Source of the DNA: Monocercomonoides exilis PA203
Lineage: Eukaryota; Protista; Preaxostyla
Length of the DNA stretch: 64,000 nucleotides
Assembly: GCA_001643675.2 (NCBI GenBank)
Contig: LSRY02000007.1
Location: forward strand, 434,001-498,000
Direction of reading: 5' to 3'
Both the position numbers and the translations under genes were made by a program. Positions 1-64,000 of the stretch are shown here, piece after piece; the stretch's first letter is position 1; the number at the start of each line of letters is the position of its first letter. The notes beneath the pieces were generated by a model. That model had not been told where the DNA came from, searched no databases, and saw only the letters and a list, made by a program, of their open reading frames with translations.

Positions 1-3000
1 GGCACTTGACTCATCCACAGCACAAACACAAACATAAGCTCCATCTCCATTCTCTTTTGTGATTCCCTCAAAAACACACTCAACACAATTCACAGCAAAA
101 CTGCTCCCCTTCCCTTCAATGAACGAATGTGATGAAAACACCATTTCTCCTTTTGTCTCAAACATTTCCATCTTCAACTCCCCTCCAACCACACTCGCAA
201 AGCAGAATCCAATCACACTCCCTGACTCAGATATTGAATTCATTGATGAACAGTTCGAAAGAGTGAGAGAGGAAGTTGAAGTGGAGAGTGTGATGAAAGA
301 GTGGGCATCTGAGAGAGAAGAAGGAAGGGAGAAGCAGACGTTGTATATTGAGCACTCTGTGGAAACACTCACCAGCCATTGGTTGGAGAGCTCTGTTTGT
401 GGTGCATGCACATCAACAACCATTCCCTTTTCCTCACATGAGATGTTCCAAACTGGTCCATCCATAATCATCTCCTCGTCCAGCTCATATCCCTCTCCAA
501 CAACAATCTGCCTTTGTGATGAACCAAATCTGAGCTGAGCTGCATGAATTATTGTCTGACATGGGAAATTGCCGAATCCACAAAAATTCGAATCAAAAAC
601 CCAGTTTCCTTCAGTTCCTCCAACATGGGCTGGTGATTGGAATGACTCCAAAAATACATTCAATGGAAACATTCCCATCTCACTCAGACTTCTATCAAAA
701 CCCATCAACTCTTCATATCCCAGCTCATTCAGTGAAACACAAATCTTCTCCAAATTGATTGTCTCACCATTCATGTTGCTCCCATTCACAAAGATATCTC
801 TCCCTCCCTCTCCTGCCTCACAACCCACAAAACTCACTGATGAAATCACAAAGTCTGCTGCCCTATCCCCCAGCCAAAGATACAATCCTCCTCCACACTT
901 GCTGCATGAACACGAGTTGAGTGTGGTTGGAAACGAGGAAGATCCCATTCTGAAGGTGCATGTGGATGATGTCATGTCAATCCTGATCCCTCCTCCACTC
1001 CCACTCGAACACTCACAGTTCTCGATTGTCGTGTTCCACAGACAAAATGACTCTCCCTCACTGATTGTCTTTGGCATCACTGCTCCATCCCCTTCTGTTT
1101 TTGTCACATGTGAAAAGTTGGAATTTGCAACAAAGGATTCATCACTGTTTGGAAGAGAAGAAGATGAAGACAACAACAACGAGGCAGAAGAAGTTTCTTG
1201 AAAGAGACTGGCCTTGGACAATACATTCTCGACAATGCAGTCAGTCATTCGAAAGTTGGCAAAATTCACCTCAAACAAACTGTTCAAATATTCTTTTGAG
1301 GGGAGGCCTTCCTGATTCAATGGTGTGCTGATGACAAGCTCTTGAAGAAATAACTGAGAATTTGAGGAGCTCAGTCGGAACAGTCTTGAACTTTCATGTG
1401 AGTCAAACACAATGCTCAAAGATGATAGTTTGCATATCCCATCATCCACACTCAGAAACACTTTGTCTGCTCCAACACGAACTGGACTCAGTTGAGTCAG
1501 ATCCTTTCCTCTTCCTTGAATAGAAATTCTCTTCCCAAACACAACATATCCATTTGATTCGACCATTTCATAAGTTCCCTCTATAAGCATGATTCTGCAT
1601 CTGCTCTTTGTTAATTCATTTTCAAGTGTGAATTTCAATGAGCTGCAGCCATCCTCAGCTGTCAGCCCACAGAGCGCATTGTTGTTTCCTCCATCTGGAA
1701 TGACATATCTCACAAGAAATCCATTTGGCAGCCAACCATCTTTAGTTCCTTGTGAGGAGCTCACACATCTGCTCTCTCCAGCTGTTAAGGAATAACATTC
1801 AACAAATGGACTTTCTTTTATCTTTTCATCAAGATCGTTCAAATAAACATCTGATGCCTGCGAGGCAGAATTATTGAAAAAGAAGCAATAGAAACAAAAC
1901 TTTGAATTCATTTCAAGTGGGCTGACATATATAAAAATACCTCCTCCATGTGAAGTATTCGCAGAACAATTCTGAAAGACACATTCGCTCATGATGAAGA
2001 ATGATTGAATAAACTTTTCAACACAAAGGCCACCTCCATAGTCACTTTCGGCCGTTTCATTTGCGCAAGTGATATTGAACAAAAGAATTGGCGATCCATT
2101 TTCGAGAGTATTCAAATTACAATCCGTTAATATGGAAGTGCCGGTGTAACCAAAATATATTGCACCTCCGTACCACGTGGTATATCCATTCTTTGCGATT
2201 GTGTGAGCAATGTCGTAGCACTGAGATTTATCAACAAAGATTGCTCCTCCATGAGAACCTATTTCATTATTATTTCTTTTTCCAAAGCAATTATCAAAAG
2301 AGCAATTTGCAATTCGTGAACTGAGCGAATCAACAACGCAAATTCCTCCTCCCCATCTGCTGCAGGAACAATTCTGAACTCAAATAGAAAAATTTTTTAG
2401 AGAAAAAACAAACAATTTAAACAAAACTTCAAAAATGAATCAAACCATGAATATGCAGCTCTGAACACTCAGCGTTGATGAAGGGCCATTGAATAAAATG
2501 GCTCCTCCACTTGTGTGAAATCCAATATCTGTTGCCGAATAATCAGTCACATGCTGATTGGCAAATTCGGTGTTTTCAAAGCTCCAATCCTCTTTGAGTT
2601 CCACTCTTGAACTTGAATTCATGGTTCTGGCACAATGCATCACACTTGTGTTGAAAACATTTAATGCATGATTGTTATTTCCTATTCCTCCATAAAACAC
2701 ATTTTCAACACCAAGAAATTCACATCCAGAAATGATGAATGCTCCATTTCCTTTTTGAAGCTCTGATGTTTCTGAACAAAATTGATCCTTCTTTTGAGTG
2801 GAAGAAATGTTCGAGAAGACACATTTGGCAATGTTCAAAGAAGATGAAGATGAGGACTCAATAATTGGAGCCTTTTCAAACACCAAATCAGAAAATGTTG
2901 AGGATGACAACATGATTGTTTCAAAATCATCCCCAATCCATTTCTTTTTCGCTGAATGCTCAGAGACCAATAATTGTGGAATATGATTACTTTGGTGCTT

Positions 3001-3432
3001 TGTGTTCAATGACATGTTGTTGAAGAGTGCTCTTCCATGAGCAATTTTGAACAGACCACTTGCTTTCTCATTGTTGCACAATATCTCACTCCCAAGAACA
3101 ATCACATTGGATAAAGTTCCATCAACAACATTTGTTCCTCCTCTTGTTTGGAACTGCAACTTTGAGAACGTTATGGATGTGTTCATCAATGAAAATGAAG
3201 TTTTCAAACAAGAAAACTCCAATATTCCTTCTTCTCGAAAATGAGTGAATCGATCTTCACTGAAGCCATTTTGTGAGTAATTCGATTTTGGATAGATTAA
3301 TGAATGTTCTTCGTTTTTGGATAATCCGAAAAAAGATGATTCTTTATTTGTATTTTTCAAAGAATTGTCTTCAAACGCATTGATATTCAAGTGAAAACTC
3401 AGAACTGAAACAAGATAAATGATAAATATCAT
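1..3432 (-). CDS. Giant Cys/Gly-rich receptor-like surface protein, copy 1 (5' part; gene runs off the left edge)
   Basis: Exon 1 is 3432-2446 (329 codons, signal-peptide-like MIFIIYLVSVLSF). A 72-nt GT..CAG intron spans 2445-2374. Exon 2 resumes at 2373 with NCSCSRWGGGICV. Collinear with the complete copy at 41366-50662 (offset ~47.2 kb). Confidence 0.85.
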
Positions 3433-4620
3433 TCAGGAAGGAATTTTATTTTCTCTATTCTTTTTTCCATAAATATGGGTGCCAATGATCTTCACGATAT
3501 TGAAAATGGTTTGTTCAATGATTGACAATTGATGTTTTCGACACATTTTCCACTTATAGACAACAACAAAAAATGTTGACTTTGAAATATTGATTCGAAT
3601 ATTATTTCGATTCAGTTAAAAACGAATTTCATTAGAATTATTTGTTTTGATTTCTGTTTCAATGATTTCAAGCATGAATCAAAATGTCTTTTCTCAAGTG
3701 TTTATTTGCGCGCTTCCTTTCAATGATATTCAAATCTCTTTGATCTTGTTGAGTTATTCATTATTCCAAATACTTCTATTATAATTGCCAAGAAATACAA
3801 AAAGCAAATATTTCACATGTTATTCAGTTTGGATTCCAAAATTTTATGATCCACTTCAAACATTTGTGCGATAAACTTAACAATGCTGATTAAATGAATG
3901 AAATCTTTGAAAGAAAAGAAGATGAAAAATGAAAACGATATCTTTCAAATCGATGAGGAAATAATTATCGCAATTTTTCTGGTAATAATCGAATAATTCC
4001 TTTGATAATTCATTTGTCATTTTTTTTTCGTTCAATTGTTAGGGATAAAATGATATTTTTAACTTTTTTGAAGCGGAATTAGAAGAGGACAATTGCTAAA
4101 GCTGAATGTGATGAGGTTTGGATAGTTTTGAGTTTGCACTCCCAAATAGTGATATTAGTGTGTGAATGGTTGAATGGTGATTGAATATTGATTTTTTGGT
4201 TTGCAATTTTTGAATATCTGAAGACTTATGGTCTTTGTGAATATTTTTCTGAATGGATCAAAGGAAGAGATGTACTAAAAGAATAAAATTATAAATCTTT
4301 GCGACTTCAACAAAGCAGAGAAGGAAGACTGATGATTTTTGATTGCTTTGCAGAATGCAAACATCAAACAATGGTTGGATCTGTGAAATTTTTTTGAGGA
4401 AGCATTTCCAATTTTGAGCAAAGCCCATTTAAATTAATAATTTTCCATTGAGATCCTTTTTTTCAAAAAGTCAGAAATCAACGCATTTGAAAGTGGGAAA
4501 TCTGTTGAACTTAATGGCTGGAGAATGTTACACAAAGCAGTTGAAAAAGGAAGTGATTAATGAGAGTGTTTGATGATCAAAGTTATATAAAACAAAAATA
4601 ATCATTCTCTATCGAGTGAA
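1..4620. repeat. Direct segmental duplication, paralogous to ~47229-51850 (gene 5' part plus ~1.2 kb upstream)
   Basis: Position 1 ggcacttgactcatcc aligns to 47229 gcacttgtctcatcag. Alternative-frame ORFs are shared (59-538 vs 47286-47609; 1589-1795 vs 48819-49025). Upstream blocks such as gatgaggtttggatagttttgagtttgcactcccaaatag occur in both copies. Confidence 0.9.
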
Positions 4621-5684
4621 ACATTGCAAAGATTAAAACATAAAATTTTCTGGTTGTGATTGGTTTTTTGCTTATTTTTGTCGGAAATTATATATTCTGT
4701 ACCTTGAAAGACAGAGTGAATATTCAGATCTGACGAAGAAGAAAAGCAGAAAGGAATGAGAAAGAGGTTTGATGAAAATCAGGTATGATGAAGATTCCTT
4801 GCATTGAAATTTGAAGAAGAATAGCTTTTGGAGGAAAGATGATTTGAGAGAATGAAGGGAAGTGAAAGAAGAAGAGATGGAATGAAAAAGGTATTGGAGC
4901 ATATTTCTTATTTTTCGTTGATGAAAGAGGATGATTGAGCTAACCTCGTGATGGATAAGGAGAAATTGTTTGCAAGAAAAAGAAACAAAAATGGAAAGCT
5001 AGAATTTCATGAATTTATCAGTTGATAATAATTGACACACATTTTCACAATCTTAAACAATTAATCATCTCATTCAATTCATTCATCATTATTACCATCT
5101 TCTTCTTCTTCTTTATTCAAATATATCAATAACATTTCACACAGCTTCTTCTTCCGCTTCTTCATTCACTTCACCTGAGAAAATTTCTTCACATTCTGCG
5201 TTGGCATCAGAGATAAAGATTAAAATGAAGAAACGAAGAAATTGATCGCTAGGAAATGTTCAAAAATTAATGAGAAGAAGAAGAATAAAAGAAGAGGCGA
5301 AAGAGAAAGAGAATGAGAATAAAGAGCGTGCTTTGAGAGGAGAATTGGAAAGGAAATGGAATTGAGAAGATGGAAGAGGGTTTTTGAATGAAAAGAAGAA
5401 GATGTTTGGATTTGAATTTTAAGTTGGAAGTTGAATTGGAAAAGAGAAAAAAGAGAGATCAAAACAAAGAAAAGTGTTTGGAAAGAAGAGGATTAATTTG
5501 AATAAAGAAATAACAAACAAGGCAAGATAATGAAATGCAGAAGAAATCAAAAATACTAAATTTGAGAGAAAATGGAAAATGAAGAAAAAAGCTTAAAAAA
5601 GAAAGAAAGAAAATAGAAGAGGGAAAGAAATTTTGTTGGGGAAAAAGGAGAGAAAAGGAAGAGTCAGCCCTCACACTCAGCGTC

Positions 5685-6300
5685 TTAAACTGTTCCTTCA
5701 TTCCAGACTATTTTTGTTGGAATTGTTGAGCAGCATTGCTGAAAAGGTGATTGAATGATGTTGATGTCATTGAAGAACACATCATTCATTCTGCCAGTTG
5801 TGATGGAATTGCCACAAAAGACGGAAAAAGCGATGAATTCGAGCCCGTTCATCCAGAGAAATGACGCTTCAGAAAAAATTTCGACTCCTCCGTGTGTTGA
5901 TGAAGTTGTCAATTAATTGTTTAATAATTGATAGTCCCTGACTGATAATTGATTTGGTTTCTCACTTGGTGGATCGCCAAGTGTGAAAGAACAAGCAGAC
6001 TTTCCACCAGAATTTGTTATATGATTGCAGTTGGAAAACAGGAATTGTGCATTTTCTGGCGTGCTACCAATCCAAAAATACCATCCAGTTACGCTCCAAC
6101 TTGTCATCAACAGACATCATCAAAGCTTTCAAAAAAAGTTCAGATTGAATTTGATTAATTGCAATTTACATAAGTTGCTCCTGCCTGACCAGATGAACAG
6201 TTCGTGAAATTGGATTTTGTGATGATTATTTTCAGTCAATTTCCAAAGCACAACATTCCACTGTAATCGCTGTTTGAACAATTGAAAATTCATTTGCAAA
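5685..6300 (-). pseudogene. Fragment of a Cys/Gly beta-repeat surface-protein family gene
   Basis: Broken ORFs encode HGGVEIFS..FCGNSITTGRMNDVFFNDINIIQSPFQQCCSTIPT. This is homologous to 59466-59834 (FDGNTATNGRGNNVFFNANAITQSPFQQCGSTIPT). Frameshifts and stops separate the pieces. Confidence 0.6.
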
Positions 6301-6860
6301 TAATAATTCTATGCAGATAAATTGAACCACTCGATAAATCTTATCTCCATCAGTGGGAAATAAAAATCTCAAAATTATTTTCCTTGTTTTTCCTTCTTTC
6401 TTCGAGTATTATTTGTCTTTCTTTTTGCACAATAATGCTATTTTCAAAAGAATTCAGTTTACTCATATATTTTGAAAAGAAAGAAAGAATTCAAAGCCTC
6501 CAACCAAAAATCTATTCAGAAAGAAAGAATTGCGGTTTTTAATCTCATTTTTATATTAAAGAAAATTTTTCTTTTAAAAAATCCATAAAAGGAGTAATTG
6601 CAATTTCCCTTCTGTATGAACAGTAGAATTTGATTTCAAATAACAATCAAAAAAATATTTCAAAAAATATTGTTCAAAATGAATGACATTTCTTTGAGCT
6701 ATTCAAACCAATTCATCTTTCAATGGTAAAAAAATAAAATAACACTTTTCAAACAATAAATACAACGAACAAATCCAATTTGAGTGCGTTCATATTCTCA
6801 TCGTATTCATTTGCACAATTTTCAATATCAATTCCCAATAACATATTCAGTCAACTGATT

Positions 6861-9800
6861 CTATGTCAGAAAAGGAGAAAATGCACCAAATGATGATACA
6901 GTAACTCCAAATCCTTGTGTTGCGAATGCTTGTGCATATCCGCAAGAGCTCTGTCCGAATGGCTTTGTCACATCGGAGGGTCTGGCGAAAACGACAGGAG
7001 TGCTGTAAATGTTACGAGTGTGAAATGCACCAAACATATTTCCACCAGCTTTTTCAAGTTTTGGAGTTGTCCTTGACTGCAACAAATACAAAGGCAGAGT
7101 CTGACGCAACATTATGGCCTCAACCAGATCGCGCAATCCTGACTCCTCAATGATGTCATCCAGAATACCGAGAAGATGCGTTCCAGTGTCGTCTTCCTTC
7201 TCAATCTCTGGAATTTCTTCATCCATATTGACAGAAGGGTGGCATTGCGTCTGCGAGTATCCAAAATTACCATATGTGCATAATTCTGGCGGAAGGCAAA
7301 TAATATTGTCCAAATCCGAGATATTTTCCCATATGGGCATTTGCGGGGCTCTCCACGGTTGGTCCTTATGTTCTTTTAAGAACGCATTCCTTTCAGCAAG
7401 CGCTTCGTTGAACGGGCCGACAATTTCGAGACGGTTCGTGCGAGAAGAAAGTGTAAAGGCAGTGCATTTTTCGCGAAGCATTTTGACTGTCAGAAGAAAC
7501 GGTTTGTTCGATTCCATATTCCTCGACAACATCCTTTCAAGCAGCTGTGAGACGTACCCGATCTCAAAGATATACGGCAGCTCCTTCGTAACAGAAGTCA
7601 AAATTGCAGTCACCAGAAATTCGATAACAACTTGAGCAGATTCAAGCGATCGAGGGAGTAAAAGGCTGCTTTGAATGAACTCAATCGATATGGGGGCAGC
7701 AAGCGGAAATGGAGTTTTGATTCTCTCCATTAAACTGTGGAAAAACGGATCCAGAACTATTTTGTCTGCCAAGAATGGATAGTTTGTCACAATGCGGAAC
7801 AAGCACATTGCGACGTAATTGAGGCGCTGCGACGATTGAGAAATGTGATATTTGAAAGGCATCATGCTGAAATTATACTTTTGAACGAAGGAAGAAACTA
7901 TGTTAACTCCTGATGTTGATGAATCCATTAATACGCTAAAATCTTCATAACTAGCCGTCCTGTCGTATGAAAATCTTGCAAGCTCAAGCTCAATCCAGCT
8001 GGTATAATCGGATAAGCGGGGAAATGGTGAAAAAAGAAGACGTTTTTTCTTTCTTGAATCGTTGTTAGGAATGACTGGGTTTGCATATTTGCAGTATTCC
8101 TTCTCCTCTTTTCCCATGTCACTTTTCACAGCATCCTTCATTTCCTGTTCGACGTTGTCTAACTCTGTCAGCAGCTCGTCTTTGAGCATCGAAATCAAAG
8201 AGTTCGATAAACTTTGTGAAAACTTCGACAGAACACAAAGGCAAATCCAGGCGTGATGCTCGAATGCTCGATGCGGAAACCTGAAAAAATAATTATATGA
8301 AAGAAAGAACAATCATGCATAAATCAAAAGAGATTTGTTTTTGTCAATATTTATTTTATTTTTAATTTGATCATTCAGTTAAGAATACATGCAAAATACG
8401 TTTTAAAACAAGATATATAAGATAATAAGCGGGGAAGAACAAATAAATAATTGGGATATAAATGCCAACAAATCATATCCACAATTAAAATAATTTATTA
8501 AAAAAAGAAAAAGAAAAAGAAGTGCAAACTTTATTAAGCGTTTCAATGCAGGGGCAGCTTTCAAAACAATCGATTCATCAAAGGTAGTTTGAAAATTGTA
8601 AACTGTGCATGTGGCCATACAACATATTTATCATCAAGCACAATCAAAAAGGCAATAAAGCAAATTTCCATTCGCAGCATTTCATAATGACGGATAACGT
8701 TGCAATCAAGAAAGCCAATTACAAAAATTTCAGGGAAAAAAAAGGATATCAGGAAGAGGTGAAAATAGAATTTCAAAAAGCAATTTAGAAAAATAAATAT
8801 TATTTTGATTAAAAGAATTAATACTGAACTTGAAATAAGAAATTATGCAAACAGTTCCTTGCAAAAGTGTTCATTATTTCAACCAAGACATTTCTGATAC
8901 GTTGATATTTAGGCTGATAATCGCAATCTGTATATTTAACTTTTTCGAATTTAATATGTTGTTCATCGTCATTTTCGTCTGCTTCAACGTTTTCATCTTT
9001 TTCTTCATTTTCTCCTTTTCTCTTCTTTTCTGCGTTTAAATCCTCTTGCTTCATTCTTTCGTATTCTTCTTCTTCTCCTTCTTTCAACTCCAAACTTGCA
9101 AAAAGCACATTCAGCAAAGTTTCAATTTGGCAGGTTATATTCGCATTAAATCCGAAATCTTGGAGTGCAAACAACGCATCCAATCGCACAGAAATAGGGA
9201 AAATATCTAAATTTTGCATAGCAAAACCTGTTGTTGATAAATTGACTGTAGATGAAGAAGAAATTGGTGCAGATTCTGATGATGCTGTGTCTGTAGAAGC
9301 TTGTTCGGACTGTTTATTTTCTCTGCTTTTATCTTCCTTTTTTCTCGGTTGTTTTCTCTTTGTATTGCTCTCTTGTTTTTCAGACTGCTTCTTTTCTGCT
9401 TTTCCACTTCGAGTTTTAGTGTTTTTAGTTGCTTCTTCCGACTTTTTGGATCCCTTTTTCGACTTTTTTGTTTTTGGCTTTGCCTTTTTGTTGCCTTCTT
9501 CTTCATCTTCGATTTCTTCCTCTTCGTCGTATTCTTCTTCCTCTTCTGCTTCTGCTTTAACAATTTTTAAATCAGCATAACCGTAATATCTAAAATTCTT
9601 TTGCTTCTGCTCCTTTGCAATTCCTCTCTTCTTATTTCCCATGACGATCTCCATCAGAACAACCTGAAATCCATAGTTGAGCATATCACTATAGAAGTCA
9701 TAAGTTGTGTTGCCAGACTCCGACTGGATAGCGAAGCGCATCAAACGCAGCGCATTAATTGCATCAGAAAGTCCATCTGCATTCTGACATCGAATGAGGA

Positions 9801-10747
9801 TGTCATCCAATCCATCAAAAATATGCTGGCCAACCAGTTGAATTGCCTCACTGGCATCGTTCATTCTCACAATGTTCAGAAGGAGCTTTGACAAAACAGA
9901 AAGCGTCTCATCGTTTTCTGAAGAATGAATGCGTTCAACTATGGCAGGAATCAAGCTGCATTGGCTGACAATTTGCTTGAGCAATGGAGATGTTAGAAAA
10001 TCAGATTTAGCAACAGTTTTGGTAAATGTACTTTTTCCTCCGTTAAGCCATTTTTGATATCTCTTAGCTTTTTGCTCTATATCTACATCTTTGAGCTTGC
10101 AGAATTCTTTGGAATAAGACAAAGGATTTGTCAATGTTTCCAGCACCATTCCATAAGTTCTAATAATTTCATCATCTCCAACCTTAAAGACATTGGATCC
10201 GTAGTCTAATAAATTGGTCAAAATATCGGAAGGAACCCTCTCCATTTTACCAATTAACTTCTTCAATAGCTCAACAGCTTCTTTCGAATGCGCTAAAAGA
10301 TCATCCTGTTTAGGAGAACGCGAACTTTCAACAATGAAGAAATGCAATTCTCTCATAATAACAAAAAGTAATAATAATAATAGATTACATACTGTAGTTT
10401 TGAGCAAATCTCGCTTAATCTTTCAGTGACTTTTTAAAGCATTAGAAAGAGGATGAATTTGAAACGTTCTTAAAGAATCACAACAAATCATCAAACACTC
10501 ATTTTTTTCTGGTTCAATTTCTCGATCCTACATATGTGCAAAATGTTATGTGCAATGCAAAATTTATAAAATTGTAACAAAAATTATATTTCGAAGATTT
10601 CAATTATTTAAAAAAAATGTGAATTATCAAAGCGCAACATAAATAAAGTAAAATGAACAAAGATGTTTCTTTTAAATATCAAATAAAGCAAACTTGACAT
10701 ATGGTAGCTCCTGTTACCAAACCCTGCCTTCTTGTTCGTCTTGTCAT
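6861..10747 (-). CDS. Multi-exon hypothetical protein, probably alpha-helical (ARM/HEAT-like) with a Lys/Glu-rich insert
   Basis: Large exons match ORFs 8818-10407 and 6861-8312. A small exon FQTTFDESIVLKAAPALKRLIK splices to FPHRAF at the 8281 acceptor. Short 5' exons start at ATG 10747 (MTRRTRRQGLVTGATICQ|DREIEPEKNE..). The fold call is inference from Leu-rich amphipathic periodicity; one internal junction is unresolved. Confidence 0.6.
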
Positions 10748-11274
10748 AAGTTCAAAAAATATTCATTACGTATCGATCAATTGATCATTATCACTTCTAT
10801 CATAAAAAACAATATTCCATGAACAACATGCTCTTTTTGTGAACTGAATTCGATGCAATATAGAATTTTTCATAAAAAAATGAAACTTTTTTTTTTTTTT
10901 TGATAATTTTAAAAATAAAAAGGAAGTGACCAATGAAAAACTGGAACTCTATCGTTAATGGAATTAAATGAATAGGATCTTATTTTTGAAACAAAAGTAA
11001 TTTCATGTTTCGCATTCCTATTTTTTGCAATGGTATCAATTTCATTTTTCAATTTCTTGTTCATTACAAAATGTTGTTTGTGTCAATAATGGTTTTAACT
11101 TTCAATAGCTTTGTTCTGTGGTATTTACTCAACAGCTATCGATAGTTATTTTTCAAATTTTTTCTCTGTTTCTCCCTCAATGAATTTAATGTTCTGTGGA
11201 ATGCAGCAATGAATCTTCCTGTTCCGCAGAAATTTTCAAATAATATTCTCTATTTTCGGAGAAACACGGAGATA

Positions 11275-12832
11275 GGCAAGATGCTTCTTTAGGGGTACCT
11301 ATTTATTTTATCATATATTTTGTTTTGAAATATTTAACTTTGATATTGTCAAAACACCTGAAATAAAGTTAACAAAAATGTGAATGATCATGCTGTTGTT
11401 TTTAATGAATTTTTGCATATGAAATGAACCATTAAATGGAAAAGTGATCAAAAAAGGTCAATTTCGGAAATTTCACTGTTTAATCTTCTTTCCATTCTGA
11501 AGCCGATCCACCATCTCCAACTTCATATTGAGATGTTTCTGAAGAAGACGAAGTTGAATCATCGTCAACATTAATATTCGGCAAAATATCATCTATGTCT
11601 GGAACATCATCTACACTTTTAATATACTTTTTTTTTCTTCTTTTTTATTATTAATTAGCAGATTATCTCATATTTCTATTACCATTTCATCAGTTTCATC
11701 AGTATCATCATGCTGAATTTTCAATTTCATTTCATTTCTGCTTTTTTTTCGAAATTACATCAGATCGAGATATATCCAATATGAACTGTTCAAAATTGTT
11801 ATCCTTTCTATTGTTAATCTAAATTCGAGATAAATAATCAGGTAAAAAATTTTTATTTTTACCCCATGAGAAGGAAAAAATGGCCTCAAATGGCTCCAAA
11901 AACCTTCAATTTTGTTTGTACAAGCTTTAGAATCTGGATCGACATAATTACGCTTGTGACAAACAGTTTTGTGAATGTGACCGATTTCTTCAAGGAAATT
12001 GCATGCCTTCCACTCATCACTATGAATTTCTGTTCCTTTTAAAATATATTTTTCAATAATTGGAATCAATGTTCTTTTGCTTCTGTTTGGAACAATTTGA
12101 ATTAGATTTTTTGCTTCCTCTTGATCGCTTCTTTTCTCAATGGCTCCAAAAATCCATATTTGTTTCTTCCTCCTCCCTCTTTTGTACTTCCTCCTCCTCC
12201 ATATTGCCTCATCAATTTGAACAATAACTCCTTCACCACCAAGTGAAATATTTTGATTGTTGATTCGTTCTGTTGCAACTGTTCTTATTACACTCCCCCA
12301 ATATCCTATTGAAGATTTCGAAACATCTGTGATCAGTTTGATTTGAGTAACTGATAAACCAATCCATAACATCAAAATAATAAGAAGAATTAGGTTCAAT
12401 TACAGATGAGATCCGAAAAAAACTGTGTTCTTTAATGCTGAACGTTTGATTGAGCACTTTATGCATTCGAAAAATTTGACATATGTTGATTTTTTACATA
12501 AGATCATATTTCGAGCGCATTTTGGACAAGTTGCATTTTGATTATTCATCACTTTCTCGTAGAACCATTTCCAGGTTGAATGAAAGTCTTAAAATATTCG
12601 AAACATTGATGAAATAGATTCATTTTTGCATTTATCTTGTTCGATCATGAAAAATGATGGATCACTATTGTATTATTTATTCATTTTTTATAAATTTTAT
12701 GTGATTTAAAAAACACTTTTTATAATATTATTATGAATACGAATTTATTCGTAAAACGAATGAAAAAGACTGGAATCTCAATAAAGCGTTATTCATAAAG
12801 ATAATTGTGTTCCCTTAAAGCAGCCCTTTGCC
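11275..12832 (-). mobile_element. Merlin (eukaryotic IS1595/IS1016-related) DNA transposon, 1558 bp
   Basis: 8-bp TSD cggagata at 11267-11274 and 12833-12840. Imperfect TIRs ggcaagatgcttctttaggggtac vs reverse complement ggcaaagggctgctttaagggaac (18/24 match). Contains an ISXO2-type transposase. Confidence 0.93.
11480..12648 (-). pseudogene. Decayed IS1595/ISXO2-like DDE transposase
   Basis: ATG at 12648. Zn-ribbon CPKC..CIKC and motifs VQIDE, RKYKRGR, WIFGAIE, IHSDEW, TVCH, TNKIEGFWS are present. In-frame TAA at 12591-12589 and 12402-12400. The acidic C-terminal tail (..DGGSASEWKED*) ends at 11480 and is cut off from the core by further lesions. Confidence 0.9.
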
Positions 12833-14736
12833 CGGAGATATATTATTCAATTGGTTCACTCAAAAAAATTTCATTCTCAAAATCATGGGTAATTATTTTT
12901 GAAATTATGCTTTTTTCATTAAATATTTCCGGTTTGTCAATTTTGTTAAAACCTGAGTGACATGACAAATCATAAAAAACGATGTCAGTCAGCAACAAAT
13001 CAAAATCGAGGGACACTTCGTGTTGGAACCAACATCTTGGTGTATGATTCAATTGCTGTGTTTGAGATGAACAATTATCAAATCAATTTCGAACATATTG
13101 ACATTGAATATCCTGATGCTATTGAAGGAGATGCACTTAATATTGTATATGGCTCTTTTTATTTGAAAATGACTGATGTTTTGTTCAGGCCCTGGTACAC
13201 GGGCTTAAAAGGAGAGAATGCACTTGGCGGAGAAGGAAAGCCTTTTCCATACACGCTGATTACTTATGAGGAAGGAACTGGCGAAATCATCCAGTTGACT
13301 GTTCAAGGAAGAAATGGAAATATTACAAGAAACAGTCAAAACAACAACCAAATTCATAACAATAAATACTTTGAGAACATGGATGAAATGGAATCAAATT
13401 CTGGTTCAGAATTCAAAATTAATGAGGAAGATAATCCGTTGTGTTCGTGGGATTCTGGGCTTGTATTCCTTCGAGGATCTTTCCACACAAGCTTCGATGA
13501 CAGCACATTTTCTGATATCAGTGAGGGGGCTATTCTATCTTCTTCAACTGCTCTGAGCATTACGAATTGAAGTTTTATGAATAATCATCCGATTGGAGAG
13601 AATTGGGAGAAGTATTCTTCAATGAGGCACAACATCAGAATCTACTCAAAATCAGAGTTTAATTGGGCTTCTATCCACTCTTTGGCACCAGGAAGCGATG
13701 GATTGGACGAAAGGCCGTTTGGAATGGTTACCGAAATAAAGCCAATTGGAGCAGCTGCTGAGAACATGAATTCTTATTTCTTTTCGTCTATTTTGAAGAA
13801 CGTGACAATTGAGAAAGAGAACAAGAGCAATTTGAATGCAATGCAAAGTAAAGAAGGTGCTGAGAAGGAAGTCGAAGCAATTATTCGTTGAAGCTTTTTG
13901 TTTCCTTGTGGACTTTCATTTGAAGCATCCAAAAAAAAGAAAGGACAAGGAATGGAATGGAACGACTGCTCAATTTCGGAGTATGTGAATGAGACCGAAA
14001 TAAGAGTGAAGATTCCGCAGTCAATTTTTGATGTGGACGAGTACACATCTGTGATATGCCGCTTGTCTTATCCGAGTGGAGTGATAGAAGGAGAAAAGAG
14101 ATACTCTCAAAATCTTGTTTTGGAACATCAGAAGAAAGAGGATCCAAAAACATTAACATCCACTCAACTGATAATTATAATTGCATCGTCATGTGCATTT
14201 TCAATAATTGTTGTTGTTGCGATTATAGTGACTGCTGTTTGCATAGTCAAAAGGAAAAAGCGAAGACAATACAAGCCAATCAACGATACTAAATAGATGA
14301 GCGGATTGTGGCACAATTTTTCAAATCAGCATTTTTGATTCACAAAAATAACTTATGGAAAAATAACCGTGGCATGATGTATAGTCATTGAATGTTTATT
14401 GATTTTATTTTTGTAATTTGTCGATGAGATTGCATTGATTTGTTGTTATTTTGAAGATAAGCACCTGCAACATTCTTTTTCTCTTTAACATTTTTATTGA
14501 ATAATGGTTTTTTTCGATTTCAAGAAAATTACGTAATATTGCAAATTAATTTGCAAAAAGAGTTTTGTTTTGAATTTGAAGAGTGATTTATGTCAAATTT
14601 AATATAACATTTGTTTTTTTTAAAAAAGGAAATTCCATATTTTTTTGTATTTTTTCATAATTGTCATTTGAGAAATTATATTTTTTGTGATGATTTTCAC
14701 AGAAATGCGAATAACATTCAAATGCAACTTCAAAAA

Positions 14737-15095
14737 CCGTACATCGCCTAAAACACAAAACAAGATCGATTTCACAATAACTACAAGAGGAATAATTCTG
14801 AAAATTTTCCTCAAAAGATATCTCATCAATGTAAACTCATTTGATTTACAAAACTTTCAAAATAGCTTCATATGTGCTCAGAAAAAAAAATATCGAAACC
14901 TCAGAAAAAGAGGTTTTTGAGTTTCTCCGAGATTTTTATAAAAATTTTCTCTGAGCATAAACGAGGAAGTTTTGAAAGTCTCGTTTATCAGTTGAGTTCG
15001 TATTGATGAGATATATCTTGAGGAAAATTGTCAGAATTATTCCTCTTGCGGTTTTTGAGAAATCGATCTTGTCCTGTGTTTTCGGAGATGTACTG
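14737..15095. mobile_element. Palindromic MITE-like element (~360 bp), probably Tc1/mariner/pogo-type
   Basis: Diverged inverted arms: ccgtacatcgcctaaaacacaaaacaagatcgatttc.. vs ..gaaatcgatcttgtcctgtgttttcggagatgtactg, followed by TA. Confidence 0.75.
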
Positions 15096-15124
15096 TATTT
15101 TAAGCGATATCTGTATATTTTACG

Positions 15125-15618
15125 AAATACTTACTGAAACAATTTAAATAACATCTTGGTAGTAATTTTATATAACTGTAATATCTATAAGAGCAAGTGT
15201 TTGCTTTCGTTTAATGTTCTTGCATTTGATGAAAAAATTTTGTTTTAGTTGTCCCATTTGAAATAATTTTTCAAAAATGACAGATTTTCATTCCATTGGA
15301 AAGAGCTATTTGTGGAAAATAAAATTTAACCAAAATTGTTTATATCATGGAAAAAATAGGTTGAATGTGTAAAAGATGAATTGAATCGTGTTATTAAAAT
15401 AGAAAAATTCATCAAAAGTCGGATTTTCTTAAATAAAAATTATTTATTTCAAAAAAAAGACAACGCTGCTGTTAAAAATTCGGATATGAATCGATGTCAT
15501 ATATACTAATATATAACTATGCAATTTGCTGAAAATTAATATTGAATATTTGTTGAGATTTTTTATTTTTAAATTTTGTTCGGATGAAAAATTTTCTGGA
15601 TTAAAAAACCACCCTATA
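15125..15618. mobile_element. Old solo arm related to the 1.07-kb foldback element family
   Basis: Aligns with 40169-40610, e.g. aaaatgacagattttcattccattggaaagagc vs aaaatgacagattttcattccgttggaaagagc, and aaaatagaaaaattcatcaaaagtc vs aaaatagaaaaattcattaaaagtc. Ends in a different terminus (ccaccctata). Confidence 0.7.
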
Positions 15619-16020
15619 TAAATAAAAGAAAATTCATAAAAAAATTTCCTCCAATTTAAATAAATAACTTCAAGGACATATCCACATTAGTAAAAATTAA
15701 TTTGAAATAACAAAACATAAAACAAATAATCTTTATGATTTTCATAATAAACGTAAAAGAAGCATATCAATGCACCCCCCAAGCTGCATTGGTGCATTAC
15801 ATACTTGCCATTTTCCGTGTTTATAAATTCCTTTTTTAATTGATGATGATCATCTAATTTCCAGTTATAATTATGCTTTTCTAAAAATACAATCAAACAA
15901 TTATGTTTTAAATCTATCGTGAAAAAAAAAAAAAAAAAAAAAAAAGAAATATGACATACCAAAAAAGAAATATGAACAATATTCATTAAGACATTTGTAA
16001 TTATAAGACCATAGCGATGA

Positions 16021-17748
16021 TTATTGTGTAAGGTCAACATGCTGCTTACAGATGGGACATGAAAATTTCATGTTCAGCCATTCCTTGATGCACTCTGAAT
16101 GGAACAGATGAATGCACGGCAGCGCCATTATCTCGTCCCCTTCTTCAAACGGAATAAGACATATTTGACATGAGTTGTCACTCACTTCGTCTTCATCCGA
16201 CGCAGCTGGCGACGATGCTTTCACTTGCTGATTTTCCTGTGATGCATTTGCCGGCGTGGCAGAAGTCGCCACTGCTGATCCGTCTGTGGGAGCTGGCGAG
16301 GCAGAGGCAGAAGGCGTCGGTGTGTGGTGCTCGTGGAATATCCACCGAGGAAGCCGATCAATGTCAGCAGCTGCTCCACCGACGCATGGCTCTTTCGCTC
16401 TGCCACAATCATCATCTTCTTTCTCTTCCTTTTTCTCCTCTTTTTTTTCCTCTTTCTTTTCTGCTTTTCTTTCCCTTTCCTCTTCATAATTTTCTTCTTC
16501 ATCATCTTCCTCTTCCTCTGCCTCATCATCATCATCCAAATGTATTTCAAAGATTCGATCAAGTCTGCGCCGACTTCTCCCTTCTGCAATGGCTCCTCTC
16601 AGCCTCATCTGCTCTTTTCGCTTCTCCATTATCCTCTCCTCAAATTTCTTCCGCATCGCTTCAAAGGCCGCCATCCTTTCTTTCCTTCTCGCTTCAATTC
16701 GTGCGTCTCTTTTAGGATCCGGTGAACGAGGTTCTCTTCGCGTGTGTCGCATATGCCCTCCCCTTCGAAATCTCCCTCTCACTCTTCCTCCTCTCCATCC
16801 TCCTGCTCCTCCTTCACCGTCTTCTCCTCCCCCTCCTTCTAAATCTTTGTAATCATCTACCAAATCAACCATGTCATCGTGCGCCTTTTTGAAGAGCTGT
16901 TCCATTCCCATTGGACGCTCATGCTCTTCCCCAAACATTGGCCTTGCTCCTCCAATCTTTCCCGCATATATTCCTGGAGTTCCTCTCATTCTTTCTCTTC
17001 CCCTCATTTGAGCTCTTCCAACGATCATTCCTCTCAAGCTTCCTCCTTCGCCTCTGCCTCTCCTTTCGCCTCTCCAACCTCCTCCCCTAAATTCCCCTCT
17101 TCCGCTTCTTCCACCCCATACACTCTGCTCTCCTCTCCCACTCCCTCTTCCGCTCCCTCTTCCGCTTCCGCTTCCTCTCCATCTAGAACATTCCCCTCTT
17201 CTTCCTTCTTTCATTTCCCCCTGTTCTTCTTCATCTTCATTATCTCCTTTTTTACCTTCCTCTTCCCATTTCTTTTCATCTTTCCATCCCTCTTTTTCTT
17301 TCCAGTCCTCTCCGTCCTTCCATTCCCCCTTTTCCTTCCATTCACTTCTGTCCTTCCAATCACCATGTCTTCCCTCTTTCCAATTTCCGTCTTCCTTCCT
17401 ATCGCTTCCTTCTCTTTCAGTGTGTTCTTTCCAACCACCATGAAACCCCCGTCCTCTCCATCCTCTGTGTGTGCTTCGCCCTCGCCATTCGCCGTGCTCT
17501 CCTCTATGATGCGCAAAACCTGTTTTTCTTCCCCAACCTTCCCTATTCTCAGCGCTTTTTTCTTTATCATCTGATTTATTAACCCCATTTTCAGTGTTTG
17601 ATTCATTTCGCTCTTTAGATAAACTTGCATAATCCAAACCATGAGGAAAGTGATGCATTCCTCTGAATCCATGGGTTCCATCCCTTCTCATACGATCACG
17701 GAAAATATCACTTGTTTCGTTTCCTTCCTTAACATTAGCTTCCTCCAT
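16021..17748 (-). CDS. RING-H2 E3 ubiquitin ligase-like protein with an RGG/RG-rich N-terminus
   Basis: 575-aa single ORF. C-terminal CQIC..LPCIHLFHSECIKEWL....SCPIC is a C3H2C3 RING-H2. Many RGG/GRG motifs and W-K hexapeptide repeats. Confidence 0.9.
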   Translation of the reverse strand: MEEANVKEGNETSDIFRDRMRRDGTHGFRGMHHFPHGLDYASLSKERNESNTENGVNKSDDKEKSAENREGWGRKTGFAHHRGEHGEWRGRSTHRGWRGRGFHGGWKEHTEREGSDRKEDGNWKEGRHGDWKDRSEWKEKGEWKDGEDWKEKEGWKDEKKWEEEGKKGDNEDEEEQGEMKEGRRGECSRWRGSGSGRGSGRGSGRGEQSVWGGRSGRGEFRGGGWRGERRGRGEGGSLRGMIVGRAQMRGRERMRGTPGIYAGKIGGARPMFGEEHERPMGMEQLFKKAHDDMVDLVDDYKDLEGGGGEDGEGGAGGWRGGRVRGRFRRGGHMRHTRREPRSPDPKRDARIEARRKERMAAFEAMRKKFEERIMEKRKEQMRLRGAIAEGRSRRRLDRIFEIHLDDDDEAEEEEDDEEENYEEERERKAEKKEEKKEEKKEEKEDDDCGRAKEPCVGGAAADIDRLPRWIFHEHHTPTPSASASPAPTDGSAVATSATPANASQENQQVKASSPAASDEDEVSDNSCQICLIPFEEGDEIMALPCIHLFHSECIKEWLNMKFSCPICKQHVDLTQ

Positions 17749-17863
17749 TTATTAGTTGATGAATTATTTTTAGAAATGATCACAACCTTTAAAATTTTTA
17801 TTATTCCTCTTTGATCGAAATTCCCTTTCATAGCACTTCACAAGTTAATTATTGGAATTAAAA

Positions 17864-20800
17864 ATGAAAAAATCAAATGAAAATACCGAAGAATCGGATA
17901 TTTTTGATGTTGGATCTCTTTTCAATATAAGTTTGACATCTGGACGAACGGGAAAATTAACTGTATGCACAAACAATCCAGATGAACAACTTTGAATATA
18001 TTAATTTTTTCATCATATTAAAGTCTCCTTCTCAACGCAACTCACGTGTTATAGCTATGTCTTTAAAGGCTCCAGAAGTTGAGGATATTGGGCATCGTCG
18101 TGCACCAATGGATTTTGTATGTCTTGTTGATACATCAAAATCAATGGCAGGAGGATTTTCGCTACCTGGAAAAAATAAACTCGCGCAAGTTATGAGTTGT
18201 TTTCAGCATTTAATAACGTATCTAGGAGAACAAGATAGATTTTCAGTCTATCTTTTTGCATTGGAAACTAAAAAGTTATTTAGTCTTGTCAACATGGATT
18301 CTTTAAATAGAGTTTGCTCAATTTGAGATTTATTGTAGGACTTTGATTAATTTTGCTAAATTATTTTTTTCATTTGTTCATTTTAATCTAGTGGAGTGTT
18401 TCTGCAACTCTGTCACGGCATTGCTCGCAACCTGACGGTGGGACAAACATGCTAAAAGCAGTAGAGGTTGCACTTACTGAACTTTCATCACATGAAAGGT
18501 TAGAATTTAGTTTATTTATGCAATAATTATGTTGAAATAATGATGTTTTTTGAATGAAAAAATAATAATCGAAACAAAATATGTATATCTTAATGATGAA
18601 TAAAACTCATAGAACCGAGAATTGCGAAGGACGAGCAGCGTCAATATGGCTTTTTTCAGATGGAATGGACATGGTGGCGCGTGAGGCATGGGACAACGAT
18701 CTGCAACGCCCAACAGGAACACTATCTGATGAAGCACTAAGCAGAAAAATCAAACAACTGATAATGTCATTCGAAGGAAAGATAAAAGGTGGTTTTTCGA
18801 TCAACACATTCGGCTTTGGAGATCAAAACGACGACTTTCTGCTGAGCAAGCTTGCTGAACACGGGCACGGAACGTACTACTTTGTGGAAGGAACAGAGCG
18901 CCTGAAGCAGCAGGAGTCGTTTATCAGGTGCTTTGCGGACTGCCTCAACCGAAAGCTCACGCTGATTGCGCAGAGTGTCAAAGCGGAGCTGCAAGTGGGC
19001 GACGGAGCGCGAGTGGTGCGGCAGATTGGGCCGTGTGAAGACGAGCGGGCGGAAGTGGCTGATTTGGGGGATGTTTACCACGAGATGGTGTCGAATGTGA
19101 TGTGGGACGTGACAAAAGTGGAGAAGAAGAAGAAGAAGAAGGGCGTGCTGTCTGGGAAGTGGGCGGTGAAAGGGGAGGAGAAAGAAAGAGAAGATGAAGA
19201 TGATATGAAGGACTGTGAAGACTACGACGAGAACAAGCTGTATGTGGCTGTGGAGGTTGTGTATGTGAACTTGCTGGAAGGAGGGAAAAAACAAAGACAG
19301 ACGCAGTCACTTATGGTTGACTGGAGAGACGAAACAGTTTGCGATTGTTGCTTTTATTTGTTTTTGCTTTTTATTTTTATTTTATTTTTCTCTATATATT
19401 TAAAATATCCTTATAATAATGATTATTGTTGCTTAATCAATTAATAAATAAAAATTTATCATTTAATTATCTCTTCTTCATTTTAGTTATTGCCATCTGA
19501 TTTGCTTGCAGAGTATCATTTGACACTTCGAGTGCTGGCTGAAATAAGAGAAATGCGATCAAAAACACGAAGTGCATTTCCCTCAACTTCCACTCACCGC
19601 TCAGAAATATTGGGAGGATGTGTGCTTTCCATTGAAATGATTATTTGATTATTTAATTTTTAAATGTATTTTATTTTATCTAATCAATTCTAATGCAAAA
19701 AATATGTATTTATAATTATATATATATTTCATTTCGTTTCTAGTCTCCTCACTCCGCACCCGCTCCTTCGCAAACGCCACGAAAGCACTCCAGCGGCGCA
19801 CCCAGGCCACTCAACAGCAGATGATGAGAGAGTTCAACAAGATGGACTTGACAAACATTCCAGACGTTCGCCCTTTCGCAGCCGGCAGCGACCAAACAGG
19901 AAGATTCAACGGAATGGGGAGGTCTGCGGAATTTGTGGCAGCAGTCGAGGAAGAGATGGGGGGAATACTGAAAGCGTATGTGGGAGAGCAGAGCCTGCGA
20001 GTGAGAGGGGCGCTGCTGGAGCGGGAGAGGGAGATGAAGAAGGAGTGGAGGGAGATGCTGGCACAGTTTGAGAACGAAGGAAGGCGGATTTTTGACTCGG
20101 TGCTGGTGGGCGGGATGGCGCAGGTGCTGGATGAGATCACAGAGATGAGGAACAGAGGAAGGAGCGTGATGCGGGAGATTGAGATGATTGCAGCAGAAAT
20201 GAGAGACAGGAAAGAGCGGATGAGAGAGATGGAGGAGGAGATGAAGATGAAGCTGGGGTTGTTTGAAAGAAATGAAAGAGGAGAAGGGAAAATGGGGAAC
20301 AGAGCAATTTGCAGCGGGACGATAGCAAAAGGAGCGCTTCGGCAGATGCAGGCAGATGAATGGGCTGATGAGGATGGAGAAATACGGAGAAATTCTGCCA
20401 CTGTCAATGCAACATCTGCTTCATCTGCTTCATCAATGCACAATCGTAGCAATCTTTCCATGGAAACCTCACAAAAACTCGGTCAAACAACGCATTCACA
20501 ATTGAATGAAGGAAACGAGAACAACATTTGTGATTCAGATTATTATGAGCCGAAAAGAGAGGGAGAGCAGTCAGAACAGCAGGATCATCCAGAAGTGCTC
20601 TCAGAACAAGAAACATCTCCTTTGAATCAGAATCTGAATAGCTCATCCACTTCACAGAAGAAACAGAACTTGATGGAGATGTCTTCAAAAGAAGACACAT
20701 TTGCTGATGAAGCATATCCTTATTCATCATCACCATCCTCCTCCTCCTCCTCATCATCATCTTCATCGTCAACCTATTCTCCCTTAAATACTTATCCATT

Positions 20801-23800
20801 TCACCAAACCATTTCATCATCATCATCTCAATCAAATAATTCCTCATCCTTCCCCTTTTCCTCTTCCTCTTCTGATGCTGCCTCATCATTTTCATCCACT
20901 GCACCAGCCACATCATCATCATCACCATCATCATCACCATCACCATCATCATCATCATCATCTTCTTCTTCTTCTCCTCTTCCCCTCAACACATCCTCTC
21001 TCACCCAAACCCTCTCCTCGCTCAATCCAGGCACCTCTGACCAGCCCACTCCTCTTCTCCACTATGCCCTCTCGCTCGCTGCTGACCACCTCGACCACAC
21101 ACACCGGAGTGCCTACACAGCACGCGTGAAGGAGCTGAAGCAGCGGATGGAGCAGCAGCACAGCCTGTCGCTGAGAGAAAGCAGCGAGAAAGAAGAGCAG
21201 CTTCTGATGCGGATGGAGGAAAGAGAGCAGAAGGAGAGGATGCTGAGGGAGATGAACGAGGAGAGGAAGAGGCTGTTTGCGGGGCTGAAAGGGAGAGTGC
21301 TGGAGGAAGAGGCAGAAAGAATGAGGGAGTTTGAGGAAGAGAGGAAAGAATTGAAGAAGAGAGAGGAAGAAAGAGAGCAGATGGCTGAGCAGATGCTGAT
21401 GAAGGAGGAGGAAGACATTATGAGGCTGATGAAAGAAAGAGAAGAGGCGAAGCAAAGGAGGATTCAGAGACGGTTGAAGCGGATGAAATATCAGCAAGTT
21501 GCAGCTGAAGTCGATGGACAAACAGAAAATGGGAAGGAAAATGGAGAAAAACAGAATAAGAAGACGGCAAAGAACACAAATGCAAGAAAGCAGCCACGGA
21601 GCTATCAGCAGTTTAAACAAAGAAAAGCAGCAAAGAAGAATTTGAAACAAAAGAAAAACACACAAAATGGGAATGAAAACCAAGAAAATCCACTTCAAAG
21701 CAGTGGATGTGTTGCAATTGAAACAGAAAATGAGAGAGACTTTAACGACGAACAAATGAAAGGGTCTTCATCTACTCCTTCAAAAAAGTCCCGCTCATCG
21801 AGTTCTTCATCTTCATCTGCTTCAGCATCAGCATCTTCTTCATCTCCTTCTTCATCTCCTTTGTCTCAATCTTCCAGTTCATCTTCATCAAACTCCTCAA
21901 ACAACATATCACCCAGCACCGCACTTCAAACACCCAATTCATCTCGATTGGTTAAACCACTTCATTCTCAACCCACTTCATCATCAATATCACCATTTTC
22001 TTCTTCTTCTTCTTCTTCTTCTTCTTCTTCTTCTTCTTCTTCTTCTTCTTCTCAGGATCATTCAAATAATGCTTTGTCTGATGAAGACAATGATTCTTCG
22101 TTGAAAGATAATATGAACAACAACAACAACAATGATGATGATGAATATAATGATAACAACAACGAACAATGTGAACAATCAAAAGAAATGGAAGACGGAG
22201 AAATAAAAGGAAACAATGAAATTCAACTTAAAGAAGGGGATCTCTTATCATCGCCAAGACTGCAATCGACTTCACTTCAGCAGAAAAGAAGAAAAGCTCG
22301 TGAAATGCAGATGCTCAAGCAAGCACAGATGGCACAGAAGGACAACTTGGAATCTTCAAATAAAGAACTTAACTCTGATTCAAATAATCAAAACAACGAT
22401 GAAGTTAGCAATAAAGAAGACAGTTCAATGAACGGAAATGAAGGAATTTCAAACAGAAACAATGGAATAGTTGCAGACGATGAATCAGCTGATGAATCGA
22501 TTGTCTTTGGAGAAAGCGAAGGAATTGGACTGAATGAAAGAGAGCTCATTTTGGCTGCTCAGCTGATGGACGAGTCAGCGGAAGCACGAGAGAAGCAGAA
22601 TGCGAGTGAGACAGAGCAATTTGGAGAAGGGAAAACACCAAAGTCTTGGAAGACGAAAAGCAGAATAAGAAAAAGAGACAAGGGAGTGTTGAGAGATAGA
22701 GAGGAGAAAGACGAGGAAGGAGTGGTGCAACTAGATGAAAGCGAAGACGATATGGAAGAGAACGAAAGCGAAAGCACGCCTTTGCTGATGAAACACCAGA
22801 AACTTAGCAGCGGCACAGGAAAGCTTGAAGTGCAGAGTGGATATCGTGAGGATGCAGCTGAAGCAGAAACAGTTTATAAAAAGGGGGCTAAAAGACAAAA
22901 GATTATTGTCGACACAAAAATGTCTCAGTTGCAGAAAGAAGCAGATGCTAAAGAGGAAGAAGATGATGATGACGAAGACGAAGATATTGACGATATAAAT
23001 GTATTTAACTCTCTTCCAGAATTAGAGAGAAAATCCAGCTTGTCGAAAAAAGAGAGAGAAATGCTGAGAAGAGGAGCTGGAAAAGGCGGGCTGCCTTCTG
23101 AAACAGAAGGAGAAATGACAGATGAAGAATATCTCAAGCAAGCAGCAGGATTTGATGACGATGATGACGATTCTGTTTTGATGGAATCAACAGCTGAAGA
23201 AGAGGATGAGGAGCCTTATGACAAGGAACAAAACAAAAGCAGGAATGCACAAGCGGATGATGACTCTCAAACAACGGGTGTGTTCCGCTTCTGGCGAAAG
23301 AACGTGACACAGTCCACTTTGGGCACAGTTCTGTGTGTTATCTTCAGTGTTGTGTTTCTTCTCTTCTTCATCGCAGGAGTGGTTGTATTCTTTGGCCTTC
23401 TCTTTGGAGGATCGCTTCTCTCCTTCTCTGGCGTCATTCACCCGGCTGGCAATGCTGGGCTTGCTGTTGGCCCTGCTGTTGAATGGAGCAGTGCAAGCAG
23501 TGTTGCGGCTGCAGCTTTAAGCGGAATTTCGCTGCCTTTCATTTCATCTTCGTCACATCATCGTAGTAATGATTCACATCATTCATATCAGAACTCCACA
23601 AACACTTATTTTGAAGCAACAAATTCAAGGAAAGGCAAACCTTTTAAATCTTCCAGGTCTTCTTCGTCGCACAACATGCTTGAAGTGACTGACTCTGCAG
23701 TTTATGCGCACACTCTTTATGCCTCTTTTATAAGTGCAGATCTTTTATCAGCAAAGTCGCAAACATTTGGAAACAAGATTGTTGTTGGCAATTTGTCTTT

Positions 23801-24944
23801 TGATGGAGAAAATCAAACAATAACAGGTTTGAACTCCACCATTCCATTGCATTTGAGAACAGATGGTACAACACAAGTCATATCTCCTCATACAGTTATT
23901 AGTGATCCATCTTCTACGAACTTGCAAAGCGTAACCCAGTTATTCACTGTGGATGGGACGATGTCGGTGAGGGGGAATGCGACGTTTGGGGAGAGTGTGG
24001 AGGCGAAGGATGTGCGGGCATACAACTCGACTGTGCTGCGGGGGAGTGTGCGGGTGGAAGGGGAGACGCACTTTGTGGGGAAGACAGTTGCCGAGGGGGA
24101 TGTTGCAGTGGAAGGAGTGCTGAGTGGGAAAGATGGGACATTCAGTGGGGATGTGAGTGTGGCAGGGGAGGCGAAGCTGAAGAAAGTGCGAGTGGAGGCC
24201 GGGGCGAGTGTGGAAGGAGGGTGTGTTGTTGGAGGGCAGAGTGGGGAGGAAGCGCTGAGAGTGAAAGGGAAGAGTGTGCTTGAAGGGGGGAGTGAGGTTG
24301 GAGAGTGTGGAGGGAGTGGAGGAAGTGTCGGGAGTGGGCTGAGGGTGTGTGGGCGGAGCAATCTTGACTCTGAAGTTGTGATTGGGAATGAAACAACAAC
24401 AGCAGCAGCAACAGGAACAGGAACAGGAAACAGTGACACAACACTTCTTGTTGTCAACGGGAAGGCTCAATTTAATGGTGATGCAACATTTGGCAATCAT
24501 ATTGTGTCTTCCCAGCCAGTTATTCATTCCATTCAATCAGAAAGAACACTCAATTTGATTCCATCTTTGATTGTGACAGTGATCAATGAAGGACAAGAAA
24601 TGCATTTTGAGATTCATAATCTTCCAGACGAGTTCTCTTTATTTGTAGACGACATCATTTTCCAGTCAATCAGTCTGTTTCGCAACTACATTCGCTTCAC
24701 AAGAACAGCAGGAAATGATCCTCAAGCCAATTCCACTGCAACAGATACAGCTTTTCGATGGAACTGGAGCAATCACATTCTTACTCTGTCATTTACAAGC
24801 ACTGCGCAAAGATTTATAAGAGCATCCCTTTCTTCATTTGAAGCTGTGGATGCTGTGAAAGTTGTCCTGCGTTCAGAAACATCTGTTTCGAAGACTAATG
24901 GAAATGATGAAGATAATAGCACCATTATATACAGACACTTATAA
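17864..24944 (+). CDS. vWA domain + coiled coil + TM + beta-fibre-like protein, paralogue A (~2183 aa)
   Basis: Exons 17864-17962, 18024-18311, 18392-18498, 18613-19336, 19487-19619 and 19744-24944; all introns GT-AG and frame-consistent. MIDAS motifs VDTSKSM, GGTNM, LFSDG, INTFGFG. TM VLCVIFSVVFLLFFIAGVVVFFGLLFG. Gly/Val-rich beta repeats lie C-terminal. Confidence 0.85.
21998..22050 (+). repeat. (TCT)n microsatellite encoding poly-Ser
   Basis: Uninterrupted tct run inside the coding exon. Confidence 0.9.
23946..24473 (+). repeat. 528-bp coding inverted repeat, arm 1 (176 codons, TVDGTM...GKAQF)
   Basis: Reverse complement of 26586-27113. The protein and the alternative-frame translations are identical between arms, and identity stops abruptly at both ends. 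Confidence 0.95.
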
Positions 24945-25668
24945 CAAAGGATTCATTATTTTTGATGGATTTTTTGATGACTTATATTTATTTCTTTTCG
25001 TGTTAGAAAAATATTATATTCATAGCAATTCATCTTTTTGTTTTAAATGCGAAAGTTTTTATCTTTTTGTTTCGTATTGTTCATTTATGTGTGGTTTTAT
25101 TAGCAATAATATTTACGTGTATTTTTAAGTTGAAAATATATTCGTTTTTTTAAAAAAAAACTTTTTTTTCCAAAAGAGTATGCTTAATCATTGTTTTTGT
25201 TCTTAAAAAAAGATTTTCACAAATTGTGAAAATTTCTCCATTGAACAAAAAGAAACACCAAACGTTAACGTTAAAATTCAATGCTCTTATCGCTAAAAAT
25301 GAAGAATTTGAAGGAAACAAAATGATATTTTTCATTTTTCAAACATAAACCACTTTCCATTAACTAAAATTTAAACAAAAAATTAGAGTGAAATGAAATG
25401 TATGCTGAAATGTGTGAATGAAAACGAAACTACCAATAAATTTAACTTAAAATACAAAATAAGATGAATAATAAGCTAATACAATCACCATATTTATAAG
25501 ATTAAATACAATAAATACAACATAAATAGAAATAATATCCAATTTTATAATTTTAAACCGAAAAAAATTTTTTATTAATAGGAGATAATAAATACTTTCA
25601 TTTCTTGCCTTCTAGCAATGTCTCACACATTTCTATCAACTATCCATTCAGCTGAAGGATAAACAAGC

Positions 25669-28600
25669 TCAACCATTAGCTGCCTTCACTTCATTAGAAG
25701 ATGTCCCAGAGTGATTTTTTTCATCTGTTATTTCGATTTGTTCAGGATCTCCCTTGACAATTGTCGCAGTCAGAAATGTCTTGCAATCTTTGTCCATTGA
25801 ATAAGTGCATCGAAAGTCGCCTTCAGGTTGCTCAGTGCAAGTCAGATGCCCAACAATTTGGGAAGCAGAAACTGAAAATCAGAAGTGAATAAAAAGTGGT
25901 GTGAAAGAAAATAATCATATTTCAGAGAAAATATTTATTTAAACATAAAGGAAAATACATTCTTCATTTGCAAAAATTTCAAAATTCCAATCAGAATCAA
26001 GTAACACTTTCATTCAATTCACAAATATAACTTTCAACTTTCACCAGAAATCTCTCACATACTGCAGACTGCAGTGCCATTGTCAATAACCCACGTTTCC
26101 TCTCCTTTCTGATCCGGCTCAATAAAAACAGCCTCCAACATTATCGTCGTGTTTGTCAAGTTCCCCTTTATAATAGTCGTATTTTCAATCTGCCCTTCAT
26201 CAAAGAAAAAGCACGGATGATATCGCCCTCCAGCAAGACTCGTCTTCTGCTCCATCTTCACCTCCTGCCGGAATAACACAGGTCCATCAACAACAAGCGC
26301 ATACTGCGAAAGATCCGAGGCATTTCCGCTCCCTGCTTGATTTGATTGAATGTTTCTCTTTTCTCTATTGATGGCTTCAAAATCGATATTTCTTTTGCAT
26401 TTACTATAATCATGAGCGTGCTTTGTAAAGAAATCATTCTCTTTATTCACATTTGTATTTTTATGTGTTGAGCTTTGCTTTGATGAATGCCCATCTGCAA
26501 CATTCGTCAAATAAGTCGTTCCATGAACTGTCAACGATCTTGCTCCTGTTACTCTACTTTGTGCATCAATCACAGTTGGTCCTGAAAATTGAGCCTTCCC
26601 GTTGACAACAAGAAGTGTTGTGTCACTGTTTCCTGTTCCTGTTCCTGTTGCTGCTGCTGTTGTTGTTTCATTCCCAATCACAACTTCAGAGTCAAGATTG
26701 CTCCGCCCACACACCCTCAGCCCACTCCCGACACTTCCTCCACTCCCTCCACACTCTCCAACCTCACTCCCCCCTTCAAGCACACTCTTCCCTTTCACTC
26801 TCAGCGCTTCCTCCCCACTCTGCCCTCCAACAACACACCCTCCTTCCACACTCGCCCCGGCCTCCACTCGCACTTTCTTCAGCTTCGCCTCCCCTGCCAC
26901 ACTCACATCCCCACTGAATGTCCCATCTTTCCCACTCAGCACTCCTTCCACTGCAACATCCCCCTCGGCAACTGTCTTCCCCACAAAGTGCGTCTCCCCT
27001 TCCACCCGCACACTCCCCCGCAGCACAGTCGAGTTGTATGCCCGCACATCCTTCGCCTCCACACTCTCCCCAAACGTCGCATTCCCCCTCACCGACATCG
27101 TCCCATCCACAGTCAGCTTATCTTCCACACGCAAATCATCCATTTGCACTTCTGCTGCTTCGAACAAGATCTTATTTGGCGCTCTTATCACTCCATTACC
27201 TTCGGTCCATTGGAGCGCATTACCACTTTTCATAGTCCCGTTAAACACCCCAGGTAAGTTGAGGCCTTTGATCTCGTATTCTCCCATGTCGATGTGCGAG
27301 AGAAAAGTGATTGTGTTTGAAGGCTGCGATGAATGGGCAGACAAGGAAGGAACAGAAAGAGTGGAGTTGATAGAAAGAGTAGAAGAGGCAGCTTGTGAGC
27401 GGACATAAGGCTTTGAGAGAGAAGATTTGGGAAATGAAGGTGTTGATGCATACGAATGAAATGCTAAGACATTTGACAAGGAAATGAAAGAAGAAAAGAG
27501 GGTGTTAATAATTCTTCTTAAAGAAGAAAAAGAATGCGAAATGAAAGAAACGAAAGAATTGAAATAACTTATCCGATTTTCAGGAAGTGTATTTGTAAGA
27601 GTTGTTTGTGAAGTGATGTCTTGTTGATGTGAAGGATGATTTTGCTGTTCTGCTTCTCCAATTTCTTTGAAAGAAGAAGAACGTTGCTTAAATTCAGAAG
27701 GATGAGAAGGATGAGAAGAAGAAGAGAAAGACGAAGAAATCCAAGTTGAAGTGGTTGATTTAATATCCAAATGATTATAACTTGAAAGTGTGTGCATACT
27801 ATTTCCTTTTGTATTTGAAGTAGCTGCAGAAGCAGCCCCTCCTCCTCCGCTCACATCAAAAGCGACGCTTCCACCGCCTCCAGAAAGAGTCAACGGCTTC
27901 TTCAGCTGAAGTGCTGAGCCGCCGCTGAGGAGATTGCCAGAGAACAGCAGAGGAGCAGCACATATGAATGCAACAAGAGAAAAGAAGAAGAGAAAGAACG
28001 CAACAATTGAGAACACGATTATGATGGGCAGATGCGAATGTTTGCTTGGCTCACCTTTATTTTCAGGCTGGGCAGAAGAAGAAGAGGAGGAAGAGGAAGA
28101 GTTGGAAGAAGAAGAAGGCTGTGCTTGACCTTCTTGTTGCTGGCTGCTTTGTGCCAAAGGTGACGATGACCCCTCACTCGCCAAACTAGTTGAAGATCTA
28201 CTCTTTTTTCCCTTTTCTGAAGTACTGCCATTTCTGCTATGACCACCTGAAGCAGTTCCCTCTTCACTGCTGCTGCTTTCTTCTGCCTCGTCCATCCATT
28301 CGTCTCCATCCAACAGCACATACTCTCCCTCTTCCACTCCCATCCCTCGCCTCTCATTCCCATCACTTCTGTCTATTCGCTTCTTCTGCTTCCCTTTCTT
28401 CTGCGACAGCTTATTCACCACTCTGTTCCCATCACTGCTAAATGACACATTCTCTCTCTTTGTCAGTCCCATCCCCTTTTGCACTGCCATCTTCATCCTC
28501 TCCACTTCTTCGATCGAATCCAGCGTTATCTTCCTCATCCTCGAAATCCAGTCATTCATCAGCATCTTCAGCTCCATCTCATTCCCTTCTCTTTCCTCTT

Positions 28601-29799
28601 CCTCTTCTTGTTCTCTCTCCAACCTTCTCTCAATCAGCTCCAGCCGTTCTTCTCTAATCACCTTCTCTAATTCCTCCCTCATCTCGTCTCTCATCTCCTC
28701 CTTCAGCCCTTCTGCTGCCTCTTGCACAATCTCTTTGTCCAGCTCTGCCTTCATCTCGTCCACTGCATCCAGAAGTTGCTCTTTCAGCTCCTCTCTCACC
28801 TCCATCTTCAGCTCTTCCTTCATTTCCTCTTTTATTTCCTCTTTCACCTCCTCTTTCACCTCTTCTCTCACACTATCCTTCAACTCCTCCTTCATCTCCT
28901 CTTTCATCTCCTCCTTCAGCTCATCCTCCATCCTCTCACACATCGCATCTGCTGCCATCCGCACATTCTGCTCAATGACCAGTGGAGGTTTCTCTGATGA
29001 CAGAACACTCGCAATCGCTGCACCCAGCTCCTCTTGTGCTGCTGGGGAAGAAGCAATGGCGGAGGAGATTGGTGAAAGAGACTGTGAATTACGAGAGGGA
29101 GAAGGAGAAGGCGAAAGAGAAGGAGAAGGAGAAGGAGATTGGAGCGAACGAGGGGTGAGCAAGGCAGAGCGGTGGCGGTGCGAATGAGAGTGTGAGTGAG
29201 GAGAACGAGGCGAGTGGTGTGTGCGAGAGAGAGGCTGGTGATATGGATTGGTGGAAGACAAGGAATACAGAAAGGGCGAAACAGTCGAGGGATTCGCAGA
29301 GGTGGAGGTGAGGGTGGATGAGAGGGTGACGTGGGGAGGGAGACGAGGGGTGCGCGCGGAAGGTGGACGAGTGGCAGATGAAAATGCTATTAAAAAAATA
29401 AAAAGAGAAAGAAATAAAAATTTTTAAAATTAAATATATTAAAAAAAAAATGATTGAATGCAAATATCTTCAAAATATCGCACACCTTTTCTTTCTTCCT
29501 CCTGCTGCTTCTTCAGTTCCTTGAGCAAAGTCAATTCTTCGTGTGCATTCGGCAGATACTTTCCCGCAGCCATTGATTTTTCCTCTTTCAGTTCCAACTG
29601 TTTCCTCTCATCCATGTGCTTGATGACTCTTTTTGTGAGCTTTTCGATTTCTGCATTGATCGGGTTGTTTGTGCTGTTGAACATCGGATTGTTCCACGGG
29701 GAAGGATGAGCAGGAGACGAAGAGAAAATGGAAGAGGCTGAAGAGGCTAACGATGAACGAGAAGGAGAAGTTCGTAAAGAAGACTCAGAAGCAGAGCCA

Positions 29800-29830
<31 letters not shown>

Positions 29831-32048
29831 TTGGTGTTGAGTCATTCAAAGACGACCGAGTCGAAGAAAGCGAGGCAGTCGAACTGGAAGAAGTATTCAT
29901 CGAAATCGGCACGAATGTCTCCACTCCATCAAACTGACTTCGCGAAAGCATAGCCAGCCCGCCAGCACGCTGGTGCTTTTGGCTCAGCTTCTGCTGGCGG
30001 AACTTCATTCCAGCGATGCGCTTGATGCATGCCATCTGCTGGGTGATGGATTCCGCACGCTCGACGTCCGTGAGAAGAGGAGAGGTTGGCGACTGGAATG
30101 ATATGATTGGTGAATAAAAAGTTGTTAGCATTTCCAAATTATGAATAAAGAAATAAATTTGAATTTAGTTGTTTTGAGAAGTAAAACAAAAATATTAGAA
30201 CAAGAAAAGAAAAGAAATAAAAGAGCAAAAAAAATTTATTATTATTAAGAATAGAAAAAAAGAGTCATAGCTGTCTCAAAATCACACCATCATCTCCATC
30301 TGATTGAAATTGTATGAAAATTTCACTGAAACTGGCTGGAAAGGCCGAAGCGTCGCTGGATCGATCGAATACATCGTCAGCGTCCCATTCAGCACAGACA
30401 CTTCTGGGCGCTGCAGACAATCACTCACCGACGATGATGTTGTGTTTGGTGCTCCATTGAAACCAAGGGGCGGAACAACCTTAAACAGCACTTTCTGCTT
30501 CAGCCCTGAGTAAAAATCTCCAATTGACACACGAAGAATATCTTGCTCGCTGCTGTTTTGCTTCTCATCTTCATATTTCTTCTCCAACTTCCCCTTTTCC
30601 TCTTCCCATGCCTGCTCATTTCTTTTCCCTGTTGAACCAAGCGCACTCTTCTCTCCTTCATCTCTCCCTTTTCTCTCTCTGTTGATCACTCTTTCTCTTC
30701 CCACCACGCCTTCGATTGTCCACCCGCCTTCCAGCGCAATCTCACACACGCCGTCGACGACTGTGCAGTTCTGCTTCTTCACCAGCGACTCGCAAACAGA
30801 CCTCACAAACACCCCTTCTGTGTCGATGAAGTAGTAGTTGCCCTTTCCCGCTGTGGCAATTGCTGACAGAAGAACATCGTCGTGATCCACTCCAAACCCA
30901 AACGTGAAAAGACGCAAAAATCTCCGCTTCTTCCGAGACGCAGAAGGAGAAGTTGATGCTGTTGATGTGACGGAGCGTGCAGAAGGGGAATAATGAGGAG
31001 TTGTTGGAATAGAAATGTTTGAAGCAGGAGGCGAAGATGAAGGTGATGATGGAGGAACAGATCCTGCTCTGGGAGAGGATGCATTCTTTCCATCCATCCG
31101 CTCTTTGCCCCTGCGATATTCTATTTCAGGAACGATATATTCATCATTCCATAAATTTTCGCAGACGCTTCGCCCTTTCAGAACTTTCCACAGTCTCGAA
31201 TTGACTGCGTCCATTCCATCTTCAATGCGCAGAGATTCTCCTCGCGAGCCAAACTCAGTTTCTTTGTGTGCTCCATCGTCTATACCATCACTGAATAGCC
31301 ACACATACATATGGCGCACTCCTCCGATTCCATCTCTAATTATGTTAGGTTCGAATAATAAATTTTTAGGAAAAATATTTTTCAAAAAATATTTTGAATT
31401 CAACTTTTCGAAAACTTCACACTTTTCACTTTCTGACATTAAATCCAGAGCAGCACCAATGCCTTCCAAAATGTTCGTTCCACCCTGTGGCTTTTCCGTA
31501 AAACTCATTAAGCGACGAATTATAAGTTCCTAATTAAATAAAAATTGAATGCAAATGCTTGAAAAACTAATAAAAGTGTCATTAATACTTTGCTTTTTAG
31601 TGTCATAAAAGTTGGTTCAATTAAAGTTATCGGCTTTCCAGCAAAAAGAACTAATCCAAAACGATCTTCATCCTCTAACAAAGTTATGACTTTTTCGAGA
31701 CATATTAAAACCTGACGAAGTTTAGAACTAGTTTTATAAAATTAAAATAAAGAGAATCTCAATTTCAATTAATTAAAGAAGATACCAATCTTTTGAGAAA
31801 AAATCATTTCCCATGCCTTATAAAATGCAATTCATAACGAAGATATTAAAATAAAATTTAAAAACAATACTTGAACTAAAATCAACTGCTGCAATAAGAT
31901 CAATAGGAAGCTTTTTACGAATTTTTGGAGAAATAACATTAGCTGCAAATCCAGCTGAAAGATAAAATTCATTATCTCCTCCTTTGGGCCAAGAAGTACT
32001 TTTCATATAACCAGCATCTGTGGTCAAATTTATGAATGAGTTATTCAT
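25669..32048 (-). CDS. vWA domain + coiled coil + TM + beta-fibre-like protein, paralogue B (~1878 aa)
   Basis: Exons 32048-31871, 31816-31786, 31727-31589, 31529-31423, 31335-30288, 30092-29486, 29386-26063 and 25871-25669; frame-consistent GT-AG introns. Motifs VDFSSSM, GGTNI, LFSDG, LFTFGFG. TM IIIVFSIVAFFLFFFSLVAFICAAPLLF. Confidence 0.85.
26586..27113 (-). repeat. 528-bp coding inverted repeat, arm 2
   Basis: Reverse complement of 23946-24473, in the coding frame of paralogue B. Confidence 0.95.
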
Positions 32049-32254
32049 ACTTGACTCAAAATAAAAAATATAATTATTAAAGTTAAAAATTTAATTATAA
32101 AATATGGCTCAATAAAAAATCTACCTTCTTTTATCAAACTGTGAAAAAAGAAAATATATTTTCAAGTTATTAAAAAACCTTTCATATTCACAGCTGAAAT
32201 GAAAAAACCAACCATATTTTTTTGATCTTTTTTGCGCACTTTGATTTCTGTAAG

Positions 32255-35200
32255 ATGAAGTTGCGCAATCAAGTCAAAAAACCGTATGCTAATTGTGTTA
32301 GTCGTTTTTATCGATGGAACAGACCGGCTGGTGGAAAAGGTTTTATCTTGTTTTTCATTTCATTCAATTATAATATTTGAATGGTATAGAGCTCCTGCGA
32401 CTTGCTTTTCCAATGATACTTTCTGAGGCTTTCTTAATTATTGTTTTAATTTTCTTTTTTTATTAATTATACGTTTTCTTTCAGGGTTCAAATGTGATCA
32501 ACGTTTTTGTTGAAAGGATTATTTTAAGTAAATATACTCCACCAGGGAGAGAAATTGGTTCAGAAGCAGCTGCTGTTTCTGTTGCCTGGAGTACAGTTTC
32601 TGTGTTAATAAGTCTTGCACTTGGTGTTAGCATATATGGGGCAATTGGAATGGCTGCTGCTGTTGGAGAAGAGTTATTTAATAAAGTTGGAGCCGTCCTT
32701 TGGCAAACACTTTATGCAGCAGTTTTAGCAGCAGGACTCCTTGCAGCTTTAATTCCTGCAATACGTCCGCTTCTTGGATTTATGTCGAATATGGAAGATT
32801 CTGGCATTTTATATCTTTTGGATACGGAAGTGCGCTATGCAACAATAATATTGAGTTGTTCCATATTCTTTCTTCTATACGACATTGGTTCAGGATTGTT
32901 TGCTTCCATGTCAAAAACAGCTCCAATTATCTGTGTTAATCTGATATGTCTTGGAACAAATATTCTTCTTGACTATTTGTTGATTATTGTTGGGAAGCTT
33001 GGTGCAATCGGAGCAGCCATTGCAACTGTGTGTAGCAAGGTGCTTGGCAGCGCTATATTTATATTTCTTGCGGTCCGTAAAAAGAAAATACGAACAGATT
33101 ATTCCTTTTTTTCGAAAAGATCCATGATTCCTGTGTTTAAGACAATTTTCCGCTTTTTCTTCTTTGGGCTTGCTGTTGGGCTTGTGAATTGCCTGGATGA
33201 TTTGGCCTGGACATTGTTTCTTTTGCTGAACCAGTCTGTTGGCGAGATTGAGGTTACAGCTGGTGGGTATGCGTCTTCCGTGCAGGATTTGGTGGGGCTG
33301 TTTATATTCGGTATCTCATCTGCCGAAAAGATCATTTGCTCAACTTACATCGGAGCTGGAATGCCTTCACTTGCACTGCGTGCACTTGCTGTGGTGTTCA
33401 AATGCACAGTTCCATATGGGCTGGTGATTTCAGCGCTTTACTTGGCAATTCCTCGGCAGCTAATGTCGATTTTTGTTGAAGAAGGCACTTTCTCTACAGA
33501 CGAGTATTTTGAGTCTGTGATGAAGATGGGGGAGATGATGATGCGGCTGCTGGCTGCGTATTACTGGCCAGACATGTCCATGTACTGCCTCACTGCTCTG
33601 CTCCAAGCAGCAGACAAAACATCCATCCCTCCAATTTCCTCAGTGGCTGGTCTTGTCACGTGCTTCATCATACCCACAGTTGTCATCTCTGTTGTCAGTT
33701 CGAAGAATGAAGTTGTTGCTTCTCTTTCGGCATCTGCTTTGTCGCTGCTGCCTTCTTCTTTGGCAAATTCTGTTTCAAATGTTGCAACAAAAGCATCAAA
33801 TAGCTTTCGTTCCATAGGCAAATATGCAACTTCTTGTTTGAAGCACATTCCATTCCTTCATCACTTCTTGTCAGCTGCCTCTTCCGAAGCAGCAGAAGAA
33901 GGCGGGGAACTGGAAGGCGATGATGGAGGGCTGGGGATAAAAGGAATGAGTGGGCTGGCGACTGTGCTGATGCTGATTGCCTTTGTGACAGTTCGTATTA
34001 TTCCTCTGATTGTTGCTGTGTCTTGTGGGAATTGGAAGAAGAAGTGTCTCGAGTGGTATGCAAAGGAGGTGGCAATGCAGCAGAAGGCACTGGAAGACGA
34101 GGAGGACGAAGATGAAAATGAAGATGAAGATGACGAGGATGAGGATGAGGAAGAGGACGAAGAAGAAGAGGAGGAGGAGGAAGAAACAGAAGAAGGCGGA
34201 GAAGAAGAGCAATTGATGCAGAAGAAAGCCAAGAAATCCGGCAAAACGAAGAAGAAAGGGCGAAAGAAGCGATCCAAAAATGGGGAGGAAGAAGATGAGG
34301 GAGACGAAGAGGAGAAAGCAGAGCTGCAGAGATTGATGGGGGAAGTGCTGATGGAAGAAGGAGAAGACACTTCGACTTCAGCAGAGACAGAAACAGACAA
34401 CAGCAATACACAGCAGATGGAAAGTGTGAAAAAAGACGAGTCAGGAAAGAAGAAGAAGAAGAAGAAGAGAAAGACAATCAAACACAAAAAGAAGAAGAAG
34501 AAGAAGAAGAAGAAGAAGAAGAAATCCAAAAAAGCTAACAAAGATGAGGCGCCTCCTGAGGATTTGTATGGATATTTAGGTGTTTCTGCATCTGCTTCTG
34601 TCACTTCATCAGATTCTTCGTCTTCGTCGAGCGATGGCACTTCAAAGAAGGAAGAAGAAGAAGAAGGAGAGGAAGAAGAGGAAAGTGAGGAGGAAGAAGA
34701 AGACGAGGACGAAGAGGAAGAGGAAGAGGAGGATGAAGAGCAAAAGGAAGGAAAAGGGAAAGAACACGAAACATCCAAAGATCAAATGCTTTCAGAGGAA
34801 TCAACAAAATCTCAGGCGTCTGACATGCTTTCGCTTGTGCGTTCGACTCCTTCCTCGCATCCTCAACTCATCTCATCCAAATCATCAGCCTCACTTCACT
34901 CTTCAGCCACATCGCATTCCACTTCTTCATCCACCACACCTCATCACACACCTTCGTCTTCCTCTTCTGGTGCTTCTCCACCTGCTTCTGCTTCATCCAA
35001 GCCTTCCTCCCGCACTTCATCCAGATCTTCTTCTTCCTCTGCTTCAAATCAACTTCCAAACTCCACTTCAATTCTCACTCCAACTTCTCTCTCCCCCTCA
35101 CGTCAGTCATACCGCTACCCCTTTTCTCCTTCCTCTCCTTCGCCTTCTCATTCCTCTCTCGCTCTGCCTGCTGCCCCACGCTTCACTCAAATGCAGCCAG

Positions 35201-38200
35201 CGCCGCCTCGCCAGCACTCTCCTTCACTCCACTCACTCCATTCTATCCGCTCAATCCACTCCACACACTCTCTCCACTCACAGCGCAGCTCGTCCAGTTT
35301 GAGCAGCAAGTGGCTGAAACGCAATAGAGAAATGGAGCTGAAAGGGAGTGCTGCGAAATATCAGGTGCTTGATGACAACGACATGGGTGAAAAGGCAGCA
35401 GGGACGAGTCTTGTTGAAGAAAGAGAGGAGAGGAGAGGAAGTATAGCAAGTGGATATGATGTGAATGGGGAAGGAGGAGAAAGTGCATCTCATGTGTTTC
35501 TGTCTCCTGCTCCTCGAAGATCTGCCACGCCATCTTCATCTGCATCTGCCTTTGCTGCCGTCCACTCACCTGCTCCATCAACAGCATCGTCTCCTTCCTC
35601 TCACTTGTCATCTTCCTCCTCTTCTTCCTCTTCTTCACCAATGACACCATTTCCCTCGCCAAATGTGCTTGCCCAGCTGCCGCCAGAGTTTGAGCCTACA
35701 TTTCAGCCAGACAACAAGCTGAACCACCCACCGCCTCCAATCAGATTGAGGAAGAAGAAGAAGAAAGCAATTGGAACAGCGACATCTTCGCTGGATGCTG
35801 CTGGAGGAGTGACCGATCAACAATCGGAAGTGCGGTTTGCTTTAGCTGCGAATTCCCCATCATCATCTTCATCGTCCTCGTTCTCATCATCATCCTCCTC
35901 AAAACAACCACCCATTCCTCCTCCTTCTTTTGTGCCTGGTCCTCGCGATGAGACAAAAAGCTTTGATGATTATGTTCTTGTCTCATCCATGGCAACTCCC
36001 ATGTCTTCTTCTTCCTCATCCTCTTCTTCTTCTTCCTCTTCTAATCCATCAGCTGCTTTACTCAAGAAACCGCTGAAGCGACCAATTGACGATGAAAGAA
36101 GATCGCTACGTTCATTGAAAGGTCAGCCATCTAAGTTTTCTGCTTCTCCATCATCGTCATCATCATCTTCTTCTTCAGTTGCTCCTTCTCCTTCTCTTTC
36201 GTCGCTTCTCTTCAACTTCCGTGGAGGTGTTGGTCATTCATTAGGAAAAGCATACGAGAAGCAAATGGAAGGGCTTTTGAAAGAGAGAGAGAGGAAAAGA
36301 GAAGAAAAAGAAAGGAGAAAAGAAAAAGCAAGCGAAATTGGGCGAGTTCGAAGCAATTTGCAAGCGTCGTCGACGCGAAGTGAGGAGAAAATGAGGCTGC
36401 AAAAAGGAGAAGACGGAAGAGTGGCGATTGAGATGAGGGAGATTGGAGAGGATGGGAGTGTGGTGGGAGGAGGAAGAGGATTCTATGAAGAGGAGGGATA
36501 TGGTGGTGATGGCATTGATGGCGGGGCTGATGATGATAGCAGCGAAAATGAGTCAGACGATGAAGATTTTGCAGAAAGGAGGCGGATGATAGCAGAAATT
36601 GAAGCGCGAGAAAGAGAGAGGAGAGAAAGAGAAAAGAAAGAGAGGCGGTTAGAGATGAAGATTATCAAGCAGAAGATGAAGGAGAGCCAAACGAACGAGG
36701 AAGAGAAGAAGATGATGAAGCGGCTGCGGGACATGACACCTGAAGAGCGGGAGAAGTGGAGAGAGGAGAAGAAGAACGAGATCAGAGAGAGGAGAAGGAT
36801 GCAGAAGGAGAAGACAAAGAGACAAAAACGGAGGATGTATGGAATGGCCGACGATGCGAAGAGTGTTGGCGATGAAGCTGAGCAAACGGGAAGGAGTGTG
36901 ATGGCAGCTGCGAACTATCCACACATGGGTAGCTTGGCAGAGTCAACATCGCCCAATCAGATTGGAGTGCATTTGGTGTCAAAGCGGCCAGGCTCAAAAG
37001 ACAACAGAGTGATCAATCTGGACAGTGTTGCACAACAGAATTCTCTGTCTTCTCAGTCTGATGCATTGGCATATCAAACACATCAGTCAAACCAAAATAT
37101 CAATGGAATATCTTATAACAACAATTCTTTTGAAAACAATACATCTGCTCCATTTCTGCAGTCATCTTCGAGTGAATCATCATCTTCTTCTTTTTCTTCT
37201 TCCCCATCTCATTCCCACTCAGCTGCTTCACCTCAGCACAATCCATCTCTTTCTTTCTCTCCAGCTCCAACAGACTCGCCTTCATCTGAGCTGTCTTCTC
37301 CTTCTCCCTCTTTCTCTCCCTTGCACCCTCTCTCCTCTTCTTCCCAGTCAGTCCCGCCTCCTCCAATCACACTCAGAAAACGCAAAGGCAAAAAAGGCAA
37401 GCTTCCAGGGGTATCACAAACAGCAGAGACATCCACAAACAATAACCTCTTACACACAACAGAGCCTTCTGCTAATCACTCCAGCAATGCTCCTCATCCT
37501 CCTCCATCCCGCTTCGACTTCCAACAACCTCAGTCGCGCTATCCACGCTTCGAAGAGTCTGTCTCGTTTGCCAGCTGGTCAGGCGACGACAGCGAAATGA
37601 AGCAGCGCAGGCTGTTTGAGTGGGAGCACGAAATGGCTCTTCTTTCGGCTTCTCCTCCAACACAACCTCTCTCTCCTTCTCACACCCAGCCCTCTTTACA
37701 CCAATCTCCACATGTTGCGAGCGATCCAATGAAAGTGCGTCAGCCGTCTTTGTCTTTGCCTCACTCGCGCCTTGCCTCGCTTCCTGTACCGCACCCGTCT
37801 CCTCCTTCGCATTCTGCCCAATCGACACAATATTCTCTTTCGTCTGCTTATCCGTCGCAGGCTTCTTTTCACACAATGACTGCACATTCTTCTTCACTTT
37901 CGAATGTGTCTGGGTCAGATGCAGATAATCTTGTTGCTTCCACTCAAAAGGCAAACAAGACAGATGCAACAGATAGTACTCTCCTTGAACCACTCGATGG
38001 AACAATGCCTGATGCTTTCAATGACATGATGCCTGCTAATTCTCCTCGCTCTTCTTCTTCTTCTTCTTCTTCTTCTTCTTTGCCTCCTGCAATTGTCGAT
38101 GTTATGACTTCTGTTTCGAGTGATACGAATGCAAAAGCAACGGATTCAAGTTCTTCTTCGTCGGAAATTCACACAAGTGAAGAGATGTTCAGTGACAGAT

Positions 38201-39141
38201 CAGCAGATGCTTTGAATGACACTCCTTTCACTTCTGGAGAAGACGCAGCATCTCAGCAACAGAAGAAAGAGGAAGCAAATGCTATTGGAGCGGAAGTTCA
38301 TTCGAATGAATCGGATAATTTTGGTGAAAATGCAAAGAAAACAGAAGAAGATGAAAGTCGAAAGAGAGAAGTAGATATGTTTGAGCATTTACCAGAAACA
38401 AGTGACAATAATTCAAATGAATTGAAAGGGGAATCACTTTCCGAAGTACCTCAAGAAGCACAGTATCAGCAAAGTTTCATTAAAGGAGGAAGAGAAGGAG
38501 GAGGAGAATTTACTGACTCTGGTGAAATAGAAGGAGGGATGTTTGAAGAACAATTCATTTCTCCACAGGCCAACGAAGCTCAAAGAGGAAGAAGTGATGA
38601 TGATGATGGCGATGCAGCGTTGATGGCAGATACTCAAATGTTCTACTTGATGGGTGATGCTGGATTGGATGGTGTGGGAGAAGAAGGAAGGAGAGACGAT
38701 GAAGATGACACTGCAGGAGTGGCAAGCACAGAAGCAGAGGGCAAAACCAAAGAAGATCAAAATGATGAGCGATGGGAAGGCGAAGGCGAAGAGAAGAAAA
38801 ACCATTCAGCACAGAATGATCCAGAGTCTGTCGCAAATAAGCATGTGCTTGCATATTTACCGTTTGAGTCGCTTGTGCATTTGTATGAGGCGACATCTGA
38901 TTCGCCTCCACTGACACCAGAAGAGGAGGAAGAGCGGATGTGGGCACAGCAAGAAATCGAGGAAGGGGACGAATTTGCTGATAGCGATAAGGCAGATAAT
39001 TTTACTTGCGTAGAAGGAGCAAGCGAGGATGATAAAAGCGAGAATCGTAAATCAGTTGGATCAAGTCGGAATGAAAGTGGAGTGATGCACAAGGAAAGAG
39101 AAGAAGAAGAAGAAGAAGAAGAAGAAGGTGGAAACAGATAG
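32255..39141 (+). CDS. MATE-family (MatE) transporter with a ~1700-aa low-complexity C-terminal extension
   Basis: Exons 32255-32339, 32390-32427 and 32485-39141. Motifs ELLRLAFPMILS, NILLDYLLI..GKLGAIGAAIATV, STYIGAG and multiple TM helices. The tail is poly-E/K/S/P rich. Confidence 0.85.
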
Positions 39142-39595
39142 CTTAAGCACTCTTATGTTTATATTCCCATTTGACTGATTGAATATTGTTTTGCAATTTG
39201 AATTTAAGTTTTATAACGGTAGCATTTCATGTTCAATAAACTGTAATTTTTTTATTCTTTTTTTTTTGTCTGGATTTTTTTCAATCTAATTTTGGAGCAA
39301 AGAGAGTAGTTTTCCATCTTTTTTTGTCAAAATTTGCGGACAAAATAGTTTTTCCTTTGTGAAAGTTATATGTTTTTTTCAATATTATTCATCATTATTT
39401 TGAAATTCTCAAATTTTTGGAAATGTTATGCTTTTTTATGTTTTCTCATTATAAAGCCAATCGTTTATTTCTTAGAATTTCATATGTTTGTCTCAAAAAA
39501 GTGAGCGCATGTTGAAATATTCGCAACTTATTTATTGTTCAGTTTCAAAAAAATGACAATTTAAAGTTTATTATTAAAGAAAGGTATTTTTTAAT

Positions 39596-40662
39596 TACCA
39601 TCGTTCAGAAACACGGGAATTTTTCAAAAACCCTGACTTTTTAGAAATATTCATATTTTTCAACAAGTTTCAAAAATAAAATTATAATAATTCACACATT
39701 CACACATCAGTATATAACACATCTAACAATGTTGAAATTTTTATTTGTAGTGCTGTATTTATGAAGAAATAAATAATTTTTATTTTTGAAAATTTGACTT
39801 TTAATGAATTTTTCTATTTTTATAAAACGATTCAGTTCATCTTTTATACACATAACTTATTTTTTCAATGTTATAAATAATTCTGGTTATTTTTCATTTT
39901 CGGCAATTTGCTCTTTCCAACGGAATGAAAATCTGTCATTTTCAAAAATCACAGTCAATGGGATAACTGAAAAAATATTTTTTGCAAAACACAAAAACAT
40001 CCAAGTGAATTTAACGTATGCATCAATAAATATGATAGTTATATAAAATTTCTTCATTGATGAAATTTAAAATGATACAGTAGGTATATCATGAAATACA
40101 ATTTGGTAGAAAAATCATTGAAAATGATAAGAAAAAATCAACAATTATAAAAACAATCTTTGTTAACTAAATACCTACTGTATCATTTTAAATTTCATCA
40201 ATGAAGAAATTTTATATAACTATCATATTTATTGATGCATACGTTAAATTCACTTGGATATTTTTGTGTTTTGCAAAAAATATTTTTTCAGTTATCCCAT
40301 TGACTGTGATTTTTGAAAATGACAGATTTTCATTCCGTTGGAAAGAGCAAATTGCCGAAAATGAAAAATAACCAGAATTATTTATAACATTGAAAAAATA
40401 AGTTATGTGTATAAAAGATGAACTGAATCGTTTTATAAAAATAGAAAAATTCATTAAAAGTCAAATTTTCAAAAATAAAAATTATTTATTTCTTCATAAA
40501 TACAGCACTACAAATAAAAATTTCAACATTGTTAGATGTGTTATATACTGATGTGTGAATGTGTGAATTATTATAATTTTATTTTTGAAACTTGTTGAAA
40601 AATATGAATTTTATGAAAAAGTCCGGGTTTTGTCCCATTCCCGGGTTTTGTCCATGACTATA
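39596..40662. mobile_element. 1.07-kb foldback non-autonomous element, copy 1
   Basis: 439-bp inverted arms 39649-40087 and 40171-40609 (one mismatch seen, at 40260) with an 83-bp spacer. Diverged outer termini are bounded by TA. The right end reads TAGTCATGGACAAAA on the minus strand (Tc1-like). Near-identical copy at +14068. Confidence 0.9.
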
Positions 40663-41365
40663 TATAAAAAAACAAAAATTAAACATATCAAGACTTTAAC
40701 CATTTCTTTGTATGAAATGTGTCAAAAACATGATTCGAAGATTGTGCATAAAAACAAAACAACTCTCTATAATATTTTTTTAATCACACTTTAGGAAAAC
40801 AAAAGGTAAATATCTCATGTTTCCTTGCATTCTTTATTTTTGTGACTTTCAAATTCACGATAAATGACGATTAAAAGTTGAATAACCCCTTAAGGTGATA
40901 AAACGAATAATTTCTTTCTTTGATTTTGAAACATCATTTTTCCTTTTTTTTTTTCATTTTTTTTTTCTGAAAAACAATTTTTTTTATTTTTTCGATAATT
41001 CTCCTCTCATCATAAAAACCACTTTTTTATCTTTCTCAACAGAAATCAAATTATTCTTTTTTTTTCCTTCACATTTCGAACTCCACATCTTTTTGCTTCC
41101 AATTTCAGTGAATTACTCACGATATGAAAACACAACGATAACCATAAGAAAACAACAAAACAAGAGTTCACATTCACATCCTCAAAAAACAATTAAATAA
41201 ACATGAGATTGCATCAAAAAGCCAAATAAAACCGTAGCAAGCACGCCACAAACAGAAAACACCAAATGATGCACTTTTGAAAAAAAAATCACTCATTTTA
41301 TTTACAGAATTACGAAAAAACAATCTACCTCTCATTTTTAAATATCAAACTCTTTCTCTTCTTCT

Positions 41366-44300
41366 TCATTTGTTCATGCTTTCAATCAGCTTTCTTGCCT
41401 CTGCTGACACGCTCAGCTCCTCATCCTCTGACATCTCGTTGTATCCAATCGCATCTGACATCGTCACCATCACTGTGCCGGGAGGAAAGTGCTGGATGAA
41501 CTCTCGCTTCAGCACACTCAGCTCCACACGTTCGCACCCTCTTTCCGACACGCAGCTCTTCACAACTGCCTCAAATGTGTTCCCTTCAACCCCCTTCATG
41601 TCTGGCCTCTCCCCATTCGCAATCTTCTGCCCTGCCACCGCTGCCTCATATTCTCCAAATGGGATCTGCAGGGTCAGGCACTCCCACAGCATCATCCCAA
41701 TCGAGAATGAAACTGACTCCTTTGTTGCTCCCATCTTCTTGTTCATCTGCAGCTCGGGTGCCTTCCACCTCAGACACTCCTTCCTGTTGTCATCCTCATC
41801 CTCAAACGCTGATGAGGGTGGTGGTGAACCTCGACCATTCCTGTTGGCAGATGAGAAGTCAGAGGAAGATGTGATGATGGTGGAGGCGGAGGAGATGGAT
41901 GAGGAATCTGAATCATCATCTGAAGAGAAGTCGGAATGCTTGGCAATGCAGATGATCATGTGCTCTGAGAACAACACAATGTGAGGACTCAGATTGGCAA
42001 GGGAGGACAGCTCGTCTTCTTCATTCTCAAATGAGTGGAGTGCCCCATTCGCCACCCAGAACAACACCTGCGCAGCTGTGTGTTCTCTCTCCTTCAGAGT
42101 GCCTATCGCCATCTCCTTCTTCTCATTTCTCCCATGAAGCAACATGAACAGCGAATCTCTCAAATCCACAATCAGCTTTTCAAACACTGACGAACAGGCA
42201 ATTGCATCCACAAGATTCGACATGGATGAGGTGGTTGGACACAAACTCTCCGATCGAACAAAAGTTGAATCTGAATCAGTCGTTGAAGTGGATGAAATTG
42301 ATGGTGAGGGTGTTCTCTTTCTCGTTTCCTCCTCGACCTCCTTCTCATCAACCTTTTCCAATGCCCATTGAGGTATCTTGTCTGAATCTCTTCCAAGAAT
42401 GTATTCTGTCGAACCACATTCACTCAACAAATGCTCTGATGACTCTGAATGTCCCAAGCTATTCTCATACACCCTCTTCTTGATTCTCTCTTCATTCTTC
42501 TTCTCTGCCTCCCTTTCTGCTCTCCTCCATTGCTCCTCAGGCAACATTTCCATTGTCACCATCTCGAACGCCTTCGGATCCTTCTTCACTGTGTCATTCA
42601 CAATCTCTTCTAATTCTCTTGTTCTTCTCTTTTGCTTTCTCCATCGAACAACAAACAGAATAAATCCAATGAGAACAATCAAAAACAAAACAGATAATAC
42701 AACAACAATGATTGGCCATAACGATTTCCCTTCTTTTCCTCCTTCGACAATTCTTTCATCTCCTTTTGATTCTGAGACACTCCTGTTCTTCAGAATGAAT
42801 GATTCAGTTGATGAATGTGAAATTAGATTACCAAACAGAATGCACACTCTCACTTCCACAGCATTTGCCACTCCTTCAATTGTTTCCACAGGAACAAATC
42901 CATGAACCTCTTCTTCTGATATGAAACCTCTTTCATCAAACAAATGCTTCTCAACCACCTCCTCATCTCCTTCTGCTGCAACTGTTTCGAATGAGAGATT
43001 GCAAGGGAGGAGCAGTGATCCTCTGAACACAAGATTCACCTTCTTCCCTGACTTTTCAGATGACACACTCTCCACCTTCGGAATGAAAAAGGGAGATGCC
43101 CTTTCTCCTGCAATCCCTTCCAATGAACATCCTCCATCCAATATCCACAACGATGTATTTGGCAATACTCCATCCCCTCCCTTCAAACTCACAACACTCA
43201 ATTCTGAAGAGCCTTCACACAGGATGTTCCTTCTTGTTGATGGATAATTCTGAATCGATGGATTGTTATTCATGAACTCTCCTTTCTCAATCTCCACGCT
43301 TCCACCAAACAATGAAAGCCCCCCTTTCTTCGAGTTGCTGATTGTGGTGTCTTTCATTGTCACATTGCTTGACTTCACATCCACAACCGATCCATTCCAA
43401 CCACACAATGGGTTATGCTCTTTGTCATTTTCTTCTTCATCTTCTCCCGAATCGTTATTCTTCTGATGGCTGACTGGCTCATCCATTGCTTTGCCATCAA
43501 ACAAACACGAAACAACAGACACATCTGAACTGTCCGAAACCGACAACTGGCTTCCTTTCTCAGCTGAAAGCAGGCAATAAGAAAACGAACAATTAATCAG
43601 ATTCACACTTGTCTTGGTCCTCTCAATTCTCACAACACTGTTATTGTTATTGTTGTTCTCATTTGAAGAAATATTCTTAAAAACTGCTGCAGATATTCTG
43701 AGACTTCCCTTATCTTCATCATTATTTCTTTTATTATCATTCATATTCAGCTCTTCTTTGCTCATTGAGATCAGACAGCCATTGTTCAATGAGATGTTGG
43801 AACAGTTCATTTTTTCAATAGACACGCTTGCACTCAGTCCAATTGTAACAACATCAGCAGTCGATGTGAGAGACTCCAGAGTCATTTGGGAAAGCACAAT
43901 TTCCGACTCGTCTGAAAACAAAAGCAAGGGTGTTGCAAAAGACAGCCAGCTGAATGATGTCTCGCTCATCTTCAGAACTCCTCCCCAAACAGCCATCACA
44001 TGTGAATCCAGCTCCAACGAGGCATCGGCTGCTGTGAATGTGCACTGAAACACTTCCAATGATCCATATGATTCGGTGAATACTGCTGAGTGTGCTGCCT
44101 CAAACGAAGAGGCAAATGATATCAGGCAGTTGCGAACTGTGCAATCCTCCTCAAGCAGAACCACACTCTGGGCATCTCCAGTGTGGGGAATGGCTGTGCT
44201 CAGCTGGATTGTTGCCTGCTGCTTTGTCGAAGGCAGGATGGACAGCCCATGCACAGTTGTCTCTGAGAGGAAGGTGGATGAGGTGTTGATGAAAATGGTG

Positions 44301-47300
44301 TTGAGCAGTCCTGGCTGGATGTGGTGAACAGCAGATGAGATGCTCTGGCAGGGGTTTGTTGGCAATCCACACTGGCGAGTGTCTGCCGAATCGAGACACA
44401 CAAAGATCTGGGGTGCATGCAAGAACGTGATCAAGGGGATCAAGTCCACATCCTGCTCATCAGCATCACTCGCACAGATGGACTTGTTCGATTGGAGCGA
44501 CTCCTGGGAGAAGTCGAGAGCAAAGAGTGTTTCGTTGATCTGCTGCTCGATCGACTGGCAGCTGATGAATATGTCCTTCCCCACCAGTGCATCATTCATT
44601 GTGAATCGGATCTCTGAAATCCTCAGTGGGAGAAAAGATGAGCCATCTGTTGTTGGTGTTGGTGAAGGTGCTGGTGATGAGGGATCCACACAATCAAACA
44701 TCATTCCTCCTCCTCTCCCATCCACAGTCGAGCACTTGCAGAGTGTGAATGAGCACTGCCTCACCTCCACCGATGACTCCTCGCTCTTCACACACATCAT
44801 CAGTGCCCCTCCCCTTTCACTCGCCTCGCTCGCGCACCGGCTGAATGTGCACTTCTCAACAACACTCTCCACAGCATCGAACACTCCGAGACAAAGAATG
44901 GTTGCACTGTTACCAGAGCATGTGTTGTTGGCGAATGATGATGACTGGATTTGGAGGGAGCAACAAGACTTGTCTGACGCTTCGTTGTGAGCAGATGAAT
45001 TCACAGGCAGATGAGACGGTGTTCTTTCGAATGAAACAAGAGAGCAGGAAGACATCGAGACATTCGAGACTGACATGTTAGAAATGGCGATTGACTGAGA
45101 AGGAAGTGAAACAAGGAGAAATGGGTGTGTGGTTGAGAACGAGGACAAGGTGCAATTGTCAATCAACAATCTTCCCTCTGAAACACTCAACAAAGTGAAT
45201 GAAACAGGATCACTTGAACTTTGAGGGGTGAAAGAGCAGTGCTTCATTTGGAGAAGCGATGAGGAAGTTGAGGATCTGATGAATGTTCTGTGATGGGCAA
45301 ATGCTGTTGGGATGTGGAAGGAGAGAACCTCAAATGAAAGATGGATGGTCGAATGGATCATCCATTCTTCATTTCCAACCGCATCATCACCCACACCAAT
45401 CCCTGACTCATTGTCTTTCCCAATGAATTTCATTGAGATTTGTTCTGATTCAACAGAAGATGAAAGGGAAAGGGATGAGGAGAGTGAGGAAATGTGAGAC
45501 ACTGAGATGGACAATCCATCTTCATCATCATCATCAGAAGCACTTCCAGGGAGTGGGGTGAATTTGAGGGAGATGAGATGGGAGATCGATCTGCATGGAG
45601 CAGCAGCATATCCACATCCACTGAAGTCTCCTCCTTCCTTCCCATCAACAAACCCACTCCCACTGAAGTTGCTCCACAGATACACCACAAGCGGAATCAC
45701 AAACCCAACCCCTGTGCTGCTTCTCTCCCACCCACACAGCTCATCCATCGATGACTTCTCCTTCTCACTCATCTCCCAGGAGAAATGCGCGGAATCCACA
45801 ACCTCATCCAGAGAGCTCCCATTCACAAACACATTCTTCCCTTTCCAGGCGCAGCACCCCACAAACTTCATATCCAGGAGAACAAACTGAGTTGCTTCAT
45901 CCTCCAATGATAAAAACACACCTCCACCAAGTCCTCTCCCACCGACCTCTCTTTCTCGTTCTGTTTCTATTTCTATGTCTTCTTCAGGAACTCCACAACC
46001 ACTCATTTCTGTGTTGTTGCACTTCAACTCACATTCCTTTGCCAGTTCAATCAGCATTCCTCCTCCCTTGAGGTTGTTTCCCTGGACACACGATGAATTC
46101 ACTGTGCAATTATCAACTGTTATCCACCTGGCTCCTTCATCCATCCCAGTCACACTCAGCCATCCTCCATCACCACCTGAGTGCCTGATCCCAAGGATCT
46201 CTGATTTCTTGATTGTGATGTTTTCTCCATTGGTTATTGAGATTGGAGAAGAAACTGAAAACTCAACTTCTGAACACATTGAGAATTCATTGAGCGTCAG
46301 ATCCCCCCTTTCCACCAATATTACAGAAATGGCAATACTATATGTCTCTGACTCTTCAACAAAGGAGATGGAACAGGTTGAAAGGCTGAGTGCAGATGAA
46401 GACTGAAGAAACGCCTTTCTGTTCTGGTGGAATGCTCTTGGAAGAACAAAGCTGAGTCCTGATATGGACAGACTGTTGCTGCACTGAATCAAGCCATCTT
46501 GTGTAGCTTCTCCATGATCACTCACACTCATAGTTATTTCATTTTCATTTGATGAGGATGAAGATGATGAGAGAAGAAGAGGGAACAAAGACACTGAGAT
46601 TTGGGTGTTGATTGAGGAAGTTGAGGCAACTTCAATCTCATTGATTGTTTGTGAAACCCTCTTGTTGGCACAGAAATCAATCGATCTGCAACAGAACAAA
46701 GGATATCCACACTTCGTGTGATCTGCTCCTTTTGTTCCATCAACCATCACTGGACTTGGCATGGGGCACAAATATACATGCAGAGGAATAATTGGATCAT
46801 CCTCTCCATTTTCACATCCACTCAGCCTTGCTCTATCTGATGGGAGAATTGAATGATCAAAAAACCCGAATGAAGATGTGTTGATCAACAATTCCAACTG
46901 GACTCCATTCCCACACCAGACAAACACATCTTTCCCATCTCTCGCAATGTTCGCCTTCTCACTCGAAAACTGCACTCCTTGTTCAATCCTCAACAAACAC
47001 TCTGCATCTCCCACTTGAACAAACACTCCTCCTCCACATCCATCTTTTTCTCCTTCTTCCCTCTTTCCTGCACAGCACCCATCAAACTTCGATGATCCAT
47101 TCACAACCATTTCATCATTGCCTCTCAGACACACATGCATTCCTCCCCCCTTTGCTCTGTTTCCCTTTGCCCAGCATCCATTCAATGTGCAGTTGTCAAT
47201 TATCAGTTGATTCTTTTCTGATTCATGAGCACTTGTCTCATCAGCAGCACAAACACAAATACAAGCTCCATCTCCATTCTCTTTTGTGATTCCCTCAAAA

Positions 47301-50300
47301 ACACACTCAACACAATTCATAACAAATCTGCTCCCCTTCCCTTCAATCAACGAATACGATGAAAACACCATTGCTCCTTTTGTCTCAAACATTTCCATCT
47401 TCAACTCCCCTCCAACCACGCTCACAAAGCAGAATCCAATCTCACTCTCTGACTCAGATGCTGAATTCATTGATGAACAGTTCGAAAGAGTGAGAGAGGA
47501 AGTGGAAGTGGGGAGCGTGATGAAAGAGTGGGCATCAGAGAGAGAAGAAGGAAGGGAGAAGCAGATGTTGTATATTGAACATTCTGTGGAAACACTCACC
47601 AGCCATTGATTGGAGAGCTCTGCTTGTGGTTCATGCACACCAACAACCATCCCCTTTTCCACACATGAGATGTTCCAAACTGGTCCATCCATCATCATCT
47701 CCTCATCCAGCTCATATCCATCTCCAACAACAATCTGCCTTTGTGATGAGCCAAATCTGAGCTGAGCAGCATGCATTATCGTCTGACATGGGAAGAAGCT
47801 GAATCCACAAAAACAAGAATCAAAAACCCAGTTTCCTTCAGTTCCTCCAACATGTGCTGGTGGTTGGAATGACTCCAAAAATACATTCAAAGGAAACATT
47901 CCCATCTCACTCCGACTTCTATCAAATCCCATCAACTCTTCATATCCCAGCCCATTCAGTGAAACACAAATCTTCTCCAAATTGATTGTCTCGCCATTCA
48001 GGTTGCTCCCATTCACAAAGATATCTCTCCCTCCCTCTCCTGCCTCACAATCCACAAAACTCACTGATGAAATCACAAAGTCTGCTTCCCCATCCCCCAG
48101 CCAAAGAAACAATCCTCCTCCACACTTGCTGCATGAACACGAGTCGAGTGCGGTTGGAAACGAGGAGGATCCCATTCTGAAGGTGCTGGTGGACGATATC
48201 ATGTCAATCCTGATCCCTCCTCCACTCCCACTCGAACACTTACAGTTTTCGATTGTCGTGTTCCACAGACAAAATGACTCTTCCTCACTGATTGTCTTTG
48301 AAATCACTGCTCCATCCCCTTCTGTTTTTGTCACATGGGAAAAGTTGGAATTGGCAACAAAACATTCATCACTGTTTGGAAGTGGAGAAGATGAAGACGA
48401 TACAAACAATGAAGCAGAAGAGGTTTCTTGAAAGAGACTGGCCTTGGACAATACATTCTCGACAATGCAATCAGTCATTCGAAAGTTGGCAAAATTCACC
48501 TCAAACAAACTGTTCAAATATTCTTTTGAGGGAAGGCCTTCCTGATTCAATGGGGTGCTGATTGCAAGCTCTTGGAGAAACAATTGAGAATTTGAGGAGC
48601 TCAGTCGGAACAATCTTGAACTTTCATGTGAGTCAAACACAATGCTCAAAGATGACAGTTTGCATATCGCGTCATCCACATTCAGAAACACTTGATCTAC
48701 CTCAACACGAACTGGATTCAATTGTGTTTCATCCTTTCCTCTCCCTTGAATAGAAATTCTCTTTCGCTCCACAACGTATCCATTTGATTCATTCATTTCA
48801 TAAGTTCCCTCGATAAGCATGATTCTGCATCTGCTCTTTGTTAATGTGTCTTCCAATGTGAATTTCAATGAGCTACAACCATCCTCAACAGTCAACCCAC
48901 AGAGCGCATTGTTGTTTCCTCCATCTGGAATGACATATCTCACAAATAATCCATTTGGAAGCCACTCATTCTTTGTTCCTTGTGAGGAGCTCGCGCATCT
49001 GCTCTCTCCAGCTGTTAAGGAATAACATTCAACAAAAGGATTATCTATGATTATTTGTGATGTGTCATTCAGATAAACATCTGATGCCTGTGAGGCAGAA
49101 TTATTAAAGAAGAAGCAATAGAAACAAAACTTTGCATTCAATTCAAGAGTTCTCACATTAATCCACATTCCTCCTCCATTTGAATTCTTTGCAGAGCAAT
49201 TCTGAAAGATGCATTCACTCATGATGAAAAAGCTGGGAGTGTTTATTTCAAAGCAAAGACCACCCCCGCTTGAATTTACTGATGTTTCGTTTGAAAAAGT
49301 GATGTTGAACAAAAGGATTGGAGATCCATTTTTGAGAGAATTCAAATTGCATTCCGTTGAGGTTGAAGTTCCTCTGTAATTTAAAAATATTGCACCTCCA
49401 TTCATAGTCGAACATCCATTTTTTGCAACGGAATGAACGATATCGTAACACTGTGATCTGCTAATAAAAGCACAGCCTCCATGAGAACCTGCATCACTGT
49501 TGTTTCTTTTTCCAATGCAATGATCGAATGTGCAGTTTTCAATTCTTGTGCTCAAAGAATCAAAAACACAAATTCCTCCTCCCCATCTGCTGCAGGAACA
49601 GTTCTTTATTCAAAAAAAAAAAGAGAGAGAGAAAGTTTCCAATAATTAAAACAAAAAATCAAAAATGACTCAAACCATGAAAATACAGCTATGAACACTC
49701 AGTGTTGATGAAGGACCATTGAATAAGATGGCCCCTCCACAAGAATTAAATCCCTCATATTTTGCTGAATAATCAGTGACATGCTGATTGACAAATTCTG
49801 TATATTCAAAGCTCCAATCCTCTTTGAGTTCCACTCTTGAACTTGAATTCATGGTTCTGGCACAACGCATCACACTTGTGTTGAAAACATTCAAAGCATG
49901 ATCGATATCTCCAATTCCTCCACAAAACACATTTTCAACACCATGCAATTCACATCCAGTTATGATAAATGCTCCATTTCCTTTCTGAAGCTCCGATGTC
50001 TCTGAACAAAATGGATCCTTCTTTTGAGTGGAAGAAATGTTCGAGAAGACACATTTGGCAATGGACAAAGATGACGAATGTGAGGATTTAATAATCGGAG
50101 CCTTTTCAAATACAAGATCAGATAATTTCGAGGATGACAATATGATTGCTTCAAAATCTTTCACAATCCATCTCTTTTTCACTGAATGTTCAGAGACCAA
50201 TAATTGTGGAATTTGGTTGTTTTGACTTTTTGTGTTCATTGATATGTTGTTGAACAGTGCTCTTCCATAAACAATTCTAAACAAACTATTTGCTTTCTCA

Positions 50301-50662
50301 TCGTTGCACAATATCAAACACCCGAGAACTTCAACATTGGACAAAGTTCCATCAACAACATTTGTGTCTCCTTTTGTTTGGAACTGCAACTTTGAGAACG
50401 TTATGGAAGTGTTTATCAATAAAAATGAAGTTTTCAAACAAGAAAACTCCAATATTCCATCTTCTCGAAATTGCACTGATTGATCTTCACTGTTATTATT
50501 TTGTGAATTATTCAATTTTGGATTGGAAAATGTATATTCATTGTTTTTGGAGAATCCGAAAAGGAATGATTCATCATTTGTATTTCTCAAAGAATTGTAT
50601 TCAATAGCATTGACATTCAAGAAAAAGCTCAGAATTGCAACAAGAAGAATGACTAACAGCAT
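41366..50662 (-). CDS. Giant type I membrane receptor-like protein with a Cys/Gly beta-repeat ectodomain and a TKL-like pseudokinase tail (~3074 aa), copy 2
   Basis: Exon 1 is 50662-49676, then a 72-nt GT..AAG intron, then exon 2 at 49603-41366. Signal peptide MLLVILLVAILSF, repeated C....GGG motifs, TM WPIIVVVLSVLFLIVLIGFILFVV followed by RWRKQKRR. The tail RWKAPEL..SVSFSIGMMLWECLTLQIPF..GERPD matches kinase subdomains VIII-XI; no HRD or DFG is seen. Confidence 0.9.
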
Positions 50663-53162
50663 GCAGGATGAATTTTAATTATTCCTGCACTTTTGTTTTT
50701 CTTAAATATGGGTGCAAATGATCATAAGGAAGATGAAAATGGTTTGTTCAATGATTGGCTAATGATGTTTGCTTCACACTTTCAACTGAAAATAAAAACA
50801 AATAGTTGACTTTGAAATATTAATTCGAAAATTGTTTCGATTTAATAACAAACAAATTTCAAAAGTCTTATTTGATTCGATTTCTGTTTCAATTATTTCA
50901 AGCATGAATCATAATGTCTGTTCTCATATGTTTATTTGCTCGCTTCATTTCAATGACATTCGGATCTCTTTGTCTTTGTTGAGTTATTCATTTCTCCAAA
51001 TGCTGCTGTTGTTATTTCCAAGAAACACAAAAAGCACATATTTCACATGCTATCCAGTTTGGATTCCAAAATTAAGTGACATGCTTGCAACATTCGTGTG
51101 ATAAACTCGACAAAGCTGAGTCAATGGAAAAATTTATTATTAAAGAATTGAAAATGAAAAATGAAAATGATACTTTCAAATCAACGAGATTATGAAAAAT
51201 TCATTGAAACAGGTTATAATCGAGTAATTCCTTTGACAATTTATTTGTCAATTTTTTTTTCGTTCAATTGACATGCAAGTGTGAATTTGTAATTTTTTTA
51301 TCAAGCGGAATAAGAAGAAGATAATTGCTAAAGCTCAATATGATGAGGTTTGGATAGTTTTGAGTTTGCACTCCCAAATAGAGATCTAGGTGTGTGAATG
51401 GTTATGGTGATTGAATATTGTTTGTTTTGTTTGCAATTTTTGAATTTCTGAAGACTGATTACTTTTGTGAATATTTTTCTGAATGGATCAAATGCAGTGA
51501 TGAACAAAGCAAATTAAATTCTTATTCTTTGTAACTTTGGGAAAATAGTGAAGGAAGACTGATGATTTTTGATAGCTTTGCAGAACGCAAGCATTGAACG
51601 ATGGTCGACTCTGTGAAATTTTTTTGTTGAAGCATTTCCAGTTTTGAGCAAAACCCATTTTAATTAATAATTTTCTATTGAGATCCTTTTTTTCAAAAAG
51701 TCAGAAATCAACGCATTTGGATGCGAGAAATCTGTTGGACTTAATAACTGGAGAATGTTACACAAAGCAGTTGAAAATGGAAGGGATAAAGGAGAGCGTT
51801 TGATTGTCGAAGTGAATAAAAAGAAAAGCAATTATTAACATCGAGTTCAACGTTGAAAATGGATTTTTGACAGATGGAAGGTTTGCATTTATTCAATTTT
51901 CAACTTTGAATCATTTTTTTTTTAAAGGCTGTTGAAAACGCAAGGAATTGGATTCATTTAAAGAAGGAAGAGAAGATATTGATTTGCAACAACAAAGACA
52001 GTTATAAACATTTCTTTGAACTCCAATTAGGACGAAATAGAATAGCAGTTTCAAGAGGAATTGCAGTTTTTTATTTATGTTCGAACTCAAACGCTGGGAA
52101 AAAAGAAAGAATCAACTCATAATTGCATTTTCAGCTGAATTGGCAGGAAACATTGTGGAAATGCATCAATCGAAGATTTCACTGTGTCAGTGTAACTTCA
52201 TCTAGTTAATTTTCAGTTATAGCAGAAACATTGCCATTTCAGTTGACGTTTCCAATGTTAATATTTGGAAACACAAAATGTTGTGTATATTATGCCATTA
52301 ATGTTGGTGAAGCTTCTTTTGGTGAATCTTCTGCAGGAAGAACAGCCATCTTCCATTCACTTGACTTCACTTCACCATAAAACGCATCAACAAGGCGAGG
52401 TTTTTTATTCTCACAGTCTTCTCACCTTCTTCTTCATATTTTTGATTAAGCTGTATTTTCAAGTTATTTTTTTGGATTCATCTTCTTCCTTCTTTGGCGT
52501 GCAGCATAAACGCGATTTGAGTAAATTCAATAAAAATATATTCTTTTGGACATTATTCGATTGGATTTTACTTTTGAAGCCACTTTTTGGAAATCGTTAA
52601 TGGCTACTATCTAAACCCAGATGAATGAAATAAAGGAGGGTTTCAACAAACAAACAAAAAAAAAAGGCTTTTTTTGGAAAAGACAAGCAAATCCACCAAT
52701 TATTTTATCAACATTATCCAAAAAGAGAGACAGATTGCATTTTAGAAACGACTTTTGAGCTTCTTATTTGAGTTTTTATTTTTTGATCCATTGTTATTTT
52801 CTTATGGAACAACAATTTTATTTGCAATTCAAATTGTGGGACGTTTGAAGCACTGTACAGACATCGAATATCGATGGCATTTGTATATTCATGAACTTCT
52901 TCTTCTTCATTGGCAATTCAATCAACTCTCTCACTCACTGATATATCCTTCAACATTTCGTCCTTCTTACAATGCTACTACTGATTTCTCATTCATTGTC
53001 CTTCTCTCTTGAAGCTCATCTCTTTCGACCAAAATCATCATTGTTCATCTTCTTCATCACCATTTTCCAAAAGCACATTTTGTTTCAAATTCTCCACAAA
53101 AACTTTGAACAAACAAGAAACACTCTGCATCTGATATTTCTTCTCTCTTCTTATTTTTCTAT

Positions 53163-53409
53163 AAAGGTCAGATTTTTATTAGTACCCAGTTTTTTATTAG
53201 ATCCTAAATTTTTTTTCTTATATTGCTTCATGCAGAAGCTTGTATTCAATGAGAATAATTTTGAAACAAATAATATATTATTATAAGGTTGTATGCTTAA
53301 TATTTTTGAAAATTTATTCTCATTGAATACAAGCTTCTGCATGAAGCAATATAAGAAAAAAAATTTAGGATCTAATAAAAAACTGGGTACTCATAAAAAT
53401 CTGACCCTG
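53163..53409. mobile_element. Palindromic MITE (~247 bp), Tc1/mariner-like terminus
   Basis: Near-perfect ~95-bp arms: ggtcagatttttattagtacccag..gagaataa vs ttattctc..ctgggtactcataaaaatctgaccctg. Confidence 0.8.
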
Positions 53410-53663
53410 TTATCGTTAGCATCGTCAGCATTATCAAAGAAATCAATAGAGTTTCAAACAGAATTTCTTCTTCTTCTTCTTCTTCTTCTTCATTTTGAAT
53501 GTTTATGAAAACAGAGTTTTTGAAGAATTGAGGAGAAATGGCAACAAAAAACTTTTCCTTTGAAAACATCCACAAATTACATCAATGATATCGATATGTT
53601 CCTTCACCTTTTCAATTAATGCTCATCAAATGTTAAAAAAGTTTTGAATGTGATGAAATACAG

Positions 53664-54730
53664 TACCATCGTACAGAAACACTGTAATTTTTCAAAAACC
53701 CTGACTTTTTAGAAATATTCATATTTTTCAACAAGTTTCAAAAATAAAATTATAATAATTCACACATTCACACATCAGTATATAACACATCTAACAATGT
53801 TGAAATTTTTATTTGTAGTGCTGTATTTATGAAGAAATAAATAATTTTTATTTTTGAAAATTTGACTTTTAATGAATTTTTCTATTTTTATAAAACGATT
53901 CAGTTCATCTTTTATACACATAACTTATTTTTTCAATGTTATAAATAATTCTGGTTATTTTTCATTTTCGGCAATTTGCTCTTTCCAACGGAATGAAAAT
54001 CTGTCATTTTCAAAAATCACAGTCAATGGGATAACTGAAAAAATATTTTTTGCAAAACACAAAAACATCCAAGTGAATTTAACGTATGCATCAATAAATA
54101 TGATAGTTATATAAAATTTCTTCATTGATGAAATTTAAAATGATACAGTAGGTATATCATGAAATACAATTTGGTAGAAAAATCATTGAAAATGATAAGA
54201 AAAAATCAACAATTATAAAAACAATCTTTGTTAACTAAATACCTACTGTATCATTTTAAATTTCATCAATGAAGAAATTTTATATAACTATCATATTTAT
54301 TGATGCATACGTTAAATTCACTTGGATGTTTTTGTGTTTTGCAAAAAATATTTTTTCAGTTATCCCATTGACTGTGATTTTTGAAAATGACAGATTTTCA
54401 TTCCGTTGGAAAGAGCAAATTGCCGAAAATGAAAAATAACCAGAATTATTTATAACATTGAAAAAATAAGTTATGTGTATAAAAGATGAACTGAATCGTT
54501 TTATAAAAATAGAAAAATTCATTAAAAGTCAAATTTTCAAAAATAAAAATTATTTATTTCTTCATAAATACAGCACTACAAATAAAAATTTCAACATTGT
54601 TAGATGTGTTATATACTGATGTGTGAATGTGTGAATTATTATAATTTTATTTTTGAAACTTGTTGAAAAATATGAATTTTATGAAAAAGTCCGGGTTTTG
54701 TCCCATTCCCGGGTTTTGTCCATGACTATA
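53664..54730. mobile_element. 1.07-kb foldback non-autonomous element, copy 2
   Basis: Arms 53717-54155 and 54239-54677, with the same spacer and asymmetric termini as copy 1. Flanks diverge just outside the TA ends. Confidence 0.9.
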
Positions 54731-55653
54731 TATTGCAGAGTTCACTTTCACTTCAATCAACGAGTTGATGTGTAATTCTAGTGAAAGTGTTTGTGTTATG
54801 TCTTCGAAATAAGGATTTTGTTTAAAAGCCACTTGTTATTTTCGTTTTTTGATGGTTATTGATTGAAATTAAAAACGAAAAAAAAATGAAAAACATTATG
54901 AATTTCATCAATCATGAAAGCTGAAATAAATTTTAAATTATTTCATTAGTGTCGACTTTTTGAAGGGATTTTTTCACTTATTGGTCCTTATTTTGTTTAT
55001 CGTCGCCAATCAATGGAAAGTCTTAAATGATTTTCAGCCTATATATAACACTTTTAAAACGATACAAGCGCTGTAATTTACAGGTTTGTTTTTTTTGTTT
55101 TTACAACACTCATTGAGATATTACAATTTTTTGTTTATTTATAAGTGGCTTTTGACAGCCAACGAAGCCTTTCACAAAAAATTGCAGTCCAGTTCATGGA
55201 CTTCACATATTTCCCCTTTTATCTTGAAATTCTTTTATTTAACACCATCTTTTTTCTATATTTTTAATATTTATTTTTTTATTTTTATTTTTATTTTTAT
55301 TTTCATTTCTTGTTTGGGTGATTATTTTTGAAGTCATAATTTTTTTCGGTGTGTTGTGTTTTCAAAGATTGTTTATCGTTGGGAAGAGATTTTGTATTCA
55401 AATGATGATATTATCACAATTTCTTCAAAAATAAGTGTTTAAGCTGAAATGAAAATGAAGATGTTTTGAAAAAGCCTTTTCATTTTTCACTGCTCTTTTG
55501 TTGATATAAAAGGGATCTTTTTAAACTATAGTTTTTGAAAGATGAAATTTGATATCAAAAATTATCACACATTTTTTATTTCTTTATTTCTTTATTTGTT
55601 TCTTTATTTGTTTCTTTATTTGTTTATTTTTTGAAACGTGCAAACATTTTATT

Positions 55654-55946
55654 TATTATTTCTTTGAAAATGTGATGAAATGTTAATAATTGAAATATTT
55701 CATGAATACAAACACTCAAATAATGAAGTTTATTAAATTCAAAGCGTTGGCTTGTTCTGTTTGTCTCTTTTTTAACTGTATAACAAAATTGTTTTCGAAG
55801 ACAATAATTACTTACAACGATTATCCTGTGTGAGACAAACAGAACAAGCCAACGCTTTGGATTTTTAAAACTTCTTTATTTGAGTGTTTGTATTCATGAA
55901 ATATTTCAATTATTAGCATTTCATCACATTTGTCAAGAAATAATCA
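55654..55946. repeat. Palindromic MITE-like element (~115-bp arms, 64-bp spacer)
   Basis: aaatgtgatgaaatg..caaagcgttggcttgttctgtttgtctc vs gagacaaacagaacaagccaacgctttg..catttcatcacattt. Confidence 0.8.
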
Positions 55947-55975
55947 ATTTCGTGTTAACATGGAGCAAAAAAAAG

Positions 55976-56035
55976 GAAAAAGAAAAGAAAAGAAAAGAAA
56001 AGAAAAGAAAAGAAAAGAAAAGAAAAGAAAAGAAA
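55976..56035 (+). repeat. (AAAAG)n microsatellite
   Basis: Tandem pentamer run seen directly. Confidence 0.9.
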
Positions 56036-57499
56036 AATAAATGATTTCATGGTACAAAACACAGTCAAAACAGGACATAATCACATAGAATACAAACACA
56101 TTCGTTTGTAGTCACTCTTTTCCATGCACAGACATATTTAGCCTATTTTTCATTCATTTTCCATCGCATATAATCACAGGGCAAATTTTATTAATCCAAA
56201 TCTGTTTTATGATGGGCTTATTTTTCATTGAAAATTCAACTTTTCGATCAAAAATCTCAATTTTTTGATTTTTCAAAATTATGTCTTCATAAGTCTGAAT
56301 AACATAATAAAACATAAATAATTGCTATTTCAATAAATAAATATGATTTCGTGAAGAATTTTTAAAAATGGAAAAATTGACCCAAAATGGATTAAATATT
56401 CATAAATATTTATTTTATACTGCGTAAAGCAACATCGCATATAATCACAATCGGATATTGGTGTTTATTTAAGGAATCATATTTTTTCTTTCAAATATTT
56501 CGGTTCGAAAAAATTTCTTAAATATTAACAACAGAACACTGAAAAGTGAAAATACTGATTAAAGATATCTTCATCATCATTTCTGCTTTAACATTTGTAT
56601 TTGAAATGGTTTTGATGAAATTTATCATAAGAAGGCATAAGTGTAAAAAAATACCTCCTTCAGTTTTATGATTTTTTTCATTTCAACAAATTAGAAATAA
56701 ATAACATAAAAAAGCAACACTTTTGGGTGGAGTAGTTTTTTGATTCTTTGACTAAAATTTCTTCAAAAAAATTTTGTGATCAATCCCATAACTGAATTTT
56801 CATAATCATCTTTTTCACTTTTAATGTTTATTTGCGATAATTGAGAATCAATCTTAACATCAAGTGAAACTGTTTATTTTAAGAAACAAGATGAGTGTGT
56901 AATTTATCATTATTTTTTTTTTTAATCTGTTATTCTTTTAATATTTAACTTTCACTTATTTATCAATAACAATTCATAATATTTCGTTGAAATAAGTTTT
57001 TCTCAATGAAAACGTTTGTTGTAGAATTTATAATTATTATTAAAGATTCATATTATCATTCATCATGGAGAATTCTTTGATTTATAAGTTTTTTATTTTT
57101 TTGAATTGAAATGCTTTCCATTTGAAATGAAGGCTATCATTATTGTTTTTTTATTGATTTTGCTAAATGAGACATAATTGTTAGATAACGATTATTGTTC
57201 ATTTTGCTTTTGTCAAATTGTCTCAAATAATAAAAATTGTGAATGAAAATACAAAAAATGTGCAGTATTCACGTGATTTATTTTTTGAGGGCTCGTTTTT
57301 CAAAATGAAAAGAACGAAAAACTTCAAAATGAATAAATGCCGACGGAAGATGTTTATTAATTGTTAAAGAAGCTGCTCGTAATAAACTTGAAATACCGTA
57401 ACAATCTCGATGTGTTTTTAATTCCACAACATATCAAATTTGATGGTTAAGAAGCCAAATATTGAATCGGCTCAATGGAAGTTTTCATTTTTTCTTTTT

Positions 57500-58830
57500 T
57501 AAATTACCAATGATTTCTGAATAATGCATGAACTTCAAGAATATGAAGATGAAATGGAAGAAGAGGAAGAAAAAGAAGAAGAAACAGAAGGAGAAGGAGA
57601 AGAAGAAAAAAAGGAAGAGGAAAAAGAAGAAGGAGCAATTGGAGCAGAAGAGGAAGAGGAAGAGATGGAATACATGTCAACTATTGTTTTTTCAGAGAGC
57701 TGTGATTGAACTGGGAGATTTGCATTGGCAAGCATTGAGTCAAAAGACAAGGAAGTTTGTGTGGGCGCTGCTTTGACAGGAAAAACAGGACGAGAAGAAG
57801 GAAGCTTAGAAAAGGGAATGGAAGCATTTTGAACTGAAGAAGAAGAAGAAGATGATGATGATGGAGATATTGTTGTTGAATGACACATCAAAGAACCCAT
57901 AGAGCGTGAGAAAAATACCTGAAACGGTGAATGCACAGGTGTTGCAGTTGAAGAAACAGCAACTGGCTTCCCAGTCGATTCTGTACGCGCTTCAGAGCAT
58001 TCAAGTGTCTACATTTGGTTCTGTTTCCTTTGCCTCACATCCTCATCCTCCTCCTATTCTTCTTCCTATTCTTCTTTTTCTTCTCCTTCTCCTTCCCCTT
58101 CTCGTTCTCGTTCTCGTTCTTTTTCTCTTTCTCTTTCTCCTTCTCCTTCTCCTTCTCCCCATTATCTGCCTTTTGAGACGCTAATGATTGCCCCATCACC
58201 TCCTGCGCATGTTGCATCATCAGCTTCGCCTGGCTTGTCTGATTGACAGCTGTTTTGAATGTGAATAGAACAACCACAAAAATACGGGCAAGAACAAGAG
58301 CAATGTGGAGAACAACAAAAAGGGAGGTGGAAGATCTGAAGGGGTTGTTGTGGGTCTGGTGGTGAGTAGATGGAAGGAGAGAAGAATTCACAATTGAAGA
58401 AGAAGTGCAAGAGGAAGAAGAAGAAGAAGAAGAAGGAGAAGAAGGAGAAGAAGAAATTGTGGTGGTCTTGACAAGCAACCGTCCAACGAAGAAGAATTTT
58501 GATGTTGAATAACATGATTATTTCGAACCCAAATGTTCTCGGGTTTAATCCTCCGCTTTTCCCACATTTGAATAAGCTCATCTGTTTTTTTTTCGTTGTT
58601 TCTTCTTTCTTTGTTATTTCTCTCAAAGCACTCTCCTTCTTCTTCACATTTATAAACCTTGTTAATAAGATTTGCAGTTTCAACAAGTTGCATCTCTTCA
58701 TCTGGTAGAAGTTTCAATCGAGTTCTGTGCAGGCCTCGAAATAGACGCCTTCCTGTTCCAATGCATCAGTCAAATTGAATGGCTGATGAAGAGCATCAAA
58801 TACATCAAACTCGATGTGTATGGTTGACAT
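57500..58830 (-). pseudogene. Degraded low-complexity host gene carried inside the TIR element
   Basis: Consecutive broken ORFs (MSTIHIEFDVFDALHQPFNLTDALEQEGVYFEACTELD / LLPDEEMQLVETANLINKVYKCEE / poly-S / AKLMMQHAQEVMGQSLASQ / KE repeats) interrupted by stops and frameshifts. Confidence 0.5.
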
Positions 58831-59379
58831 CTTTGATAAAAACGAAGATGAATGAAAAGAAGATGATTGGTAGGAGGATGATATTGAAGATGAGAAATGG
58901 GAAAAGAAAATTTTGTCTGTTGAATAAAAGCCAGATAATGCGATATGCTGAGTGTGTTGAAAAGAGGAAAGATGATCAACCAAAAAGAAGCGAACGAAGA
59001 ATCAACTTCTATATGATGTGGAAAAAAACATGTTAATGGCAAGAGAATGCGTTGATGTGTTGCTTCGCTTTGATGATTAAAACCATTCAATAAGGAACGA
59101 TGAAAAGAATAGGAAAAAGTTGTGGAGAATTGAAAAAAAAAGATTCACCAAATGAATTTGCATAATATGCATAACGTGAACAATCTTTCGTAAAGTTGGT
59201 GCACAATTTACAGTGATTTTCGTATCAGCTTTTCTGAAGGGAAGTGTTTGAGAATGAACAAATATTTGGGTGAGTAGGATGAGGAAGGCATCTTGCGTAT
59301 CTGTCATGAGAAAAGAACAAATTCTATAATTTCACATGGACCAAGTTGTGTTATTTTGCAGAGATCGGCATTTATTCCA

Positions 59380-59870
59380 TTATTTGACACGATATTGAAT
59401 GTTGTAACGAGAGGGAGCCAGTCATTGAGCACATCGAAATCAGCTTGTCCATTATTCCACACTCTTTATGTTGGAATTGTTGAACCACATTGCTGGAATG
59501 GAGATTGAGTGATTGCATTGGCATTGAAAAACACATTGTTTCCTCTTCCATTAGTTGCAGTATTACCATCAAAGAAACAAAATGTGATGAATTTTTCTCC
59601 GTTCATCCAAGAATAAGTTGAATGAAAATAAATTGGGGCACCTCCATAATTCGCATAAATAGTCAGTTTGTTATTGATGAACTGGCATTCATTGATTGAA
59701 AACTGAATTAACTTTGCAGATGAAAGATTATGAAATGAAAAACCAGCGGAATCACACCAATATTTGAAAAGCATTTGCTTTTTGTTAACATAAACTGTCA
59801 GTTTGATAGAAAACAACTGATTCCAAAATGCCATCCAGTTCCACGCTAATCAATAATCTTTCAACTTTCA
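59380..59870 (-). pseudogene. Fragment of the Cys/Gly beta-repeat surface-protein family inside the TIR element
   Basis: FSINECQFINN..NYGGAPIYF..FITFCFFDGNTATNGRGNNVFFNANAITQSPFQQCGST, homologous to 5685-5912. Confidence 0.65.
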
Positions 59871-60712
59871 GCTTTGTTTTCTTAGAATATCAAAACAGAA
59901 TTTGACTGTGGATAACCTAAACAAATCGCTTCTTTATATAAATACGAGTAATTTGCGAAATAAGGTTTCGGATATCTGCATCTCACGAATTATAAACAAT
60001 AAATAAATTTGAATTTGGTAAATAAAAACTTATTTCAACGAAATATTATGAATTGTTATTGATAAATAAGTGAAAGTTAAATATTAAAAGAATAACAGAT
60101 TAAAAAAAAAAATAATGATAAATTACACACTCATCTTGTTTCTTAAAATAAACAGTTTCACTTGATGTTAAGATTGATTCTCAATTATCGCAAATAAACA
60201 TTAAAAGTGAAAAAGATGATTATGAAAATTCAGTTATGGGATTGATCACAAAATTTTTTTGAAGAAATTTTAGTCAAAGAATCAAAAAACTACTCCACCC
60301 AAAAGTGTTGCTTTTTTATGTTATTTATTTCTAATTTGTTGAAATGAAAAAAATCATAAAACTGAAGGAGGTATTTTTTTACACTTATGCCCATAAGAAT
60401 ACAAAATCTCTTTTCAACGACAAACAACCTTTGAAAAGTCAATTCCCCGAAAAAGTTATGATTTCAAAAATAATCACCCATATAGCTTTAGAATGATGCG
60501 CAATGCTCGATGTGATTTTTTCCGATTTGGACTGCTCTTGTTAATATTTTTTCAGTAATTACTTTTTCACAAAAATCAAATGTTCCGATATTTTTCGGTC
60601 ACCTATTTTGTTCATTTGTCTAAACTTCAATCAAAAACATTCGCTTCGTATTATTATGTTTTCAGTTTTTTGTTCTGCACATTTTTTTGAATCATTAAAC
60701 TTAAAGTTGGGT

Positions 60713-60945
60713 AATTCATTTTTTAAAGTCGCAAATGATTAATTTCCAAATAAATCAGTAATTTTCATATTTTTCTCAAATTTTTGTCAAAATACACCAA
60801 TCTTCACAAAAATGGAATCTGTTTCTGTAAAATACTATTTCAAACATTCTAGAGGAGATTCGTCTGTGGAAACCGAAATTTGAGCAAAATATGAAATTTT
60901 TGTTTTATTTGGAAATTAATCATTTGCGACTTTTAAAAATGAATT
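60713..60945. repeat. Small inverted-repeat (MITE-like) element
   Basis: aattcattttttaaagtcgcaaatgattaatttccaaataaa vs tttatttggaaattaatcatttgcgacttttaaaaatgaatt. Confidence 0.7.
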
Positions 60946-60972
60946 TCTCAGTTTGCGTTAACAATGGTGGAC

Positions 60973-61328
60973 ATTTTAAATAGCTAAGGACAGCACAATA
61001 ATCTCTTTAACCGCTGAAAGTTGTATTTCGATAAAAAAGCTCATAATTCAAATCATGAAAAAATACTTATATAACTTTCGGAAACGAAACAGCTTGTTCC
61101 AAAGAATAATGAAAATTTTATTTTCTGTTTTCGGGATAACCCAGGGTATCTTTTTTCCTTGGCTTCTCTCATTTGATAAATTAATAAAAATGGTTTTTCG
61201 TTGATTTGGATGGTGATGAAAACTAATAATAAATGTTTGTTTGCATCATTTCATTAATTCGTTTTTTTATCGAAATACAACTATCAATGGTTGAAAAGAT
61301 TATGCCATGATCCACAGTTATTTGAAAG
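60973..61328. repeat. Degenerate inverted-repeat (MITE-like) element
   Basis: Core agttgtatttcgataaaaaa vs ttttttatcgaaatacaact, with weaker similarity extending over ~100 bp per arm. Confidence 0.55.
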
Positions 61329-61885
61329 TACCTAAAATTATTAGTAAAAACAATATGAAAGAAATGTGAAGAAAAGAAAAACAGATAAAGAAAGACATAT
61401 ATGACTTCATGAGGAAAAACCCACAGTTTATTCGAGAGCTTTTCACAAAATTACATAATTCAGAAAGATAATAAGAGTTAAACGTTAATCTCAATGTGAT
61501 TTTTTAAAAGAAAATGTATTTCCTTTTAAGCGTCGTCATAATATGCATGAATTTTCCGATGTTGTTCATTTTTTCAAAATCCCATTGAAAACAAAATTTT
61601 GATCAAAACTCGAACAGAAGAATGATTTCAAAAAGGATCAGCCATATCACGAAATAATGTATTATTGAAAGATGAAAACGAATCACTAAATATACTGATT
61701 GTAAAGTGAGAGATTATTCACAACAAAAATTAGAAAAATTTGATGGAAATTCGTAATTTCATTCAAAATCTAAAAATAAAAACCGAAAAATTCATTCAAA
61801 TAAGGAAGAAAATAAACTAATAATGTTTTTCTTTTATTAAAAAAATAAAAATTTTCATTTATTAACTCAAATTGAATGATGATGC

Positions 61886-63583
61886 TCAACGAACGAAGAT
61901 GAGAAGACAAGCAGGAAGAATTATTGAAACAGCTAGAGAAATTGAAGATATGAGGTGTATAGTTTTACTCTTTGGAATCAATATTCCTCCAATGCAAGCA
62001 CCTAGAAAATGAAAGACAATTTTGATTGGAAAAAACAAATTTAAAAATAAAATGATTCAATCAAAAAAGAAAAAAGAAGAAAGATTATGAAATTGATACA
62101 AAAATAAAAAAATAACAAAAATGTTTTAAGAGAAAAATCCAATTATTTTTGTCTTTTAACTTTTTTCATCATAAAAATTCTCAATTTCAATTTTTAATCT
62201 TTCTTTCAAATTTGTTCCTTTCCATGTGAAACATTAAACTCAAACCTCCGAGCAGCCCTCCCAAATGTGCATAGTTATCTATATGAGGCCCTGTTCCAAA
62301 GATAAACATTATCATCATGAAAAGGGCAAAATTGACAATATTATTAACTCTGAAATACAGTTAAGTGATTTGCATTTGTCAAATCATTCACCATACGATT
62401 AATCATTGACAATACATTTATTTTGATTTAGAATTAAAAAATTCGAAAAATACAATAGCACACTTGGTCATTTGATCCATTTCTTTCCATTTACATAATA
62501 TATCAACAATCAATGCACCATACACCCCAAGTAGTGCACCACTTGCTCCAACGCTAACTTTCGAGTCATTTGGTATTGAAGCAGACAAAAGACATCCACA
62601 AAATGCAGACAAAAAATATATCACCATTGTCTGCACGATACATAATCCAAATTAGAAATAAATTGGATAAAGCAAGCAAATATTAATTTAAATAAATAAT
62701 TTAAGTTTTCAATTTGGAAACTTAATTTTGAAATAAGCGTTACAAACCTTAATTTTCCCCCAATCAACTTCTTTATAAAGCATAATTCGATATTGAAAGA
62801 ACATGTTAAATGCATAATGTGAAATGTCTGAATGCATCAAAACAGGAAGAATCAATCTCCAAATCTATTATAATCATGAAATTTTAATTAATTGGTAATT
62901 CAAAAAGTCAATAAAAAAGTGAATTGAAAAAACACTCAAAAACCTGAAACTTGTACTTGACAAGAGGACGATAAAGCGCTCCTAATTTTATAAGAACGTT
63001 TGTGGAAATGCCAAAGCTGAAATTTTTTGTTGTTGCCCAAGAAAACGAATATTCTATAATAAGATAGATGAGCTGGCATGAATAGAACAAAAATGAAAAT
63101 AACATCATTGAAAATCTAGACACCTGTAGAATCATCATTATTATTGTAAAACTTGAAAAAAATCGTTTCCAATCTTTTTGCCTTGTTGCAGAACAACATG
63201 GGCCAATACAGCATGCACATCCACACATTGTTGCAATTATTTCCGCAGTGTTTTGAGATCTATCAGATGGAAGATTGTCGCTCCAAAATCCGTCAACCAT
63301 TCTTGGAGTTTGAGTTGAGCTTTGAGGAAACTGCATAAAAGAAGTGTTTCTTGAGGTATTATGTGCCCTTCCCTCTTCTAAATCCCTTTTTAAAAAAATA
63401 AAATAAATACAATAAATCCATTTTATAAATAGCAAGCCAAGGAGCAGGGGATGTTCTTCCAGAAAGAGAGCGACCTTGATTTGGTCTTCCAGTTGAATGA
63501 ATTGTTTGTCCTTCTGAATTCCACGGATTTGGAAGCTGCATTTCATCTCCTTTGTTTGGATCCAGTGTGTGTATTTGGGACAT
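61886..63583 (-). CDS. Rhomboid-family intramembrane serine protease (multi-exon)
   Basis: Spliced product contains the WR motif (IWRLILPVLMHSDISHYAFNM), catalytic GASG (VSVGASGALLG) and catalytic His (IDNYAHLGGLLGG). The last exon ends ..CLLIFVR* at 61886. Confidence 0.9.
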
Positions 63584-63749
63584 TTTTATTTTAAAATAAA
63601 AATCACAAAGAAAAATAAAAAGTACGAAAATTAAACATTCGTATTGGGTACAACCATATTATTTAAATTTCATTCATTTGAAATTACTTTTTTTGTGAAA
63701 CTTTGCGTTAACATTACATCAAATATAGCAGCAATAGCTTTACGTAGAA

Positions 63750-64000
63750 ATGGATAAATTGCTCACTCCCAAACAAGCTTGTGTGAAATACGTTTTATTT
63801 GCTTCAAAATATGCTTTTCTTCAATATCAAATTGTTTCTTGTTATTAATGTTATTGTTTCAAGACAAGCCTTCACCCATAAAGGTTCCAGAAAGCATGTC
63901 ACCTCGCGCTCCTCAGAGTCCAATGACACCCATTCGTTCCGCTCAATCGAATCAAAAAAGTGATAAGAGAGTAACAAATATTATTTTGAAAGCTAAGGAT
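63750..64000 (+). CDS. Probable 5' end of a gene divergent from the rhomboid (truncated by the window)
   Basis: ATG at 63750: MDKLLTPKQA, a GT-AG intron, then YKPSPIKVPESMSPRAPQSPMTP, open to the window edge. Confidence 0.4.

Follow-up and report, generated by a model that had tools for sequence, protein, structure and literature searches.

An identical 528-nt inverted coding block shared by a convergent gene pair of Monocercomonoides exilis: a probable product of gene conversion and a possible substrate for rare tip exchange

Introduction

Within a 64-kb stretch of the genome of Monocercomonoides exilis, a protist of the gut (hereafter, the window), two convergent genes that have otherwise diverged carry the same 528 nt of coding sequence in inverted orientation, which raises the question of whether the segment between the copies is a working switch or whether the copies are simply kept alike by recombination. 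The original prediction for this locus offered both readings, i.e. a phase-variation switch and recent or ongoing gene conversion. The evidence assembled here favours the latter and gives no direct support for the former. The reading that we prefer, with a probability of roughly 0.6, is that the shared tract has been homogenised by homologous recombination and may also act passively as a substrate for inversion, a rare event by which the two proteins would exchange C-terminal tips.

Two convergent genes with a shared inverted block

The features of the locus are as follows, with the basis for each in brackets.

17864-24944, plus strand: gene A, with an annotated product of 2183 aa (gene call of GCA_001643675.2)
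23316-23411, plus strand: predicted transmembrane segment of A (translation, by eye)
23946-24473, plus strand: left arm, the 528-nt block, codons 1376-1551 of the last exon of gene A
24474-24944, plus strand: coding part of tip A, 156 aa (24474-24941), and stop codon (ORF)
24945-25668, no strand: AT-rich intergenic spacer containing the 3' ends of both genes (sequence; RNA contig depth)
25669-32006, minus strand: gene B, MONOS_708, 1836 aa (gene call; the database protein is 100 % identical to the translation of the window)
25669-25871, minus strand: last exon of B, 67 aa and stop codon (25671-25669), the Cys-containing end of tip B (MONOS_708 protein; spliced RNA)
25872-26062, minus strand: last intron of B, 191 nt, GT..AG on the minus strand (spliced RNA contig)
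26063-26585, minus strand: first part of tip B, 174 aa, directly after the block (ORF; MONOS_708 protein)
26586-27113, minus strand: right arm, the identical 528 nt, in the sense of gene B
27942-28034, minus strand: predicted transmembrane segment of B (translation, by eye)

Gene A, whose last exon corresponds to ORF 19821-24944 (+), encodes in order a vWA-like N-terminus (with a weak Pfam match to VWA_3 in ORF 18581-19441), a coiled-coil/low-complexity part, one transmembrane segment, a Ser-rich stalk, the shared block and tip A; gene B has the same architecture and ends in tip B. Because basic residues lie on the N-terminal flank of the predicted transmembrane segment of A, the positive-inside rule places the C-terminal part of A (stalk, block and tip) probably outside the cell. 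Tip B is split over two exons (26585-26063 and 25871-25672; 241 aa in all), and the intron between them is supported both by the MONOS_708 protein and by a spliced contig of the RNA run X5, which skips 191 nt bounded by CT..AC. Neither tip A nor the 174-aa first part of tip B matched a family in Pfam.

In an inverted-repeat search, the two arms proved to be 100 % complementary over 528 nt each and 2112 nt apart, making them the longest perfect inverted repeat of the window. They differ at 0 of 528 nt, synonymous sites included, which bounds their divergence at <0.57 % (95 %). From its start at codon 1376 of ORF 19821-24944 (+), the block encodes the same 176 residues, made up of Gly/Val/Glu-rich repeats, in that ORF and in ORF 26055-29261 (-). 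A tandem-repeat origin for the block was considered and dropped, as only two short tandem arrays occur inside it. Both edges of the identity fall on codon boundaries, a coincidence that has a chance of about 1 in 9 and is not significant.

Were a crossover to occur anywhere within the arms, 24474-26585 would be inverted and both genes would become in-frame chimeras that have swapped tips, with the stop codon and 3' end of each tip carried along inside the invertible segment. The structural claims of the original prediction hold: an identical inverted block in a convergent pair, its 176 codons in frame in both genes, a 2112-bp interval with the two tips (156 aa for A; 241 aa over two exons for B) and the 3' ends, and a geometry, judged from the reading frames, by which inversion would leave intact chimeras.

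Reality of the repeat and apparent transcription of both genes

Eight public sequencing runs contain the locus, all in the form of Logan k=31 contigs, which stop exactly at the arm boundaries and from which linkage across the 528-nt repeat therefore cannot be read. What these contigs do address is whether the identity of the arms was made by the assembly. The assembly was polished by Nanopolish and by Pilon (ten rounds), and multi-copy regions, the authors caution, polish poorly (PMC8767320); thus, the arms might really differ, or just one of them exist, with Canu correction and the Pilon rounds having produced the identity. In keeping with that scenario, the block has a depth of 132 in the MiSeq run X1, as against 90-101 for its single-copy neighbours, i.e. 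an unexplained ~1.4x rather than 2x, and contig building is able to hide variants present at 1:1. However, the block is recovered with 0 substitutions in contigs from MiSeq (X1), ONT-like (X2) and 454-era (X3) DNA as well as from RNA (X5), so that three technologies plus RNA match the assembly at each base of the block, and some ten hidden 1:1 variants, resolved at random in each run, would be very unlikely to give such agreement. In X1, moreover, a contig of its own, exactly 528 nt long, represents the block, and all four junctions (A body to block, block to A tip, B body to block, and block to B tip) are present at single-copy depth. An X3 contig covering 26586-27514 runs without a substitution from the block through 401 nt of the B body, and its depth of 8.44, compared with ~5.5 for the flanks, fits two copies. 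Finally, the ONT reads, with an N50 of 8.9 kb, are long enough to span the whole 3.2-kb structure (PMC8767320). With the same block and each of the four junctions recovered in contigs of three DNA libraries and one RNA library, an assembly artefact is very improbable. Block depth shows no sign of additional genomic copies.

The interval between the arms was recovered as one contig (24444-26615) that reaches both of them. Based on the RNA contigs, genes A and B both appear to be transcribed. One RNA contig (24444-25117) covers tip A and ~170 nt of 3' UTR, and RNA contig depth is zero over 25201-25554. The long-read assembly and the cDNA-refined gene models present a single orientation of the segment.

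Relatedness of the two genes outside the block

Outside the block, the two genes have little in common. The DNA beside the block in A does not align with that in B, and no significant protein similarity was detected between the 100 aa that precede the block in each (z = 0.4 against shuffles) or between tip A and tip B (z = -0.2 against shuffles). The vWA-like N-terminal parts, on the other hand, are weakly homologous (~44 % identity over 50 aa, E = 5e-8), which qualifies the earlier statement that the genes barely align elsewhere: it stands for the flanks and tips, and it does not extend to the N-termini. Given flanks that cannot be aligned and N-termini that are weakly homologous, A and B are, as judged from these alignments, old paralogues carrying one very young common tract. 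As gene conversion would have it, the pair is paralogous, with the same domain order and alignable vWA-like N-termini, and one tract is far more similar than the rest (0/528 differences versus unalignable flanks).

Searches for relatives elsewhere returned little. Word-index protein searches, in which gene A was represented by single-exon reference sequences, yielded MONOS_708 itself alone and did not return the annotated 2183-aa product of A. An exhaustive HMMER protein search gave just weak repeat-motif matches (E 1e-6 or worse), and the remote matches with E = 1e-6 to 1e-4 have in common a repeated motif of the type V-x-G-T-x-x-V-x-G-x-x-T-F-G. A metagenome scan added two loci, both weak, short and uninformative, and neither the protein nor the metagenome searches yielded an orthologue from a second species or strain. 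The sole basis for calling these proteins 'fibre-like' is a pair of sub-threshold matches, to End_tail_spike (E = 0.007) and Bactofilin (E = 0.16). Matches in the PDB had E values of 0.5 or worse, two AlphaFold single-sequence models reached low mean pLDDT values of 37 and 34, and scores in the Atlas feature search were at most 0.79.

Edges and codon usage of the block

The edges of the block are very sharp, with no gradient of partial identity at either side, and its synonymous codon usage sets it apart. Over the first 390 nt, codon choice is unlike that of the upstream flank of either gene, and G occupies 0.69 of four-fold sites as compared with 0.13 in the upstream flank; the two A flanks stand at 0.13 and 0.15, and the B tip, at 0.33, is somewhat closer. 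C at four-fold sites in the block is 0.04. GC-biased gene conversion was rejected as a sufficient cause of this composition, as an excess of G is not accompanied by one of C. In both genes the composition jumps at the left edge, and where the block's motif takes another turn in A, immediately after the block, the codons end in A/T.

These features bear on a second explanation, by which one replication template switch or other illegitimate event placed a copy of one gene's 528-bp module in the inverted neighbour ~2-3 kb away, the copy being in frame and retained, and exchange not continuing thereafter. Edges this sharp, next to DNA and protein in which homology is undetectable, would suit such a transfer, as would the block's four-fold G content (nearer to the B tip than to the A flanks) and the A/T-ending codons of the motif turn that follows it in A. 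However, the jump in composition at the left edge of both genes means that neither is a seamless donor, the shared architecture makes a homologous module at that position expected in any case, and such an event would be in frame at both ends about once in nine times. Furthermore, identical copies, once present, would be subject to homologous recombination anyway. A one-off transfer is accordingly regarded as unlikely, even if it accounts for some of the observations well: the sharp edges are no less compatible with one recent act of copying than with long-term concerted evolution, and the G-rich four-fold sites, lacking an excess of C, are left unexplained by gene conversion alone. The ~1.4x depth of the block in X1 is a further point against the conversion reading, as is the outcome of the protein and metagenome searches, which gave no orthologue with which to trace concerted evolution phylogenetically.

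Recombinases and mobile DNA in the window

When every long ORF of the 64-kb window was scanned against Pfam, no invertase, resolvase or integrase was detected, bearing out the earlier observation that no recombinase lies nearby. The sole mobile-DNA enzyme in the window is an IS1595-like DDE transposase (ORF 11758-12399), 12 kb away. A second perfect inverted pair occurs in the window, with 368-nt arms 3022 nt apart (56634-60391), and this similar geometry might suggest that the 528-nt arms are the terminal inverted repeats of a long-TIR DNA transposon that chanced to fall in coding sequence. Yet the sequences flanking the arms at 23945 and 27114 have no repeat in common, i.e. there is no target-site duplication; the arms lie in frame within long ORFs that extend both ways into annotated, apparently transcribed genes; and block depth gives no further genomic copies. 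The lack of a target-site duplication and the continuous reading frames effectively refute the transposon reading.

Probable gene conversion and the prospect of inversion

Gene conversion is favoured because the blocks differ at none of 528 positions in genes whose N-termini are ~44 % identical and whose flanks and tips cannot be aligned, and because the repeat is real in independent contigs and a recombinase is absent from the window. Homologous recombination between the nearby inverted copies would recently have copied one block onto the other, a process that probably recurs, and the identity would end where homology ends. When such an event resolves as a crossover, as it sometimes can, the 2.1-kb segment would be flipped and the two genes would trade tips, such inversion being a low-frequency by-product rather than a dedicated or regulated switch. 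We infer that gene conversion is the cause of the identity and that inversions are rare. Metamonads have been reported to lack Ku and DNA-PKcs (PMC8516963), and homologous recombination is for that reason probably their main route of double-strand-break repair.

That repair background also speaks for the more ambitious possibility, a flip-flop in which recombination would invert 24474-26585 often enough for both orientations to coexist in one culture, giving A-body/B-tip and B-body/A-tip proteins, and thus combinatorial distal tips, in the absence of a dedicated recombinase. The geometry is exact (an in-frame, perfect 528-bp inverted repeat with stop codons and 3' ends within the segment), both genes are apparently transcribed, frequent exchange would maintain perfect identity, and regulated inversion switches that operate by homologous recombination are known in yeasts (PMC5720833). 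Against it, the alternative combination of junctions is absent from the material obtained, which for the k=31 contigs is a combination that they are incapable of showing, and the long-read assembly and cDNA-refined models have one orientation; nor was a recombinase or nuclease found nearby in the window. Shorter repeats recombine less often, so that a 528-bp repeat is expected to flip less than a 4-kb repeat in yeast. For a homogenised 4-kb inverted repeat of that kind, zero flips were recorded in ~53,800 mitoses and 950 meioses (PMC9731477). Taken together, frequent flipping is quite improbable.

If flipping did take place, it would be a simple eukaryotic means of reshuffling the ends of surface proteins by general recombination alone, in which two differently built membrane-anchored bodies exchange unrelated extracellular tips in an organism reportedly without end-joining repair. 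If, as is more likely, it does not, the locus would be a clean, small case of recombination keeping one module identical in neighbours that have otherwise diverged beyond recognition.

Comparison with known systems

The G segment of phage Mu, the C segment of P1 and the R64 shufflon are invertible segments that carry alternative C-terminal parts of fibres or adhesins, in frame with a constant part. They recombine at short, specific sequences of tens of bp by means of an adjacent dedicated invertase, and their one constant part and one promoter allow one variant to be expressed at a time. The original prediction likened the M. exilis locus to Mu G and P1 C, a comparison that stands for the geometry and fails for the recombination machinery: the arms are 528-nt coding sequences rather than short sites, a dedicated serine or tyrosine recombinase was sought in the window and not found, and there are two complete, apparently transcribed genes. 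In the sap S-layer system of Campylobacter fetus, recombination-dependent inversion proceeds via conserved coding stretches of oppositely oriented surface-protein paralogues. There, conservation is confined to a 5'-terminal stretch and the single promoter sits in the part that inverts, resulting in on/off expression, whereas M. exilis has its shared stretch towards the 3' end, with two tips and the 3' ends in the intervening segment.

Among metamonads, the VSP genes of Giardia muris include identical tail-to-tail and head-to-head pairs, for which recombination or gene conversion has been invoked (PMC7641422). The likeness lies in inverted pairs of surface-protein genes with identical sequence; however, whole genes are identical in G. 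muris (PMC7641422), as opposed to an internal block of 176 codons in M. exilis, where the tips are unrelated.

Better analogues than Mu G and P1 C are the recombination-driven inverted repeats of yeasts, i.e. those of Saccharomyces chromosome XIV and Ogataea MAT. Long, near-identical inverted repeats flanking a segment, the hallmark of flip/flop loci, are present in M. exilis (528 nt, 100 %, 2112 nt apart). The mating-type flip/flop of Ogataea polymorpha is a reversible 19-kb inversion between inverted repeats that is induced by nitrogen starvation (PMC5720833). It resembles the M. exilis locus in being eukaryotic and in its inverted-repeat geometry, but its effect comes from bringing a locus under centromeric silencing (PMC5720833), whereas inversion in M. 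exilis would make chimeric coding sequences. The closest analogue found is the flip/flop region of Saccharomyces chromosome XIV, an inverted repeat of paralogous genes that is continually homogenised and inverts by ordinary homologous recombination, on an evolutionary time scale only (Salzberg et al. 2022, PMC9731477). Both loci have a near-identical repeat of paralogues, no dedicated recombinase and one orientation per assembly, although both orientations have been documented for the yeast chromosome (PMC9731477) and one is seen in the M. exilis assembly. The Saccharomyces repeat is ~4 kb, comprises whole genes and flanks 24 kb with other genes, such that its inversion creates no chimeric protein (PMC9731477); the M. 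exilis repeat, in contrast, is 528 bp lying inside two coding sequences, where a crossover would swap the C-terminal ends.

Gene organization

The stretch is identical to GCA_001643675.2 record LSRY02000007.1 of Monocercomonoides exilis, and the MONOS_708 locus matches it at every base across window positions 15669-42006. Two annotated genes, here called A and B, converge at this locus with a stop-to-stop distance of 724 nt, and a repeat finder places within their coding sequences an inverted repeat (the block), its two arms 528 nt long, 100 % complementary and 2112 nt apart, which is the longest perfect inverted repeat of the 64-kb window.

Features of the locus
17864-24944, plus strand: gene A, annotated, product of 2183 aa
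23946-24473: left arm of the block, in A
26586-27113: right arm of the block, in B
25669-32006, minus strand: gene B (MONOS_708), annotated, 1836 aa

The block starts at a codon boundary in the last exon of A (ORF 19821-24944) and encodes 176 identical residues in A and B. Downstream of it, A has a C-terminal tip of 156 codons, while B has 174 codons, a 191-nt intron (25872-26062), supported by a spliced RNA contig and a database protein, and then a 67-codon last exon. Repeat finding together with ORF and protein comparison bore out all of the figures in the original prediction for arms, block and tips.

Authenticity of the repeat

The assembly was produced by Canu from ONT reads (N50 8.9 kb) and polished with Nanopolish and ten Pilon rounds using PCR-free MiSeq 2x300 reads (PMC8767320). 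Its authors caution that polishing was uneven in multi-copy regions (PMC8767320), a warning that favours an artefact in which the repeat or its identity is not real. Independent k=31 contigs of four runs (the DNA runs X1, X2 and X3 and the RNA run X5) were placed on window positions 22900-28200. In X1, the block is its own contig of exactly 528 nt, the contig of the A body stops 30 nt into the left arm, that of the B body begins 30 nt into the right arm, and the entire spacer lies in a single contig (24444-26615) reaching both arms; a genuine inverted repeat, all four of its junctions being real, should give just this contig graph. The block also occurs, with 0 substitutions, in the indel-prone X2, which is probably the ONT run, in X3, which dates from 2016, and in X5. 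Had the arms differed at several sites, each run would have settled on variants at random, making agreement of all four with the assembly unlikely. Depth in X3 fits two copies, as a contig made up of the block and 401 nt of the B body stands at 8.44 vs ~5.5 for the flanks. The k-mer depth of the X1 block contig, at 132 vs 90-101 in four single-copy neighbours, is ~1.4x instead of the expected 2x and so leans towards an artefact, although sequence-specific errors or sequencing bias in the G-rich block (G content 45 %) may be the cause. Set against the separate block contig with its four junctions and the same bases in the other three runs, an artefact is very improbable, and the shared block can be taken as genuine, its identity extending to the raw-data contigs.

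Divergence and composition around the block

In a DNA alignment extending 600 nt beyond both ends of the arms, identity drops from 100 % in the block to noise from the first outside base, on both sides. Local protein alignment against shuffles found no similarity between A and B in the 100 residues preceding the block (z = 0.4) or between the two tips (z = -0.2). Both genes run in the same order from a vWA-like N-terminus through a coiled-coil-like region rich in Glu and Lys, a low-complexity Ser-rich part and a single hydrophobic span to a Ser-rich stalk, followed by the block and the tip; the N-terminal parts align (E = 5e-8, ~44 % identity over 50 residues), and on such sequence resemblance A and B are paralogues. 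The arms differ at 0/528 nt, giving an upper bound on divergence of 0.57 % (95 %), and, the paralogues being so old, an identical 528-nt tract within them must have arisen very recently.

Fraction of G at four-fold degenerate sites
Block, first 390 nt (23946-24335): G 0.69, C only 0.04
Block, last 138 nt: G 0.27
Upstream flank of A: G 0.13
Upstream flank of B: G 0.13
Tip A: G 0.15
Tip B: G 0.33

The compositional jump falls exactly at the left identity edge in both genes, the final 138 nt resembling the flanks, and the block holds only two internal tandem arrays, both short. The compositional pattern suggests a discrete module to which homology between the genes is confined. GC-biased conversion was rejected as a sufficient cause of the composition, since the rise in G is not symmetric in G+C as expected. 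The razor-sharp identity edges, along with codon usage that is foreign in A, would suit a one-off illegitimate copy between inverted neighbours, for example by replication template switch, but neither A nor B looks like a seamless donor, and such an origin is unlikely. Recombination-based homogenisation of the block, i.e. gene conversion, is the favoured and best-supported reading.

Encoded proteins

In the protein searches, gene A was represented by single-exon references and gene B by the database's own protein. The 2183-aa product of A was returned by neither word-index nor exhaustive HMMER searches, despite 176 residues identical to the query and a length in range, and is apparently absent from the collections searched. 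Pfam yielded no above-threshold match in the extracellular parts; with short flanks included, the block scored below threshold for End_tail_spike (E = 0.007) and for Bactofilin (E = 0.16), and PDB sequence matches were at E 0.5 or worse. The exhaustive HMMER search (1.84 billion representatives) returned MONOS_708 itself and seven proteins (E = 1e-6 to 1e-4), several of which are bacterial trimeric-autotransporter or bactofilin-repeat proteins and one of which, with 2217 aa and from another assembly, repeats a motif resembling the block start. AlphaFold single-sequence models (mean pLDDT 37 and 34) were too poor for use. A fibre-like beta-solenoid shaft is thus a reasonable lead for the extracellular part rather than a result, and both tips are, by sequence, orphans. 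Basic residues lie ahead of the hydrophobic span in A and B alike, so that the positive-inside rule would place stalk, block and tip outside the cell. The neighbouring gene (32255-39141, plus strand, 2259 aa) has an N-terminal MatE transporter domain (E = 6e-23), followed by ~2000 residues with no family match.

Expression, orientation and mobile DNA

Contigs of X5 lie on the A body, the block, tip A with ~170 nt of 3' UTR, the spliced tip B and the B body, and hence both genes appear to be transcribed; within the intergenic spacer, positions 25201-25554 are without any X5 contig. All k=31 contigs, including those from RNA, break at the arm ends, which makes linkage across a 528-nt arm, and with it chimeric transcripts, unreadable from them. 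One orientation is present in the long-read assembly and in the gene models refined with cDNA, which represents the majority state only.

As the original prediction had noted, no recombinase is seen nearby: a Pfam scan of every long ORF in the 64-kb window turned up neither an invertase nor an integrase nor any other recombinase domain. The sole mobile-DNA enzyme is an IS1595/ISXO2-like DDE transposase ORF (11758-12399, E = 3e-19) 12 kb away, on the minus strand. A long-TIR transposon is excluded, since target-site duplication is absent at the arms and these lie in frame within long, apparently transcribed genes.

The window also contains a second perfect inverted pair (56634-57001 and 60024-60391; arms 368 nt, 3022 nt apart), the geometry of which resembles that of the 528-nt pair. 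A foldback element of ~1.1 kb, with arms of 461-501 nt and a loop of 83 nt, is present in two copies, 99 % identical and spaced 14,068 nt (39587-40671 and 53695-54699); degenerate relatives occupy 15268-15567, and hairpins of smaller size are found at 14701-15131 and 55573-56026. Two segments of ~4.5 kb (2-4473 vs 47229-51703, spacing 47,230 nt) form a direct duplication that is 82-93 % identical in pieces, and thus not all duplicates of the region are homogenised.

Recombination and comparison with known systems

Under gene conversion, a break in one arm would be mended with the other arm, 2-3 kb away, as template, over the sole stretch where A and B are still alike. Some events should resolve as crossovers and invert 24474-26585. 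Since A and B read the arms in one frame, and each tip has its own stop and 3' end, the two resulting chimeras would both be intact. The lineage is reported to be without Ku and DNA-PKcs, with homologous recombination regarded as essential for break repair (PMC8516963), which makes homogenisation plausible.

The original prediction had offered either gene conversion or an invertible switch of C-terminal tips akin to those of phages Mu (G segment) and P1 (C segment). The former is the better supported, on the strength of the young identical tract in old paralogues; for the tip switch the geometry is sound, the switch itself unsupported, and the locus, with no invertase domain in the window, is not a member of the Mu/P1 type. 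It is instead probably a recombination-homogenised inverted repeat between paralogues, a kind already known, with the attractive twist that a crossover would exchange protein tips. The best-studied analogue is on Saccharomyces chromosome XIV, although the arms there are 4 kb vs 528 bp in M. exilis. Recombination scales with repeat length, so exchange between 528-bp arms should be even less frequent than between the 4-kb arms in yeast. The homogenised inverted repeats of the yeast chromosome have undergone repeated orientation changes over evolutionary time, with none in ~53,800 mitoses and 950 meioses (PMC9731477). Within the metamonads, identical tail-to-tail VSP pairs have likewise been reported from Giardia muris (PMC7641422).
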